This document shows, piece by piece, positions 1 through 64,000 of a stretch of DNA of 64,000 nucleotides. The notes under the pieces are model-generated. The model was not told the DNA's origin. It made no database searches and saw only the letters and a program-made list of their open reading frames with translations. Source of the DNA: Bacteroidetes bacterium 41-46 (GTDB lineage Bacteria; Bacteroidota; Bacteroidia; Bacteroidales; UBA932); NCBI GenBank assembly GCA_001897515.1, contig MKTA01000019.1:101726-165725 (forward strand). The letters run 5' to 3'. The translations under genes were made by a program, and so were the position numbers. The first letter of the stretch is position 1. Each line of letters begins with the position of its first letter.

Positions 1-375
1 CTCAATATCTCTTAAATCCAGCCTCTTGGCCATAAGACCGCTAACTCCTGGCAAAACTTTGTCTGCATTGGTATGAGCGGAGTAAATTACAATGTCATTT
101 TTTATTGCCTGCTCAACCATTCTCTCCACAACAGTGTCACCAATAATCCTTTTTAATGGAGAAAAGATAAGAGGATGGTGGGTAACTATCATGTCTGCAC
201 CTCTCTCAATTGCCTCATCAAGAACGGCCGGAGTGCAGTCAAGTGCAAGCAGGGCTGAACTCACCTCTTTTTCAGGTCCGCCTATAGTAAAACCCGAGTT
301 ATCCCAACTCTCCTGAATGTTAGTCGGGGCAAAACCCTCAATGGCTGCTGCGACAACGGATGCCTTTATCTTCAT
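1..375 (-). CDS. Nif3-like dinuclear metal center protein (YbgI/SA1388 family), N-terminal part; runs off the window edge
   Basis: Not in the ORF track; translated by hand from ATG at 375 (overlaps the MerR stop): MKIKASVVAAAIEGFAPTNIQESWDNSGFTIGG...LLALDCT...DMIVTHHPLIF...IYSAHTNAD, with the WDNxG, THHP and HTNxD NIF3 motifs. Confidence 0.93.
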   Translation of the reverse strand, partial: MKIKASVVAAAIEGFAPTNIQESWDNSGFTIGGPEKEVSSALLALDCTPAVLDEAIERGADMIVTHHPLIFSPLKRIIGDTVVERMVEQAIKNDIVIYSAHTNADKVLPGVSGLMAKRLDLRDIE

Positions 376-710
376 AAGATCTTCTGAATTTCCTGTAGTC
401 TCTCCTTTATACCTGTCAGCGACTCTATTACATCAACTCTTCTGTCAACCCCATCCTTATTATCTTTCATCCTGTTCAGCGCCCCATCCAGGGTCATTCC
501 CCTCTCCTTTACCAGATAGTAGATGAGCTTGAAGTTGGACACATCATCTGCAGTAAAGAGTCTGTTGCCCTTTTTGTTTCTTGCCGGTTTAATAAACTCA
601 GGGAATTTCTGAGCCCAAAATCTTACAAGAGAGGTGTTCTCCCCAAGCAATTCTGCGACCTCTCCTATTGTGTAGTAAAGTTTTTCAGGCTTGAACTCTT
701 TGTAAGGCAT
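372..710 (-). CDS. MerR-family HTH transcriptional regulator
   Basis: YYTIGEVAELLG...SLVRFW...P.RNKKGNRLFT MerR HTH signature; 112 aa with no effector domain. Confidence 0.9.
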   Translation of the reverse strand: MPYKEFKPEKLYYTIGEVAELLGENTSLVRFWAQKFPEFIKPARNKKGNRLFTADDVSNFKLIYYLVKERGMTLDGALNRMKDNKDGVDRRVDVIESLTGIKERLQEIQKIL

Positions 711-748
711 ATTTCAATATTTTAAAATTTATTATACTCTTTTCCGGC

Positions 749-1702
749 TTAATCTAGCGACTGACCTGTATTCAGAGCTATCATCAGCATCTCTCTGTAC
801 TGACTGGGTGAGAGATCCGCAAAAAAATAATTAATTGGTTCAACCGGCCTTCCGTCCAGATGTACCTCAAAATGGAGATGAGGTGCAAAGGAGAGGCCAC
901 TGTTTCCCACTCTGGCAATTACAGTGCCCTGCTTTACCTGTTGAGATTTTCTAACCAGCAGGTCTCCCAAATGCGAATATACGGTTTTATATCCACCCCA
1001 ATGCTCAATTACTATCTGATTTCCTCTTCCTCTGTCAGATCTTGTAACCTCAGCGACAATCCCGTTTGCAACAGCAATCACCTCGGTTCCAACTGAGGCA
1101 AGCAAATCAACTCCATTATGCATCTCCATTGTTTTGTAAAATGGATGAATTTTCATTCCAAGACTTGCACCTGTCTGATTTACTGCGAGCCCTTTAACTG
1201 GCATAATTGAAGGTATATCCGTTGCATTGTTTGCACCCAGATACTCGTTGTATATAACATCAAGTTTTTCACCTGCCCTGCCAACAAGCTCCTCCACTTC
1301 TAAAGATTTTGATGCAGAATATCTTACTACATCCATATCGTTCATTGAATCAAGGAGCTCATATATTTCCGAACTATATGATGAATTGATAAGATCTGGT
1401 GGTGATGATTTAAAAATATTCATGTAAATCTCCCGGTCCCTCGCCTGAAGATCTGTAAGTACATTCTCCAGCAAATTCATCTTCTCAACAGCTGCCTTGT
1501 ACTCCTTCTCCATAAGCTCACGCTCTCTTAAAAGCCTCTCCTCTTCTCTCGTATTTATAAAAAGGGCAACTATTATGTAATAGAGGACAGCTAAAAGAAT
1601 ACTCCCCAGAAAGTAGCCAAGAAAAACCCTCAGCCTTCCTCGGATTCCCAATCTCTCTTCTACAAACTTAAGCTGATCTTTATTGAATTTATATTTACTC
1701 AT
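749..1702 (-). CDS. M23 family metallopeptidase (peptidoglycan endopeptidase-like), paralog 2
   Basis: N-terminal TM helix, coiled coil, C-terminal HNGVD and HLH zinc motifs. Confidence 0.92.
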   Translation of the reverse strand: MSKYKFNKDQLKFVEERLGIRGRLRVFLGYFLGSILLAVLYYIIVALFINTREEERLLRERELMEKEYKAAVEKMNLLENVLTDLQARDREIYMNIFKSSPPDLINSSYSSEIYELLDSMNDMDVVRYSASKSLEVEELVGRAGEKLDVIYNEYLGANNATDIPSIMPVKGLAVNQTGASLGMKIHPFYKTMEMHNGVDLLASVGTEVIAVANGIVAEVTRSDRGRGNQIVIEHWGGYKTVYSHLGDLLVRKSQQVKQGTVIARVGNSGLSFAPHLHFEVHLDGRPVEPINYFFADLSPSQYREMLMIALNTGQSLD

Positions 1703-1707
1703 CTCTC

Positions 1708-2682
1708 CTAGCCTTTATGTTGAGATGAGGTAGACACAAGAGCCAGAAAAGACTCTGAATCAATATCTCTATTATAGTAGTTTTGAGGATTTACCGGACG
1801 ATTTCTGTACAATACCTCATAGTGAAGGTGTGGCCCTTTAGACCTGCCGGTATTACCCATAAGGGCAATATGCTCTCCCCTTACAACCTGTCTCCCCATT
1901 GATACTAATGAGCTCTTAAGGTGCGCGTATCTTGTTTTGTAACCAAAACCGTGGTCAATAATAATATAGTTACCATAACCAAAGAAGTCAAACCCTATCT
2001 CAACCACCTTACCGTTCCCGGTAGCATAGATTGGTTCTCCAACGGGTCCCGAAAGGTCAATACCATTATGCATCCTGTAAACACCATTAAAAGGGTCGGG
2101 ACGATATCCGAATGAGCTGGAGAATCTGATTTTTGAAGCGGCAATATTAACCGGAGGTATGGCTGGAACACACAGGGCCATTTCATCGGCACTCTTTGCA
2201 AGTTGTGAGACTTCATCAAATGACCTGCTCTGGATAAAAGCCTTCTTGTATAGCTGATCCATATTCATAACCGTAGAGGTAAGAATCCCGGATCTGTCAA
2301 CACTCTCCAGGTAGGAGTATCTGTTAACACCTCCAAAACCGGCATCTCTTACATCCTGAGGAATCTCCTCCATACCGAATATGGGCCTGTAAACATAATT
2401 ATCCCTTATTTCTAAAGCGTTAAGGATCCTGTTAGCCTCCTCAAAGCGTCTGTTCATAAGTGCAAGTCTGTTTGCAAGATCTGCGTTTTCACTTCTTATG
2501 CTAAGAAGCTTAGGCGTCTCCATACCCATATAATGAGTGTATATAAAGTAATACCCAACAGAGATAGCCACACTCAGCAGGAAGAGCCCAAAGCCCTTTG
2601 AGAACCTGGTCTTAACAGAGATTTTATGAATCTCGTATGCTAAAGTTTCCGGATTGAATTTGTATCTCTTGCTCCTTGACAT
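1708..2682 (-). CDS. M23 family metallopeptidase, paralog 1
   Basis: YKFNPETLAYE N-terminus, TM helix, coiled coil, HNGID and HLH motifs. Confidence 0.93.
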   Translation of the reverse strand: MSRSKRYKFNPETLAYEIHKISVKTRFSKGFGLFLLSVAISVGYYFIYTHYMGMETPKLLSIRSENADLANRLALMNRRFEEANRILNALEIRDNYVYRPIFGMEEIPQDVRDAGFGGVNRYSYLESVDRSGILTSTVMNMDQLYKKAFIQSRSFDEVSQLAKSADEMALCVPAIPPVNIAASKIRFSSSFGYRPDPFNGVYRMHNGIDLSGPVGEPIYATGNGKVVEIGFDFFGYGNYIIIDHGFGYKTRYAHLKSSLVSMGRQVVRGEHIALMGNTGRSKGPHLHYEVLYRNRPVNPQNYYNRDIDSESFLALVSTSSQHKG

Positions 2683-2708
2683 TGGGGAATTTTAACCTTA
2701 AATTCGTG

Positions 2709-2744
2709 CAAATTTAAATAATTTTAATAAAAAACCTATTTTTG
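2709..2744. promoter_or_regulatory. Divergent Bacteroidota sigma-A -7 elements (M23 operon / alaS)
   Basis: TAAATTTG on minus (2709-2716) and TATTTTTG on plus (2737-2744), both matching TAnnTTTG. Confidence 0.6.
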
Positions 2745-2781
2745 TCATTCACTTATAAAACCCTCTGGAATATACAATATT

Positions 2782-5391
2782 ATGACATCTAAAGATATAC
2801 GTAAAAATTTCCTGGACTTCTTTGCAAGCAAAGGTCATACCATAGTTCAATCTGCACCTATGGTTGTTAAGGATGATCCAACACTTATGTTCACAAATGC
2901 AGGAATGAATCAGTTTAAAGATTGGTTTTTAGGAAACGAACCTGCAAAATACCCAAGGGTTGCCGACACTCAGAAATGCCTGAGAGTAAGCGGCAAACAC
3001 AACGATCTTGAAGAGGTTGGACACGACAGCTACCACCACACAATGTTTGAAATGCTTGGCAACTGGAGTTTTGGAGATTATTTTAAAAATGATGCGATAG
3101 ATTGGGCTTGGGAGTTATTGACCGGGGTTTACAAACTAAATCCAGACAGGCTCTATACAACAATTTTTGAAGGGAGCGAAGAGGAGGGTATATCTCAGGA
3201 TACAGAAGCGAGAGAGAGGTGGCTTAAGTATCTTCCGCAAGAGAGAATCCTAAATGGAAACAAAAAGGATAATTTCTGGGAGATGGGGGATACCGGTCCA
3301 TGTGGTCCCTGCAGCGAAATACATATAGACCTCAGGGAGGATGAGGAGAGGGCGGCCTTACCCGGCAGAGAGCTTGTCAACAAAGGGCACCATCTTGTGA
3401 TTGAAGTATGGAATCTGGTGTTTATACAATACAACCGAAAGGCAGACGGGACCCTCGTTCCTCTGCCACAAAAGCACGTTGACACAGGCATGGGTCTGGA
3501 GAGGCTTTGTATGGCCATGCAGGGGAAAAAGAGCAACTACGACACTGATGTATTCTCGGGCCTGATATCTGAGATCTCCTCAATGTGCGGCAAGGAGTAT
3601 GGCAAGGATAAGGATATTGATATTGCAATGAGAGTTATTGCAGACCATATAAGGGCAATCAGCTTCTCAATTGCCGATGGTCAGCTGCCGTCAAATGTAA
3701 AGGCCGGCTATGTAATAAGACGAATACTTAGAAGAGCCGTAAGATATGCCTATACTTTTCTTGGAGTTGACGAGCCGTTCCTCTGCAGACTTACACCAAG
3801 ACTTATCAGTGAGATGGGAGATGCCTTCCCTGAACTTAAAAGGAATCAGGAGCTGGTAACAAAGGTTATCAGAGAGGAGGAGGACTCTTTCCTCCGGACT
3901 CTTGAGAAGGGGATCAGGATGCTAGAGAGCCTTATGGCAAAAAACGAAGGAGACAAGACCATCTCTGGCGAGGAGGCATTTATTCTTTACGACACTTATG
4001 GATTTCCACCGGATTTAAGTGATCTGATTGCAAGAGAGAAGGGTTTTAGAATTGACACAGTCGCTTTTGAAAGAGAGCTGGAAAAACAGAAAGAGAGGAG
4101 CAGAAATGCAACATCCAGTCAGGAGGGCGACTGGATTGAGCTGGAGAAATATGCCGGTACAGACTTTATTGGTTACGAGCAGACAGAATCAAGATCAAAA
4201 ATAGTAAGGTACAGAACAGTAAAAACCAAGAACAGAGAGCTCTACCAAATAGTTCTGAATAGAACGCCATTTTATGCCGAGAGTGGCGGTCAGGTGGGGG
4301 ACACCGGATGGCTTGCTTCTGAATCGGGAGAAAGGATAAATATTATAAACACTGTTAAGGAGAACAATCTCCATATTCACATATCTGAGAAGCTTCCGGC
4401 AGATACTTACGGAGAGTTCAGTGCTGTTGTGGACAGTAAAAAGAGGACATCAACTGCCAACAACCACACAGCGACTCACCTTTTGCATAAAGTTCTGAGA
4501 GACATTCTTGGAACTCATATTGAGCAGAAGGGCTCATTGGTAGGCCCTGATTATTTAAGGTTTGACTTCTCCCATTTTGAGAAGATATCCCCTGAAACCC
4601 TCAGAGAGGTTGAAGAGCGGGTAAATGTGCTAATCCGGGATAACAGCGAGAGGGACGAAAAAAGAGAGGTTCCTGTTGAAGAGGCTAAAGCTATGGGTGC
4701 TATGGCTCTGTTTGGCGAAAAGTACGGAGATTCTGTAAGGGTTATTAAATTTGGAGATTCGCTTGAACTGTGCGGAGGTACTCATACTTCAAACACAGGC
4801 AACATCGGGCTATTCAAGATAATCTCTGAGTCAGCAATAGCTGCCGGAGTCAGAAGAATTGAGGCCACAACGGGGGCAAACGCAGAGAGACTTGTATATG
4901 CAAACGAAGATACACTCAACTCTGTAAAGTCAATGTTCAACAACTCGCCAAACCTTATTGCCACTATAAGCAAGGTTATTGAAGAGAACGAAGCTCTAAG
5001 GAAGAGGGTAGAGGATTTTATGAAGGAGAGAGCAGCCGAATTAAAAAAGGCTCTGCTTGCAGAAAAACAGTATATTAATGGTATTAATGTAATAATGTTA
5101 ACAGGAGAACAAAACCCTGAAGTTGTAAAAAATCTTGCTTTCATGCTGAGAGGAGAGAGCAATACAATGCTTGCGGGAGGATACAGCTTTGAGGGTAAAG
5201 CTAATCTAGCCTTAATGTACACAGATGATCTTGTATCTCACGGCAAGAATGCCGGAAAAGATATCAGAGAGGCTGCTAAACTAATATCCGGAGGTGGAGG
5301 GGGACAGCCATTTTTCGCCACTGCCGGAGGTAAAGATATTTCCGGTATAACAGCCGCAGTTGCAAAATTAATAGAGTTGTCTACCAAATAG
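2782..5391 (+). CDS. alaS: Alanine--tRNA ligase
   Basis: [33 protein letters not shown], editing-domain HTATH and ELCGGTH, C-terminal GGGGG DHHA1 domain. Confidence 0.99.
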
Positions 5392-5397
5392 AGAAGA

Positions 5398-6843
5398 TTG
5401 AAAAAACTTGACAGGTTCATAGTTCAGGCCTTTCTGGGTCCGTTTATCCTTACCTTTCTCATCGTTACCTTTGTTCTGATGATGCACTTCCTGTGGCTCT
5501 ATATTGACGAGCTGGTGGGAAAGGGGCTGAGTGTAGGGGTTATCCTGGAGTTTATGGGATGGGGTGCGGCAACACTGATACCGCTGGCCCTGCCTCTGGC
5601 TACACTTCTGGCCTCAATTATGACTATGGGCAGCTTTGGGGAGAATAACGAACTACTGGCAATGAAGGCTGCCGGAATTTCACTAGTCAGAGTACTCTCG
5701 CCTTTGGTAATAGTATCTCTGATAATTGCTACAGGGGCATTTTTTGCATCAAACAATCTGATTCCTCTTGCCTACGACAATATTTATACACTAAGAGACG
5801 ACATCAACAGAACAAAAGAGGAGATAAGCATCCCCACCGGAATATTCTATGATGGAATTGACAACTATGTAATACGAATAGACAGAAGAGCTGATAAGGG
5901 GGATATTCTTTACGATTTAATGGTTTATGACCATTCAAGAACTCAGGGCAATACAAGCGTCACCATTGCAGACTCCGGTGCTATAAGGCTGACTCCCGAC
6001 AAACAGAATCTGCTTTTTACCCTTTATGACGGAAATACATATGAGGAGACTCCACCGGAAAGTATTTCTGACACTACATATCAGTTGCAAAAGGTGGGTT
6101 TTAAAAGGCAAGAGGTAATTATTTCCTTGGAAAACTACGCATTCAAACGTTCAGAATCAGGCAGGTTCAGCGGGGAGGTCAACGCCTTAAATATTGCAGA
6201 GCTCAGATCAATGAGAGACTCTCTGGATACAACCTATAACAAACTAAGAGAGATGCAGGTAAGAAACCTGGTTGTTTCAGGAGGCCTGGTATATGGCTCT
6301 CAGTTTGATCCTCAGAACAGAGGGCACTACTCCTCAAAAGCTGATATAACAAAACTGAGAGACTGGGAGAGCACAGAAATAAAGAAAAATGCATATATCC
6401 AGGCAGTATCCCAACTTACAAGCGCAATACAGATTCTTGATAATTTTGCCCTGGATGAGAAACAGTATCCGCTTCCGCTTAGACAGGCAAAAATTGCTCT
6501 GTACAGAAAATTCACCCTCTCACTTGCTTGTATAATATTCTTTTTCATAGGGGCACCTCTAGGGGCAATAATCAGAAAGGGGGGATTGGGGACACCATCA
6601 GTCATCTCAATACTCTTTTTTGTCTTTTACTGGGTTATTGACATATCCGGCAAAAAGCTCTCAACAGACGGTTCACTCTCTCCGGGAATGGGAACATTGA
6701 TATCAAGCATAATATTAATGCCAATTGGCATTTTCCTTACATGGAAATCAACAAGGGACTCAAATCTGTTCAACCCCGACAAATACATTGCTTTTCTGAG
6801 AAGGCTTACAGGAGTGAAAGAGAAGAGTCAAACTGAAAACTGA
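5398..6843 (+). CDS. lptF: LptF/LptG family LPS export permease (LptF-like), TTG start
   Basis: Three N-terminal TMs, ENNELLAMKAAGISL motif, periplasmic domain, three C-terminal TMs with GAPLGAIIRKGG. Confidence 0.85.
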   Translation: MKKLDRFIVQAFLGPFILTFLIVTFVLMMHFLWLYIDELVGKGLSVGVILEFMGWGAATLIPLALPLATLLASIMTMGSFGENNELLAMKAAGISLVRVLSPLVIVSLIIATGAFFASNNLIPLAYDNIYTLRDDINRTKEEISIPTGIFYDGIDNYVIRIDRRADKGDILYDLMVYDHSRTQGNTSVTIADSGAIRLTPDKQNLLFTLYDGNTYEETPPESISDTTYQLQKVGFKRQEVIISLENYAFKRSESGRFSGEVNALNIAELRSMRDSLDTTYNKLREMQVRNLVVSGGLVYGSQFDPQNRGHYSSKADITKLRDWESTEIKKNAYIQAVSQLTSAIQILDNFALDEKQYPLPLRQAKIALYRKFTLSLACIIFFFIGAPLGAIIRKGGLGTPSVISILFFVFYWVIDISGKKLSTDGSLSPGMGTLISSIILMPIGIFLTWKSTRDSNLFNPDKYIAFLRRLTGVKEKSQTEN

Positions 6844-6848
6844 GTTTT

Positions 6849-7796
6849 ATGAAAAGAGTAGTATATATGGGAACTCCCGGCTTTGCTACAGGACCTCTCA
6901 GAGCTCTTCTGGATGCCGGCTATGAGGTGGCTGCAGTTGTCACGGCGCCCGATAAACCTGCAGGCAGGGGGTTGAACCTTTTAGAGAGTGAGGTGAAAAG
7001 GTTTGCATCCGGCAAAGGTCTTAAAATACTGCAACCCGTATCGCTTAAGGACCCCGATTTCCTTAAGGAGCTTATGTCACTTGATGCCCCTCTGTTTGTT
7101 GTCGTAGCCTTCAGAATGCTTCCAAAAGAGGTGTGGAGCATGCCTGAACTTGGATGTTTCAACCTGCACGCCTCCCTTCTCCCAAACTACAGAGGGGCTG
7201 CACCCATCAACCACGCAATAATAAACGGAGAGACCGAGACAGGCGTAACAACTTTTTTTATTGATGATAAAATAGATACCGGAGAGATTCTTTTTCAGGA
7301 GAGATGTCCCATTGATGAAAGTGAAAACGCCGGATCATTGCATGATAAGTTGATGGCTATAGGTTCCGGTTTAGTTGTGAAGACCGCCGACTCCATATAT
7401 AATGGTGAGGCACTACCCTATCCCCAGAGAGTGGAAGATGCCATCATTAAACCTGCTCCCAAACTAACCAGGGAGACAGGTAAAATTGACTGGGGAAGAG
7501 GTGCAAAAGAGATATATAATCAAATAAGGGGTCTTAGCCCCTACCCCACTGCTTACTCTGAGCTTGTATTTCCTGATAAAACCCTTCAGGTAAAGATCTT
7601 TGAATCTGAGATTGTGTATTCAGACAAACCCTACCCAAATGGAACAATTATAAGGGAGACAAAGAGCTCTTTTCTGGTCTTTTGCGGTGAAAACTGTTTG
7701 AGGATAAATGAACTCCAGCCCTCCGGTAAAAGAAGAATGAAGGCCTCTGAATTTATGGCTGGTATAAGAGATCTTGAGAATTGTAAAATGAGATGA
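6849..7796 (+). CDS. fmt: Methionyl-tRNA formyltransferase
   Basis: VYMGTPGFA, PDKPAGRG, NLHASLLPNYRGAAPI, DTGEI. Confidence 0.98.
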   Translation: MKRVVYMGTPGFATGPLRALLDAGYEVAAVVTAPDKPAGRGLNLLESEVKRFASGKGLKILQPVSLKDPDFLKELMSLDAPLFVVVAFRMLPKEVWSMPELGCFNLHASLLPNYRGAAPINHAIINGETETGVTTFFIDDKIDTGEILFQERCPIDESENAGSLHDKLMAIGSGLVVKTADSIYNGEALPYPQRVEDAIIKPAPKLTRETGKIDWGRGAKEIYNQIRGLSPYPTAYSELVFPDKTLQVKIFESEIVYSDKPYPNGTIIRETKSSFLVFCGENCLRINELQPSGKRRMKASEFMAGIRDLENCKMR

Positions 7797-8422
7797 TAAA
7801 ACCGGTAATTGCCATACTGGCGAACGGGGATTTTCCCACTCACCCCACTTCTTTAGAAATCTTGAGGAGTGCCGATATGATTGTTTGCTGTGACGGTGCC
7901 GCAGAGAGATTGCTGCTGGCGAATATGGAGCCTTATGCAATTGTCGGGGATCTGGACAGCCTCAGCAGGGAGATAAGAGAGAGGTATTCTGCAAGAGTAA
8001 TACATATTCCTGAGCAGGAGACAAATGACCTTACAAAGGCCTTTGAATACTCCCTTAAGCTTAACCCCTCTAAAATTGAGATCCTGGGAGCAACCGGCAA
8101 AAGGGAGGACCACACACTGGGAAACATTTCACTTCTCAGCCTCTTTGGAGAAATTTCACAAGTTCCATTAAGGATGGTGACAGACTTTGGCACCCTCTAT
8201 CCGATATTCAGCACATCCATGTTTAAATCCCGGGCAGGGGCAAAAGTTTCCGTCTTTTCTCTGGATTGCAATATTGAGATGGAGTCTGAGGGCCTTCAAT
8301 ACCCTCTGAAAGGGGTCAAATTTGATTCGTGGTGGAGAGCAACCCTGAATATTGCCACAGGAGAGAATTTTCTGGTTAAATTTAATAGTGGGCGGGTAAT
8401 TGTGTTTATTGCACACCAATAA
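7793..8422 (+). CDS. thiN: Thiamine diphosphokinase
   Basis: CCDGAA, VGDLDS, QETNDLTKA, GATGKREDHTLGN, EGLQYPL motifs. Confidence 0.93.
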   Translation: MIKPVIAILANGDFPTHPTSLEILRSADMIVCCDGAAERLLLANMEPYAIVGDLDSLSREIRERYSARVIHIPEQETNDLTKAFEYSLKLNPSKIEILGATGKREDHTLGNISLLSLFGEISQVPLRMVTDFGTLYPIFSTSMFKSRAGAKVSVFSLDCNIEMESEGLQYPLKGVKFDSWWRATLNIATGENFLVKFNSGRVIVFIAHQ

Positions 8423-8427
8423 AAAAA

Positions 8428-8448
8428 GAGGGCGGTAAAACCGTCCTC
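8428..8448. terminator. Intrinsic terminator between convergent thiN and hup
   Basis: GAGGGCGGT-AAA-ACCGTCCTC hairpin flanked by A7 (a U-tract on the minus strand). Confidence 0.75.
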
Positions 8449-8473
8449 CTTTCTATATACCGGAAAATTCAAA

Positions 8474-8746
8474 TTACTTTACCTTTTTATTAAGTTCAGC
8501 TCCGGCTTTGAATCTTACAACATTTTTAGCTGCAATTTTAATTTTAGCACCGGTACGAGGGTTTCTGCCGTTGCGTGCGTTTCTCTTGTTAACAGAGAAG
8601 GTTCCAAATCCTACGAGAGTTATTCTCTCGCCTTTCTTCATAGATTCTCCTGAAACATCAATAAATGCATCAAGAGCTTTTTTTGCGTCAACTTTTGTAA
8701 GTTCGGCCTTAGCTGCGATTGCTGAAATCAAATCTGCCTTATTCAT
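8474..8746 (-). CDS. hup: DNA-binding protein HU
   Basis: MNKADLI...LVGFGTFSV..R.AR.GRNPRTG; ATG at 8746 gives a 90-aa protein; the longer ORF-track start is unlikely. Confidence 0.97.
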   Translation of the reverse strand: MNKADLISAIAAKAELTKVDAKKALDAFIDVSGESMKKGERITLVGFGTFSVNKRNARNGRNPRTGAKIKIAAKNVVRFKAGAELNKKVK

Positions 8747-8965
8747 AATTTTAAGTTTAGAATGTTGAATTACTTGTGTTTGTACAAATATAGTTTTATT
8801 ATTGAAAAATTCAAACAAATAAGAATAATTTGCAATCCAAATATAAATAATAATCTCAAATTATCATACTATCTGTTGCTCTTTATTTTATAAACACTAA
8901 AAAGTAAAGCAACAGACAATTGTTTTAAAATCGTAAGTTAACATTTTTTTCAGCACGTTAGCATC

Positions 8966-9889
8966 TCATTCTCTCTTTTTTTTCAACATTGACTCCAATT
9001 CATCTATTCTCTTTAATAACCCTTTATACTCCTGGCTCTCCGGGAAGAGCGGTCTGTGGCTCTTCATTTCATAAAGACGCTTATAATCTCTAAGCAGCTC
9101 TTTAGACTCGCTGTTTAGTGCAAAATCTGCAAATCTCTCCCAAATATAATCCGCAGCCCCTACAGATAGATGAACAAGGTCAGGTCCGTAAAACCTGTAA
9201 TCTCTTAGTTCATCCATAACAATCTCATAAGAAGGGAAATACACAACATTTTCAAAACTTTTAGTCAACTCATTTACAGCTAAAAGAAGTCTTGATTTGC
9301 TTAACATATTCTCTACAGCTCCGTCTTTAAAATGCCGTACCGGGCTTACGCTCAAAAACCATCTTCTTGTACCTCCCCGTTCAATTAAAGGGGCAATGTG
9401 GGCTACAATTTCATCAACAGTAAGAGAAAATCTTTCAAAGCTGTCACCGGGTTGTTTATGGCAATTTGAGACCACTCTTCTGTCGGATTTTCTTCTGTAA
9501 ACCCAACTGGTGCCAAAGGTAAGTGAGATTGTATCGGTCTTTTTCAAAAACTCGGATGCGTTTATTAAAGAATCTGTTGTATAATTTATCAAAGAGTGAA
9601 TTTCCGCAGAGGCGTAGTCGCTTGAGTGGTATATGCTTTTGTAAACAGAGCCATCCATCACGACATCCCCTTCGTCAATAGGAGTAGAGTCAAATAGTCT
9701 TATAAGCGAATTGGATATTGAGAGCGGGTTATAAAGCACACCAAACGGATTTGCCAACACTTCAAATCCATATCTCTCCATCCTGGAGCTAATTTCGTCT
9801 GCAAAACATGATCCCAGAAAGAGTACCCTATCCCTGTAAGATATCATTTGTGGTGACCTGCCGGCATCTACCTCTGTAAACCATTTCAT
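8966..9889 (-). CDS. GSCFA domain-containing protein (SGNH-hydrolase-like)
   Basis: LFLGSCFADEI, NPFGVLYNP, SVSPVRH, YFPSYEIVMDELRDYRFY, DLVH. Confidence 0.92.
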   Translation of the reverse strand: MKWFTEVDAGRSPQMISYRDRVLFLGSCFADEISSRMERYGFEVLANPFGVLYNPLSISNSLIRLFDSTPIDEGDVVMDGSVYKSIYHSSDYASAEIHSLINYTTDSLINASEFLKKTDTISLTFGTSWVYRRKSDRRVVSNCHKQPGDSFERFSLTVDEIVAHIAPLIERGGTRRWFLSVSPVRHFKDGAVENMLSKSRLLLAVNELTKSFENVVYFPSYEIVMDELRDYRFYGPDLVHLSVGAADYIWERFADFALNSESKELLRDYKRLYEMKSHRPLFPESQEYKGLLKRIDELESMLKKKRE

Positions 9890-10818
9890 AACATATTGTT
9901 TTTAATCTTTATCAAGTCGGCTCTCTTTAGCGGCGATTTTGAGAACCATCTATCAAAGTACTCCTGATCCATTGTGAACCACATCTCTTTTGTAATTTCT
10001 GTTATTCTCCCTCCATTCTCTCCATGTTGCAAAACGCTGAACTCCTTCCACTCAGACGGCTCTCCTTTTGAACTCCATGGGCAAGCCTCCAGACAGATAT
10101 CACATCCAAATACCCATCCACAATCAGAAGGAGCGGAATTGGCCTCTTCCGAACCATCCACTCTTGATTCTATTGTCTGGTAAGATATGCATCTCCTTGC
10201 ATCAAGCCTCCTCTCCTCAAGTAGTGCACTTGTAGGACAGGACTCTAAACATCTTCGGCAACTCCCGCAACCCTCCTTGACAGAGCTTCCGTATATAACC
10301 TCTTTATTAAGCAAAATAACCCCAATTATGGTATGGAGGCCATGTCTCTTGCTTATAAGGAATGTGTTTTTGCCAATGAATCCCAGTCCGGCTTTAGCCG
10401 CCCACGCCCTCTCCATTACAGGGGCAGAATCACAAAACACTCTGTATTTTACATCAGGAATACGACTCTTGAGAGTAGTACAAATTGAATACAACTTATC
10501 CCTGACAATCTTATGATAATCCTCTCCGTATGCATATGAGGCAATTCTTGGATAGATGCCACTCTGCCTTTCTGATGGCTTATAGGGGGCAAGAAAACAC
10601 AGAACAGACTTAACCCCCTCAAGCAGGAGGGCAGGATTCTCTCTAAGCTCAATATTTCTGGCCATATATTCCATATCACCATTAAAGCCATCTCTTATTG
10701 ACTCTCTCAATCTGGCAATATCCTTTTCAAGTGGCGATGCAATTGCTGCTCCATAATCTGCGAACCCCTCTTGTGCCGAGAGCTCTTTTATTAAAGCATC
10801 TATTCCCTCAGGAGTCAT
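9886..10818 (-). CDS. queG: tRNA epoxyqueuosine(34) reductase
   Basis: YAYGEDYH, DSAPVMERAWAAKAGLGFIGKN, two Fe-S motifs CGSCRRCLESCPT and GCDICLEACPW. Confidence 0.96.
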   Translation of the reverse strand: MTPEGIDALIKELSAQEGFADYGAAIASPLEKDIARLRESIRDGFNGDMEYMARNIELRENPALLLEGVKSVLCFLAPYKPSERQSGIYPRIASYAYGEDYHKIVRDKLYSICTTLKSRIPDVKYRVFCDSAPVMERAWAAKAGLGFIGKNTFLISKRHGLHTIIGVILLNKEVIYGSSVKEGCGSCRRCLESCPTSALLEERRLDARRCISYQTIESRVDGSEEANSAPSDCGWVFGCDICLEACPWSSKGEPSEWKEFSVLQHGENGGRITEITKEMWFTMDQEYFDRWFSKSPLKRADLIKIKNNML

Positions 10819-10860
10819 TTTTCAGTTTTAAAAAAGCTGTTATTTATAAATATATGAAAT

Positions 10861-10896
10861 CAAAAATAGAATTTATCTACAAATTTTATACATTTG
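10861..10896. promoter_or_regulatory. Divergent -7 elements (queG / threonine dehydrogenase)
   Basis: TATTTTTG on minus (10861-10868) and TACATTTG on plus (10889-10896). Confidence 0.6.
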
Positions 10897-10932
10897 TATC
10901 CTATTTCCTTATAGAATCAAATGTTCTAAAGT

Positions 10933-11880
10933 ATGAATGTATTAATTGTTGGTGCCGGAGGACAAATTGGCACGGAACTGGTTCCTCATCTCCAAAAAAT
11001 ATATGGCGAAGATAACATAATTGCCGCAGATTTAAGACCTGAAGTTGTTAGCAGACTGTCAGGAGGTTCAAGGGCTATAATGCTGGATGCTCTTGACATG
11101 AAGGCATACACAGAGGTGGTAAAGGAGAATAAAATCAACAGAATATACAATCTTGTAGCACTGCTCTCTGCAACCGGCGAAAAAAATCCTCTTCTTGCAT
11201 GGAATATCAATATGGGGGCACTCCTTAATTCGCTGGAAATTGCCAAAGAGTTTAACTGTTCTGTTTTTACCCCAAGCTCAATAGGTGCTTTTGGAAAAGA
11301 CACTCCTCATGTTAAGACTCCTCAGGATACTGTTATGAGGCCAAATACCATGTACGGAGTATGCAAGGTGTCAGGTGAACTGCTAAGTGACTACTACTAT
11401 TCAAGGTATGGAGTTGACACCAGAAGTGTAAGATTCCCCGGAATTATTTCAAATGGCTGCCTGCCCGGTGGCGGGACAACAGATTATGCAGTAGAGGTAT
11501 TCTATGAAGTATTGAAAAGTGGCGAATACACCTGTCCTATCCCGGAAAATACATATATGGATATGCTCTATATGCCTGACGCACTAAATGCCTGCACTCA
11601 GCTTATGGATGCAGATCCATCAAAGCTTGTTCACAGAAACAGCTTTAATGTAACAGCTATGAGCTTCTCTCCAAAAGAGCTCTTCAGCTCCATTGAGAAA
11701 CGAGTTAACGGTGCAAAATTCAAATATGAAATTGACCCTGTAAAGGATCAAATATCTTCCTCATGGCCTGACAGCCTTGATGACAGCTGTGCAAGAGAGG
11801 AGTGGGGCTGGAAGCCGGTATGGGATATGGAGAGCATGGTTGATGATATGCTCACTGCTATTGCGGCAAAACTTAAATGA
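10933..11880 (+). CDS. L-threonine 3-dehydrogenase (extended SDR / NAD-dependent epimerase fold)
   Basis: GAGGQIG Rossmann motif, YGVCK catalytic YxxxK, PGGGTTDYAV signature. Confidence 0.9.
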   Translation: MNVLIVGAGGQIGTELVPHLQKIYGEDNIIAADLRPEVVSRLSGGSRAIMLDALDMKAYTEVVKENKINRIYNLVALLSATGEKNPLLAWNINMGALLNSLEIAKEFNCSVFTPSSIGAFGKDTPHVKTPQDTVMRPNTMYGVCKVSGELLSDYYYSRYGVDTRSVRFPGIISNGCLPGGGTTDYAVEVFYEVLKSGEYTCPIPENTYMDMLYMPDALNACTQLMDADPSKLVHRNSFNVTAMSFSPKELFSSIEKRVNGAKFKYEIDPVKDQISSSWPDSLDDSCAREEWGWKPVWDMESMVDDMLTAIAAKLK

Positions 11881-11905
11881 CCTTTTTTAACCTTTCTATA
11901 ACCAG

Positions 11906-11939
11906 AAAGCGGTCCGACGTGAGTTGCGCCGCTTTTTTT
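11906..11939 (+). terminator. Intrinsic terminator after the threonine dehydrogenase gene
   Basis: AAAGCGG...CCGCTTT stem with inner CGAC-GTGA-GTTG hairpin, followed by T7. Confidence 0.75.
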
Positions 11940-11944
11940 CATAC

Positions 11945-13039
11945 CTATTTAGGGGCAATTCTGTAGAGTAGATAGGCAATTGTTCCGTAAAGGATATTGG
12001 GCACCCAAAGTGCTAACCATGGGGGCAGCACACCTGAATGGACGAACATCTGGCTGAACCTTAAAAAAAGTATGTATGAGAAGCTTAAAGCTATTCCTAT
12101 TCCAATATTCATCCCTATCCCACCCCTTTTTTTCTTTGATGAAAGTGATACACCCATAATTGTCAGGATTATTGCTGCAAATGGAAGCGCGAATCTTGTG
12201 TGTTTCTCAATAAGGGCATATTTAACCATCTTATCACCCCTCATCTTCTGGGTGGAAATCATATCGTTAAGCTGACGGTAGTTCAAAGTTTGTACAATAT
12301 TTGTTCTAGCACTTAAGTCCTCATATGTCAGATTGATAAGAGTATCTATCTGAGCTCCCTTTGTAATTGTCTGAACGCCTCTTTCATCAAATTTTCGGTG
12401 GTAGTATTCAAAGAGCTTCCATTTCCCGGACAGACTGTCCCATACAGCGTTTTCAGCCGACAATTTGGATATCATTTTGTGGCCGTCCATCTTTTCCAGT
12501 GTGAACTTTATTCCGCTTTTACTAAAGTTGCTGAAAGACTCCATATAGACGAATTCGCCCGGATTAATCTGATAGTGTATATTTCTGTCGGTGTTTACAT
12601 ACTGCTTTTTGACATATTTGTTCTCAAACTCAAGTCTCCCTCTGTTTGAGGGGGGGATTATGTAGAGGTTGAGAAGGAGGCTGAAAACTGTAATAAAAAG
12701 TGCAGACAGTATATATGGATATAGCATTCTGTTAAAACTTATTCCACCTGAAAGTATAGCCACAATCTCGCTGTTGGCAGCAAGTTTTGAAGTAAAGAAA
12801 ATGACTGTTATGAATACAAATAGCGGGCTGAACATATTCATAAAATATGGGACAAAGTTCGCATAATACTGAAAAACAATCTTTTCCAGAGGAGCCTGAG
12901 TCTGTACAAAGTTGTCTATCTTTTCACTTATGTCAAAAATTATGACTATCCCAATAATAACAAGGAGTGCCGACAGATAGGTTCCAATAAACTTTCTGAT
13001 TATATACTTATCTAAAATGGTCGGCTTAAACTTCATCAT
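11945..13039 (-). CDS. lptG: LptF/LptG family LPS export permease (LptG-like)
   Basis: ILDKYIIRKF, SKLAANSEIVAILSGGISF, 3+3 TM layout; follows tgt. Confidence 0.85.
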   Translation of the reverse strand: MMKFKPTILDKYIIRKFIGTYLSALLVIIGIVIIFDISEKIDNFVQTQAPLEKIVFQYYANFVPYFMNMFSPLFVFITVIFFTSKLAANSEIVAILSGGISFNRMLYPYILSALFITVFSLLLNLYIIPPSNRGRLEFENKYVKKQYVNTDRNIHYQINPGEFVYMESFSNFSKSGIKFTLEKMDGHKMISKLSAENAVWDSLSGKWKLFEYYHRKFDERGVQTITKGAQIDTLINLTYEDLSARTNIVQTLNYRQLNDMISTQKMRGDKMVKYALIEKHTRFALPFAAIILTIMGVSLSSKKKRGGIGMNIGIGIALSFSYILFLRFSQMFVHSGVLPPWLALWVPNILYGTIAYLLYRIAPK

Positions 13040-13045
13040 TATGAA

Positions 13046-14176
13046 TTAAAGTTTGGTCTCCAGTTTTTTAACCATGACATTTTTCCAGATGGTATAATCT
13101 CCCTCTTTTATGTGTTTTGCGGCCTCTCTAACCAGCCACAGATAGAAGGCAAGGTTGTGTTCACTTGCAATCTGCGCCCCCAATATCTCCTGAGATATAA
13201 AAAGATGCCTCAGATAGGCTTTAGTGTATGTTAAGTCCACAAAGGATATACCATTTGGATCTATAGGCGAGAAATCATCTGCCCATTTTTTATTTCTTAT
13301 GTTAATTATCCCTTCCGAAGTGAATAGCATTCCGTTTCTGGCGTTTCTTGTGGGCATGACACAGTCAAACATATCAACCCCTCTTGCAATTCCTTCAAGT
13401 ATATTTGCAGGAGTCCCCACACCCATCAGATATCTGGGCTTATTCTCAGGAAGTATCGGAGTAACCACCTCCAGCATCTCATACATCTGTTCAGTAGGCT
13501 CTCCTACCGACAGACCACCTATTGCATAGCCCTCCCTCCCAAGTGAAACTGCGTGCTCAGCAGCCTCTCTCCTGAGATCCGGATAGACACATCCCTGCAC
13601 AATAGGAAAAAATGCCTGGGAATAGCCGTATAGTGGCTCTGTGGAATCAAAGTGTTCACATCCCCTCTCCAGCCACCCCTGAGTGAGTTTTAGTGACTTT
13701 TTAGCGTAAGCGTGGGTAGAGTCTCCGGGTGGGCATTCATCAAGGGCCATAATAATATCTGCACCTATTATTCTCTGTATATCCACAACTCCCTCGGGAG
13801 AGAAGAGATGTTTTGAGCCATCTATATGAGACCTGAATGTACACCCTTCGTTTGTTAGTTTCCTCTGTTCAGAGAGTGAAAAAACCTGATATCCTCCGCT
13901 ATCGGTAAGTATAGGCCCCTCCCATGAGCTAAATTTATGAAGACCACCCGCTTTCTTCAATATCTCTGTTCCCGGTCTGAGATACAGATGGTATGTATTG
14001 CCCAAAATTATCTGAGCCTTTATGTCCTCTTTAAGATCTCTGTGATATACCGCCTTAACTGTGCCTAAAGTACCTACAGGCATAAATATGGGAGTATCAA
14101 TTACTCCATGGTCTGTATATATCTTTCCGCAGCGCGCTGATGAGGCAGAATCTTTAGCCGTTAGTTCAAACTTCAT
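13046..14176 (-). CDS. tgt: tRNA-guanine(34) transglycosylase
   Basis: TPIFMPVGT, GNTYHL, TDSGGYQ, LDECPP, GGLSVGE, YLMGVG, DCVMPTRNAR. Confidence 0.99.
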   Translation of the reverse strand: MKFELTAKDSASSARCGKIYTDHGVIDTPIFMPVGTLGTVKAVYHRDLKEDIKAQIILGNTYHLYLRPGTEILKKAGGLHKFSSWEGPILTDSGGYQVFSLSEQRKLTNEGCTFRSHIDGSKHLFSPEGVVDIQRIIGADIIMALDECPPGDSTHAYAKKSLKLTQGWLERGCEHFDSTEPLYGYSQAFFPIVQGCVYPDLRREAAEHAVSLGREGYAIGGLSVGEPTEQMYEMLEVVTPILPENKPRYLMGVGTPANILEGIARGVDMFDCVMPTRNARNGMLFTSEGIINIRNKKWADDFSPIDPNGISFVDLTYTKAYLRHLFISQEILGAQIASEHNLAFYLWLVREAAKHIKEGDYTIWKNVMVKKLETKL

Positions 14177-14193
14177 AATATAGAATGTGCGCC

Positions 14194-14222
14194 CAAAGAT
14201 AATAATTTAATGACTATATTTG
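14194..14222. promoter_or_regulatory. Back-to-back -7 elements (tgt / nucleoside transporter)
   Basis: TATCTTTG on minus (14194-14201) and TATATTTG on plus (14215-14222), 13 bp apart. Confidence 0.65.
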
Positions 14223-14262
14223 CCTTGTACAAATCAGGAGAACAACATAACAAAATAGATAC

Positions 14263-15747
14263 GTGAAAAAATTTCTGTTACTTCTTACCCTCTGCCTCGC
14301 CTTTAGCGGCATCTCGGCTCAGGATACTCTTCAGACTGCAGAAACAGCAGCAGTAATTCAGACAGATTCAACAACAATTTTATCAACAGAGACTCTTCAA
14401 ACCGGAGTTGCGCCAAATCCATACAAAGACATACTTGGAAAAAAGGAGTTTGTATTTAATATCGGCTCTATTTTAAGAGGTTTGTTGGGCATGGCCGTAA
14501 TTATTTTTATTGCCTGGCTATTCTCAACAGACAGAAGGCGTGTAAACTGGAAAACCGTTGGTTTTGCTCTGCTCTTTCAATTGTTGCTGGCAATTTCAGT
14601 AATTGCATTCCCGGTGGTTCAGGATGTATTTGAGTTTATGGGGAAACTCTTCGTTGCTGTATTAAACTGGACCAAGGCCGGCTCGGAATTCCTGTTTGGT
14701 CCTCTGGTTGACACATCAAACTTTGGATTTATCTTCTCACTTCAGATATTACCTACAATTATCTTCTTCTCTGCACTTACCAGCCTCTTCTTCTACCTGG
14801 GAGTGCTTCAAAAGGTTGTATGGGTAATGGCTTGGCTCTTATCTAAAGCTCTTAATCTTACCGGTGCCGAATCCCTCTCTACGGCAGGAAATATTTTTCT
14901 TGGGCAGACCGAGGCTCCACTTATGGTTAAAGAGTACATTCCCAGAATGACTAAAAGTGAGGTTATGCTGGTTATGACTGCGGGGATGTCCACTATGGCA
15001 GGGGGAGTACTAGCTGCCTACATTAGTATGCTGGGTGGAGGTGACAGGCTCATGGAGATAGAGTTCGCAAAGCACCTGCTCTCTGCATCGGTTATGGCTG
15101 CTCCCGGGGCAATTGCAATTGCAAAAATACTCAGACCTCAAACAGAGGAGATTGACAACTCGGTTGAGGTCCCTAAGGAGAAAATCGGAAAAAATGTTTT
15201 GGATGCCATTTCAAACGGAACAACTGACGGGTTGAAACTGGCAGCAAATGTTGCTGCTATGCTACTTGTATTCTACGCCCTTATTGCAGGATTTAACTAT
15301 ATTTTTGAACACATAGGATCCTGGACCTCTCTGAACCCAGTGATAGCCAGCGCAACTGACGGAAGATTTTCATCGCTTAACATGCAGTTCCTCCTCTCAT
15401 ATCTATTTGCACCTGTTATATGGCTGACAGGAGTACCGGGCGAAGACCTCGCACTTGTTGGTAGATTACTGGGTGAGAAACTTATCCTTACTGAGTTTGT
15501 AGGCTATCAGAGCCTCTCTGAAATGATTCAGTCCGGTGCTTTCGCTAATCCAAAGTCAATAATAATGGCTACATATGTTTTGTGCGGCTTTGCAAACTTT
15601 GCATCGGTAGGTATTCAGATTGGCGGAGTAGGCGGAATAGCGCCCAATCAGAAGCCGACCCTATCCGCATATGGATTCAGGTCTCTGCTGGGTGCAACTT
15701 TGGTTGCCCTGATGTCAGCAGCAATGATTGGGATGCTTATTGCTTAA
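14263..15747 (+). CDS. nupC: Concentrative nucleoside transporter (CNT/NupC family), GTG start
   Basis: LPTIIFFSAL, NIFLGQTEAPL, GMSTMAGGV, EKLILTEFVGY, LCGFANFASVGIQIGG. Confidence 0.93.
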   Translation: MKKFLLLLTLCLAFSGISAQDTLQTAETAAVIQTDSTTILSTETLQTGVAPNPYKDILGKKEFVFNIGSILRGLLGMAVIIFIAWLFSTDRRRVNWKTVGFALLFQLLLAISVIAFPVVQDVFEFMGKLFVAVLNWTKAGSEFLFGPLVDTSNFGFIFSLQILPTIIFFSALTSLFFYLGVLQKVVWVMAWLLSKALNLTGAESLSTAGNIFLGQTEAPLMVKEYIPRMTKSEVMLVMTAGMSTMAGGVLAAYISMLGGGDRLMEIEFAKHLLSASVMAAPGAIAIAKILRPQTEEIDNSVEVPKEKIGKNVLDAISNGTTDGLKLAANVAAMLLVFYALIAGFNYIFEHIGSWTSLNPVIASATDGRFSSLNMQFLLSYLFAPVIWLTGVPGEDLALVGRLLGEKLILTEFVGYQSLSEMIQSGAFANPKSIIMATYVLCGFANFASVGIQIGGVGGIAPNQKPTLSAYGFRSLLGATLVALMSAAMIGMLIA

Positions 15748-15764
15748 ACACTGCAAGAGAATAG

Positions 15765-16493
15765 TCAGAGAGTAGCGCAGATATCCATTATCTGCGCTAT
15801 CTCTTTATCTGAGGACTCTATCTGCCCCCTGATGGGCTTTATTGTCTCTCTTATATATCTCATTCCTGAAACGGCCTCATGCTTGGCAGAAAAGTGTACC
15901 TCTCTGAAACCTGTTACATTATATATATCATTAATATTGCCCGGAACCACCCCACTGCCAACCAAAATTGCTATTCTATCCCCTGCACTCTCTATTATCT
16001 CCTTTAGCAGGAACCTGCCCTCATAAGCCGTGTCATGCAGACCGGATGTAAGAATTCGGCAGCATCCGCTTTCAATAATATCTTCCAGAGCCACTCTCCA
16101 TTCACTACACCTGTCAAATGCTCTGTGAAAAACAACCTCCATACCTCCGGCAAGGTCAACGATCTCTTTTAGCTTTTGTTTATCAACATTACCATCTTTG
16201 TCAAGAAAGCCTACAACAACACCCCCGGCTCCACTCTCTTTACAATAAAGTACATCTCTTTTAATAAGATCAAACTCCACCTCGTTATACAGAAAATCTC
16301 CACCTCTCGGCCTTATCAAAACCATAACACCCGGTTTAAGGTTTTCACAACAGTATCTTATTAGTGCCGGAGAGGGAGTCAATCCCCCCTCTGAGAGGGC
16401 CTGGCATAATTCTATTCTGTCCGCTCCTGCTCTGTCAGCAGCAAGAGCAGAGTTAATATTATCTGTGCATACCTCTGTAATGACTCTTCTCAT
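15765..16493 (-). CDS. cutC: CutC family protein (copper homeostasis annotation)
   Basis: EVC, GADRIELC..L.EGGLTPS, MVLIRPRGGDF.Y, VFHRAFD, RILTSG; start placed at MRRVI because a TAACTTTG element lies at 16509-16516. Confidence 0.93.
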   Translation of the reverse strand: MRRVITEVCTDNINSALAADRAGADRIELCQALSEGGLTPSPALIRYCCENLKPGVMVLIRPRGGDFLYNEVEFDLIKRDVLYCKESGAGGVVVGFLDKDGNVDKQKLKEIVDLAGGMEVVFHRAFDRCSEWRVALEDIIESGCCRILTSGLHDTAYEGRFLLKEIIESAGDRIAILVGSGVVPGNINDIYNVTGFREVHFSAKHEAVSGMRYIRETIKPIRGQIESSDKEIAQIMDICATL

Positions 16494-16539
16494 CTTTCTT
16501 AGTTTTTGCAAAGTTAGTTCAATTACGCCCAAACAAAAA

Positions 16540-16575
16540 AGAGGGTGACCAAAAATCTCTTTTTAGTCACCCTCT
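16540..16575 (-). terminator. Intrinsic terminator of the ribosomal protein operon
   Basis: AGAGGGTGAC-C-AAAAA-TCTC-TTTTT-A-GTCACCCTCT inverted repeat, followed on the minus strand by a T-tract. Confidence 0.85.
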
Positions 16576-16595
16576 CTAAATATATCAGGGAGAGA

Positions 16596-17129
16596 TTACT
16601 CCTCCTTCTTCTCTTCGCTCTTCTTCGCTCTTGGCTTTGCAGGAGCTTTTGCTTTAGGTTCAGCTGCTACGGCCTCATCAGCCTTTACCTCTGTTCCCTC
16701 TGCCTTCTTTGAGCGACCGCGTCTTGTGGCAGGCTTCTTAACCTCAGGCTTAGCAGAAGCAAGCATTGCCTCATTAAAGTCAACCAGCTCAATCATTGCC
16801 ATATCAGCCGCATCACCCTGACGGAAACCAGTCTTTAGAATTCTGGTGTATCCACCCGGACGGTCAGCAATCTTTGGTGCTATTGTACGGAACAATTCAG
16901 AGACAGCCTCTTTCTGCTTCAGGTATGAGAAAACTATACGGCGAGAATGGGTTGTGTCATCCTTTGACTTTGTGAGAAGTGGTTCAATATAAACTCTCAG
17001 AGCTTTTGCCTTAGCAACTGTGGTCTCAATCCTTTTATGCAAAATGAGAGATGATGCCATATTAGCAAGCATCGCCTTGCGATGTCCGCTCTTACGGCCC
17101 AGGTGATTAAATTTTTTATTGTGCCTCAT
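16596..17129 (-). CDS. rplQ: 50S ribosomal protein L17 with Ala/Lys/Glu-rich C-terminal tail
   Basis: [21 protein letters not shown]...IETTVAKAK...RPGGYTRI. Confidence 0.99.
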
Positions 17130-18129
17130 GTTTAATTACTTTCTTTTCAATGTTATACTTTGATACATCCATTCCAAAGCTGAGCTTGAGTCTTTCAACA
17201 AGCATATCTATCTCTGTGAGGGACTTCTTTCCAAAATTCCTGAACTTCATCAGCTCATTTCTCTGAAGGGAAACAAGATCTGCAAACGTCTCTATGTCAG
17301 CAGCCTTAAGGCAATTTAACGCCCTTACTGAAAGCTCCATATCAGATAGTTTTGTGAGTAAAAGGTGTCTCATTCTGAGCGACTCTTCATCTAACTCATT
17401 GCTAACAACCTCTACCGGAGCCTCAAGAGATATCTTCTCATCAGAGAAAAGCATAAAGTGGTGAATCAGAATTTTCGCAGCCTCTTTAAGAGCATCCTTA
17501 GGATGGATTGAACCATCTGTGGTAATCTCCAGATTAAGCTTTTCGTAGTCTGTCTTCTGCTCAACACGCCAGTTCTCAACGAAGTATTTAACATTCTTAA
17601 TAGGGGTGAAAATGGCATCAATCGGAATCAATCCAAAAGGTGCATCCTCTATACGGTTCTCCTCTGCCGGAACATATCCTCTCCCTTTATTGATTCTAAG
17701 TTCTATTGTAAGTGCCACTGATGGCTCCATTGTACAAATGTGCCACTCAGGGTTCAGAACTTTAAATGAAGAGAGTTGCTTTGAAATATCTTCCGCGGTA
17801 AACTCCTGTTTTCCGCTTACAGTTACGGTAACAACCTCTGAATCCTCCCCCTCTACCATTCTTTTGAACCTTACCTGCTTTAGATTGAGTATAATGTCAA
17901 CAACTGTTTCAATAACTCCCGGTATGGTTGCAAATTCATGATCTACACCCTGTATCTTGATTGAGGTTATGGCGTAACCTTCAAGAGAAGAGAGCAGGAT
18001 GCGGCGCAAAGCGTTACCAACTGTGATGCCGTAACCCGGCTCAAGCGGACGGAACTCAAATCTGCCGAATGTATCGGTTGATTCAAGCATAATTACCTTA
18101 TCCGGTTTTTGAAATGCTAATATTGCCAT
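17116..18129 (-). CDS. rpoA: RNA polymerase subunit alpha
   Basis: [21 protein letters not shown]; alpha-[13 protein letters not shown]...[11 protein letters not shown]. Confidence 0.99.
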
Positions 18130-18137
18130 TTTATTTT

Positions 18138-18743
18138 TTATTTAGAGTATAACTCAACAATTAACTGCTCGTTTATGTTCTCCGGAATCTCTGTTCTGTC
18201 CGGAAGGTTGAGAAGTTTTCCCGACAGAGATGCGGCATCCCACTCAATCCAGGCAAACTTGCTTGAACCACGAGAGATATTGTCCTGAATAACCTCTAAA
18301 CTCTTTGATCTCTCACGAACGCCAATAATGTCGCCGGGTTTAATCAAAGTTGAAGGAATATTGCAAATATCACCATTAAGTACAATGTGGCAGTGAGTCA
18401 CAAGCTGTCTTGCAGCTGCTCTTGAAGGAGCAATGCCCATTCTGTACACAAGGTTGTCAAGGCGAGTTTCAAGCAGGAAGAGAAGGTTTTCACCTTTGCG
18501 TCCCTTCATCTTTGAAGCCTTTTCATAAAGGTTGCGGAATTGTCTCTCCAGAATTCCGTATGTATATTTTACTTTTTGCTTCTCCTTTAGCTGTATGCCA
18601 TACTCAGAAGTTTTTTTGCGCTTCTTTGCCATACCGTGCTGTCCCGGAGGATAGTTTTTCTTTTCGTAACTTTTATCGGGGCCGAAAACCGGCTCACCAA
18701 ATTTGCGGGCAATTTTTGTAGAAGGCCCTGTATATCTTGCCAT
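18138..18743 (-). CDS. rpsD: 30S ribosomal protein S4
   Basis: MARYTGP...[12 protein letters not shown]...[10 protein letters not shown]. Confidence 0.99.
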
Positions 18744-18773
18744 ATTAACTTATTTAAATCAATTTTTAATAGT

Positions 18774-19166
18774 TTATACTCTACGGCGGCCTTTCGGACG
18801 GCAACCATTGTGAGGAAGCGGAGTCACGTCAATGATCTCAGTTACCTCAATGCCGGCTCCGTGAATGGTACGGATAGCCGACTCACGGCCTGCGCCCGGT
18901 CCTTTTACATATGCCTTAACTTTACGCAATCCCAGGTCAAAAGCTACCTTTGCACAATCCGCAGCTGCAGTTTGGGCAGCGTATGGAGTGTTCTTTTTAG
19001 AACCTCTGAAACCCATCTTACCGGCAGATGACCAGCTGATAACCTGACCCTCGTTGTTAGTCAGGGTTACGATAACGTTGTTAAAAGTAGAAGAGATATG
19101 GGCTTGCCCGTATGCTTCAACTTTTACAACTCTCTTTTTATTTGTTGTTCCTGTCTTTTTTGCCAT
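18774..19166 (-). CDS. rpsK: 30S ribosomal protein S11
   Basis: STFNNVIV...[11 protein letters not shown]...[12 protein letters not shown]. Confidence 0.99.
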
Positions 19167-19176
19167 AATCTAGGTT

Positions 19177-19554
19177 CTATTTAGTTGCTTTCTTCTTGTT
19201 AGCTACTGTTTTCTTCTTACCCTTACGAGTACGGGCGTTATTCTTTGTAGACTGTCCACGGGTAGGCAGTCCCAGACGATGTCTGATGCCTCTGTAGCAG
19301 CCAATGTCCATCAATCGCTTGATGTTCAGTTGTACCGATGAACGAAGTTCACCTTCGATTTTGAATTCCGATGCAATCATTCCACGGATTGCAGCAATTT
19401 GATCGTCATTCCAGTCTTTCACCTTTGTGTTAAAATCAATACCAAGTTTGGTAAGAATCTCCTGTGAAGAACTGCGACCAATTCCGTAGATATAGGTCAA
19501 ACCTATCTCTCCGCGTTTGTTTTTTGGTAAATCAACTCCGGCTATACGTGCCAT
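19177..19554 (-). CDS. rpsM: 30S ribosomal protein S13
   Basis: [10 protein letters not shown]...[25 protein letters not shown]. Confidence 0.99.
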
Positions 19555-19586
19555 ATGTATCTATTCTCTTTATTGTTTACAATTAG

Positions 19587-19703
19587 TTAACCTTGGCGCA
19601 TCTTGAATTTTGGATTCTTTTTGCAAATTACATACAAGCGACCTTTTCGCTTAACTATTTTGCAATCTTCGCTGCGCTTCTTGATGGATGCTTTTACTTT
19701 CAT
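19587..19703 (-). CDS. rpmJ: 50S ribosomal protein L36
   Basis: Below the ORF-track cutoff; hand translation [38 protein letters not shown] in the expected position between infA and rpsM. Confidence 0.97.
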
Positions 19704-19714
19704 ATCTGTAATTA

Positions 19715-19933
19715 TTATTTGTATCTGAAAGAAATTCTTCCCTTTGTTAAATCATAAGGTGACATTTCAACCCTCACCCTGTCTCCCGGCAATATGCGAA
19801 TGTAGTGCATTCTCATTTTGCCCGAAATGTGGGCAATTATTACGTGGCCGTTGTCCAACTCCACGCGAAACATCGCATTGGAAAGGGCCTCTATTATTGT
19901 TCCCTCTTTTTCTATAGCTGATTGTTTAGCCAT
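19715..19933 (-). CDS. infA: Translation initiation factor IF-1
   Basis: [16 protein letters not shown]...[17 protein letters not shown]. Confidence 0.99.
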
Positions 19934-19964
19934 ATAATGTTTAAATACTCCTTATAAAATAACT

Positions 19965-20729
19965 TTAGTTGTTCTCTATAAAATCAAATGTCGACAAGAC
20001 ATCGGGTTTCCCCTTTTGTACCACCACCATTAACTCATAGTGTGCAGAATTCATCTTATCAATGGTACTCAGAGTCCAGCCGTCATCGTGAAGATATACG
20101 TTCCTGGATCCTGCATTGACCATTGGTTCAATGCATATCACAAGACCTTCGGTTAGTTTTTTCCCATCACCTCTTCTGCCATAGTTTGGAACCTCAGGTG
20201 ATTCATGGAGTTTTTTTCCAATCCCATGACCCACCATCTCTCTTACAACAGAAAAACCTGCTTTTTCAACATGCTCCTGAACTGCATAAGAGACATCTCC
20301 CATTCTGTTGCCATGGATTGCCTTCTCTATCCCTTTGTAAAGAGACTCTTTGGTAACTCTCAACAACCTCTCTGTCTCGGGAGTCACCTCTCCGACAGGG
20401 AATGTATAAGCAGAGTCTCCATAGTAGCCCTTCATAAAGGTACCGCAATCCACAGAGATAATATCGCCCTCCTGCAGTCTGTAATCTGATGCAAATCCGT
20501 GGACCACGACATCATTAACAGAGATGCAAAGCGAATAGGGAAAACCTCCGTAACCAAGGAACGCAGGCACTGCGCCATTGTCGCGAATAAATGTTTCGGC
20601 AATTTTGTTAAGCTCTAAGGTTGTAACACCAGGAGCTACATGCCGTCCCACCTCCGCAAGAGTCTTTGATACAAGCAGAGCATTCTCTCTCAGTATCTCA
20701 ATCTCTTCCCCGGTCTTAAGTCTTATCAT
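19965..20729 (-). CDS. map: Methionine aminopeptidase type I
   Basis: CISVNDVVVHG, SVDCG, GDSAYT, GHGIG..LHE.P, IEPMVNAG. Confidence 0.98.
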   Translation of the reverse strand: MIRLKTGEEIEILRENALLVSKTLAEVGRHVAPGVTTLELNKIAETFIRDNGAVPAFLGYGGFPYSLCISVNDVVVHGFASDYRLQEGDIISVDCGTFMKGYYGDSAYTFPVGEVTPETERLLRVTKESLYKGIEKAIHGNRMGDVSYAVQEHVEKAGFSVVREMVGHGIGKKLHESPEVPNYGRRGDGKKLTEGLVICIEPMVNAGSRNVYLHDDGWTLSTIDKMNSAHYELMVVVQKGKPDVLSTFDFIENN

Positions 20730-20752
20730 TATTTGAAAGAACTTTATTAGCC

Positions 20753-22075
20753 TTAAGCTCCTGTACGACCCTTCAAACGACCTGTCTTCATAAGACCGTC
20801 GTAGTGGCGCATCAGAAGATGGCTCTCTATTTGCTGTAGTGTATCAAGTACCACACCCACAAGGATCAGCAGCGAAGTTCCCCCGTAAAACTGGGCAAAC
20901 TGGCCGTCAACCCCAAGCATGCTGGCAAAAGCCGGAAGGATTGCGACAATCGCGAGGAAAATCGAACCAGGAAGCGTAATGCGAGACATAATGGAATCAA
21001 GGTATTCGGCAGTCTTTTTACCTGGTTTAATACCTGGAATAAAACCTCCGTTCTTCTTCATATCCTCAGCCATCATTGTTGGGTTCACCGTAACTGCTGT
21101 ATAGAAGTAGGTGAAAGCAACAACCATTAATCCAAAGATGAAGTTGTACCAAAATCCCATAGGGTTTGTAAGTGTAGCGGCAATTCCGCGAGTTGCGTCA
21201 AAGCCTGCAAAAATAAGCGGGAACATCATCAAAGCCTGTGCGAAGATAATTGGCATAACGCCAGCCGCGTTTATCTTCAGCGGGATATATTGACGAACTC
21301 CGCCATATTGTTTGTTACCAATAATTCTCTTGGCATACTGAACAGGAATCTTTCTGGTCCCCTGTACAAGAGCTATTGTAGCTACGAATACAAAGAAGAG
21401 AATAATGCCCTCAACAATAAGCATCAGGACACCGCCTCCGGCGCTCTGGCTTATTCTAGCACCACCCTCTGCCACCAGGGCAAATGGAAGTCTGGCAATG
21501 ATTCCCACCATAATGATGAGTGATATTCCATTACCTAAGCCGCGATCGGTAATGCGCTCACCCAACCACATTATGAACATGGTTCCACCAATAAGTACTA
21601 CGGTTGCAAATACATTGAATGTAAATCCTTTAAGAATGAATGCAGTCTCCGGAAGCTGAACGTGCAGGTTTGCCATATAGGCAGGACCCTGAAGAGCAAG
21701 AATAACTATTGTCAGGTATCTTGTCCACTGGTTCATCTTTCTTCTTCCGCTTTCACCCTCTCTCTGAAGCCTCTGGAAGTAAGGAATCATAATTCCCAGA
21801 AGCTGAATCACGATTGATGCAGAGATATATGGCATTACCCCCAGTGCAAAAATGGAGGCGTTACCGAATGCTCCGCCTGAGAACATATTGAGGAGACCGA
21901 GCAACCCTTCGGATGCCTGGTTCTGCAACTGATCCAGTTGAGTAGGGTCAATCCCCGGTAGCACAACATAGCTTCCCAGACGATAAACCAGCAGCAATAA
22001 AACAGTATAAACTATCCTCTTGCGAAGTTCCTCTATCTTGAAAATGTTCTTTATCGTTTCAATAAATTTTTTCAT
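20753..22075 (-). CDS. secY: Preprotein translocase subunit SecY
   Basis: SIFALGVMPYISASIVIQLL, GLGNGISLII, FIPGIKPG, GGTSLLI. Confidence 0.99.
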   Translation of the reverse strand: MKKFIETIKNIFKIEELRKRIVYTVLLLLVYRLGSYVVLPGIDPTQLDQLQNQASEGLLGLLNMFSGGAFGNASIFALGVMPYISASIVIQLLGIMIPYFQRLQREGESGRRKMNQWTRYLTIVILALQGPAYMANLHVQLPETAFILKGFTFNVFATVVLIGGTMFIMWLGERITDRGLGNGISLIIMVGIIARLPFALVAEGGARISQSAGGGVLMLIVEGIILFFVFVATIALVQGTRKIPVQYAKRIIGNKQYGGVRQYIPLKINAAGVMPIIFAQALMMFPLIFAGFDATRGIAATLTNPMGFWYNFIFGLMVVAFTYFYTAVTVNPTMMAEDMKKNGGFIPGIKPGKKTAEYLDSIMSRITLPGSIFLAIVAILPAFASMLGVDGQFAQFYGGTSLLILVGVVLDTLQQIESHLLMRHYDGLMKTGRLKGRTGA

Positions 22076-22083
22076 GGGCTTCG

Positions 22084-22530
22084 TTAGATTTTAGTAGCCT
22101 TACCCTGCTGTGCCTCAATCTGTGCTATGGCCGATTTTGAAAATGCGTGTGCTGTAACATCAAGTTTTGCGGTAAGTGTACCATTGCCAAGGATTTTAAC
22201 CCTGTCATTTTTTGACACAAGACCATATTGAGCAAGTACATCAAGGTTAATTACCTCAACACCTGTTTTTTCACTCAACTCCTGAAGAGTTGAAAGATTT
22301 ATTGCTTTATACTCAACTCTGTTGATGTTGTTAAATCCAAATTTTGGAAGTCTTCTCTGGAGAGGCATCTGACCTCCCTCAAAGCCAGGCTTGCGTGAAT
22401 ATCCGGAACGAGACTGAGCGCCCTTATGACCACGTGTGGATGTTCCACCGTGACCTGAACCTTCGCCCCTTCCAATTCTTTTTTCTCTGCCTTTGGCTCC
22501 TGAAGCTGGTTTTAGATTATGTAAATTCAT
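22084..22530 (-). CDS. rplO: 50S ribosomal protein L15
   Basis: RIGRGEGSGHGGTSTRGHKG, FEGGQMPLQRRLPKFGF; ATG at 22530 preferred over TTG at 22536. Confidence 0.99.
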   Translation of the reverse strand: MNLHNLKPASGAKGREKRIGRGEGSGHGGTSTRGHKGAQSRSGYSRKPGFEGGQMPLQRRLPKFGFNNINRVEYKAINLSTLQELSEKTGVEVINLDVLAQYGLVSKNDRVKILGNGTLTAKLDVTAHAFSKSAIAQIEAQQGKATKI

Positions 22531-22547
22531 TGTCAATGCTCTCCTAA

Positions 22548-22730
22548 TTAGTTAATTTCTTCAACCTTAACAAGGTGTAACACCTTATCTACCATACCCT
22601 TTATTATAGGATTATTCTCAACCTCCACCACCTGGTGAATTTTGCGTATTCCAAGAGAGGCCAGGGTTGCCTGCTGTCTTTCTGTAGCGCGAACGCTGCT
22701 TTTGACTTGAGTAATTTTAAGTTTTGTCAT
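22548..22730 (-). CDS. rpmD: 50S ribosomal protein L30
   Basis: KITQVKS...TLASLGIRKIHQVV...GMVDKV.HLV; operon position. Confidence 0.98.
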   Translation of the reverse strand: MTKLKITQVKSSVRATERQQATLASLGIRKIHQVVEVENNPIIKGMVDKVLHLVKVEEIN

Positions 22731-22741
22731 CTTTTTTCCTC

Positions 22742-23260
22742 CTAGCCTTTAAAAACTTTATTCATTGGAACTCCACGCAAACCTGCTACTGTATAAGCAT
22801 CTCTCATTTCTAGAAGAGCTGCAACGGTTGCCTTTACAAGGTTGTGAGGATTTGAAGAGCCTTTAGACTTTGCAAGAACGTCGTGAATGCCCACAGACTC
22901 GAACACTGCGCGCATCGCACCACCAGCCTTAACTCCGGTTCCCTCGGCAGCCGGCTTCATAAATACTCTGGCACCTCCAAATTTTGCCTCCTGCTCATGA
23001 GGAATAGTCTTCTTGTTAAGAGGTATCTTTACAAGATTCTTCTTGGCATCCTCTATTCCTTTGGAAATAGCGGTTGTTACCTCGTTTGCCTTACCAAGGC
23101 CGTAACCTACCACACCCTTCTCATCACCAACCACAACAATGGCTGCGAAGCTGAAGTGGCGACCACCTTTGGTTACCTTGGTAACCCTCTTAACTGCCAC
23201 CAATCTGTCTTTAAGCTCCAGATCGGTTGTTTTAACTTTCTTTACGTTTATATTTGTCAT
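22742..23260 (-). CDS. rpsE: 30S ribosomal protein S5
   Basis: [29 protein letters not shown]. Confidence 0.99.
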
Positions 23261-23269
23261 AGTCAGTTA

Positions 23270-23632
23270 CTAGAATTTAAGACCACCTTCGCGGGCGGCT
23301 TCTGCCAAACTTTTAACTCTTCCGTGATAAAGGTAACCTCCGCGATCGAAAGAGACCTCATTAATACCCTTTTCGATAGCTCTTTGTGCGGCAAGCTTGC
23401 CCACCAGTTTTGCAACCTCTACTCCGGATTTACCTTTGCACTCCTCAACGATAGCCTTGTCGGTAGAGCTTGCGCTTGCAAGAGTAACCCCGTTGATATC
23501 GTCAATAAACTGCACATATATCTGCTTATTGCTTCTGAATACAGCCAGTCTTGGCCTCTCCGCCACACCGTTCACAACTTTGCGAATTCGGTGCTGTATC
23601 CTCTTTCTTCTTTCAATTTTATTTAAAGCCAT
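23270..23632 (-). CDS. rplR: 50S ribosomal protein L18
   Basis: [29 protein letters not shown]. Confidence 0.99.
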
Positions 23633-23649
23633 ATCTCTTCTTCTCCTTA

Positions 23650-24210
23650 TTATTTAGCGCTGGCAGATTTACCTGCTTTACGACGAAGTTGTTCACCCAC
23701 AAACTTAATACCTTTTCCTTTGTATGGTTCAGGCTTACGCAGCGAGCGTATTTTGGCGGCTACCATTCCTACAAGTTGTTTGTCGTGGCTTGTCAGCGTA
23801 AGTACAGGGTTTGCACCCTTCTTTACAACCTCTGCAGAAGCTTTTACCTCTGAAGGTATCATAAAGTGGATGTCGTGAGAGTAGCCAAGGCTCATCTCAA
23901 TAACTTGTCCCTTAACTTCGCAACGATAACCCACACCAACAAACTCCTGTTTGATGGAGAATCCCTGAGATACACCAGTCACCATATTCTGAATAAGTGC
24001 GCGGTAAAGACCGTGCATTGAGCGGTGGCGTGGCTGATCAGTAGGACGAGTTACTTTTACTGTGCTCCCCTCTACCTCTACGGTAATGTCTGCGTCCACT
24101 TTCTGAACCAGCTCACCCAGGGGGCCTTTAACCTTTACGACGTTTCCCGGCTCAACTGTGAGAGTCACTCCGGACGGAAGGTTTACAGGTAATTTTCCTA
24201 TTCGTGACAT
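23650..24210 (-). CDS. rplF: 50S ribosomal protein L6
   Basis: [27 protein letters not shown]. Confidence 0.99.
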
Positions 24211-24243
24211 TATTAATAAATGGTTTTAATAAATAATTTCTTT

Positions 24244-24639
24244 TTAATATACGTAGCAGATTACCTCTCCGCCAACATTGAGATCTCTTGCCTCTTTGTC
24301 GGTTATCATACCTTTTGAGGTTGATAGAATGGCGATGCCCAGTCCGTTCAGTACTCTTGGAAGTTTCTCAACTCCAACATACCTTCTTAGACCAGGAGAG
24401 CTTATTCTGGTAATTTTTTTGATAGCAGCCTTCTTAGTCTCAGGGTGATACTTAAGTGCTATCTTAATAGTGTTTGCCGGAGTTCCTTCAACCAACTTGT
24501 AGCTCAGGATATAACCCTTTTCATGAAGAATACGGGTGATCTCCATCTTCATGTTTGAAGCGGGAATCTCAACAACTTTGTGTCCTGCAAGATATGCATT
24601 TCTTACTCTTGTCAGGAAGTCTGCAATTGGATCAGTCAT
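24244..24639 (-). CDS. rpsH: 30S ribosomal protein S8
   Basis: MTDPIADFLTRVRNA, RISSPGLRRY, GLGIAILSTSKG. Confidence 0.99.
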   Translation of the reverse strand: MTDPIADFLTRVRNAYLAGHKVVEIPASNMKMEITRILHEKGYILSYKLVEGTPANTIKIALKYHPETKKAAIKKITRISSPGLRRYVGVEKLPRVLNGLGIAILSTSKGMITDKEARDLNVGGEVICYVY

Positions 24640-24745
24640 TTTTTCTCTTTTTTGCTTGGTAAGCGACGCCTCTTCTTAATATTGGCGCCCGATATCCAAT
24701 AGTTTATAAATAAAATATGTAGTTGCGATTTTTATCGCATTTATT

Positions 24746-25015
24746 CTACCAGCTGGCTTTGCGGACGCCCGGGATAAGGCCTTTGCTTGCCATCTCGCGG
24801 AACTGGATACGGCTGATACCGAAAACACGCATATAACCCTTTGGACGTCCTGTCAATGAACAACGATTATGTTTACGAACAGGGCTGGAGTTCTTAGGAA
24901 GCAGGTCAAGAGCGGCATAATCGCCTGCCTCTTTCAGTGCTTTGCGTTTTTCTGCATATTTGGCACATAGTTTAGCGCGTTTTACTTCGCGTGCCTTCAT
25001 TGATTCTTTTGCCAT
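24746..25015 (-). CDS. rpsN: 30S ribosomal protein S14 (89-aa, zinc-independent type)
   Basis: [10 protein letters not shown]...[19 protein letters not shown]; a single Cys only. Confidence 0.99.
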
Positions 25016-25031
25016 TATCTATCTCTTTATA

Positions 25032-25679
25032 TTATTTCTTAATATTCTTGAAAGGCAGACCGAATTCGCGAAGAAGGGCGAAAGCCTCTTCATCCTTGCT
25101 GGCAGATGTAACAAATGTGATCTCCATGCCCAGGATCTTTGTCACTTTGTCAATATCAATTTCAGGGAAGATGATCTGCTCCTTAATACCCAGTGTATAG
25201 TTTCCTTTTCCGTCGAACTTCTCGTTAATTCCTTTGAAGTCTCTGATACGAGGCAAAGAAATAGCGACTAGTCTCTCAAGGAATTCATACATCTTTGCAG
25301 CGCGGAGAGTAACCTTCACTCCGATAGGCATTCCCTTACGAAGTTTGAAGTTGGAAATATCCTTGCGTGAGTATGTAAGAACAGCCTTCTGTCCTGTTAT
25401 AGTTGTAAGCTCCTGCTGAGCTATCTCTACAAGCTTCTTGTCTGCAGTAGCAGAGCCCACACCTTGATTGATAGTTATTTTAGTAAGTTTTGGAACCTGC
25501 ATAACAGATGTATATCCAAACTCTTTCATTAGCTTAGCGGTAATCTCCTCTTTAAATCTCTTCTGCAGAGTAGGAACATAACCCTTGGCTACAACTTGAG
25601 CTCCCTCAACTTTAGCAGCCTTTTCAGCCTTTCCTTTAGATGCAGCCTTAGGTGCTGCGTTTGGTTTTGTACTTGCCAT
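25032..25679 (-). CDS. rplE: 50S ribosomal protein L5 with N-terminal extension
   Basis: [42 protein letters not shown]; start overlaps the rplX stop (TAATG). Confidence 0.99.
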
Positions 25680-26002
25680 TATTTAATCTCCTCTCCAGAT
25701 TTTTTCGCGTAACGAACTAGTTTTCCCTTATCATTCAATTTGCGACCAATGCGGGTTGCGCCACCCTTAACAGGATCAACCACCTGCAGGTTTGATACAT
25801 GAACGCCAGCCTCTTGCTTAATAATTCCTCCCTGAGGATTCTTAGCGTTTGGCTTGGTATGCTTGCTTACCATGTTGATTCCCTCAACAATGGCGCGATT
25901 CTTTTCTGTAAGCACCTCGAGAACCTTACCTGTCTTTCCTCGGTCGTCTCCGGCATTTACATAGACTGTATCGCCTTTTTTAATATGTAATTTCTTATTC
26001 AT
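25679..26002 (-). CDS. rplX: 50S ribosomal protein L24
   Basis: IKKGDTV...[15 protein letters not shown]...PQGGII. Confidence 0.99.
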
Positions 26003-26020
26003 ACTACTAATACCATTTAA

Positions 26021-26386
26021 TTATAACACCTCAGGTGCCAATGATACAATCTTCATATAGTTCTCGCGAAGCTCCCTTGCAACAGGTCCAAAGATACGGG
26101 TTCCCCTTACCTCACCCTGGTTGTTGAGCAATACACAAGCATTGTCGTCAAAACGGATATATGAACCGTCCTGACGACGGATCTCCTTCTTAGTTCTTAC
26201 AATCACCGCCTTTGATACTGTTCCCTTCTTGGCATCGCCTCCGGGGATTGCACTCTTTACGGTAACAACAATTTTATCGCCTACTCCGGCATAGCGGCGG
26301 CGGGTTCCCCCCAGCACACGGATACAAAGAACCTCCTTTGCACCGCTGTTGTCAGCCACCAATAATCTCGATTCTTGCTGTATCAT
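26021..26386 (-). CDS. rplN: 50S ribosomal protein L14
   Basis: [35 protein letters not shown]. Confidence 0.99.
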
Positions 26387-26389
26387 AGC

Positions 26390-26644
26390 TTATTTAACTT
26401 TTTCTACAATTTCTACTAGTCTCCAGCGTTTTGTCTTACTCAGCGGACGTGTTTCCATGATGCGGATGGTATCACCCTCACTACACTCATTTTTTTCGTC
26501 ATGAGCAACAAACTTAGTGGTTTTGTTTACGAACTTGCCGTAAATAGGGTGCTTTACCTTTCTTTTAACAGCGACAACTACGGATTTTTCCATTTTGTTG
26601 CTGACCACTACACCTACTCTTTCTTTGCGAAGATTTCTTTCCAT
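26390..26644 (-). CDS. rpsQ: 30S ribosomal protein S17
   Basis: [29 protein letters not shown]. Confidence 0.99.
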
Positions 26645-26649
26645 GTCTT

Positions 26650-26850
26650 CTATTTGCTCTGATTTGTTTCCTTCTGGCTCAATACAGTGAGCATTCTGGC
26701 AATGTTTCTTCTTGCTTTCTTAATCTGAGATAAATCATCCAATGGAGAAATAGCGTGATTCATCTTCATACGCACAAGATTGGTCTTCTCAGACTCAATG
26801 CGCTCTCTAAGATCCTTTGCGGACAACTCTCTTATCTCTTGAGTTTTCAT
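26650..26850 (-). CDS. rpmC: 50S ribosomal protein L29
   Basis: EIRELS..DL...[13 protein letters not shown]; position after rplP. Confidence 0.97.
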
Positions 26851-26869
26851 CTTATTCCTTCATTAAATG

Positions 26870-27289
26870 TTATTCAGTGTAATCTCTGCGAACTACAAAC
26901 TTGGTAACTACCGGCAGTTTTTGTGCGCCCAGCCTGAGTGCCTCTTTGGCAACCTCCATCGGAACACCCTCTGCTTCAATCAGGATTCTGCCAGGAGTGA
27001 TTGGGGCCACAAATCCTTCAGGAGCACCCTTACCTTTACCCATACGAACCTCTGCAGGTTTTTTGGTAAACGGCTTATCAGGGAATACTCTTATCCAAAT
27101 CTGTCCCTCACGTTTCATATAACGAACAACAGCCTGGCGGGCAGCCTCTATCTGCTGACCTGTAAGCCAGCAAGACTCTGTTGTCTTGATCCCGAAAGAT
27201 CCAAAAGAGAGTTGATTCCCCCTTTGTGCGATCCCCTTCATACGGCCTTTCTGCTGCCTTCTGAATTTGGTTTTTTTAGGTTGTAACAT
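26870..27289 (-). CDS. rplP: 50S ribosomal protein L16
   Basis: [39 protein letters not shown]. Confidence 0.99.
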
Positions 27290-27304
27290 TTTTTCTTTTA
27301 CAGT

Positions 27305-27379
27305 TTAACGATAACGGTAAATATCTAATTGCGCTTTGGTCAATTTATTTTTCACGTTAAAAGCCTGCTCTTCAGCCAT
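27305..27379 (-). CDS. Putative 24-aa leader ORF upstream of rplP (MAEEQAFNVKNKLTKAQLDIYRYR)
   Basis: ATG at 27379, TAA at 27307-27305; lies between the rplP promoter and rplP, in frame with rplP; A-rich upstream context; no homology recognised. Confidence 0.4.
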   Translation of the reverse strand: MAEEQAFNVKNKLTKAQLDIYRYR

Positions 27380-27411
27380 TTGTTATATTTGAACACACTT
27401 TTAGCGGGTTG

Positions 27412-27441
27412 CAAATATACACAAAAAATAATACGTGCAAA
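27412..27441 (-). promoter_or_regulatory. Promoter of the rplP-rplQ operon
   Basis: TATATTTG -7 element (27419-27412), TTTG at 27441-27438 (18-nt spacer), A/T tracts further upstream. Confidence 0.75.
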
Positions 27442-27523
27442 AGAATGATGACATTTTTTACACATTTTGGACAGATTTTTTTTACAGCAAAAAAATTGAT
27501 TTACAGAGGGAGATGCGATTCAA

Positions 27524-28591
27524 TCAATTCTGAATTTTTCTCAAAAAGTCTAGAAAATTTTCTCCCCAAAATCTTGACAACTGATACTCTGAATATCCCC
27601 TCCTCATAAGTTCAATTGTCAGACTCTTCATTTTTGAAACATTTTCAAGCCCGACGACTCCTCCGCCTCCGTCAAAATCGGTACCAAGGCCAACATGCTC
27701 TATACCTGCTATCTTTACGGCATGATCAATATGGTCGGCAATATCCTTAACGGTCACCTGCTCTCTCGGCTTATCAGACAAAAAGAACCTCCCGGTTGCA
27801 ATCTGAATCAGTCCACCCCTTTGTGCAATAGCTGCAATCTCGTCATCTCTGAGGTTTCTGTTATGGTTTTTAATGCTCCATACTCCTGAATGTGTTGCAA
27901 TAACCGGTTTTGAACTCACCTCAATTACATCTTTAAGCGTCTCAACAGATGCATGAGACACATCAATAGCAATGCCAAGCCGATTCATCTCTTTTACTAC
28001 TGACACCCCGAATTCAGACAAACCTCCGTGTTCTGAAACGCCATCCATAGAAGCGTCACATATTTCATTGTTCTTGTTGTGGCAAAGAGTTATTGCTCTT
28101 ACTCCAAGATTGTAAAAGTACTCAATAAGAGTGAGATCTTTACCAATTGGATAGCCGTTTTCAAGAGCCGGAACAACAGAGAGATACCCATCAACCTTGT
28201 TTTTGATCAAATCATCCGCTGTGTGGGCAATCCTCACCCTCTCTTGCCTGCCGGCATAATCCAGAAACTTCACAAGTTCACCCTCTGCACTCTCCTTTGC
28301 CGAAATATGCCCCTCATCTGTTCTTGGTCCCTGTCCAATGAATATTGCAAAAAGAGCTGCATCCAGCCCTCCCTCTCTCATCATCGGGAAGGTAACCTGT
28401 CCTTTAATTACGGAGCCTCCTCTTTCTGGATTATTGAGGTGCAGAGCGGTATCATTATGTGTGTCTATGGTAAAATATTTTTTATGGAATAGCTCTGCAG
28501 CTTCCGTGAGCTCTCTCTCATTCTGGGCATAAAGATTTGAGATTAAGAGGGAGAAAAGTATAGTTGTCAGGATTGATAAGTTTACCTTCAT
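27524..28591 (-). CDS. Membrane dipeptidase (peptidase M19)
   Basis: IDTHND, ALENG, ITLCHN, GLSEFG..VVKEMNRLG..IDVSH, ATHS, VGLGTDFDG; signal peptide from MKVNL. Confidence 0.93.
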   Translation of the reverse strand: MKVNLSILTTILFSLLISNLYAQNERELTEAAELFHKKYFTIDTHNDTALHLNNPERGGSVIKGQVTFPMMREGGLDAALFAIFIGQGPRTDEGHISAKESAEGELVKFLDYAGRQERVRIAHTADDLIKNKVDGYLSVVPALENGYPIGKDLTLIEYFYNLGVRAITLCHNKNNEICDASMDGVSEHGGLSEFGVSVVKEMNRLGIAIDVSHASVETLKDVIEVSSKPVIATHSGVWSIKNHNRNLRDDEIAAIAQRGGLIQIATGRFFLSDKPREQVTVKDIADHIDHAVKIAGIEHVGLGTDFDGGGGVVGLENVSKMKSLTIELMRRGYSEYQLSRFWGENFLDFLRKIQN

Positions 28592-28643
28592 GGCTCTAAA
28601 TTTGCATATGAAGTCCAAAATTAAGAAATTTGAGATATCTGCA

Positions 28644-29288
28644 ATGAATCTTAGAAACGCATATAGACATTTTACTACATCTATACCCCTTGCTTTGGGT
28701 GTATTGCTAATAGCTTCCGAAACTACAGCTCAGGAGCAAAAGCGCGGGTTTGAAGTGGGTTATAAGATTGAGCAGGGTGATACCGTTTATCAGATACAGA
28801 TAAGGGACACATATCTTTTCAACTGGCCGGACAATAAAAGAAAGGGGAGAGAGTGGAGAGAGTTTTCCAGGCTGGTTTACAATTTCAGAAAAACATACCC
28901 CTACGCACTAATTGCTAAGGAGAAGGTACTTCTTGCGGACTCTGTTCTCTCTAGCAGGAAGTTCAGCAACAAGGCAAGGGAGAAGTTTATAAAAGATTTT
29001 GAGAAGCAACTCTTTGCTGAATTTGAAAAGCCATTGAGAAATATGACAATTTCTCAGGGCAAACTGCTGTTAAAGCTTATTGACAGAGAGATAGGACAGA
29101 ACTCTTTCCAAATAATTAGAGAGTACAAAGGTGGATTCAATGCCGCCTTCTGGCAGGGGATTGCCAAACTCTTCGGGTCTGATCTTAAGAAACCATATGA
29201 TAAATTCGGAGATGATAAAATGACGGAAGAGCTTGTTCAGATGTACAATAACGGGACTTTTGACTATCTGTTTTACTCAATATTTTAA
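28644..29288 (+). CDS. DUF4294 family protein
   Basis: RLVYNFRKTYPYA, QGKLLLKLIDRE.G, AFWQGIAKLFGSDLK pattern; start chosen downstream of TAAATTTG at 28597-28604. Confidence 0.8.
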   Translation: MNLRNAYRHFTTSIPLALGVLLIASETTAQEQKRGFEVGYKIEQGDTVYQIQIRDTYLFNWPDNKRKGREWREFSRLVYNFRKTYPYALIAKEKVLLADSVLSSRKFSNKAREKFIKDFEKQLFAEFEKPLRNMTISQGKLLLKLIDREIGQNSFQIIREYKGGFNAAFWQGIAKLFGSDLKKPYDKFGDDKMTEELVQMYNNGTFDYLFYSIF

Positions 29289-30031
29289 TCTCTTCCGCTT
29301 CTCCACTCCATACTGTCTGAAGTGGTCTCATAAAGCAAATAATCACATCCGTTTATCCACTCTCCCAAAACATACATATTCCCTCCTCTTGGCGTTGTGA
29401 TACTACCGGGAGTGTGCAGGTGCCCGAATATGTAATAGTCAGAAGGTTGTGTCATTTCTCTCCGGCACACATATTTGTAAAGAGGCTCGTCTGCTCCTTT
29501 GAACTGATGTGCATTGCCCTTGGCAAGTCTGTTGTGTACCGACCATCTGTTCGCCAATGCAAATGCCCATCTTGGATGAATATTGCTAAAAAGTTTTTGC
29601 AGTATTTTACTGTTAAATATAGATTTAAGAAGCATATAACCCTTATCCTCACCGTCAAGTCCGTCGCCATGAGCAAGACAAAAGTTCTTACTTCCAATCA
29701 TAACCTGATAAGGTTGTTCAAGAATCTCCATTCCTAACTCCTCTTTAAAGTATCCAAATGCCCATACATCATGGTTACCCTTAAAGAAAAATAGTTTCAC
29801 ACCTCTGTCAGAAAGCTTTGAGAGTGCTCCGAAGAATCGTGTATAACCTTTTGGAACAACATATTTGTATTCGTACCAGAAGTCAAAAACATCTCCGAGC
29901 AGATACAGGGCGACAGTCTCAGGAGGCAAGGATTCAATTACAGAGACCAGCCTTCTCTCACGTAGCTCAGCATCTCCGACTTTTAGTCCAAGGTGAACAT
30001 CTGATATAAAACACACATAGCCTTTTTCCAT
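29285..30031 (-). CDS. lpxH: UDP-2,3-diacylglucosamine diphosphatase (metallophosphoesterase)
   Basis: FISDVHLG, LLGDVFDFW, GNHD, AHGD, FGHLH, LGEW. Confidence 0.9.
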   Translation of the reverse strand: MEKGYVCFISDVHLGLKVGDAELRERRLVSVIESLPPETVALYLLGDVFDFWYEYKYVVPKGYTRFFGALSKLSDRGVKLFFFKGNHDVWAFGYFKEELGMEILEQPYQVMIGSKNFCLAHGDGLDGEDKGYMLLKSIFNSKILQKLFSNIHPRWAFALANRWSVHNRLAKGNAHQFKGADEPLYKYVCRREMTQPSDYYIFGHLHTPGSITTPRGGNMYVLGEWINGCDYLLYETTSDSMEWRSGRD

Positions 30032-30046
30032 ATTGAGAGAACAGAG

Positions 30047-30838
30047 TTAAAACAACAATGAGAAGAGACAAAGTAAGCCGACAGCTGCACAATAGATTGC
30101 AAATGGGGTAAGTTTTGCTCTTTTAACCAGAGCAATCATAACTTTACAGGCAAAAAGCCCTGAAGTAAATGCAGACAGAAATCCAAGTCCAAGAGACAAT
30201 GGTGATATGTCTGATCCTGGAGCTGTGAACTCTCCGGAGATGAGTTCAAGAAAAGCCTCTCCAAGCACAGGAATCAACACCATAAGGAATGAGAATCTGG
30301 CAACTTCATCCTTTTTTAACCCAAGCATCATTCCGGTTGAAATTGTTGATCCGGATCTGGACAGTCCCGGAAGCACAGCTATAGATTGCGCTATCCCAAT
30401 AATAAATGCTCTGCCGAAAGTAAGCCTCTTTTCTGAAGGCTTAACAAAACCTGTAAGCATTAGAAGAGCTGCCGTTATCAGTAGCGATATACCCACAACC
30501 ATCAGCCCAGAACCAAAAATAGCCTCTACCTCCTCTTTGAAAAACATACCAACAATAAAAACCGGGATCATAGAAACACCTATCTTGAGGAGATAGTCAG
30601 TCTCTTCGTTTAATTTAAACTTAAATAGGCCTTGTAATAGTTTTAGAATATCTTTTCTGAAAACTACCAGTGTACTCGTAACCGTTGCCGCATGGACTAC
30701 AACCTCAAATTTCAGATTAGTACTCTCAATGCCCAATAGCTCCTTTCCAATGGCCAAGTGGCCACTGCTACTGACCGGCAGAAACTCTGTAAGACCCTGA
30801 ATAAATCCAAGTAAAATCGCCTCAATCCACGAAATCAT
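30047..30838 (-). CDS. uppP: Undecaprenyl-diphosphate phosphatase
   Basis: QGLTEFLPVSSSGHL, PGLSRSGSTI, ARFSFLM. Confidence 0.98.
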   Translation of the reverse strand: MISWIEAILLGFIQGLTEFLPVSSSGHLAIGKELLGIESTNLKFEVVVHAATVTSTLVVFRKDILKLLQGLFKFKLNEETDYLLKIGVSMIPVFIVGMFFKEEVEAIFGSGLMVVGISLLITAALLMLTGFVKPSEKRLTFGRAFIIGIAQSIAVLPGLSRSGSTISTGMMLGLKKDEVARFSFLMVLIPVLGEAFLELISGEFTAPGSDISPLSLGLGFLSAFTSGLFACKVMIALVKRAKLTPFAIYCAAVGLLCLFSLLF

Positions 30839-31083
30839 CTTCTGGGCTTTTTCATTATTGCAACAATCTCAACTACAAATCCGGCTATTATCAATAGAGG
30901 TGAGAGAACAATCCTCCTGAAACTGAACATCTGCTCACCGGTAAATATATTTGGGTCATCAGTTCCGCCTCCGGTCATAAGGATATATCCCAGTATCATT
31001 AATGCCAGTCCTGCCAATGCAATATACAGGTTCTGAGGAGGCATAGCAAACCTCGGGTTGTCTTGAGCGATTTTTTTAGCCAT
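30835..31083 (-). CDS. DUF3098 domain membrane protein
   Basis: Two TMs, NLYIALAGLALMILGYILMTGG...FSFRRIVLSP; usual ftsX-DUF3098-uppP position. Confidence 0.85.
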   Translation of the reverse strand: MAKKIAQDNPRFAMPPQNLYIALAGLALMILGYILMTGGGTDDPNIFTGEQMFSFRRIVLSPLLIIAGFVVEIVAIMKKPRR

Positions 31084-31096
31084 CTCTATAATTTTT

Positions 31097-31975
31097 TCAA
31101 TAGTACAAATCATCCGCCGGTAATGAGAGCACCTTGTTCAATACTATCCAGGTACTTATCAGGCAAAGCATTACCCCTGCCGCAATAACTCCTGCAAAAA
31201 GGTAAAGAATAAGCATAGGATCCAGCAACTCATATAACTGCGTAAAATCTCTTTTTACGATATAAAGAATCCCGGACAGTATCCCCACAGCCATAAATCC
31301 TGAAATCATTCCCTGAAGAATACCATTCATTATAAAGGGCCTCTTTATAAACGAACGCCTTGCTCCTACCAGTTTCATCGTGTAAATAACGAACCTCTTT
31401 GAAAAGACATTTAGCCTTACAGTATTATTGATCAAGAAAAATGAGATAAAAAGCAGCAAGGATGTGAAAATAGTCAAAACTAACCCTATCTTCTCCAAGT
31501 TCTTATTTACTATCTCAATTAGTGACTCCTCCCATACTACTTCTCTGACGCCGGCATTAAGGAGTATTTCCGACTCAATCATTGAGAGGCTGTCACTCCT
31601 TACATATTCTGATTTTACCTGAACATCCGCCGATATCGGAACAGGATTCAGGTCAAAAACCTCAAGGAAATCCTCTCCCAAAATCCCCCTCATCTCCTCA
31701 GTTCCCCTCTCTTTCGAAATAAATTCAATGGATTTAATAAAAGGCATAGTGGCAATGACTTCTGTCAAAGCCATAGCTCTCTCTTCGGATATATTTGAAT
31801 CAAATATTACCGACAGCCTGAGATTTTCCCTGAAATAGTCTCTCATTCCCGAAGCATTTACCGCTACAAGTCCGCCTGTGCCGGCGAGCACCAAAACAAG
31901 TGTAATGCTGATCAGGGAAGAGAGGTATGAGTGCAGGAATCTCTTTGCAACATTTCTGTTATCTCTCCTCTTCAT
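31097..31975 (-). CDS. ftsX: Cell division permease FtsX
   Basis: SSLISITLVL, EFISKE, NPVP.S..V, LINNTVRL..FSKRF.I.TMKLVGA...FIKRPF. Confidence 0.93.
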   Translation of the reverse strand: MKRRDNRNVAKRFLHSYLSSLISITLVLVLAGTGGLVAVNASGMRDYFRENLRLSVIFDSNISEERAMALTEVIATMPFIKSIEFISKERGTEEMRGILGEDFLEVFDLNPVPISADVQVKSEYVRSDSLSMIESEILLNAGVREVVWEESLIEIVNKNLEKIGLVLTIFTSLLLFISFFLINNTVRLNVFSKRFVIYTMKLVGARRSFIKRPFIMNGILQGMISGFMAVGILSGILYIVKRDFTQLYELLDPMLILYLFAGVIAAGVMLCLISTWIVLNKVLSLPADDLYY

Positions 31976-32066
31976 ATACCAAGCCCCAAAGATATATAAA
32001 TCTCTCAATTAAATTAAATTTATTATCTTTGTGTTGAATTTGCCTAACTTATACACTATTCGGAAT

Positions 32067-32906
32067 ATGAGCGAACCTGTTAGAGTACTTTTTGTAAACT
32101 CAGAGATGGAACATTTTATGCCCGCATCCACTATAGCGACAGTGGGCAGATATCTTCCGCAGGGGATACAGGAGAGCGGAGCTGAAATCAGATCTTTTGT
32201 GCCCAGGTATGGAATCATAAACGAGCGAAGATACCAGCTGCACGAAGTAATCCGTCTTTCCGGGATGAATATTATTATCAATGATATAGACAGACCTCTT
32301 GTAATTAAGGTCTCTTCAATATCAGCAGCAAGAATGCAGGTTTACTTCATAGATAATGAAGATTACTTTCACAGGAAGTTTGTATATACAGATGACTCGG
32401 GCAAATATTTTACAGATAATGATGAAAGAGCCATATTCTTTGCCAGAGGTGTGCTTGAAACTGTAAAAAAACTAAGGTGGAAGCCTGACATAATACATTG
32501 TCAGGGATGGATCTCTCATCTGCTTCCAATATATCTGAGAAAGGTTTACAGCGACGATCCTATATTCACGGACAGCAAAGTGGTTCTCTCTCTTTACGAT
32601 GACTCCATGAATATGGAATTCAATAATGAAACAAGATCAAAAATTGTGGTTCCCGGAGTTAGAAATAAAGACCTTGATGTCCTGGATCCGGCAAATGGCA
32701 TAAATCTTGCTAAGTTAGCCATACAGTACTCAAATGGTGTAATAGTAGGCAGCAGCAGCCTGCCTGCAGAGCTTGAAGAGGCAATTAAAACTCCTCACCT
32801 GAAAGTTCTTCCATACAGAGAGATTGACCATCCTGAGAACACCTACATCCAAGATTACAAAAATTTTTATGACCAAATTCTGGGCAACAATGACAAAAAG
32901 GTTTAA
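32067..32906 (+). CDS. Glycogen/starch synthase-like protein (GT5 N-terminal domain only)
   Basis: EIRSFVPRYG.INERRYQLHEVIRLSGMNI, DNDERAIFFARGVLETVKKL.W.PDIIHCQGW; about 279 aa; TATCTTTG at 32024-32031. Confidence 0.85.
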   Translation: MSEPVRVLFVNSEMEHFMPASTIATVGRYLPQGIQESGAEIRSFVPRYGIINERRYQLHEVIRLSGMNIIINDIDRPLVIKVSSISAARMQVYFIDNEDYFHRKFVYTDDSGKYFTDNDERAIFFARGVLETVKKLRWKPDIIHCQGWISHLLPIYLRKVYSDDPIFTDSKVVLSLYDDSMNMEFNNETRSKIVVPGVRNKDLDVLDPANGINLAKLAIQYSNGVIVGSSSLPAELEEAIKTPHLKVLPYREIDHPENTYIQDYKNFYDQILGNNDKKV

Positions 32907-34251
32907 TCCTTCAAAGATTCTTATACTGACATCTCTTATTTTCCTGATGTCATCCTGTATAACAGTAAATAAAAAGGCAGGCGAAGGTGTGGTTCCGTCG
33001 GATCAGATTTTTGATGTAGCGGTTAAAGAGTTTGATCTGCCTGTAGAGATGAGAGTATCTGACAGCCTGCAAACAATTACTTCCGGAGCACTCGTTGTGG
33101 GTGCACATAAAGATCCGGATCTTGGCCTTACAATATCATCTGGAGCATTCAGGCTTTACCCGCAGAAGGACACAAATCATTTCGGGAACGATCCAAAGAT
33201 CAATTATCTCAGACTCTTTCTTTCAATTTCATCAAATATAGTTCTTGATGAAAACGATAGCAAGATTCCTCAGAATGTTTATGTTCACAGACTACTTACA
33301 GATCTTGATACTCTTAAAATCTACAACAACTCGCTTACTGAGGCCGATTATGACCCTACACCACTTAATGCAGGAGGCAATGTTTACTTTGGGGGAGACT
33401 CACTTAACATGGAGCTCTCAAAGGAGTACGCAAGAGAGCTCGTTACAGCAACTGCCGAGGAGATGGACAGCCTCAACCTTTTTGTTAAAAGATTCAAAGG
33501 TTTTCTAATAAGAACAGAACCTTTGCCCGGCTCACTTCAAGGTGGCAGATTTAATATCATTGTTCCCTCCTCTGTCAATATGGTTCTCTCATATAACCAT
33601 ACCGACAGTGAAGTGACTCAACCTGACAGCGTAATATACTATTTTACTACAGACACAGATTTAAATCTCAACACTATAAAACACAGTTCATCATCCCTGG
33701 CAGGTAATAACACATCTGAGAAGATATACATAGAGGGGCTGGCTGGGATAAAGCCATTTATAGACATGGCTCAGGTTAAGTTGATGATGTCTGAATGGGC
33801 TGCTGAGAACAATACTCCTCTTGAGAAAGTTGTTATATCCAAGGCAGAGTTGATATTCCCATATGAGATGCCTCTTAACTATAAGACATTGTCTCAATAT
33901 CCCACACAAGTATTCCTGGCAACAAGAAACACCGGTGACTCTTACTCAAGGCAACCATACTACCAGATACTGGAAGAGATAAATTACAATGACACTAAAG
34001 GGAGTATAAATAAATCCCTGCTAACATACAATCTCAATATTACAGGCTATTTCCAAAATCTGCTCAAAGGCAAATACACAAAAAGAGAAGAACTCAAAGC
34101 CTATATTATCCCTGTGGCCTCAACCTCAAACTCAATGACCGGTGAGGTTAGCTATTTTATTGATAATACTGTTTACTATAAAGGTGTTCTCAATGGCACA
34201 TCATCTATCAGAAGACCTAAACTGAAGCTGGTTTACGCGATAATCCCTTAA
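32890..34251 (+). CDS. DUF4270 family lipoprotein
   Basis: Lipobox LIFLMSSC; YIEGLAG, ISKAELIFP, Y.LNIT.YFQ, RRPKLKLVY; directly follows the glgA-like gene. Confidence 0.75.
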   Translation: MTKRFNPSKILILTSLIFLMSSCITVNKKAGEGVVPSDQIFDVAVKEFDLPVEMRVSDSLQTITSGALVVGAHKDPDLGLTISSGAFRLYPQKDTNHFGNDPKINYLRLFLSISSNIVLDENDSKIPQNVYVHRLLTDLDTLKIYNNSLTEADYDPTPLNAGGNVYFGGDSLNMELSKEYARELVTATAEEMDSLNLFVKRFKGFLIRTEPLPGSLQGGRFNIIVPSSVNMVLSYNHTDSEVTQPDSVIYYFTTDTDLNLNTIKHSSSSLAGNNTSEKIYIEGLAGIKPFIDMAQVKLMMSEWAAENNTPLEKVVISKAELIFPYEMPLNYKTLSQYPTQVFLATRNTGDSYSRQPYYQILEEINYNDTKGSINKSLLTYNLNITGYFQNLLKGKYTKREELKAYIIPVASTSNSMTGEVSYFIDNTVYYKGVLNGTSSIRRPKLKLVYAIIP

Positions 34252-34268
34252 GAAACTATAATTCTGTA

Positions 34269-34314
34269 AAAAACAATAGAGGCCGACATTGTTTTGTCGG
34301 CCTCTATTGTTTTT
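34269..34314. terminator. Bidirectional intrinsic terminator (perfect 20-bp inverted repeat)
   Basis: AAAAACAATAGAGGCCGACA-TTGTTT-TGTCGGCCTCTATTGTTTTT between convergent DUF4270 and fabF. Confidence 0.9.
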
Positions 34315-34349
34315 ATTATCAATTCAGCTTAGTGAGTCACTTACTGTTG

Positions 34350-35600
34350 TCAGATTTTTCTGAATACAATACAAGAGTTGTGTCCTCCAAAACCAAATGT
34401 GTTGTTCAGTGCAACATTCACCTCTCTCTTTTGAGCTTTGTTCAATGTCAGGTTGAGATTATAGTCAATCTCAGGGTCTTCATGTTCAAAATTAATTGTA
34501 GGAGGAATAGTTCCTGAATTAATTGCATGTATGCAGGCTAACGCCTCAACTGCTCCTGTCGCTCCAAGCAGGTGTCCGGTCATTGATTTGGTAGAGCTTA
34601 TGTTCAGATTGTAAGCATGCGCACCAAACAGCTCCTTTACAGCCTTTAACTCTGCTATGTCACCAAGAGGTGTCGCTGTTCCGTGAACATTTATATAATC
34701 AACCTCTTCCGGTTTAATTCCTGAGTCCTGAAGAGCAAGTTTCATCACTTGTTTTGCCCCCAATCCATCTGGATGTGGTGCTGTTATATGGTGAGCATCT
34801 GCACTTAAGCCAGCTCCTGCTACCTCAGCATAGATTCTAGCACCTCTGGCAACAGCATGCTCATACTCTTCAAAGATTAACGTTGCTGCGCCCTCTCCCA
34901 TTACAAATCCATCTCTCGTCTTGTCAAAAGGACGAGATGCAGTTTTATAATTATCATTGTTCGTAGAGAGTGCCTGAGCTGAGTTGAAACCTCCTATGCT
35001 TGGTACAGAAATCCCTGCTTCTGATCCACCTGTAATTATTATATCTGCCTTGCCGAGTCTGATATAGTTCAAGGCGTCGGTCATTGCGTGGGTTGAAGAG
35101 GCACAAGCCGATACTGTCGTAAAGTTTGGTCCTCTAAAGCCGTATTTCATTGAGATGTGGCCGGCTGCTATATCCGGTATCATCTTGGGAATAAGGAAAG
35201 GGCTGAATCGAGGAGTGCAACCACCCTCAAAATAGCCCTTTATCTCCTGAAACATTGTTTCAATGCCTCCAATCCCTGAACCAACAATAACACCAGCTCT
35301 GTCCAGATCAATTTTTTCCGGATCAATACCTGCATCTTTTATTGCTTCAGCAGTAGCTGCCATGGCATACTGAGCAAACAGATCAAGCTTCCTGGCCTCT
35401 TTTTTGTCAATTCCAAATTTCTCAGGATCGAAGTCCTTGATCTCACAAGCGAATTTGGTCTTAAAAAGCGAGGCGTCAAAACGGGTAATCAGAGATGCTC
35501 CGCTTGTTCCGTTATCCAGGTTATCGAAATACTCCGGGATATTGTTCCCCAGTGGGTTGATCGTTCCAATTCCTGTAACGACTACTCTTTTTAATTGCAT
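34350..35600 (-). CDS. fabF: 3-oxoacyl-ACP synthase II
   Basis: VSACASS (catalytic Cys), INVHGTATPLGD, KSMTGHLLGA, NTFGFGGHN. Confidence 0.98.
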   Translation of the reverse strand: MQLKRVVVTGIGTINPLGNNIPEYFDNLDNGTSGASLITRFDASLFKTKFACEIKDFDPEKFGIDKKEARKLDLFAQYAMAATAEAIKDAGIDPEKIDLDRAGVIVGSGIGGIETMFQEIKGYFEGGCTPRFSPFLIPKMIPDIAAGHISMKYGFRGPNFTTVSACASSTHAMTDALNYIRLGKADIIITGGSEAGISVPSIGGFNSAQALSTNNDNYKTASRPFDKTRDGFVMGEGAATLIFEEYEHAVARGARIYAEVAGAGLSADAHHITAPHPDGLGAKQVMKLALQDSGIKPEEVDYINVHGTATPLGDIAELKAVKELFGAHAYNLNISSTKSMTGHLLGATGAVEALACIHAINSGTIPPTINFEHEDPEIDYNLNLTLNKAQKREVNVALNNTFGFGGHNSCIVFRKI

Positions 35601-35620
35601 TTTATACTTGTGTAATTTTG

Positions 35621-35857
35621 TTACTTAGCGTTGTTCTCTATGTATGCTATTGCGTCTCCAACAGTAGAGATCTTTTCAGCTGCCTCATCCGGAATGGTTA
35701 TACCAAATGCCTTTTCAAACTCCATAATAAGTTCAACAGTGTCAAGTGAATCGGCACCTAAATCGTTTGTAAAAGAAGCAGCGGGAGTTACTTCTGACTC
35801 GTCAACTCCAAGCTTGTCTACGATGATGGCTTTAACCTTAGATGTAATATCTGCCAT
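35621..35857 (-). CDS. acpP: Acyl carrier protein
   Basis: [17 protein letters not shown]. Confidence 0.99.
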
Positions 35858-36060
35858 AATTTTAAATAGTTAGTTAATAATTTTGGTTTTAGTTATTTCA
35901 AAAATAGTTTGCAAAGAAAAGCAAAAAAAACGGAAAAAGAAAATTTATGCCAGTGAAACATAAAAAGACTGCTCTGCTTCACTATATAAATAAAAGTGTA
36001 ATTATTAAAGCAATTTTTCGTTTGCCGATTTTTGATTAACTTTGGGCTAAAATTCTGATA

Positions 36061-36648
36061 ATGTGTCAAATTAATATTGCTATATTTGCTTCTGGATCAG
36101 GCACAAATGCTGAAAATCTAATTAAGTTTTTCTCTCAATCAAAAAGCATAAAAGTAGCCTTGGTTCTATCAAACAAAAATGATGCCTATGTGCTTGAAAG
36201 GGCAAGGAATCTTAACGTGCCGACTTATACATTTTCACCATATGAATTGACTGACACATCTTTAGTTGATAATAGGCTAAATGAGTTAAAAATTGATGCC
36301 ATTGTTCTGGCCGGTTTTTTACTAAAAATCCCAGATCGTCTGTTGACAAAATTTCCGGACAGAATTATTAACATTCACCCAGCCCTGCTTCCCAATTATG
36401 GAGGAAAAGGAATGTATGGATTAAAGGTGCATACTGCTGTTATTGATGCGGGAGAGAGTGAAAGCGGAATCACAATACATCTCGTTGATGGAAAATACGA
36501 TAATGGTAAAACTCTCTTTCAGGCAAAATGCAAAGTAGATAGTGGTGAGACTCCCGAGAGTCTGGCAATGAAGATTCACGACCTTGAGTACAGATTTTTC
36601 CCGAAAATAGTTAACGAATTTCTATTGGACACTTTTAAGCAGAGGTAA
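36061..36648 (+). CDS. purN: Phosphoribosylglycinamide formyltransferase
   Basis: IFASGSGTNA, LAGFL, INIHPALLP, SGITIH.VD..YD.G; TAACTTTG at 36037-36044. Confidence 0.97.
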   Translation: MCQINIAIFASGSGTNAENLIKFFSQSKSIKVALVLSNKNDAYVLERARNLNVPTYTFSPYELTDTSLVDNRLNELKIDAIVLAGFLLKIPDRLLTKFPDRIINIHPALLPNYGGKGMYGLKVHTAVIDAGESESGITIHLVDGKYDNGKTLFQAKCKVDSGETPESLAMKIHDLEYRFFPKIVNEFLLDTFKQR

Positions 36649-39186
36649 AGAGATTCTGAACCCAAATCCACTATATTTTAATCCGCTGAAAGAGACAAAA
36701 AGCCCGAACCTTCCCACATCATCCATACCTATAGAGTAGCCTGTTTCACTATGGTGTATCCCTCTGTCCGGGAGCCACAAAGACTTGAAATGAATAGCCT
36801 CAGTAAGCATTGGTGTATCCAGGAACGGCAGTCTTTTGAGCAAGATGTACTCGGAATTGTAGTTCAGCTTAACATCTAGCCATGACCCTTTGGTTGAGTT
36901 TAAATATCCGTCTGCCATAACATACCTTTCGTCAAAAAGATCTTCTGAAGTAATGATATTGGATGAAGAAAAGTGTTTATATTCCTGAAGAAAGATATTT
37001 CCGGATGACAGGTAAGTCCCCGCCTCCAGTGAATAAGAGAATGTTGAGTATATATCCGTTTTGACTCTCTGTTTTACAGAAGCCTCAAGTCTGGACCACG
37101 AAGATTCAAATCCCAATATACTGAACGCCTGCGCATATCTTAATGCAATAGTCGGGTATTTTGACCTTACATATCGTTTGTAACCTTTATCAATTCTGTA
37201 ATAGTATCTGTGAGTGTATGAAAGAGATACATCAGCGGCAAGCGAAGAGGTTGCCTCAACTAACCCACCGTTTGTATTCAAGGGAGCATTCTCCTCTCCC
37301 TCCTTTCCGAACAAACTCTTAACATTGCCATTGGTTAGAGGTGAATAACTGCTGGCAGACAATCGTATGCTTGATCTTAGGCCATTTGCCAGATCTATGC
37401 CCGATGTAAGAGAGACAAATCTCTTATCCAGTAATTTAACCGGATTAATACCAAACAGGAAAGATGAATAAGAGTTCAGGAATCTACTCACACCGGGCTG
37501 AGAAGATATGTCGGCACTCTCTCTTCCTGCCTCAAATGATATAACCCCGTTATGTAACGGAGAGTGGCTGAGTTTAATTCCGGTATTCCATAAAATGACA
37601 TTTCTCTCTGAGGAGTAGTATGCAGAAGCGTTAATTTCAGCCGGTGCATTTTTAAATCCTCCGTACTGCAAAGAGATGTTCTGCCCAAACTGATAACCAT
37701 CTACAAAGTTGAAATCTCCTACGACTTTAGAGAGGCCTCCGAATGTAAAGTGAAGTTTATCTGCTAATTTAAACTTATGGCCAAAAAATATTTTCTCTAT
37801 AACCGTAACACCTCTTCCGCTATTCTGTGACCTTACAGAGTCTCTTTTTTCAATCTCCTTAAATTCAAATTTCAGGCTATCTCTCTTCTGGTATGAGACC
37901 ACCTCATCTCCTCTTAAGGGCACCCGTCTTACCTCAAGCCAATATAGTGAATCTCTGATTTTTGCAGTAGAATCCACTACAACAGTTGTGTTAGATACTG
38001 CTCTCTTTAGTTCAAGAGATGGCTCCTCTGTCGGTTTAGGGGCAAGATCTCTCTCCAGATTTTTTGCTATTCTGCTTGCATCTCTCTTTTTCATATCTGA
38101 GTCCTGAGAGGGAAGAGAGCTTCCATTATGCAGGAGTGCGGAGGCGTTCGTTTTAATCCCGCTGTAAGATGCAGAGGAGAAGTACTGTCCCTCCCCTTTT
38201 ATTCCCAAAGTGCTGATGTCTGCCTTTATGTTATATGTAGTAGGAAGGAATACCCCCTCCGATACCTCATTATAGTTTATCTTGATGTTTATGTTTACCC
38301 CGGACTGGCTTGTAACAAGTTCTGCGTAGGCGACATTCCATAAGTTATCAACTATATAGAGATGTCCTGCAAACAGCTTTGAATTCCCTCTTTTGGGCAC
38401 AACCAATATTTTATTAACGACTCTCCCTGACTCATTTGCAATCCCCTGGTATAAGAATCTGTAATATGAGAGGGCATTGGGAGAGAGAGGAGAGACCATA
38501 CCGGAAATCTGGGGGTCGTAAATGGAGGATTTCATAATCATTGAGAAATCTCCGGGATCAATCTCCTCTGGAATTGAACTTGAAAATGCTCTTACCGTCT
38601 GGTGGTATTTATTCGGAAATGTAAATTTAATTGTTGAGTGTGACTCCACGACAAAGAGCTTACCTGTTACAAAATTTGCCATCTCCTTAATGGATTTGAC
38701 CTTTAGAATGGCCGGTATCTTATTTATTTTTACGGTCCCTTTAAGGTAACTATCTGCTTCATACTCTCTGACCTGATATCTGTACCTGGGTGCCATAGCA
38801 ATAGCTCTCTTCATTATTGAGGTACCTCTGTCGTCATCTCTTCCGGAGAGAGTTGCCTCTCTAAGCTCATACGACACTTCATCCAGTACAAATGTCCTGT
38901 AAATGGACTCCTCACCTTTTTCTATGGTGAGTCTCTCTCTGCTAAATCCCAGTGAGGAGATCTCTACCGTATATTTCCCGGCAGGTAAAAGAGTTGAAAA
39001 TGCTCCGTCAATATCTGAGCTTATTCCAGATCTGGTCTCTTGAATATAAATTGTTGCAAAAGGTATCCCCTCACCTTTAATATCAGTAATTTTTCCTGAA
39101 AAACGGCGGGCCTCTGTTTCGTTATAAAATAGGATCGCAATAATTACAAACAGACCTTTTAGTATAAAAAAAAGAGCTCTATTCAT
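36622..39186 (-). CDS. DUF5686 + carboxypeptidase-regulatory-like domain outer-membrane protein
   Basis: Signal peptide; GKITD.KGE.IPFATI...SSLGF N-terminal domain; SPLSPNA.SYYRF; C-terminal beta-strands ending GFRISLP. Confidence 0.8.
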   Translation of the reverse strand: MNRALFFILKGLFVIIAILFYNETEARRFSGKITDIKGEGIPFATIYIQETRSGISSDIDGAFSTLLPAGKYTVEISSLGFSRERLTIEKGEESIYRTFVLDEVSYELREATLSGRDDDRGTSIMKRAIAMAPRYRYQVREYEADSYLKGTVKINKIPAILKVKSIKEMANFVTGKLFVVESHSTIKFTFPNKYHQTVRAFSSSIPEEIDPGDFSMIMKSSIYDPQISGMVSPLSPNALSYYRFLYQGIANESGRVVNKILVVPKRGNSKLFAGHLYIVDNLWNVAYAELVTSQSGVNINIKINYNEVSEGVFLPTTYNIKADISTLGIKGEGQYFSSASYSGIKTNASALLHNGSSLPSQDSDMKKRDASRIAKNLERDLAPKPTEEPSLELKRAVSNTTVVVDSTAKIRDSLYWLEVRRVPLRGDEVVSYQKRDSLKFEFKEIEKRDSVRSQNSGRGVTVIEKIFFGHKFKLADKLHFTFGGLSKVVGDFNFVDGYQFGQNISLQYGGFKNAPAEINASAYYSSERNVILWNTGIKLSHSPLHNGVISFEAGRESADISSQPGVSRFLNSYSSFLFGINPVKLLDKRFVSLTSGIDLANGLRSSIRLSASSYSPLTNGNVKSLFGKEGEENAPLNTNGGLVEATSSLAADVSLSYTHRYYYRIDKGYKRYVRSKYPTIALRYAQAFSILGFESSWSRLEASVKQRVKTDIYSTFSYSLEAGTYLSSGNIFLQEYKHFSSSNIITSEDLFDERYVMADGYLNSTKGSWLDVKLNYNSEYILLKRLPFLDTPMLTEAIHFKSLWLPDRGIHHSETGYSIGMDDVGRFGLFVSFSGLKYSGFGFRISLPLLKSVQ

Positions 39187-40274
39187 CTGTAAATAATTGT
39201 TCTGTATAGTTCAAGAGCTCTGGGCAGCAGTGAGTCGTTGAAACGGTATCCCTCTCTGTGTATGTCATCTCCCTCAAATCCATTTCCAATATCAAAGAAA
39301 CAGGCCTTTGATATACTTGCAAAGTGTGCAAAATCCTCAGAGCCTCTCTCCGGAGTCTGAGAGTACTCCCACTCACATCCAAGTTTCTTTGCGGCCTCTT
39401 CCACCATATTACAGGCAAAGGCATTGTTTATTGTAGCAGGAAATTTGTCGTGGTATGAGACGGATATATTTAATGAGGATTTAAAACATCTCTCTCTTGC
39501 AAACGATTCAATCCTCCTGCAGAAAAGGTTAAGATCCATCTCATCATATGCCCTGAGTGTAATTCTGAGTGTGCCGGAGCCTGGGGTCACTCCATAGTTC
39601 GCCTCTCCGATATGAACATTTACAACTGTCCCTAGAACAAAATCAGAAAAAAGATTCTTGTTGGAATTTATTCTCTTAATCTCCTCAACTGTCTCCAGTA
39701 TAGTAAATGTAGGATTGGCAGCCTGTTCAGGGTAAGCTGCATGTGAGGCCGATCCGCTGAAGTGGAGTTCCATCCCTACAGAAGCTGCTGCATAAACATT
39801 CTCATAAATAATTATTCTGTTTTCGGCAATTCCGGGTTTGTTATGCAAAGCAAATGCATAGTCAAAGCTGACATTAAGCCTTGAGAGTTCAGGCACCATC
39901 CTGGAAGCCCCCTCCCCCACCTCTTCAGCCGGCTGGAAGAAGAGCCACACTCTGCCTGGAAAATCTCTGTTTTCTGATAAAACCCGGGCTAAACCTATTA
40001 AAATTGCCATATGGCCGTCATGTCCGCAGAGATGTAACGGACCCAACTCTGTTGGGACAGCATCCATCTCGCATCTGAACATCAGGGTCTCTCCTGCCCT
40101 CTCTCCCTTGAAACCGGCTATGATTCCAAACCCTCCGACGTTCATGTACAATTCATCGGGATTGCATTGGCTAAGAAAACCTTCCAATATTTTTGCCGTT
40201 GCCTCCTCTTTGTGAGAATATTCAGGACTTTTGTTAAGTACTGTTCTGATTTCACTAAGTTGTTCAAATTCCAT
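39183..40274 (-). CDS. M20 family amidohydrolase (HipO/YxeP-like)
   Basis: PEYS..E..T, EMDA, HLCGHDGH, FQPAEE, ALHN.PG, GSEDFA; TAATTTTG at 40305-40312 supports the ATG at 40274. Confidence 0.9.
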   Translation of the reverse strand: MEFEQLSEIRTVLNKSPEYSHKEEATAKILEGFLSQCNPDELYMNVGGFGIIAGFKGERAGETLMFRCEMDAVPTELGPLHLCGHDGHMAILIGLARVLSENRDFPGRVWLFFQPAEEVGEGASRMVPELSRLNVSFDYAFALHNKPGIAENRIIIYENVYAAASVGMELHFSGSASHAAYPEQAANPTFTILETVEEIKRINSNKNLFSDFVLGTVVNVHIGEANYGVTPGSGTLRITLRAYDEMDLNLFCRRIESFARERCFKSSLNISVSYHDKFPATINNAFACNMVEEAAKKLGCEWEYSQTPERGSEDFAHFASISKACFFDIGNGFEGDDIHREGYRFNDSLLPRALELYRTIIYR

Positions 40275-40304
40275 TGAGTAGTTATTTTTAAAATCACTCT
40301 TGCC

Positions 40305-40355
40305 CAAAATTAGATATTTTATTCTTGGGCTGTATCCATTATGTGTCTATTTTTG
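40305..40355. promoter_or_regulatory. Divergent -7 elements (amidohydrolase / TonB receptor)
   Basis: TAATTTTG on minus (40305-40312) and TATTTTTG on plus (40348-40355); a GCCCAA...TTGGGC inverted repeat overlaps the region. Confidence 0.6.
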
Positions 40356-40383
40356 CGCCTTCGCAACAGAAAAAAACATTTTT

Positions 40384-42399
40384 ATGAACAAACAACAGAA
40401 ACAGAGATCCAGATTATGTTTCAAGAGATGGAAGAGAGCCCCCTGGGCCGCTTTTGCATCTCTGGGCAAGGTAATCAAAATTGGAGTATTAAGCGTAAGT
40501 TGCTCAATACTTGTTCTTAAGAGCCAGCCGATCCTGGCACAGAGTAGTACAAAAACTGAAACTGACACTATCCGAGCTCTTGAGGAGCTTGTCGTTAACA
40601 CAGAACGACCGACGCCATTTCAACCACTTGTTAGGGTTGTGGCAGTAATTCAGCAGGCAGAGATTGAGCGGGCAGCGGTGAACAACCTCCCCGATCTGTT
40701 GCGATATCTCCAGGGGACTGACCTCCGTACACGGGGAGGCGAAGGAGTTCAGTCAGACCTGAACATTCTCGGAGGAACTTTTGACCAGACAATGGTTATG
40801 ATTAACGGGGTCAACTTCACTGACCCGCAAACCGGACACCACTCTCTTAATATTCCGGTTGAAATTTCACAAATTGAGCGAATAGAAATTCTTCACGGAC
40901 CCGGGGCCTGGTCAGAGGGCTCAGTGGCTTATGCCGGAGCAATAAATATCATCACAAAAAATCCGGCTAAAAAGGGACTCTCACTTGCCCTAACCGGAGG
41001 ATCTTTCGGCTATTTCAAGGGCGACGCAAATCTCCAATACGCAAAAAACAGTGGCAAATGGAATCTCTCGGCCCAGGCGGGAGGAGGATATAGCCGGTCG
41101 GACGGATATTCAGATAATACAGACTTTGACATTCTCAATCTTTTTACCAATATTCTAGTAACAAAGGGGAATAAACACAAGATTTATGCTCAGGCAGGTT
41201 ATCAGCATAAGGCGTTTGGGGCAAACAGCTTTTATACAGCTGCATATCCGGAACAATTTGAAGAGACAAGTCTCTACCTTTCATCGTTGCAATATACTTA
41301 TCAAAGTGACAAATGGCAACTTAAAGCGGTTGCATACCACAGAAGACATTTTGACCGGTTTGAACTCTTCAGGAATGAACCTGCATCATGGTATCAGGGT
41401 CACAACTACCATAGAAGCGATATTGCCGGAGCGGACATCCAGGTCGCTCGCCGATGGGGCAAAGCCGGTACTACACTTATTGGAGCGGGTTACCGGTTTG
41501 AAAACATCTACAGCACCGTACTGGGCGACCCAATATTGGGAGAAGGGGTGCACCTCTCTCCGGAGGGGATAGAGTACACCCGACAAAAAAACAGGCATAC
41601 ACCATCGGCATACGCAAAACACATACTTCAGCTGGAGAGATGGAGATTTACTGCGGGTATTCTTGCAGCAGAAGGCATGCGCCTATACGGAGGGGCAAGT
41701 GCAGCATACAGCATCAACCCTTATCTTGAGGCAAATGGCTGGATTAATAACTCTTTCAGGAATCCCACTTTTACAGATCTCTATTATAAAAGCCCCAGCC
41801 AGACTGGAAATATGGAGCTCAAACCTGAGGAGGCTGTTTCTGCTCAGTTGGGGCTGAGATATACAAAATCAGGGCTGAGGGGCTCTCTCTCCGGATTCTA
41901 CAGGTATGGATTCAGTATCATTGACTGGACGAGGGAGAGCGGTTCTGATCAATGGCTGGCGAGTAATATTACAAATGTTATTACTGCCGGATTTGAAGCA
42001 TCATTAATTAAAAACTGGACAAACTCCTTTCTGAATAGTGCGGGGGTGACTTATGCTTTTTTAGATGTTTCCAAAAAAACCGATGGTCTGTTGTCTCTCT
42101 ATGCAACTGATTTTTTAAGGCACAAAGCCACGGCTTTTGCAGATCACAAAATCTTCCTTAATCTCTCAGCAAGATGGGACCTGAGTTTTCAGAAGAGAGA
42201 GGGGACCTGGCTTGGACCTCAGTCCACAGAAGTCCCCTATAAAGCCTTTGCACTTGCAGATGTCAAGCTGGTCTGGACAGAGAGCAAATGGAAAATCTCA
42301 TTAGAGGCAACTAATCTATTCGGTACAGAATACCTGTACCTGGGTAATTTGCCTCAGCCGGGTCGCTGGATAAAGGCCGGGCTGTCGCTGAATCTATAA
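40384..42399 (+). CDS. TonB-dependent receptor (orphan, non-SusC type)
   Basis: TonB-box-like LEELVV; plug LLRYLQG.D...RG...Q.D.NI.GG.FDQT..MINGV...DPQTGHH; barrel ending N.....Y.....PQPGRWI.AG. Confidence 0.93.
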   Translation: MNKQQKQRSRLCFKRWKRAPWAAFASLGKVIKIGVLSVSCSILVLKSQPILAQSSTKTETDTIRALEELVVNTERPTPFQPLVRVVAVIQQAEIERAAVNNLPDLLRYLQGTDLRTRGGEGVQSDLNILGGTFDQTMVMINGVNFTDPQTGHHSLNIPVEISQIERIEILHGPGAWSEGSVAYAGAINIITKNPAKKGLSLALTGGSFGYFKGDANLQYAKNSGKWNLSAQAGGGYSRSDGYSDNTDFDILNLFTNILVTKGNKHKIYAQAGYQHKAFGANSFYTAAYPEQFEETSLYLSSLQYTYQSDKWQLKAVAYHRRHFDRFELFRNEPASWYQGHNYHRSDIAGADIQVARRWGKAGTTLIGAGYRFENIYSTVLGDPILGEGVHLSPEGIEYTRQKNRHTPSAYAKHILQLERWRFTAGILAAEGMRLYGGASAAYSINPYLEANGWINNSFRNPTFTDLYYKSPSQTGNMELKPEEAVSAQLGLRYTKSGLRGSLSGFYRYGFSIIDWTRESGSDQWLASNITNVITAGFEASLIKNWTNSFLNSAGVTYAFLDVSKKTDGLLSLYATDFLRHKATAFADHKIFLNLSARWDLSFQKREGTWLGPQSTEVPYKAFALADVKLVWTESKWKISLEATNLFGTEYLYLGNLPQPGRWIKAGLSLNL

Positions 42400-42491
42400 T
42401 AATTACAGCCTTATTAATACTTAATTTGTTAAAAAAATAAATTATTTTTACGTTTTGTATTACTGAATTTAATCAAAACAATCAATAATCT

Positions 42492-44561
42492 ATGAAAAGT
42501 AAATTATTCACTATGTTAATTTCAACTGCTTTAATTGCCACCTCTTGCGGGGGAGACTCCGCAAAACAGCCGGAAGAGCTAATCACAAAAAGCAATATTA
42601 CAGTTGAAGGGGGAAGACTCACTCCTGAAGTAATGCATAGTATGGGAAAGGTATCAGACCCTCAGGTATCACCAGATGGTTCAAGGATTCTGTACGGAGT
42701 TGCATACACCAGTATTTCTCAAAATAAAAACAACAGGGAACTATTTGTAATGAATGCCGATGGTTCTGATCAGAAACAGCTGACTACCACATCCGGCAGC
42801 GAAAGCAATGCAAGGTGGATAAATAACGGTAATGAGATTGCATACCTTTTAGGCGGACAGATATGGATAATGAAATCTGATGGAAAAGACGCAAAGAAGG
42901 TAAGCAACTACGAGAACGGGATAAACGAATTTGACTTCTCTCCTGACGGGAGTAAAATTATGTTTGTGAGCGATGTTAAGGCGGACAAGAAGGCTGTGGA
43001 TATTTGGCCTGATCTTGACAAAGCAAACGGCAGAATGTACTCATATCTTATGTACAGACACTGGGATCACTTTGTGGAGACTATTCCTCACACCTTTATT
43101 GCTGATTTCGACGGAAAGGGGCTAAGCAATATTACAGATATACTGGAGAATGAGCCTTATGAACTGCCTGTACTGCCTTTTGGCGGTATTGACCAGTTGA
43201 ACTGGAGCCCGGATGGATTGTCAATTGCATACTCCAGCCGAAAACTTACTGGAAAAGAGTACGCTTTTTCAACAAATACAGATATTTACATATACAATAT
43301 TGCAGAAAAAACTCATGAGAACATAACTGACGGAATGCCGGGTTATGACACGGATCCGCTTTTCTCTCCTGATGGTAAAACTATTGCTTGGATATCAATG
43401 GAGAGAGCCGGGTTTGAGGCAGACAAAAAGAGGATCTTCATTATGGATCTTGAAACAAAGGTAAAGACGGAACTCACTACAGATTTTCCGTATAATGCCG
43501 AGTCAATTACATGGCTGGCAGATGGATCCGGTCTATATTTTACTTCTTGTGTAAAGGCTCTTACAGGAGTATACCTTGTAAATCTTGCAGACAGGGAGAT
43601 CAGGCAGGTGGTTCAGGATCAGTTTGATTTTGATGGTGTACAGCTTGCAGGGGATAAACTTGTGGGCACCTACAAAAGCATGTCAATGCCCAATGAAATT
43701 GTCTCTATTAATCCTCTTGATGGAACATATGCTCAACTAACCTTTGAGAATAAGCATCTTCTTGACCAGATAACAATGGGAAGAGTTGAGGAGAGATGGA
43801 TTAAGACAGTTGACAATAAGGATATGCATATGTGGGTTGTCTATCCTCCAGATTTTGACTCTACAAAAGTATATCCTGCATTGCTTTTCTGTCTTGGAGG
43901 ACCACAGGGAACTCTTAGTCAGGGATGGTCATATCGGTGGAACTTCCAGCTTATGGCTGCCAATGATTACATAGTAATTCTTCCAAACAGAAGAGGCACC
44001 ACAGCATTTGGGCAGGAGTGGACAGATCAGATTTCAGGTGACTATCCTGGTCTGAATATGCAGGATTACTTCTCTTCAGTTAAAGAGATGAAAAAAGAGA
44101 AATACGTGGGTAAAGTGGGTGCGGTAGGTGCCAGTTACGGCGGATACTCCGTGTTCTATCTTGCCGGAATTCACAAGGGTATGTTTTCTGCATTTGTTGC
44201 TCATGCAGGCATCTTCAATCAGGAACATATGTATATGACAACAGAGGAGATGTGGTTCCCGCACTGGGATAATGGTGGTGCACCTTGGGATAATAACCCT
44301 GTTGCGAACAGGCATTATGCAAGCTCGCCTCACAAGTTTGTCAAAAACTGGGATACTCCTATTCTTATAACTCACGGAGAACTGGATTACAGAGTTCCTG
44401 TTGATCAGGGAATGGCTGCATTCAATGCTGCTCAGGCACTTGGAGTACCTTCGGAACTGCTCCTCTTTCCGGGGGAGAACCACTGGATACTTAAGCCACA
44501 GAACAGCATACAGTGGAACAGAGTTTATTACGCATGGTTGGATAAATGGTTAAAAAACTAG
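42492..44561 (+). CDS. S9 family peptidase (DPP5-like lipoprotein with PD40 propeller)
   Basis: Lipobox IATSC; PD40 repeats (SPDG); GGPQ; GASYGG nucleophile elbow; DYRV; ENHW. Confidence 0.93.
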   Translation: MKSKLFTMLISTALIATSCGGDSAKQPEELITKSNITVEGGRLTPEVMHSMGKVSDPQVSPDGSRILYGVAYTSISQNKNNRELFVMNADGSDQKQLTTTSGSESNARWINNGNEIAYLLGGQIWIMKSDGKDAKKVSNYENGINEFDFSPDGSKIMFVSDVKADKKAVDIWPDLDKANGRMYSYLMYRHWDHFVETIPHTFIADFDGKGLSNITDILENEPYELPVLPFGGIDQLNWSPDGLSIAYSSRKLTGKEYAFSTNTDIYIYNIAEKTHENITDGMPGYDTDPLFSPDGKTIAWISMERAGFEADKKRIFIMDLETKVKTELTTDFPYNAESITWLADGSGLYFTSCVKALTGVYLVNLADREIRQVVQDQFDFDGVQLAGDKLVGTYKSMSMPNEIVSINPLDGTYAQLTFENKHLLDQITMGRVEERWIKTVDNKDMHMWVVYPPDFDSTKVYPALLFCLGGPQGTLSQGWSYRWNFQLMAANDYIVILPNRRGTTAFGQEWTDQISGDYPGLNMQDYFSSVKEMKKEKYVGKVGAVGASYGGYSVFYLAGIHKGMFSAFVAHAGIFNQEHMYMTTEEMWFPHWDNGGAPWDNNPVANRHYASSPHKFVKNWDTPILITHGELDYRVPVDQGMAAFNAAQALGVPSELLLFPGENHWILKPQNSIQWNRVYYAWLDKWLKN

Positions 44562-44572
44562 TACTAAAAAAC

Positions 44573-47380
44573 ATGAAAAAAATCTTCACACTTGCCTTGG
44601 TTGCAATAACGGTTGTAGCCTATGGCCAAAAGAGGCCACTTGACCACTCTGTTTATGACAATTGGAAAAGTATTGGCAACGTTCAAATTGCCGAGAACGG
44701 AAAGTATTCACTTTTTCAGGTTAATGCACAGGAGGGAGATGGCTATCTTGAGGTGCTCAACATATCTTCCATGCAGAGAGAAAACTTCCCGAGAGGAGGT
44801 TCCGCAAGGATTACACAGGACGGTAATTATGCAGTGTTTACTATAAAACCTCTCTTCTCTCAGACAAAGGAGGCAAGAATTAAAAAGGCAAAGCCAGATC
44901 AGATGCCCAAAGATACACTTGCTGTGTATAATCTGCAGGGCAAAACAATCAAAAGCTTCCCTCATCTAAAGAGTTATAAAATGTCCAGATGGGGAAGTAA
45001 ATATGTTGCATTTCAAACTACTCCTCCCGCTGATACAGCTAAAGGGGCTAAACCTGTAAAGAAAGAGAAGGATGAAGGTGCTGAGTTATTTATCTATCAT
45101 CTTGGAAATGGATATGTTGACACATTAAAATATGTTGCCGAATATGACTTTTCAAGAGGTGGAGATACTCTGTTCTTTGTGGCAAGACCTAACTCAAAGG
45201 ATTCTCTTTTTATTCCAGGCTTATATATGTATAATCCTGCAGAAAAGAGGTCAACGCCAATTTTTCAGACAACTCTCAAGCAGAGTGTTAAACTTCCAAA
45301 TGTTAGCGGAGACAACTCAAGAATTGTGTTTTACGCAAAACTGGATACTACCAAAGAGAAGAAAGATAAACATATCTCTATAATGGAGTACCGGTCCGGC
45401 ATGGAAAAGGCCAGAATTGTTGTTGACAACAGTTCTCCCTTTATTCCGGAAAATATGTTAGTAAGCGAAAACAGACCTTTGCAGTTTAATAAAACTGGGA
45501 ACAGATTGTTTTTTGGCATTGCAAATGTGCTTCCGGAAAAAGACACCACTATTAAAGAGCCCGAAGCAGCAAAACTAGATATCTGGCACTATTCTGAACC
45601 ACATATACAACCAATGCAGTTAAGAAATCTTCAGAGAGAACTTCGCAAGAACTATCTGAGCAAGATTGAGTTGGATGGTGACCCTGCATTTATTCAGATT
45701 GCAAAGGAGGAGTACGAAAATGTAATGATTCCGGACGACTGGTCAGCTGAAAAGGGTATTGCAATAAGTAATTACTATTACCGTCTTCAGTCTCAATGGG
45801 ATGCAAATCCCATCAGGGATCTTTATATTATTGATCTTAATACAGGCAAACCTGAACAAATTGTTAAGGGTGGATATATGAGCTCCTTCTCTGTCTCCCC
45901 TGCAGGCAAGTACTTTGTTTGGTACGATAACAGTAAAGGAGAGTGGTACTCTCTTAACATTTGTGATCAAAAGATTATCCCCTTGACAAAGGGCCTGAGT
46001 GTATCCTTTGCAGACGAACTGCATGACTCCCCTTCAATGGCTTCATCATACGGGTCAGGCGGATGGACGGAAGGAGATAACGCTGTATTTATATATGACA
46101 GATATGATATATGGAAAATTGATCCATCAGGGGTTAAACCGGCAGAGAATTTCACCAATGGTAAAGGTGCCTCTGAAAGAGTAACATTCAGAATTATACG
46201 TACAGACAGAGACTTCAGAGATACTGAACCTTTTGAAGAGAAGGCTGAATATATTTTAACGGCGTTTGATAATAAAACAAAGGCGCACGGATTCTACTCT
46301 AAAGATACAAGGTCACGGAAGCCTGTGCTTAAATTAATGACAACAGAGCCTTTTATGTTTACTTCACTTAAAAGAGGCAAGTCAGGTAAGGAGATGATTT
46401 ATGTTAAGGCCAACTTCACAAATTCACCTGATGTATGGGTATCAAAAGATAATTTTAAAACTCAAACAAAGGTTTCTGATATTAATCCCCAGCAAAAGGA
46501 GTACAACTGGGGAACAGTTGAATTGGTAAGCTGGAAATCCAATAGAGGTACAGAGCTGGAAGGACTTCTTTATAAACCTGAAAATTTTGACCCGTCAAAG
46601 AGATATCCTATGCTTGTATATTTCTATGAAAGAAACTCAGACCTCCTCCACGCTTATCGTGCTCCGGCGCCAAGCAGGTCAACCATCAACATACCATATT
46701 TTGTTAGCAACGAATACATAGTTTTTGTACCCGACATTGCATATGAAGAGGGGCATCCCGGAAAGAGTGCAATTGACTGTATTGTACCCGGCGTAAAAAT
46801 GCTTTGTGATAATGAATGGATAGACAGCGAAAATATTGCAATTCAAGGTCAGAGCTGGGGAGGATATCAAGTTGCTCATATGATTACAAGGCCTGAGACA
46901 TTCAAATGGAAGGCGGCAGGAGCAGGAGCACCTGTCTCAAATATGACAAGTGCATATGGCGGAATAAGATGGGGCTCCGGAATGGTAAGGCAATTCCAGT
47001 ACGAACATACACAGAGTCGTATTGGTAAAACCCTTTGGGAAGCTAGGGATCTCTATATTGAGAACTCTCCTCTATTCTTTGCAGACAAGGTGGAGACTCC
47101 TCTACTTATAATGCATAACGATGAAGATGACGCTGTTCCATGGTACCAGGGAATTGAATATTTTACAGCTTTGAGAAGATTAGGCAAACCAGTATGGATG
47201 CTCCAATATAACAATGAAGTACATAATCTTTCAAAAAGGATTAATGCTAAAGATCTTAGTATCAGGCTAGCTCAGTTCTTTGACCACTACCTTAAAGGTG
47301 CCCCGGCACCGGTGTGGATGAAGCGCGGTGTTCCTGCAACGCTCAAAGGCATTGATTATGGTTATGATTTAACTGAATAA
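44573..47380 (+). CDS. S9 family prolyl oligopeptidase / acylaminoacyl-peptidase-like
   Basis: Sec signal MKKIFTLALVAITVVAYG; YFYERNS; GQSWGG; HND.DDAVPW.QG; E.HN. Confidence 0.92.
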   Translation: MKKIFTLALVAITVVAYGQKRPLDHSVYDNWKSIGNVQIAENGKYSLFQVNAQEGDGYLEVLNISSMQRENFPRGGSARITQDGNYAVFTIKPLFSQTKEARIKKAKPDQMPKDTLAVYNLQGKTIKSFPHLKSYKMSRWGSKYVAFQTTPPADTAKGAKPVKKEKDEGAELFIYHLGNGYVDTLKYVAEYDFSRGGDTLFFVARPNSKDSLFIPGLYMYNPAEKRSTPIFQTTLKQSVKLPNVSGDNSRIVFYAKLDTTKEKKDKHISIMEYRSGMEKARIVVDNSSPFIPENMLVSENRPLQFNKTGNRLFFGIANVLPEKDTTIKEPEAAKLDIWHYSEPHIQPMQLRNLQRELRKNYLSKIELDGDPAFIQIAKEEYENVMIPDDWSAEKGIAISNYYYRLQSQWDANPIRDLYIIDLNTGKPEQIVKGGYMSSFSVSPAGKYFVWYDNSKGEWYSLNICDQKIIPLTKGLSVSFADELHDSPSMASSYGSGGWTEGDNAVFIYDRYDIWKIDPSGVKPAENFTNGKGASERVTFRIIRTDRDFRDTEPFEEKAEYILTAFDNKTKAHGFYSKDTRSRKPVLKLMTTEPFMFTSLKRGKSGKEMIYVKANFTNSPDVWVSKDNFKTQTKVSDINPQQKEYNWGTVELVSWKSNRGTELEGLLYKPENFDPSKRYPMLVYFYERNSDLLHAYRAPAPSRSTINIPYFVSNEYIVFVPDIAYEEGHPGKSAIDCIVPGVKMLCDNEWIDSENIAIQGQSWGGYQVAHMITRPETFKWKAAGAGAPVSNMTSAYGGIRWGSGMVRQFQYEHTQSRIGKTLWEARDLYIENSPLFFADKVETPLLIMHNDEDDAVPWYQGIEYFTALRRLGKPVWMLQYNNEVHNLSKRINAKDLSIRLAQFFDHYLKGAPAPVWMKRGVPATLKGIDYGYDLTE

Positions 47381-47449
47381 TAACAGTTTGTAAAATTTTT
47401 TCGTAAATTTGTGCAGGCGGGAGAATAAATCTCTTGAATCACATTGGAT

Positions 47450-50400
47450 ATGGCCTGCAACAAACTAACAAATATTACAAGACAACTGCGAATAATTGCG
47501 GTTGTCTTGTTCTTCTTTACAGCTTGTAAAGAGAGTAAAGTTGAAGATGAGAAGGTTTCAGCTCCAGAGTCAAAGCAGATAGTTGGAAAAGTAGTTGATA
47601 AAAGTGGCGTAGAGGATCCTGTAACAATTGTGGCGGGGAATCCGTCCAGGTTTTATGCTAAACAACTAAATAAAAGAGTTATACATGAGAATAGCGTCAT
47701 TTCAAATCCACCTGTTAAACTTAATGTAATTTCCACCAATATAAAATATCCTGGCAGAGAGGGTGTCCCCTTGCCAAAGGTAATCCCTGCAAAGATTAAA
47801 AGCGTTATTGCCTACCCACCGGCGAGAGTTACAGCCAAGGACGCATATGTAAGAGACAAGAATCCATACAATTTTAGCTCCATTGCCAAGCTTCAGGGTT
47901 TAAGACATGATCAGATCAGGTCTATTACTGAGGACAGCACGGGCAATTTATGGCTCGGTACCGACGATGGCCTTACAAAATTTGACGGCAGATATTTATA
48001 TCACTATACAAAGGATCAGGGGCTAACAAACAGTCTGATATTAACAGTAAAGTATGACTCAAAGGGTAATATCTGGGCAGGCACATTCAGAGGTGGTGCA
48101 GTTATGTTTGACGGGCGCGAATTTCATATGTTCACAACAGAGGAGGGACTGCCAAGTGATATAGTAAACTGGATTGAGGAGGATAACTCAGGGAATATCT
48201 GGTTTGCAACAGGTGGCGGTATTGTAAAATATGACGGTAAGAACTTGACTGTCTATACTCAGGAAAACGGACTTTGCGATAATGACACAAGATACCTTAT
48301 TACTGACAAATATGGCAAACTATGGGTATCCTCAAACCTGGGTGGAATCTCTTGTTTTAACGGAGAGAGTTTTACAAATTACACAAAAGAGGAGGGTTTG
48401 CCTCAGAATGAGGTCACATCGCTTTATGAGGATACAAGGGGAGACATCTGGATGGGTCTCTCTACAATGGGAATTTTGAAATATGATGGATATTTCTTCT
48501 TTCATTACTCCAAACAGTCTGGACTAACTGACGGTGGAGTAAGAAGCATATTGGAGGACTACAAAGGTAATATCTGGATAGGCTCAACAACCTCCGGACT
48601 TTTCAAGTTTGACGGAAAAAGATTTACAAATTACAATTTAAATGAGGGGTTGGGGTCTGACTATGTAAGGTGCCTGCACGAGGACAGATCGGGAAATCTG
48701 TGGATAGGCACAAGAACTGCAGGATTAGTTAGGTATAAAGGCGATGTATTTACGCATCTGACAGCTGATGACGGACTGAGCAACAGCAGGGTAATGAGTA
48801 TTCACAGAGCTCTTAATGGTTCGGTGTGGCTGGGCACTTTCGGAGGATACGTAACCATTATAGATAATCCAAAAGATATTAACGGAGGGGGAACACTATC
48901 TCTATTTGGTCCGGACCAAGGTTTAACAAGCTCAAGAGTTTATAGTCTTTTTGAGGAAGAGAACGGCAACATGTGGATGGGTACAGATGGAGGAGGAGTA
49001 GTAATATATGATGGTACATATACATATACATACACCACAAAGGAGGGTCTGTGCGATAACACTATAAGAGATATCGCAAGGGGGAACAATGGAGATATCT
49101 GGATTGGCACTTACGGTGGAGGGGCATCAAAGTACGATGGTAAAAGCTTTACAAACTTTTCAGTAAAGAGTGGGCTTAGCGGTAACAATATTATGGCAAT
49201 TTATACCGATAGGAATGGATTGGTGTGGTTGGGGAGTGATGGAGGGGGAGTATCAACTTATAATGGAAGTGAATTTACACACTATACAACAAAAGAGGGG
49301 TTCTTCAGCAATATTGTAAACAGTATAACTGAAGACAAAGATGGCAATATCTGGTTTGGTACCGGAGGAGAGGGGTTGGTTAGGTTTGATGGCAAATATT
49401 TTACAAGATACGGAGTTAAGGAGGGATTGAATAATGACTATGTGATGTCTATTTTAATAGATTCATCAGGAGTAATCTGGGCAGGAAGCAGGTATGGAAT
49501 AAACAAAATAACAAAGGACTCTTCTCTTTCCGGTTACAAAATCAGAAGTTACAATTACGAGGATGGATTTATTGGGATGGGATGTAACCTTGGATCAATT
49601 GAGGATTTACCTGATGGAAATATTCTGACCGGAACAAATGACAGATTGACTAGATTTCATGGTGATAAGGAGATTCAAAAGAGTGCACCTTTCACTTTGC
49701 ATCTGACAAATCTGATGATTTTCAATGAAGAGATTCCCTGGACATACATTTTCACCAACAGAGACTCCATTTTTCAATTGAATAATGGTCTTAAATTGAA
49801 AAACATAAATCTATCAGATATTTCAAAATGGAATAATATACCTCTTGACCTTGAACTTCCACACAAACTTAACTATATAACATTCAAATATATTGCAGTT
49901 GCACAAGATGAAATAGATAAAGTGCGTTACGAGTATAAACTTGAAGGACTTGATTTAAATTGGCATAAAACATCCGCCATTACAGAAATTCCTTATGTTA
50001 ATCTATCGCCCGGGAACTACACCTTCAAAGTCAGGGCGCAATCAAGCGAAGGTGTGTTAAGCAATGAGGTCTCCTATAAATTCAGAATTAAACCGCCTTG
50101 GTGGCAAACGGTTTGGTTTTATTTGATTTTATCTATCGGAGCCATTACCATTATTTACCTATTCATTAAAAATAGGGAGAGGGCCTTAAGGGTTGACAAA
50201 GAGCTATTGCAGAAGAAGGTAGAAGAGCAAACAGAAGAGCTATTGTTAAAAAACAATGAGCTAGAGGTTCTGAACGAAGAAAAAGATAAATTATTCTCAA
50301 TTATTGCTCATGACCTAAGAGGACCTTTTAGCTCTTTTCTTGGACTTACACAGATTATGTCAGAAGACCTGACATCCTTTACACAGGAGGAGATTAAATC

Positions 50401-50965
50401 CTTTGCAGATAATATGAATAAATCTGCCAAAAATCTTTACGACTTATTGGAAAATCTACTGCACTGGTCCAGAATGCAAAGACAAGCTATTCCATTTAAT
50501 CCTACCGAGATTGCACTAAGGAATTCTATAATTGACTGCCTTGGCTGGGTTTTAGACTCTGCTAAAAAGAAGGGTGTAAACTTTACTGTTGATATTCCTG
50601 AAACGATGAAAGTTGAGGCAGATGAAAGCATGATTCAAACTGTGATAAGGAATATTGCCAGCAACTCCGTAAAATTCACTCCCAAAGGTGGAGATATAAA
50701 TTTAACAGCAGAATTAATAAGCGACAACGAAATTGAAATTAGGATAAAGGATAATGGCATTGGCATGGATAAAGAGATCCAGGGTAATATCTTCAAAGTT
50801 GGCAATAAGGGTGGAAGAAGTGGCACAGAGGGCGAGCCGAGTACCGGACTTGGCCTAATGATTTGCAAAGATTTGGTGGATCAGCATAAAGGCACAATAA
50901 TTGTTGAAAGCGCACCTATGGCAGGATCTCAATTTATTATCAGAATGCCTGTAAAACAGAGATAA
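47450..50965 (+). CDS. Sensor histidine kinase with 14 Reg_prop repeats, Y_Y_Y, TM, HisKA and HATPase domains
   Basis: 14 GL..N.V..I.ED..GN.W.GT repeats counted by eye; Y.YKLEG.D..W; KPPWWQT + TM; SIIAHDLRGP H-box; N, D and G boxes intact. Confidence 0.93.
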   Translation: MACNKLTNITRQLRIIAVVLFFFTACKESKVEDEKVSAPESKQIVGKVVDKSGVEDPVTIVAGNPSRFYAKQLNKRVIHENSVISNPPVKLNVISTNIKYPGREGVPLPKVIPAKIKSVIAYPPARVTAKDAYVRDKNPYNFSSIAKLQGLRHDQIRSITEDSTGNLWLGTDDGLTKFDGRYLYHYTKDQGLTNSLILTVKYDSKGNIWAGTFRGGAVMFDGREFHMFTTEEGLPSDIVNWIEEDNSGNIWFATGGGIVKYDGKNLTVYTQENGLCDNDTRYLITDKYGKLWVSSNLGGISCFNGESFTNYTKEEGLPQNEVTSLYEDTRGDIWMGLSTMGILKYDGYFFFHYSKQSGLTDGGVRSILEDYKGNIWIGSTTSGLFKFDGKRFTNYNLNEGLGSDYVRCLHEDRSGNLWIGTRTAGLVRYKGDVFTHLTADDGLSNSRVMSIHRALNGSVWLGTFGGYVTIIDNPKDINGGGTLSLFGPDQGLTSSRVYSLFEEENGNMWMGTDGGGVVIYDGTYTYTYTTKEGLCDNTIRDIARGNNGDIWIGTYGGGASKYDGKSFTNFSVKSGLSGNNIMAIYTDRNGLVWLGSDGGGVSTYNGSEFTHYTTKEGFFSNIVNSITEDKDGNIWFGTGGEGLVRFDGKYFTRYGVKEGLNNDYVMSILIDSSGVIWAGSRYGINKITKDSSLSGYKIRSYNYEDGFIGMGCNLGSIEDLPDGNILTGTNDRLTRFHGDKEIQKSAPFTLHLTNLMIFNEEIPWTYIFTNRDSIFQLNNGLKLKNINLSDISKWNNIPLDLELPHKLNYITFKYIAVAQDEIDKVRYEYKLEGLDLNWHKTSAITEIPYVNLSPGNYTFKVRAQSSEGVLSNEVSYKFRIKPPWWQTVWFYLILSIGAITIIYLFIKNRERALRVDKELLQKKVEEQTEELLLKNNELEVLNEEKDKLFSIIAHDLRGPFSSFLGLTQIMSEDLTSFTQEEIKSFADNMNKSAKNLYDLLENLLHWSRMQRQAIPFNPTEIALRNSIIDCLGWVLDSAKKKGVNFTVDIPETMKVEADESMIQTVIRNIASNSVKFTPKGGDINLTAELISDNEIEIRIKDNGIGMDKEIQGNIFKVGNKGGRSGTEGEPSTGLGLMICKDLVDQHKGTIIVESAPMAGSQFIIRMPVKQR

Positions 50966-50974
50966 ACAAGCTTG

Positions 50975-53900
50975 ATGAAGGCCTGGAGGGCATATATTAT
51001 ACTATTTACTTTAATTACCCTTATCTCTTGTAGAAGAGATGAAGAGGTTGTTGATGCTCGTATATTTCCGCCAATTATTAAAGCTAGCGGATATGTAGTA
51101 CCCGGAGACTCAATAAAGTTGCCTGACACTTTAAAAATAAAGTCAAAAGGAGGATATCAGGCAAAACTGACCTCTCCCGTTCCAATTAAAACAAACCAGA
51201 GTATTATACCGGTCTCCCTTAAAATGAGCAAACTGGTGACCACTCCCAGAAGGATTGGAACAGGAGAGTACAGAGAACCAAAAGTGGTAGAATTTACAGA
51301 ACAATCAACAATAGTTGGCTCTCCTAAACAGGTACTTGTTAAAGAACCACTTTACAAAGAGATTAACCCTGGAAGCTTCTTTTACTTTAATAAAATGCAG
51401 GGGCTTCTGCATGATCAGATCAGAGCCTTAGCTCAAGACTCAATAGGGAATATTTGGATTGGTACAGATAACGGACTCAGCAGATACGATGGAAAACACT
51501 ATTATCATTACACTTCTAATCAAGGTCTTGCAAACAATCTGATAAATTATCTTTTCATTGATTCTAAGAAAAACATATGGATAAGCACATATGAAGAGGG
51601 GGTTACAAAATTTGACGGAACCAGCTTCACTAAAATCTCATCTCAGGATGGGTTACCCCATGACCTTGTAAACTGCATCTTTGAAGACCGTTACAACAGA
51701 ATTTGGTTTGGTACAAGAAGGGGTTTAGTGATGTATGAAAAGGGTAAACTTACAATATTCACAACAGAGTCAGGTCTCTCCGCAAATGATGTAAGATCAA
51801 TAATTGATGACAATTCAGGACGGATGTGGATTGCAACATATGGTGGCGGTATCTCAATTTACGACGGGGAAACATTTTCACTGTTTACTACAAAGGAGGG
51901 CCTAGTTCAGGACCACATTTCAATGCTTTTTAAGGATAGCCATAATAACATTTGGATTAGCACTGCATTCATGGGGCTGATTAAGTACGATGGCAGAGCT
52001 TTAACATCATATACAACAAGAGAGGGGTTAGGGAACAACTCTATAAGAAGCATACTTGAAGACAGGGATGGTAATATGTGGTTTGGAAACTCTAACGGCA
52101 ACATCACCCGTTTTGACGGTACAGCTATGAGAGTTTACGGGAAAAACGACGGGTTGGTTGCAGAGGCTATGAGAAGCTCTCTACAGGATATGAATGGTAA
52201 CCTATGGTTTGGCACAAGGGGAGCAGGCTTGGTAAGATTTGAGGGAAGGCTTTTCTCTCACTACACAGAACAGGAGGGTCTCTCCAGCTCAAGAATAACC
52301 TCAATAAATGAAGACCACAGCGGAAATTTATGGATAAGTACCTTTGGCGGTTTTGTCAATATTCTTTCAGAAGGAATTTCTAATGGGATTAAGAGGCAAT
52401 ATATTAGAGTTTTTGGTCCAGAGGCTGGTTTAACAGGAAGATTTATTTTCAATACAACAACCGACTATCAGGGGAGATTGTGGATTTCAACCGATAATCA
52501 GGGACTTCTTATGTATGACGGGGCACGAACTTATATATATGACGAATCAGGTGGTTTGCCGGATAAAACCATTGTTCAGGTTGACAAGGATAATGAGGGT
52601 AATATATGGTTCTCATCTATGAGATCGGGTATCTCTAAAATAATAGGAGAAACCATTATTACCTTTGGCACCCAAAATGGTATAAGCCACAACCATGTAA
52701 GATGCTTTCTTCAGGACAGCAGATCAAATATTTGGTTTGGCACAGCCGGAGGAGGTTTGACAAAATATGACGGAAAGAGCTACACCCATTTTAATAAAAA
52801 ACACGGCTTCTTCACAGATACAATAAACGATATTCTTGAAGACAACAGAGGTATAATTTGGTTTGCCAGTGGAGGCAATGGACTTATAAGGTATGACGGA
52901 GACACCTTTATAAGATATTCAGAAGAGAGTGGTCTAAAGAGTAAGGTTTTAATGAGTCTGATTCAGGATAAGAAGGGTAGCATCTGGATCGGGACAAGAT
53001 TTGGCCTACATGAGATAAAGCAAAGAGTCCATGAATCAATAGATAGTCTTAATAGAGGAATCTCAATTAACAGCTTCGGAATTGAGCAGGGGTTTATGGG
53101 GATGGAGTGCAGAAAGGAGTCCTTATTTGAGGCATCCGACGGAACAATCTGGATAGGGACAGAGGACCGTCTGACTGCATACCACGGTGGCAGTTCTATT
53201 GAGAGAGACATATTACCCTCTCTGCAGATTACAAAGGTTCAACTATTTAATGAAGATGTTGACTGGAGTGACATTTATAACAACCCCGATTCAATCTACA
53301 CTCTAAACAACGGAATAAAACTAAAAGGTGTAAAGTTAAGCGGAGTAACAGACTGGTATCTTTTACCAAAAGATTTAACCTTGAAGAGAGGGACGAACTA
53401 CATCTCATTTAATTTTATTGCAACCACACATTCACAAACAAAAAGTATTAAGTACCAGTATATGCTTGAGGGGTTGGATAAAGGTTGGAGTTCTCCTACT
53501 GAAAGGACAGAGGCATCATACGGACATTTAAACAGTGGCAGATATACTTTAAGGGTTAAGTCAGTAACAAGTGAGGGGCTGGAGAGTAAAGAGACAACAT
53601 TTTCCTTTAGGATTAGGCAGTCATGGTGGGAAACTTCCTGGTTCCATTTAACCATACTTCTGTTTACCGGATTTTTATTGTATAGGATATACAGATTAAA
53701 AATCAAAGATTTATTAGCTGAGCGCAGGGGACTTGTTTATAAATTAGAGGAGAAAAATACTGATTTTGAAAGAAGCAGAGAGTCAATAGAGAGACTCTCA
53801 AAAGAGCGTGAAAAGATATTTTCAATAATCTCTCAAGATCTAAAAGGTCCCATTAGCAAAATGATTGGATCATCAAAGAACGCCTCATCATTAAATGATC

Positions 53901-54427
53901 TGCTTGACAACCTTTTAATGTGGTCTGCAATCCAACAGGGTAAGATCATCTTCTCTCCTGAAAGCTCTAATATCACAGATATTATTAACCAAAAATTAGA
54001 CTCGTTACTTCAGCAAGCTAAAGAGAAGGAGATTTCAATTATTAATAAGATTCCTCGCAAACTCGACATTGAAGCAGACCCCAGATTGCTCAAAAACATA
54101 CTTGGAAACCTTATTTCAAATGCTATTAAATTTACATCCAGAGGCGGAGACATCCTAATTAAAGCAGACTCAAGCTCCCCTGATGAGATAAAAATTATAA
54201 TAGAGGATAATGGTATCGGTATGAATCAAGATATAATTAACTCTCTTTTTGAATTGAATGTTGAAACGGGGCGGACAGGTACTGAAGGAGAGCCAAGTAC
54301 CGGGCTTGGTCTTCTGATTAGTAAAAATTTAATTGAGATCCACTCTGGTAAGATTGAGATATTTTCTGAGATAAAAAAAGGGAGCCGGGTTATAGTCACT
54401 CTCCCTAAGACTCAGCCGGGAATCTGA
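50975..54427 (+). CDS. Paralogous propeller sensor pseudo-histidine kinase (H-box His replaced by Gln)
   Basis: Same architecture as the upstream gene; H-box reads SIISQDLKGP (CAA at 53834-53836); NLISNAIKFT, EDNGIGM and GEPSTGLGL intact; reading frame uninterrupted. Confidence 0.88.
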   Translation: MKAWRAYIILFTLITLISCRRDEEVVDARIFPPIIKASGYVVPGDSIKLPDTLKIKSKGGYQAKLTSPVPIKTNQSIIPVSLKMSKLVTTPRRIGTGEYREPKVVEFTEQSTIVGSPKQVLVKEPLYKEINPGSFFYFNKMQGLLHDQIRALAQDSIGNIWIGTDNGLSRYDGKHYYHYTSNQGLANNLINYLFIDSKKNIWISTYEEGVTKFDGTSFTKISSQDGLPHDLVNCIFEDRYNRIWFGTRRGLVMYEKGKLTIFTTESGLSANDVRSIIDDNSGRMWIATYGGGISIYDGETFSLFTTKEGLVQDHISMLFKDSHNNIWISTAFMGLIKYDGRALTSYTTREGLGNNSIRSILEDRDGNMWFGNSNGNITRFDGTAMRVYGKNDGLVAEAMRSSLQDMNGNLWFGTRGAGLVRFEGRLFSHYTEQEGLSSSRITSINEDHSGNLWISTFGGFVNILSEGISNGIKRQYIRVFGPEAGLTGRFIFNTTTDYQGRLWISTDNQGLLMYDGARTYIYDESGGLPDKTIVQVDKDNEGNIWFSSMRSGISKIIGETIITFGTQNGISHNHVRCFLQDSRSNIWFGTAGGGLTKYDGKSYTHFNKKHGFFTDTINDILEDNRGIIWFASGGNGLIRYDGDTFIRYSEESGLKSKVLMSLIQDKKGSIWIGTRFGLHEIKQRVHESIDSLNRGISINSFGIEQGFMGMECRKESLFEASDGTIWIGTEDRLTAYHGGSSIERDILPSLQITKVQLFNEDVDWSDIYNNPDSIYTLNNGIKLKGVKLSGVTDWYLLPKDLTLKRGTNYISFNFIATTHSQTKSIKYQYMLEGLDKGWSSPTERTEASYGHLNSGRYTLRVKSVTSEGLESKETTFSFRIRQSWWETSWFHLTILLFTGFLLYRIYRLKIKDLLAERRGLVYKLEEKNTDFERSRESIERLSKEREKIFSIISQDLKGPISKMIGSSKNASSLNDLLDNLLMWSAIQQGKIIFSPESSNITDIINQKLDSLLQQAKEKEISIINKIPRKLDIEADPRLLKNILGNLISNAIKFTSRGGDILIKADSSSPDEIKIIIEDNGIGMNQDIINSLFELNVETGRTGTEGEPSTGLGLLISKNLIEIHSGKIEIFSEIKKGSRVIVTLPKTQPGI

Positions 54428-55181
54428 TAAACAAAGATAATTGTCCTCTGTCTTCTGAAACTGATGCCCCAATTTTACCTGTAAACAAAGATTCAAATCC
54501 CGACTTTACTCTCTCCAGATCAGACAGTGATCTAAAAATTATTTCTGCATAACATACTGCGCCATCTCTCTCAACCATCCACACACTATAGTCCCCAATG
54601 GCATTAAAAATATGCATGTAGCCTGATAGCGAACTGGATAGAGCAATTGGTCCAACTGCGTATTTAACTGCATCTGAAACCCGCTCTTTCGACAGTAAAA
54701 AATTCAAAATACCATTTGGGATATTGATCGTTGCACTTGATTTAAATATATCTATGTAATGGTTAGCCAAAGCTCTGCTATTTTCAGCACTTCCAGCGGA
54801 TCTCTCCTCAGAAACAACAGATATATACAGATTGCCTGATACAGACTGATACTGCCCTGGAGAACTACAGTCAGGCATCATGTACTCATCAGCAGGTCTG
54901 CATTTAAAAGTATGCTGAGAGTATATTCCGAATGCACTCTCTGCAGAGCTCATTTTATAAACCTCAATAGAGTATAAAGAGCCTTTATAGCTTACATCGT
55001 AGGCATTTAGTATCTCAAATCCATACTCAAGATAAAGCTCACTACCCCCATTCATGAATCCGTAGAGAGCCTCACCGACGAAGGCTCTCTCTCTTTTAAC
55101 AGTTATCTCAGATTCATTTATAGTCTGACCATATATGAACGATACAATTACAGAGGCTAGAATTGTCAACAAAAACCTCAT
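54405..55181 (-). CDS. DUF6599-like exported protein
   Basis: Sec signal; LYGFMNGGSELYLEYGF...IEVYKM....AFGIYS pattern. Confidence 0.65.
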   Translation of the reverse strand: MRFLLTILASVIVSFIYGQTINESEITVKRERAFVGEALYGFMNGGSELYLEYGFEILNAYDVSYKGSLYSIEVYKMSSAESAFGIYSQHTFKCRPADEYMMPDCSSPGQYQSVSGNLYISVVSEERSAGSAENSRALANHYIDIFKSSATINIPNGILNFLLSKERVSDAVKYAVGPIALSSSLSGYMHIFNAIGDYSVWMVERDGAVCYAEIIFRSLSDLERVKSGFESLFTGKIGASVSEDRGQLSLFIRFPAES

Positions 55182-56332
55182 AGCCTTATCTCTTTAAGGT
55201 CAATATTCTCCCTTTTTCCTACACCTAGCTTCAGCTCTTCTGCCATATCAATAAATCTTGAAGCCTCCGGCCTATCAACCTTCTGAATCCCCTCCTCAAT
55301 TCTCTTTGCAATAATTACATCGTGCCCAACTCTATCAACAGCTACCGGATCAGATCCAACTATCAGCATATTGTAATTACATATAAACTGAGGTTTAGCG
55401 GATGGCCCGCCATCAAAACAGCCAATTAACCCGTCTGCTATGTTTAGAACCACCTTGTCCCTTAAGGGTGGAAAAGCACACACATATGCACATGTCTCAT
55501 GCCATAGACTAGAATGTAACCGGCTAGTATTTGTAATTGACCCAAAAGCCAGATTTTTAAGGCATAAAGTTGTTGTAGGCCCTGCATTTTTTAATATTGG
55601 CAGGTTAATAATTTTAGTAACTCTCTCTGTAACAATTTTTGTAAAATAGGAGTCCTTACCCTCGTTAACCATATACGGGATGGTGTAAGAGTCGTATTTA
55701 CCATCTATATCTGCAAAGAATCTCTGAGACTTATCAACTCTGCCCTCAGAATAGAGCCTTCCCTGAGTGTCATAAAAGCCGCCTTTCTCATCCATACACT
55801 CAGTCCCCACAATCTCTATCCCCGGGTAATTCTCTTTTGTATAACCTGTTTCATGGAGCTGCATCTCTCTTCTGTCCCAAATAACAATATTCTCTTTAGG
55901 AATACCCGACTCTTCCAGCTGCCTTATAACAGCCTTGGTTACAGCATGTGAAGTAGTTAATAATCTTCCTGCGACAGGATTAACCTTTAGCCCGATTACA
56001 TCTTTTGGAGAGACAAACTTTCTCCAGGCCTTTTTAATGCTCCTAGCACCGGTAAGGGAGAGCATACTCGTCTTAAGCATTTCGTAAGCAGCCTCCTCTG
56101 AAGGAGTGCCCTCTACGACAGACCTCTCATTTGTCACTTTTACCACTTTACCGGGATAGAGGCCCGGCATTGAACTTTTAATGCGTGGAACTGACACTGC
56201 TTCGGAGATATTTGTCTCCGGTTTCTCAGGAGCAATAAACAGAGATGTCTTCTCTGCAGCTTTTACAACAGGTGCAAACGCAATCCCGGCCCCTCCAATT
56301 GAGAGATACCTAAAGAAGTCTCTTCTTTTCAT
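55178..56332 (-). CDS. DUF362 domain protein with Tat signal
   Basis: MKRRDFF twin-arginine signal; VIGLKVNP, IINLPILKNA...TLCLKNL.FG, GSDPVAVD. Confidence 0.85.
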   Translation of the reverse strand: MKRRDFFRYLSIGGAGIAFAPVVKAAEKTSLFIAPEKPETNISEAVSVPRIKSSMPGLYPGKVVKVTNERSVVEGTPSEEAAYEMLKTSMLSLTGARSIKKAWRKFVSPKDVIGLKVNPVAGRLLTTSHAVTKAVIRQLEESGIPKENIVIWDRREMQLHETGYTKENYPGIEIVGTECMDEKGGFYDTQGRLYSEGRVDKSQRFFADIDGKYDSYTIPYMVNEGKDSYFTKIVTERVTKIINLPILKNAGPTTTLCLKNLAFGSITNTSRLHSSLWHETCAYVCAFPPLRDKVVLNIADGLIGCFDGGPSAKPQFICNYNMLIVGSDPVAVDRVGHDVIIAKRIEEGIQKVDRPEASRFIDMAEELKLGVGKRENIDLKEIRL

Positions 56333-56347
56333 ATTATTATGTTTTGG

Positions 56348-57820
56348 TTAGTTCAGATTCCACTCTGTACCCTCCTTGGTATCCTTAATCTGGATGCCAA
56401 GTTCTGTAAGCCTCTGACGAATCAGATCACTTGTTGCAAAATCTCTCTTCTGCTTCGCCTCTATTCTCATCTCCAAAACCATCTCCACTAAACCTGAGAG
56501 CATCTCTCCATTAAGTGAATCAGCCTTTTCATCTTTAATACCAAGAATATCTCCTGCAATCTCTGTAAACATCTCCTTTAAAATGGCCAAATCGTCAGTA
56601 TTGATTATACTTCCCCTCTCTTTTGCCGTATTTACTATTTTCACCGCCTCAAAGAGCTGTGCAATTGCAACAGGTGTATTAAGGTCATCACAAAGAGCCT
56701 CATATGCGGCTTCCTTAAGTTGCGTCAGTCCATTTATTTTTTCAGCAACAGATGAACTTTTCAATTTATCTGTATCCTGTCCGGCGAGAAGAAGTCTTTT
56801 AAGCCCCTTTTCCGCTGCCTGTAGTGCCTCATTGCTAAAATCAAGTGTACTCCTGTAATGGGCCTGCAGGATGAAAAACCTTATTGTCATTGGAGAATAA
56901 GGCTGTTCAAGGATCTTATGGCTACCAGTGAAAAGCTCCTCCAGAGTGATGAAATTTCCAAGAGACTTGCCCATCTTCTGTCCATTGATGGTAATCATAT
57001 TGTTGTGCATCCAATACTTAACCCCGCTGCTTCCCCTGGAAGCAGTGTTTTGTGCCAGTTCACATTCATGATGAGGAAAAAGAAGATCCATACCCCCTCC
57101 GTGAATATCAAATTTCTCTCCAAGATATTTTGATGACATTGCTGAGCACTCCAGATGCCAACCCGGAAATCCTTCGCTCCATGGTGAAGGCCATCTCATG
57201 ATATGCTCTGGATTTGCACGCTTCCACAAGGCAAAATCAAAAGGGGATTTTTTGTCACTCTGTCCTTCCAACTCTCTGGTGTTTGACATCATATCTTCCA
57301 GAGATCTTCCGGAAAGAGCTCCATACTTATGATTTTTACTATATTCCGTTACATCAAAATATACAGAGCCGTTGCTCTCATAGGCAAGCCCTTTTTTCAG
57401 GATTGACTCAACCAAAGATATCTGTTCAATTATGTGTCCTGAAGCTCTGGGCTCAATATCAGGAGGCAAAGTATTAAGAAGCTTCATCGCTTCATGATAT
57501 CTGAGAGTGTAGTGCTGAACCACCTCCATAGGCTCCAGCTGTTCAAGCCTAGCCTTCTTAGCTATTTTATCCTCTCCTGCATCAGAGTCATTCTCAAGGT
57601 GTCCTACATCTGTAATATTTCTCACATATCTTACTTTGTAACCTATCTTCCTGAATAGCCTGACAAGAACATCATAAGTCACACCAGGCCTGGCATGTCC
57701 CATGTGTGCATCCCCATACACAGTTGGGCCGCAAACATAGATTCCTGCCATACCGGAGTTAACGGGTTCAAAACGCTCTTTTTTTCTGCTGATAGTGTTG
57801 TAGATATGAAATTCTCTCAT
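56348..57820 (-). CDS. cysS: Cysteine--tRNA ligase
   Basis: [13 protein letters not shown] (HIGH-like), [42 protein letters not shown]. Confidence 0.99.
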
Positions 57821-57837
57821 AATGCATATTTTTGAAA

Positions 57838-57882
57838 GAGCTGGTGCCTCATCTGAGGCACCGCTCATAATTTGCAAAAATA
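57838..57882 (-). promoter_or_regulatory. cysS promoter and 5'-leader hairpin
   Basis: TATTTTTG at 57882-57875; 12-bp hairpin GAGC-GGTGCCTC-AGAT-GAGGCACC-A-GCTC at 57866-57838. Confidence 0.6.
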
Positions 57883-57892
57883 CAACAAAATT

Positions 57893-58237
57893 CTATTCGG
57901 CACTCCCGCTCTGATGATGTTTGATTACAGAGGCAACTATCTCATATGTTTGTCTCTCTACTCCGGATTTTGTCTGATAATTGACCGGCTTTAAGCGTCC
58001 TGTAACAGATAGAGTGCTCCCTTTTCGTATAGATGAAAAATCCGGCATGTTTTTTCCTGCCCAGGCTACAATATTATGCCATACTGTCTCCTCCTGCCAC
58101 TCCCCTTTTCTGTTTTTATAGGCCTCATTTGTTGCCAGAGATACCCTCATCACCTGCAATCCGTCTTCAAGAGAGCTGATACGCGGATCAAAACCAACGT
58201 TCCCCCTCAATTCCACTCGATTAATTGATTTTTCCAT
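57893..58237 (-). CDS. ssb: Single-stranded DNA-binding protein (short, OB fold only)
   Basis: NRVELRGNVG.DP, SLATNE.YKN..GEWQEETVWH.IVAW, V.GRL; no acidic C-terminal tail. Confidence 0.9.
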   Translation of the reverse strand: MEKSINRVELRGNVGFDPRISSLEDGLQVMRVSLATNEAYKNRKGEWQEETVWHNIVAWAGKNMPDFSSIRKGSTLSVTGRLKPVNYQTKSGVERQTYEIVASVIKHHQSGSAE

Positions 58238-58329
58238 GTCTGAAGATTTTATATTCACAGACAAAGTAATAGTGCACAAATGAATTAAGGCAAATAGTAA
58301 TTAATTAATAACGGATATAAGTGTTTATT

Positions 58330-58947
58330 CTACTTCGTGTACTTAATATTGTTTTTTTCAAGCAATTTATAGAGACCTCTATCGCAAACTACTCGTGTTA
58401 TGCTGCAGGGATAAAAAAATCCCTCCATTTTCCAGTATTCATCAATAGAATAATTTTCAAAATATGACATCATTAGTCTTAAGACAACGGCATGGCAAAC
58501 AACAAGAATCCTCTCGTCTCTGTGTTTTTCAAAGAGAGGCAGAACAAAATCCAGAGCACGCTTCTGAACCTCTTCAAACGACTCTCCTCCAGGACCGGGG
58601 ATAAAATCAGATGGTTTGGAAGAGAAGGCTGCCATTCTCACAGGATCCTCCGCCGATGCTCTTGCAAAAGATTTGCCCTCAAGATCTGCCAGATTTATCT
58701 CTTTAAGCTCAGGCGAGAGATTCAGAGAGGTATGACCAATCTCTCTCATAACTATTGTTGCTGTTCTTTCCGCCCTTAACAGAGGGCTAGTATATATTGA
58801 TGCAACACCCTTATCTTTCAAATAGGCTCCTAGTATTCTTGCCTGCATCAGACCCATTTCGGTGAGTGGAGAGTCTTTCTGCCCTTGCATTCTTCTTGCC
58901 ACATTCCACTCGGTCTGGCCATGTCTGGTAAAGATAACTTCTGTCAT
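58330..58947 (-). CDS. Histidine phosphatase family protein (phosphoglycerate mutase-like)
   Basis: RHGQTEWN, QG..DSPLT, YTSPL.RA..T, LKEI, GESF, VVCH. Confidence 0.92.
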   Translation of the reverse strand: MTEVIFTRHGQTEWNVARRMQGQKDSPLTEMGLMQARILGAYLKDKGVASIYTSPLLRAERTATIVMREIGHTSLNLSPELKEINLADLEGKSFARASAEDPVRMAAFSSKPSDFIPGPGGESFEEVQKRALDFVLPLFEKHRDERILVVCHAVVLRLMMSYFENYSIDEYWKMEGFFYPCSITRVVCDRGLYKLLEKNNIKYTK

Positions 58948-59087
58948 TAGGTTCATTATTGCCGCAAAGATAAGAAAACAGATTTCCAGAATCATACATT
59001 TTCTTTCCAGAATAATTCAAACTACAAACAGATTAATTCAAACAGTAAATCAATGCGATTGTGTTATGTATTTTAGAGCTAAAAAAA

Positions 59088-59438
59088 ATGGACAGAAAAT
59101 GCAGAGAGTGCGACAGAGTTGTATTTGGAAGAGTGGACAAGATTTTTTGCAGTGATGAGTGCAGAAATGCATATAACAATGCTCGCGAGAGAGAGAGAAA
59201 ACATGAGACAATTGAAATTGATAGAATTCTTAAGAAAAATTTAAGAATACTTAAAGAGCTTACCGCCGGAGGATATAAAAGGGTGGCTCAGGAAACCCTC
59301 TCCTCAATGGGTTTTGATTTCAGATATATCACATCAGTAAAATTTTCAAAAGGGGGTAAAATTCTGATGCAATGCTACAATTACTCATATGTAAACTCCT
59401 CAAAAGGAATAGTTTACATTAGAGAAAAAAATAATTGA
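59088..59438 (+). CDS. Zinc-ribbon-containing hypothetical protein (DUF2116-like)
   Basis: CxxC...GR.DK.FCSD.CRN.YNN, then I.RIL.KN.RIL and GFDF.Y.T. Confidence 0.75.
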   Translation: MDRKCRECDRVVFGRVDKIFCSDECRNAYNNARERERKHETIEIDRILKKNLRILKELTAGGYKRVAQETLSSMGFDFRYITSVKFSKGGKILMQCYNYSYVNSSKGIVYIREKNN

Positions 59439-59517
59439 TTTTGAATGAAAATATTATATACATTTGAGGCATAAAATAAAGCTAAACTCAGGATATAACA
59501 ATTTAAAATTCAATACA

Positions 59518-60411
59518 ATGAAAAGAATTTTCATTTTTACGGCACTTATTTTAGCTGTTCTCTCTCTATCGTCTTGCGTAGAGAGGTCTGCAAAATACAA
59601 AGCACTACAGGCACAGCTTGATTCTCTGGGAACTGCTCACTCTATTAAAAGCAGTGAGTTTGAAGAGGTATTTGCTACTCTGAATGAGGTTGAGGCGGGA
59701 CTTCAATCAATCAGAGAGGCCGAGAATATTCTTGTCTTACAATCACAGCAGGGCGGAGCGGAGATACAAGAGAATTCAAGAGAGAGACTGAAGGCAGATG
59801 TTGCTGCAGTAGGAGAAGCAATTAAGAGTTATAAAAAGCAGATAGACAAACTGAAAAATGACAATCGCATTCAGTCAAACCAGTTCAAGAAGAGGCTGGC
59901 TGCTCTTACAGCTGAATTAGATGCTAAATCTGATCTTATTGAGGATCTTGGCAGGCAACTGGCAGAGAAAGACAGACAACTTATAGTTAAAAGCCAGCAG
60001 ATTGAATCTTTGGATAAAACTGTAACAACTCTTAAAACTGAGGTGACCTCACTTAGCCAGACATCGGCATCTCAAAAGGAGACAATCGCTACTCAGGAGG
60101 CTCAGATTTACTCCGGTTATTACATTATTGGTTCAAAATCTCAACTAATTGAGGCGAATGTGATGTCAAAAGGCGGATTGTTCAAGTCGGCTAAAATTTC
60201 ATATCAGGCAGAACAATCGGCATTTATCAAAATTGACATACGAGAAGTTAAAGAGATAAATACTAACGCTGAACGTGCTAAAGTTTTATCGGTACATCCA
60301 ACAGGGACATACGCCTTTGAAACTGATGAAAACGGACTTCAGGTATTAAAAATTTCTCAGCCGGCAACATTCTGGGAGCAAACTAAATATCTGGTAATAC
60401 AAACACTTTAA
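59518..60411 (+). CDS. Coiled-coil lipoprotein (resembles the Cbp1 family)
   Basis: Lipobox LSSC; about 170-aa heptad coiled coil; C-terminal YYIIG.K..L, F.KID.R, K.LS.HP..TY, FW..TKYLVI. Confidence 0.6.
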   Translation: MKRIFIFTALILAVLSLSSCVERSAKYKALQAQLDSLGTAHSIKSSEFEEVFATLNEVEAGLQSIREAENILVLQSQQGGAEIQENSRERLKADVAAVGEAIKSYKKQIDKLKNDNRIQSNQFKKRLAALTAELDAKSDLIEDLGRQLAEKDRQLIVKSQQIESLDKTVTTLKTEVTSLSQTSASQKETIATQEAQIYSGYYIIGSKSQLIEANVMSKGGLFKSAKISYQAEQSAFIKIDIREVKEINTNAERAKVLSVHPTGTYAFETDENGLQVLKISQPATFWEQTKYLVIQTL

Positions 60412-60419
60412 ACTTATAT

Positions 60420-62534
60420 ATGAAAAAATTCGGAACAGTTATTGCTGCCATCTCTACACTAATTTTTTTAAATTCCTGTAATACAAAGATGACAGATGTT
60501 AATCCTTTGCTTGTAGCTTCTGAAAACCCTTTTGAAGCACCTGCGTTTGACAAAATTAAAAACGAACATTACAAACCTGCCTTTGAGGTGGCCATTAACG
60601 AGGGCAGGGCACAGATAGATTCTATTGTATCTAATCATGAAGAGCCATCTTTTGAAAACACAATTGTGGCTATGGAGTATGCCGGAAGAAGGCTAAACGG
60701 AATTGCCTCAATTTTCTTCAATCTTAACGAGGCTGCTACAGACTCGGTTATGCAGGCTCTTGCTCTTGAAATTTCGCCCCTGCTTACTGAATACTCTAAC
60801 GACATCATGCTTAATGATGCTCTTTTTAACAGGGTAAAAATAGTGTATGATAAAAGGGCAGAACTAAATTTGAACCTTGAGGATTCAAGGTTGCTTGAAG
60901 AGACCTATAAAGGATTCACCAGAAATGGTGCCAACCTAAGTTCTGAGGCAAAGGAGCGGTTCAGACAGATTAATACAGAGTTATCTCAGCTCTCTCTCCA
61001 GTTTGGGCAAAATGTACTGGCTGCTACAAACAAATTTTTCATACAAATAACAGACTCATCTCAGCTGGCAGGACTACCCCAATTTGTAATTGAAGCAGGA
61101 GCTGCAGAAGCTGCAGAAAGGTCACTTGAGGGTTGGGTTTACACACTTCAGGCACCAAGTTATGGGCCGTTTCTCCAATACAGTGAAAACAGAGATTTAA
61201 AGGAGAAGTTGTGGAGAGCTGCAAATACAAAAGCGTATAAAGATGAGTTTGACAACTCAGATATTGTTAGGAAAATAGTCTCTCTGAGAATTGAGAGGGC
61301 TAATCTGCTTGGATTTGAGACTCATGCAGACTATGTACTTGATGTAAACATGGCAAAAAGCTCCTCAACAGTTAACTCTTTTCTAAACAATCTTCTAGAT
61401 AAAACGCTGCCTTTTGCAAAAAAAGAGGTTGATGATATTCAGAAATATGCTAATTCTCTTGGATTCCAAGGTTTGTTAATGCCCTGGGATTTTAGCTACT
61501 ATTCAGAAAAATACAAGAATGAAAAGTATGCAATTAGTGACGAGTTATTGAAACCCTATTTCAAACTTGAGAACGTACAACAGGCAATCTTTGCTCTTGC
61601 AGACTCTCTGTATGGTTTAAAATTTAAAGAGAATTTAAATATTCCGGTTTACCATCCTGATGTAAAGGCGTATGAAGTTCACGATGCCGATGGAAGATTT
61701 CTCTCTCTGTTATACATGGACTTTTTTCCAAGAGCTAGCAAAAGAGGGGGCGCATGGATGACAACCTTCAGAGATATGTACTTTGAGAACGGAGTGGAGA
61801 AGAGACCTTTTGTTTCGCTGGTTTGCAACTTTACCAAACCAACTAAAGAGACCCCTTCTCTGCTTACCCATTATGAGTTTAACACTCTTCTGCATGAATT
61901 TGGCCACGCATTGCACGGTATTTTTGCAGAGGGGCAATATCCCTCACTGACCGGGACTAATGTTGCAAGGGATTTTGTAGAGCTACCCTCACAAATCATG
62001 GAGAACTGGGCAGTGAAGAAAGAGTTTCTGTCTTCTTTTGCAAAGCACTACCAGACAGGCGAGTCAATTCCGGCTGAACTTATAGATAAAATTGTTGCCG
62101 CAAAAAATTATTTAAGTGGTTATTCAAATGTAAGGCAACTTACATTTGGGATAAACGATATGGCTTGGCACTCTCTGAAATCTGTTCCGGAAGGGGATAT
62201 TGAGAGCATTGAAAAGAGAGCAACAAAGAGGACTCAACTACTTACTGATATTGAGGGCACCTGTTTTTCTCCCTCTTTCAGCCATATCTTTGCCGGAGGG
62301 TATTCAGCAGGATACTATAGCTATAAATGGGCAGAGGTACTTGAGGCAGATGCGTTTTCTCTGTTTGAAGAGAGAGGGATATTCTCAAAAGAGGTTGCTC
62401 ATTCGTTCAGAGAGAATATTCTCTCAAAAGGGAACATTGAAAATCCAGATATTTTGTACCGAAAATTCAGAGGAAGAGACCCTCAGCCTGACGCACTTCT
62501 TAAGAAATTCGGAATGACAGGCAGAAGCCAGTAA
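60420..62534 (+). CDS. dcp: M3 family metallopeptidase (peptidyl-dipeptidase Dcp-like), lipoprotein
   Basis: KRGGAWM, LLHEFGHALH, DFVELPSQIMEN, FSHIFAGGYSAGYYSYKWAEVL.AD. Confidence 0.93.
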   Translation: MKKFGTVIAAISTLIFLNSCNTKMTDVNPLLVASENPFEAPAFDKIKNEHYKPAFEVAINEGRAQIDSIVSNHEEPSFENTIVAMEYAGRRLNGIASIFFNLNEAATDSVMQALALEISPLLTEYSNDIMLNDALFNRVKIVYDKRAELNLNLEDSRLLEETYKGFTRNGANLSSEAKERFRQINTELSQLSLQFGQNVLAATNKFFIQITDSSQLAGLPQFVIEAGAAEAAERSLEGWVYTLQAPSYGPFLQYSENRDLKEKLWRAANTKAYKDEFDNSDIVRKIVSLRIERANLLGFETHADYVLDVNMAKSSSTVNSFLNNLLDKTLPFAKKEVDDIQKYANSLGFQGLLMPWDFSYYSEKYKNEKYAISDELLKPYFKLENVQQAIFALADSLYGLKFKENLNIPVYHPDVKAYEVHDADGRFLSLLYMDFFPRASKRGGAWMTTFRDMYFENGVEKRPFVSLVCNFTKPTKETPSLLTHYEFNTLLHEFGHALHGIFAEGQYPSLTGTNVARDFVELPSQIMENWAVKKEFLSSFAKHYQTGESIPAELIDKIVAAKNYLSGYSNVRQLTFGINDMAWHSLKSVPEGDIESIEKRATKRTQLLTDIEGTCFSPSFSHIFAGGYSAGYYSYKWAEVLEADAFSLFEERGIFSKEVAHSFRENILSKGNIENPDILYRKFRGRDPQPDALLKKFGMTGRSQ

Positions 62535-62544
62535 AATAATCCTG

Positions 62545-64000
62545 CTAAAAGAGAAGTCCTAACGATACTGAAATTAAAGATCTTGACGATCCTCTGCGTT
62601 GTATCTGCCTGAAACCGGCATTAACAAAGAGGGTCGTCTCCTTTTTATCACTAATGCTGTATCGGTATTTGACTCCACCACCCATTATCATCCTACCTGA
62701 TGTAGTATGATTATAGTCAGACTCCAGCAGATTTGAGGCAATTTTTAGGTTACCACTCTCAATTTCATTCCTGATATCCATCATCTCTCCCCACCCCTTT
62801 GAGGCTCCTCCCGATAGTGAGATATCCAGAATGGATCTTTTCCCTATAGCAAAGTTTCTGTTTGCAGAGAGCTCTCCACCTGCGCAATTAATCTCCTGAA
62901 GATAATATGATGGATAGACAATAAATTCCCCGAAAAACCTGTCCACTACTCCGCTAAGTGTAAATACCCAGTCAGGATTCCACCTACTCCCTCCTACCTC
63001 CATTGAATAGGAGCCTGTGTATTTTTCAAATTTGTCGTAATACCTTAAAGTCATTCCATACTCAAACCAACTCCAGGTGTTGACCTCTCCGGGGACCTGT
63101 TCATATAGGTTTTCAATCTTATATGAAAGTCTCTCTTTGAACCCTGCATGAAGTTTAATAAGATGTTTCGTAAGATTCCCTGTTATTGTTATCCCGGCGT
63201 TCATACTCAAATTCATACTTTCAATAAAGGCGTATCTTCTGAGGATGTTGTAATCATCAAAATCATTTTCATTACCATACTCTGCCGTTAACTCTCCGTA
63301 AAGAGCAGTATTTCCACTAAAAAACGAACCTTGAAGTGAGGCACCATAATAATCTGAAAAATATCCTCTATCCATTACTGTGGAATTTGTTATCCCCTCT
63401 CTCACAAACATCCACCCTCCCTGAAAATTATAAATATGTTTGCCGGTAACATCACCCAGGAATATGTAATCCGCTCTCTCTGCATCATGTCTGTAAAGAA
63501 GGCTGGCACCTGCCATGAATCCCCCTTTTCTGATTGTTACAGATGGTCTGACCTCAATTGAGGATGCGACATTTCTGTTTCTGCCGTCAACTCTTTTCGC
63601 CGCAGTTGCTGTTTCATAATCAAATCCTATTCCGGCTGACAAAGTTTTATTTACCCGATAACCCACTCCCGCAGATATTCTGTAATTTTCACCAGTAACC
63701 CGGCCTGGAATAGAGTCTGTCATCATATTAATTACTGACCTTGGTTTTATCGTACCCGACCATGCCTGACCTCTCTTTTCAATATGATCAAAATTAAAAG
63801 AGCCATAAAAGAAGATATCTCTTCCGGAGAGAAACGACTCCGTGCCGACAGATGCTTTTGCCATCACTTCAGGATCGTCAACTCTTTTATAATCACCTGT
63901 TACAAATTCTACACCTCCGTTAACTTGGGACAAGCTGCCAAAGTCATTAACAGTTAATCCTGCTGCGTTTTTTGACGTCAGCCATGGGTAAAGGATTTTG
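62545..64000 (-). CDS. DUF6850-like outer-membrane beta-barrel protein (5' end outside the window)
   Basis: Frame is open to the window edge (KILYPWLTSKNAAGL...); alternating beta-strand pattern, Y....AAKR.D.R motif, C-terminal Phe. Confidence 0.7.
   Translation of the reverse strand, partial: KILYPWLTSKNAAGLTVNDFGSLSQVNGGVEFVTGDYKRVDDPEVMAKASVGTESFLSGRDIFFYGSFNFDHIEKRGQAWSGTIKPRSVINMMTDSIPGRVTGENYRISAGVGYRVNKTLSAGIGFDYETATAAKRVDGRNRNVASSIEVRPSVTIRKGGFMAGASLLYRHDAERADYIFLGDVTGKHIYNFQGGWMFVREGITNSTVMDRGYFSDYYGASLQGSFFSGNTALYGELTAEYGNENDFDDYNILRRYAFIESMNLSMNAGITITGNLTKHLIKLHAGFKERLSYKIENLYEQVPGEVNTWSWFEYGMTLRYYDKFEKYTGSYSMEVGGSRWNPDWVFTLSGVVDRFFGEFIVYPSYYLQEINCAGGELSANRNFAIGKRSILDISLSGGASKGWGEMMDIRNEIESGNLKIASNLLESDYNHTTSGRMIMGGGVKYRYSISDKKETTLFVNAGFRQIQRRGSSRSLISVSLGLLF

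Follow-up and report, generated by a model that had tools for sequence, protein, structure and literature searches.

The 64-kb stretch of DNA analysed here (the window) carries two tandem genes encoding membrane sensors of the histidine kinase type. All positions refer to the window, and features lie on its forward strand unless stated otherwise. Copy 1 occupies positions 47450–50965 (ATG at 47450, TAA at 50963–50965) and encodes 1171 aa, and copy 2 follows after 9 nt at 50975–54427 (ATG at 50975, stop at 54425–54427) and encodes 1150 aa. The two proteins align by BLASTP over their full length at 38% identity with one 23-residue gap, in the DHp of copy 2. Common to both are a lipoprotein signal, 14 propeller blades, a Y_Y_Y domain, one TM helix, a DHp and a CA domain. 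Gene coordinates, Pfam, motif counts and an AlphaFold2 model of copy 2 thus agree with the original prediction of two closely spaced paralogs with the same 14-bladed architecture. The DNA comes from an uncultured Bacteroidales bacterium, the habitat of which is wastewater and anaerobic digesters.

Immediately upstream of copy 1 lie two genes for S9-family serine peptidases of 689 and 944 aa (42492–47380), a pair that is always found directly upstream of the kinase or kinases in orthologous loci. On the other side, DUF6599 and DUF362 genes (54405–56332, reverse strand) are convergent with copy 2. The 3′ ends of the DUF6599 gene and copy 2 overlap by 23 nt, an overlap also present in lineages L001, L002 and L017 and absent in L026 and L028. 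The TAnnTTTG consensus marks promoters in Bacteroidota, and a putative promoter octamer matching this −7 consensus, TAAATTTG, is located at 47404–47411, 46 nt upstream of the copy 1 ATG. The same octamer recurs 27–71 nt upstream of the first kinase in all eight lineages checked; in four of them, the second S9 peptidase gene is followed by a terminator hairpin and then by the octamer. As judged from this sequence pattern, TAAATTTG is likely to be the promoter of a two-gene unit comprising copies 1 and 2. The two genes appear to be co-transcribed: one RNA-derived contig spans their junction and metatranscriptomes cover both, although this evidence consists of assembled metatranscriptome contigs that may include contaminating DNA. 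Within the signal-peptide codons of copy 1 (47476–47533), a conserved RNA hairpin of 15–16 bp is accompanied by a U-rich tract and a second hairpin of 8 bp. These structures are kept in six loci, representing four lineages that have diverged beyond synonymous saturation, with changes that are G-U-compatible and compensatory; they may control attenuation or translation.

Copy 1 is, by its sequence features, a canonical orphan sensor histidine kinase that is predicted to be competent for phosphotransfer. A lipoprotein signal at Cys26 precedes two 7-bladed propellers (12 strict and 2 degenerate blade motifs), the Y_Y_Y domain, the TM helix, a HisKA-type DHp and HATPase_c, with Pfam detecting Reg_prop, Y_Y_Y, HisKA (945–1011) and HATPase_c (residues 1058–1169). 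The putative phospho-acceptor His954 (codon CAT, 50309–50311) is assigned by homology through a gapless alignment to H260 of HK853; it falls inside the HisKA match, and copy 1 is the only one of the two proteins with an acceptor of this kind. The surrounding H-box, KLFSIIAHDLRGPF, is invariant across all orthologues. The DHp (residues ~940–1010; 50267–50479) is full length, with 51 residues between the His and a conserved Trp, and is the most conserved part of the protein (identity 0.92, dN/dS 0.01–0.04; dN/dS of copy 1 overall, 0.058). The N, G1 and G2 boxes of the CA domain (HATPase_c by Pfam, 50621–50956) are likewise invariant.

Copy 2 is a genuine pseudo-histidine kinase, without the acceptor His and with a truncated DHp. 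Pfam detects Reg_prop, Y_Y_Y and HATPase_c in this protein but no HisKA, and its DHp has two defects, His954Gln and a 23-aa deletion. Gln954 (codon CAA, 53834–53836) stands at the site of the acceptor His, and L017 shares it, as does every variant of the copy 2 cluster; because His954 is Gln, copy 2 would have no autophosphorylation on the canonical site. The in-frame deletion, placed by alignment at the junction G965–N969 (hairpin turn GSSKN; 53867–53881), leaves the DHp 23 aa below the family norm. Both codons, CAT and CAA, had been called correctly beforehand, and the predicted loss of about 23 aa corresponds to the single BLASTP gap. In the low-confidence AlphaFold2 model, the shortened DHp forms a helix (957–965), a turn (966–969) and a second helix (970–987). 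The pLDDT of the DHp is 36–63 in the monomer models of both copies, and the models are therefore uninformative on dimer compatibility. The deletion removes about H+12 to H+34/38, a span that includes the equivalents of HK853 T275, V294 and possibly D297, or three of five rewiring positions. By homology to HK853, the half of the hairpin that copy 2 has lost is the lower DHp, which carries most of the positions for regulator docking and specificity. The upper DHp and H-box context is invariant within the copy 2 clade (E944, K947, S950, I952, D955, N979, W983, S984, I986 and Q988).

On either side of the damaged DHp, copy 2 is intact. Its periplasmic sensor (51362–53614) comprises 14 blades in two propellers and the Y_Y_Y Ig-like domain; 14 blade motifs can be counted in the sequence, and AlphaFold2 models the sensor at pLDDT >90 with 56 strands, that is, 14 blades of four strands each. 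The TM helix (residues ~886–908; 53630–53698; WWETSWFHLTILLFTGFLLYRIY) lies inside a modelled helix spanning 888–930. The CA domain (HATPase_c, 54077–54412) has intact N, G1 and G2 boxes. HATPase_c is matched in copies 1 and 2 with Pfam E-values of 8e-23 and 5e-26, respectively, and the motifs predict ATP binding. The ATP-box residues N1045, N1049, D1078, G1080, G1082, G1110 and G1112 are invariant in 92 of 92 homologues, copy 2 included, in keeping with the earlier claim that its ATP boxes are intact and its 1150-aa frame unbroken.

The missing His, the internal deletion, the faster evolution of the DHp and the lack of a Pfam HisKA match could all be read as marks of a decaying duplicate en route to a pseudogene, or the Gln codon and the deletion as errors of assembly. 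We regard both possibilities as hardly credible. The stretch is contained in 20 DNA runs, the exact copy 2 protein was found on 16 contigs from independent runs, and positions 53600–54100 are identical in contigs of four runs. Full-length variants of the copy 2 cluster are all 1150 aa long and read SIISQDLKGP (12 of 12). The Gln codon and the deletion are not an assembly artefact, and their authenticity, on which the original prediction depended, is thereby established. Selection after the loss was estimated from the window and L017, both of which carry Gln and the deletion (dS 0.36). In this comparison, copy 2 has an overall dN/dS of 0.074, with the sensor at 0.049, the linker and DHp at 0.098 and the CA domain at 0.138; tests against neutrality give p values from 6e-7 to 1e-75 (binomial test for the CA domain, p = 4e-8). 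The CA domain of copy 1 has a dN/dS of 0.150. Given the alternatives of purifying selection and a dN/dS near 1, the value of about 0.07 falls clearly on the side of the former. Even the values for the DHp and CA domain are far below 1, and in the same species pairs the two copies have diverged overall to an equally low extent (66 vs 67%, 68 vs 67% and 90 vs 90% identity). Copy 2 is also covered in metatranscriptomes, with the same reservation about contaminating DNA. The unbroken frame of 1150 codons, the low dN/dS, the 16 contigs and the four runs refute decay and assembly error alike; copy 2 has no dN/dS near 1, no frame breaks and no patchy retention. Since copy 2 is under strong selection, it is a working pseudokinase and not a dying copy.

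Relaxation is specific to the DHp, where dN/dS is 0.15–0.30 in copy 2 vs 0.01–0.04 in copy 1 and identity across lineages is 0.17–0.39 vs 0.56–0.92. The propeller sensor is the most conserved part of copy 2, with an identity of up to 0.94 that exceeds that of copy 1, and the DHp is the least conserved.

Of 92 aligned homologues, 89 have the acceptor His and 86 have 51 residues between His and Trp. The deviants are exclusively members of the copy 2 clade, with spacings of 27, 28 or 31 residues, and chance variation does not account for the pattern. The His is kept by copy 2 orthologues in four of seven lineages, two of which have an independent deletion of the hairpin. What deserves attention is therefore not one H-to-Q substitution but a whole clade in which the DHp has degenerated repeatedly. 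Within this clade, the His was lost at least twice, to Gln (CAA in the window lineage) and to Asn (AAT in two lineages). Hairpin deletions, which measure 23, 20 and 24 aa and differ in their boundaries, arose on at least two occasions. In L008, copy 2 has Asn at the His site and a full-length hairpin. The clade thus retains living intermediates of the kinase-to-pseudokinase transition, in all four combinations of a present or absent His and a full or truncated hairpin. The losses always hit copy 2 and never copy 1, which is intact throughout.

Copies 1 and 2 are paired, with gaps of 7–24 nt, in all lineages but one, and their trees mirror each other. L028, an ancestral-like relative, has two canonical kinases. 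These patterns indicate that copies 1 and 2 are an ancient, co-diverging tandem pair and that the ancestral state was two canonical kinases; a recent duplication is ruled out. Where Gln or Asn has replaced the His, copy 2 remains paired with copy 1, as the original prediction required; not all copy 2 orthologues, however, lack the His. The sole lineage with the copy 2 type alone, L003, keeps both the His and the full-length hairpin, and loss is therefore tolerated only where copy 1 is present. In the L004/L010 lineage, the paired copy 2 is apparently canonical, and pairing itself therefore needs no pseudokinase, a point against the co-sensor reading given below.

We identified no receiver domain in the 64-kb window (HMM search, E > 0.9) or in 286 kb from 16 orthologous loci; the same HMM finds receivers in control loci. 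Neither copy contains Response_reg (PF00072) or AraC (PF12833) by Pfam, and both proteins end right after HATPase_c; the same homologue search recovered true hybrids of ~1470–1480 aa. These results bear out the claim that neither protein carries a receiver or AraC domain and that no regulator lies in the window. Orphan kinases commonly have no adjacent regulator, and its absence here is therefore no evidence of a new output.

The closest structural relatives of the sensor are in the Bacteroides hybrid two-component system (HTCS) proteins BT4663 (PDB 4A2L/4A2M) and BT3049 (3V9F), which share the double seven-bladed Reg_prop and Y_Y_Y sensor, the TM helix and HisKA/HATPase_c. Foldseek aligns the copy 2 model to the periplasmic domains of BT3049 and BT4663 with TM 0.74–0.77 over about 800 columns, and sequence matches reach 8e-50. 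Copies 1 and 2 have the periplasmic sensor of an HTCS, but the receiver and the AraC-type HTH that an HTCS carries in the same polypeptide are absent, leaving a classical kinase core without a fused DNA-binding domain. The locus further differs from HTCS in adjoining two S9 peptidase genes instead of being linked to a polysaccharide utilisation locus, and in being a tandem pair with one member devoid of the acceptor His.

On balance, copy 2 is best read as an accessory pseudokinase co-sensor that probably acts through copy 1. The pair constitutes vertically co-inherited, apparently co-transcribed orphan membrane sensors, with copy 1 as the kinase proper, which would signal to a response regulator encoded elsewhere. 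Copy 2 still has its upper DHp, all of its ATP-binding domain and a ligand-binding sensor that is highly conserved, and as an additional sensor it would tune the kinase/phosphatase output of its partner. Hetero-oligomers of the two proteins would form in the membrane by way of the sensor domains, the TM helices or the upper DHp, allowing one regulator to integrate two periplasmic inputs. We infer the physical interaction between the copies, as well as the direction of the effect, the use of ATP by copy 2 and the ligands. Against the co-sensor reading, the hypervariable DHp of copy 2 stands beside a near-invariant one in copy 1, which counts mildly against a tight DHp-DHp heterodimer or a co-evolving four-helix bundle. 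In addition, the fully conserved ATP motifs would appear superfluous for a purely allosteric or scaffolding role, by analogy with RocA, in which the CA domain is degenerate and dispensable.

To our knowledge, only a handful of bacterial kinase-pseudokinase partnerships are known, each from genetics in a pathogen or model organism. RocA of group A Streptococcus is a kinase-like membrane protein for which autophosphorylation is dispensable and which binds and modulates the sensor kinase CovS (PMC7028121, PMC6635533). RocA keeps a His that it can do without, has a six-TM sensor and is encoded away from covS, whereas copy 2 has lost the His, preserves its CA motifs, carries a large, highly conserved sensor and is adjacent to copy 1. 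In the RetS-GacS multikinase network of Pseudomonas aeruginosa, control of one sensor kinase by the other runs through a direct DHp-DHp heteromeric interface that blocks trans-autophosphorylation (PMC8498467). Unlike the present pair, both are hybrid kinases that carry receiver domains and have unlinked genes, RetS keeps its His, and nothing like the hairpin truncation occurs.

The conserved ATP-binding motifs of copy 2 could instead point to an obligate DHp heterodimer, in which copy 2, through its ATP-loaded CA domain, would act in trans on His954 of copy 1 as its kinase, and kinase output would depend on, or be gated by, a ligand at the copy 2 sensor. The original prediction offered this option alongside that of a ligand-gated inhibitor. 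After the loss, the CA domain has stayed under as much constraint in copy 2 as in copy 1 (dN/dS 0.138 vs 0.150), suggesting that ATP is still used, in which case the sole nearby acceptor would be the His of copy 1. The upper DHp is, moreover, the segment most alike between the copies (~55% vs 38% overall). There is precedent in GacS, which autophosphorylates in trans (PMC8498467), and in FasB/FasC of group A Streptococcus, products of adjacent kinase-like genes for which there is evidence of heteromer formation, one partner being proposed to provide the kinase domain and the other the His (PMC12675982). In contrast to the present locus, the Fas locus encodes its regulator, FasA, both Fas proteins have a candidate His and their sensors are unrelated to those of copies 1 and 2; the FasB/FasC heteromer is backed by evidence, whereas the interaction of copies 1 and 2 is one that we infer. 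Because the CA domain of copy 1 is itself fully intact, no donor is needed. The two hairpins also differ in length by 23 residues, and the copy 2 DHp is hypervariable and truncated in three different ways next to a near-invariant copy 1 DHp. We therefore consider trans-phosphorylation of this kind unlikely. The broader proposal of an obligate heteromeric two-input sensor seems to us doubtful, if slightly less so. Copy 2 would then contribute an ATP-loaded catalytic domain as well as a further ligand sensor, and both the sole acceptor His and the sole docking surface for the regulator would come from copy 1. If true, phosphorylation of the regulator would compute a logical function of two periplasmic signals.

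Copy 2 might also work independently of copy 1, either as a scaffold or reverse-signalling module of the DivL type or as an ATP-dependent sensor with another partner or substrate, the adjacency of the two genes then reflecting only shared regulation. DivL of Caulobacter crescentus (PDB 4Q20), which is among both the sequence and the structural matches, has a HisKA/HATPase_c fold without the acceptor His that has been selectively kept as a signalling module, repurposed for binding (PMC4211667). The variable DHp of copy 2 disfavours a conserved DHp partner surface, and the copy 2 type stands alone in L003. However, DivL is a cytoplasmic protein with PAS domains and Tyr in place of the His, and binds its phosphorylated regulator through an intact DHp, whereas copy 2 lacks the regulator-docking half of this domain. 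The 7–24-nt coupling and strict co-divergence with copy 1 in all lineages but one also speak against independence, as do the retained His and hairpin of the solitary L003 copy and the finding that copy 1 is the only candidate partner gene conserved nearby. Independence is, in our estimation, quite improbable.

HisKA kinases often need no acceptor His for their phosphatase activity. Copy 2 could accordingly be imagined as a phosphatase-only sensor that dephosphorylates the regulator phosphorylated by copy 1, in a two-input push-pull switch. The H-box context retains D955, and the L008 form, with Asn and a full-length hairpin, could still dock a regulator. The copy 2 of the window, however, lacks the segment from about H+12 onwards with its three of five rewiring positions, and both copies have Gly at H+4, the site of the conserved Thr/Asn in the phosphatase motif, making this role very unlikely.

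The locus adds to the known partnerships a kinase-pseudokinase case with an HTCS-type propeller sensor from an environmental member of the Bacteroidales. The clade constitutes a natural evolutionary series in which the same paralogue degenerates, its sensor and ATP domains remain constrained and the partner kinase is unchanged. Such a series separates what selection keeps in a kinase fold after the loss of phosphotransfer, and its natural variants can be used for in vitro work on heteromerisation, trans-phosphorylation and the tolerance of DHp length. If the pair functions as one unit, it would represent a compact design for a two-input sensor.

The original prediction of a tandem architecture was borne out exactly, with both genes on the same strand and 9 nt apart. 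Copy 1 (+; ATG at 47450, stop at 50963-50965) encodes a sensor kinase of 1171 aa, and copy 2 (+; ATG at 50975, stop at 54425-54427) encodes a protein of 1150 aa. The two proteins align end to end at 38% identity (BLASTP), the sole large gap being 23 residues missing in copy 2 just past the H-box. Both start with a lipoprotein-type signal with a terminal Cys, and Pfam assigns Reg_prop repeats, Y_Y_Y and the ATP-binding HATPase_c (CA) domain to both, with HisKA in copy 1 only and, as had been proposed, neither a receiver nor an AraC domain in either protein. At the acceptor position copy 1 has CAT (His954), and the CAA read there earlier for copy 2 (Gln954) was confirmed.

In the AlphaFold2 monomer of copy 2 (mean pLDDT 85.6), 56 strands in residues 135-736 form 14 four-stranded blades, the number counted earlier from the sequence; beyond them come an Ig-like domain, a long TM/linker helix, a short helical hairpin and the CA domain. 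Foldseek places the periplasmic part of copy 2 near two crystallised sensors of hybrid two-component systems, BT3049 and BT4663 (HTCS; TM 0.74-0.77), and its cytoplasmic part resembles HK853 and relatives. In the monomers of both copies the sensor and CA domain are confidently modelled, and the DHp, the helical hairpin carrying the H-box, is of low confidence (pLDDT 36-63). Before the first propeller, both proteins carry a beta-rich segment of ~100 residues (residues ~35-130; 47552-47850 and 51035-51360) with pLDDT of about 75-94 and a family-wide GYxVPxDS motif. This segment lies N-terminal to the sequence match with HTCS sensors, the best stretch of which starts at residue 131.

Copy 2 departs from its family at a precise place. 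Of 92 aligned full-length homologues, 89 carry the acceptor His, and 86 have it exactly 51 residues from a conserved Trp in helix 2; the spacing differs only in copy 2 and the sequences closest to it, where it is 27, 28 or 31 residues. The ATP boxes are intact, as claimed at the outset, with N1045, N1049, D1078, G1080, G1082, G1110 and G1112 invariant in 92/92 sequences, copy 2 included. For HK853 and RR468, the rewiring surface of the DHp is the one that docks the regulator, and by analogy the equivalent surface would be the docking site in the family member studied here. The HK853 positions at which partner specificity was rewired, 268, 271, 275, 294 and 297 (title of PDB 4JAS), equate to H+8, H+11, H+15, H+34 and H+37, counted in residues after the acceptor His, and copy 1 aligns to HK853 without gaps, His954 opposite H260. 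Since the copy 2 deletion covers about H+12 to H+34/38, two or three of the five specificity positions are gone together with the hairpin tip. In the upper DHp, E944, K947, S950, I952, D955, N979, W983, S984, I986 and Q988 are invariant across the copy 2 clade; the part that has been lost is the lower, regulator-facing half.

An alternative acceptor in copy 2 is ruled out, as the protein has no His at all between the TM helix and the CA domain. With Gln in place of the His, copy 2 cannot accept phosphate at the canonical site, most of its docking surface is gone, and its assignment as a pseudokinase is well supported. That a protein lacking the regulator-facing half of its DHp should work solely as a phosphatase strikes us as quite improbable.

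Relatives were gathered by a protein search with copy 2, from contigs encoding the matches and by two collection scans, in which an alignment of the copy 2 clade was run against genome contigs and metagenome contigs and added seven orthologous loci (four and three, respectively); the source species was not among the loci added by these scans. About ten distinct lineages, all uncultured Bacteroidales, share the chromosomal locus, in the order S9 peptidase, S9 peptidase, kinase(s), convergent DUF6599, DUF362, cysS and ssb. The tandem pair is present in most lineages, with intergenic gaps of 7-24 nt. In a neighbour-joining tree the first genes form one clade and the second genes another, with mirror-image topologies, so the pair is old and co-inherited, and a recent duplication is ruled out. 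In the most distant paired relative (lineage L028) neither gene departs from the canonical H-box KLFSIIAHDLRGPF or has a shortened DHp, and the locus of L026 holds a single canonical kinase on the copy 2 side of the tree; two canonical kinases are thus the likely ancestral state. Copy 2 and the convergent DUF6599 gene share 23 nt at their 3' ends (54405-54427), an overlap also found in L001, L002 and L017 and absent in L026 and L028, the lineages with a canonical single or second kinase.

From this starting point the second gene has taken several states, with the copy 1 H-box remaining KLFSIIAHDLRGPF in every lineage. The window and its close relative L017 have Gln (CAA) at the His site and a 23-aa hairpin deletion; L001/L007 have Asn (AAT) with a 20-aa deletion, and L006/L008 have Asn (AAT) with a full-length hairpin. 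The His is kept with a full-length hairpin in L004/L010, and with a 24-aa deletion, of different boundaries, in L002/L013/L014 and L005/L009. A single step separates CAY from either CAA or AAT, and two steps separate CAA from AAT, so the His was lost at least twice; the hairpin deletions have at least two origins in the derived clade. We rejected the idea that copy 2 of L004/L010 received its canonical H-box from copy 1 by gene conversion, because outside the H-box their DHp is orthologous to that of L008 copy 2. In L003, which lacks copy 1, the second gene keeps both His and full-length hairpin; DUF6599 and DUF362 are missing there together with copy 1.

The substitution and the deletion are real features of the genome, as an identical copy 2 protein was recovered on 16 contigs from independent runs, adjoining copy 1 on all of the 16 contigs reaching far enough upstream. 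The unbroken frame reported earlier recurs in the 90% cluster of copy 2, where 12 of 12 full-length variants are 1150 aa long and all 12 carry the H-box SIISQDLKGPISKMIGSSK; one contig encoding the protein is 824 kb long. The stretch is present in 20 DNA runs from 13 studies, mostly of bioreactors, wastewater, sludge and anaerobic digesters, and positions 53600-54100 are identical among contigs of four of these 20 runs.

Because the window and L017 share both the Gln and the deletion, their divergence (dS 0.36) post-dates the loss, and this pair was compared for dN/dS by the Nei-Gojobori method. Purifying selection on copy 2 after the His-to-Gln change was confirmed: its whole-protein dN/dS is 0.074, far from neutral, against 0.058 for copy 1. 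By region, the values for copy 1 and copy 2 are 0.030 and 0.049 in the sensor, 0.043 and 0.098 in the linker plus DHp, and 0.150 and 0.138 in the CA domain. Binomial tests reject neutrality for copy 2 over its whole length (p = 1e-75) and separately in the DHp (p = 6e-7) and the CA domain (p = 4e-8). A decaying duplicate is refuted by these low post-loss values (p from 6e-7 to 1e-75), and to decay or artefact together we assign next to no probability. The two proteins also diverge equally between the same species pairs (66 vs 67%, 68 vs 67% and 90 vs 90% identity). The linker plus DHp behaves differently, with dN/dS of 0.010 in copy 1 vs 0.153 in copy 2 for L004/L010, 0.032 vs 0.190 for L002/L005 and 0.030 vs 0.190 for L002/L009. 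In the deep pairs (window vs L001 or L004) dS is saturated and dN alone is usable, giving 0.16 vs 0.54 for this region between the window and L001; our conclusions on selection use the closer pairs (window/L017, L004/L010, L002 vs L005/L009, and L006/L008). Sliding profiles over six paired lineages give an identity of 0.17-0.39 for copy 2 residues 896-993 vs 0.56-0.92 in copy 1, up to 0.88-0.94 in the first propeller of copy 2, exceeding copy 1, and similar curves for the two CA domains. The relaxation of copy 2 is local, in the linker plus DHp.

Copy 1 has all HisKA kinase elements, and its DHp is its most constrained part, a pattern that fits a homodimer which would autophosphorylate and dock a specific regulator. 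A heterodimer in which the CA domain of copy 2 phosphorylates the His of copy 1 is a plausible mechanism, given the ATP motifs kept in copy 2. We nevertheless regard it as unlikely, because copy 1 owns an intact CA domain, the DHp is hypervariable in copy 2 and nearly invariant in copy 1, and the two hairpins differ in length. Copy 2 has retained under selection its sensor, all of its ATP-binding residues and the upper DHp, which is in contact with the CA domain, and His or hairpin loss occurs only in lineages with copy 1, the solo copy 2-type gene of L003 retaining both. This combination leads us to lean towards copy 2 as an accessory co-sensor, which would act through copy 1. Independent action of copy 2 in the manner of DivL, set against this confinement of the losses to lineages with copy 1, is a doubtful prospect.

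No regulator is encoded nearby. The receiver/AraC tails of hybrid homologues served as phmmer queries and as the basis of an HMM; neither search gave a match across the window (best E of the HMM 0.95), in agreement with the original prediction, and the HMM found none in 286 kb of 16 orthologous loci. In three unrelated control loci it did recover receivers (E 1e-11 to 1e-41), so a hidden regulator nearby is ruled out. The pair is thus an orphan in every lineage. Many kinases are orphans, and this status alone is no sign of a novel output. The 40 other ORFs of the window include no transcription factor by Pfam, only housekeeping genes and peptidases.

The octamer TAAATTTG at 47404-47411, 46 nt upstream of copy 1, fits the Bacteroidota -7 consensus TAnnTTTG and stands ahead of the first kinase, at a distance of 27-71 nt, in 8/8 lineages checked; in four it is directly preceded by a terminator hairpin 3' of the second peptidase gene. 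The 9-nt gap before copy 2 accommodates no motif of this kind, and a sigma-70 scan found 46 sites vs 41 expected, the Bacteroidota consensus being different from sigma-70. Metatranscriptome contigs cover both copies at a depth of 3-10 (25-60 for the first peptidase gene), and one spans 50755-51001, from the copy 1 stop through the copy 2 start, consistent with a bicistronic transcript, with DNA carry-over possible in such libraries. The signal-peptide codons of copy 1 contain, from 27 nt past the ATG (47476-47533, +), an RNA element made up of a 15-16 bp hairpin (ACAAGACAACTGCG...CGGTTGTCTTGT), a U-rich tract and another hairpin of 8 bp (folded segment -28.6 kcal/mol). It is kept in six loci of four lineages with saturated synonymous sites, with A-U to G-U type changes at three pairs and compensatory double changes at two, and is absent in the L002/L009 clade. 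This element may act on the kinase pair by attenuation or by control of translation.

Directly upstream of the kinase(s) in every lineage, including single-kinase lineages with only 42-47% identity, are two S9-family serine peptidase genes of 689 and 944 aa (together 42492-47380, +; 16-nt overlap), preceded in some lineages only by a TonB-dependent receptor gene (in the window, 40300-42399). This conserved pair suggests that the sensors are functionally linked to peptide or protein degradation. Peptidase genes are unusually frequent in the window, with, besides the two of S9, two of M23 (749-2682) and one each of M24 (19965-20729), M19 (27524-28618), M20 (39183-40307) and M3 (60420-62534) lying among core genes (alaS, lptF/G, tgt, secY, ribosomal proteins, cysS and ssb), and this richness, with the occurrence in digesters, sludge and wastewater, fits a proteolytic lifestyle. 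At 59061-60411 (+), two ORFs of 125 and 315 aa with no Pfam match hold a position upstream of the M3 peptidase gene that is kept in all orthologous loci, where their counterparts are gene calls of about 116 and 297-315 aa.

The two proteins share an HTCS-type sensor and fall outside the HTCS in having neither receiver nor AraC domain. Their nearest functional precedents are RocA-CovS, in which the pseudokinase RocA binds and modulates a kinase, its own His being present but dispensable and its CA domain degenerate (PMC7028121); the adjacent kinase-like proteins FasB/FasC, which heteromerise and for which a division of labour was proposed (PMC12675982); RetS-GacS, where a DHp heterocomplex blocks trans-autophosphorylation (PMC8498467); and DivL (PMC4211667). 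None of the four combines, as copy 2 does, the absence of a docking hairpin and of the His with an intact ATP site and a large conserved sensor, and none displays recurrent parallel loss within one clade; no account of a pseudokinase pair with propeller sensors emerged from full-text literature searches. The value of the copy 2 clade lies chiefly in its natural series of kinase-to-pseudokinase intermediates.
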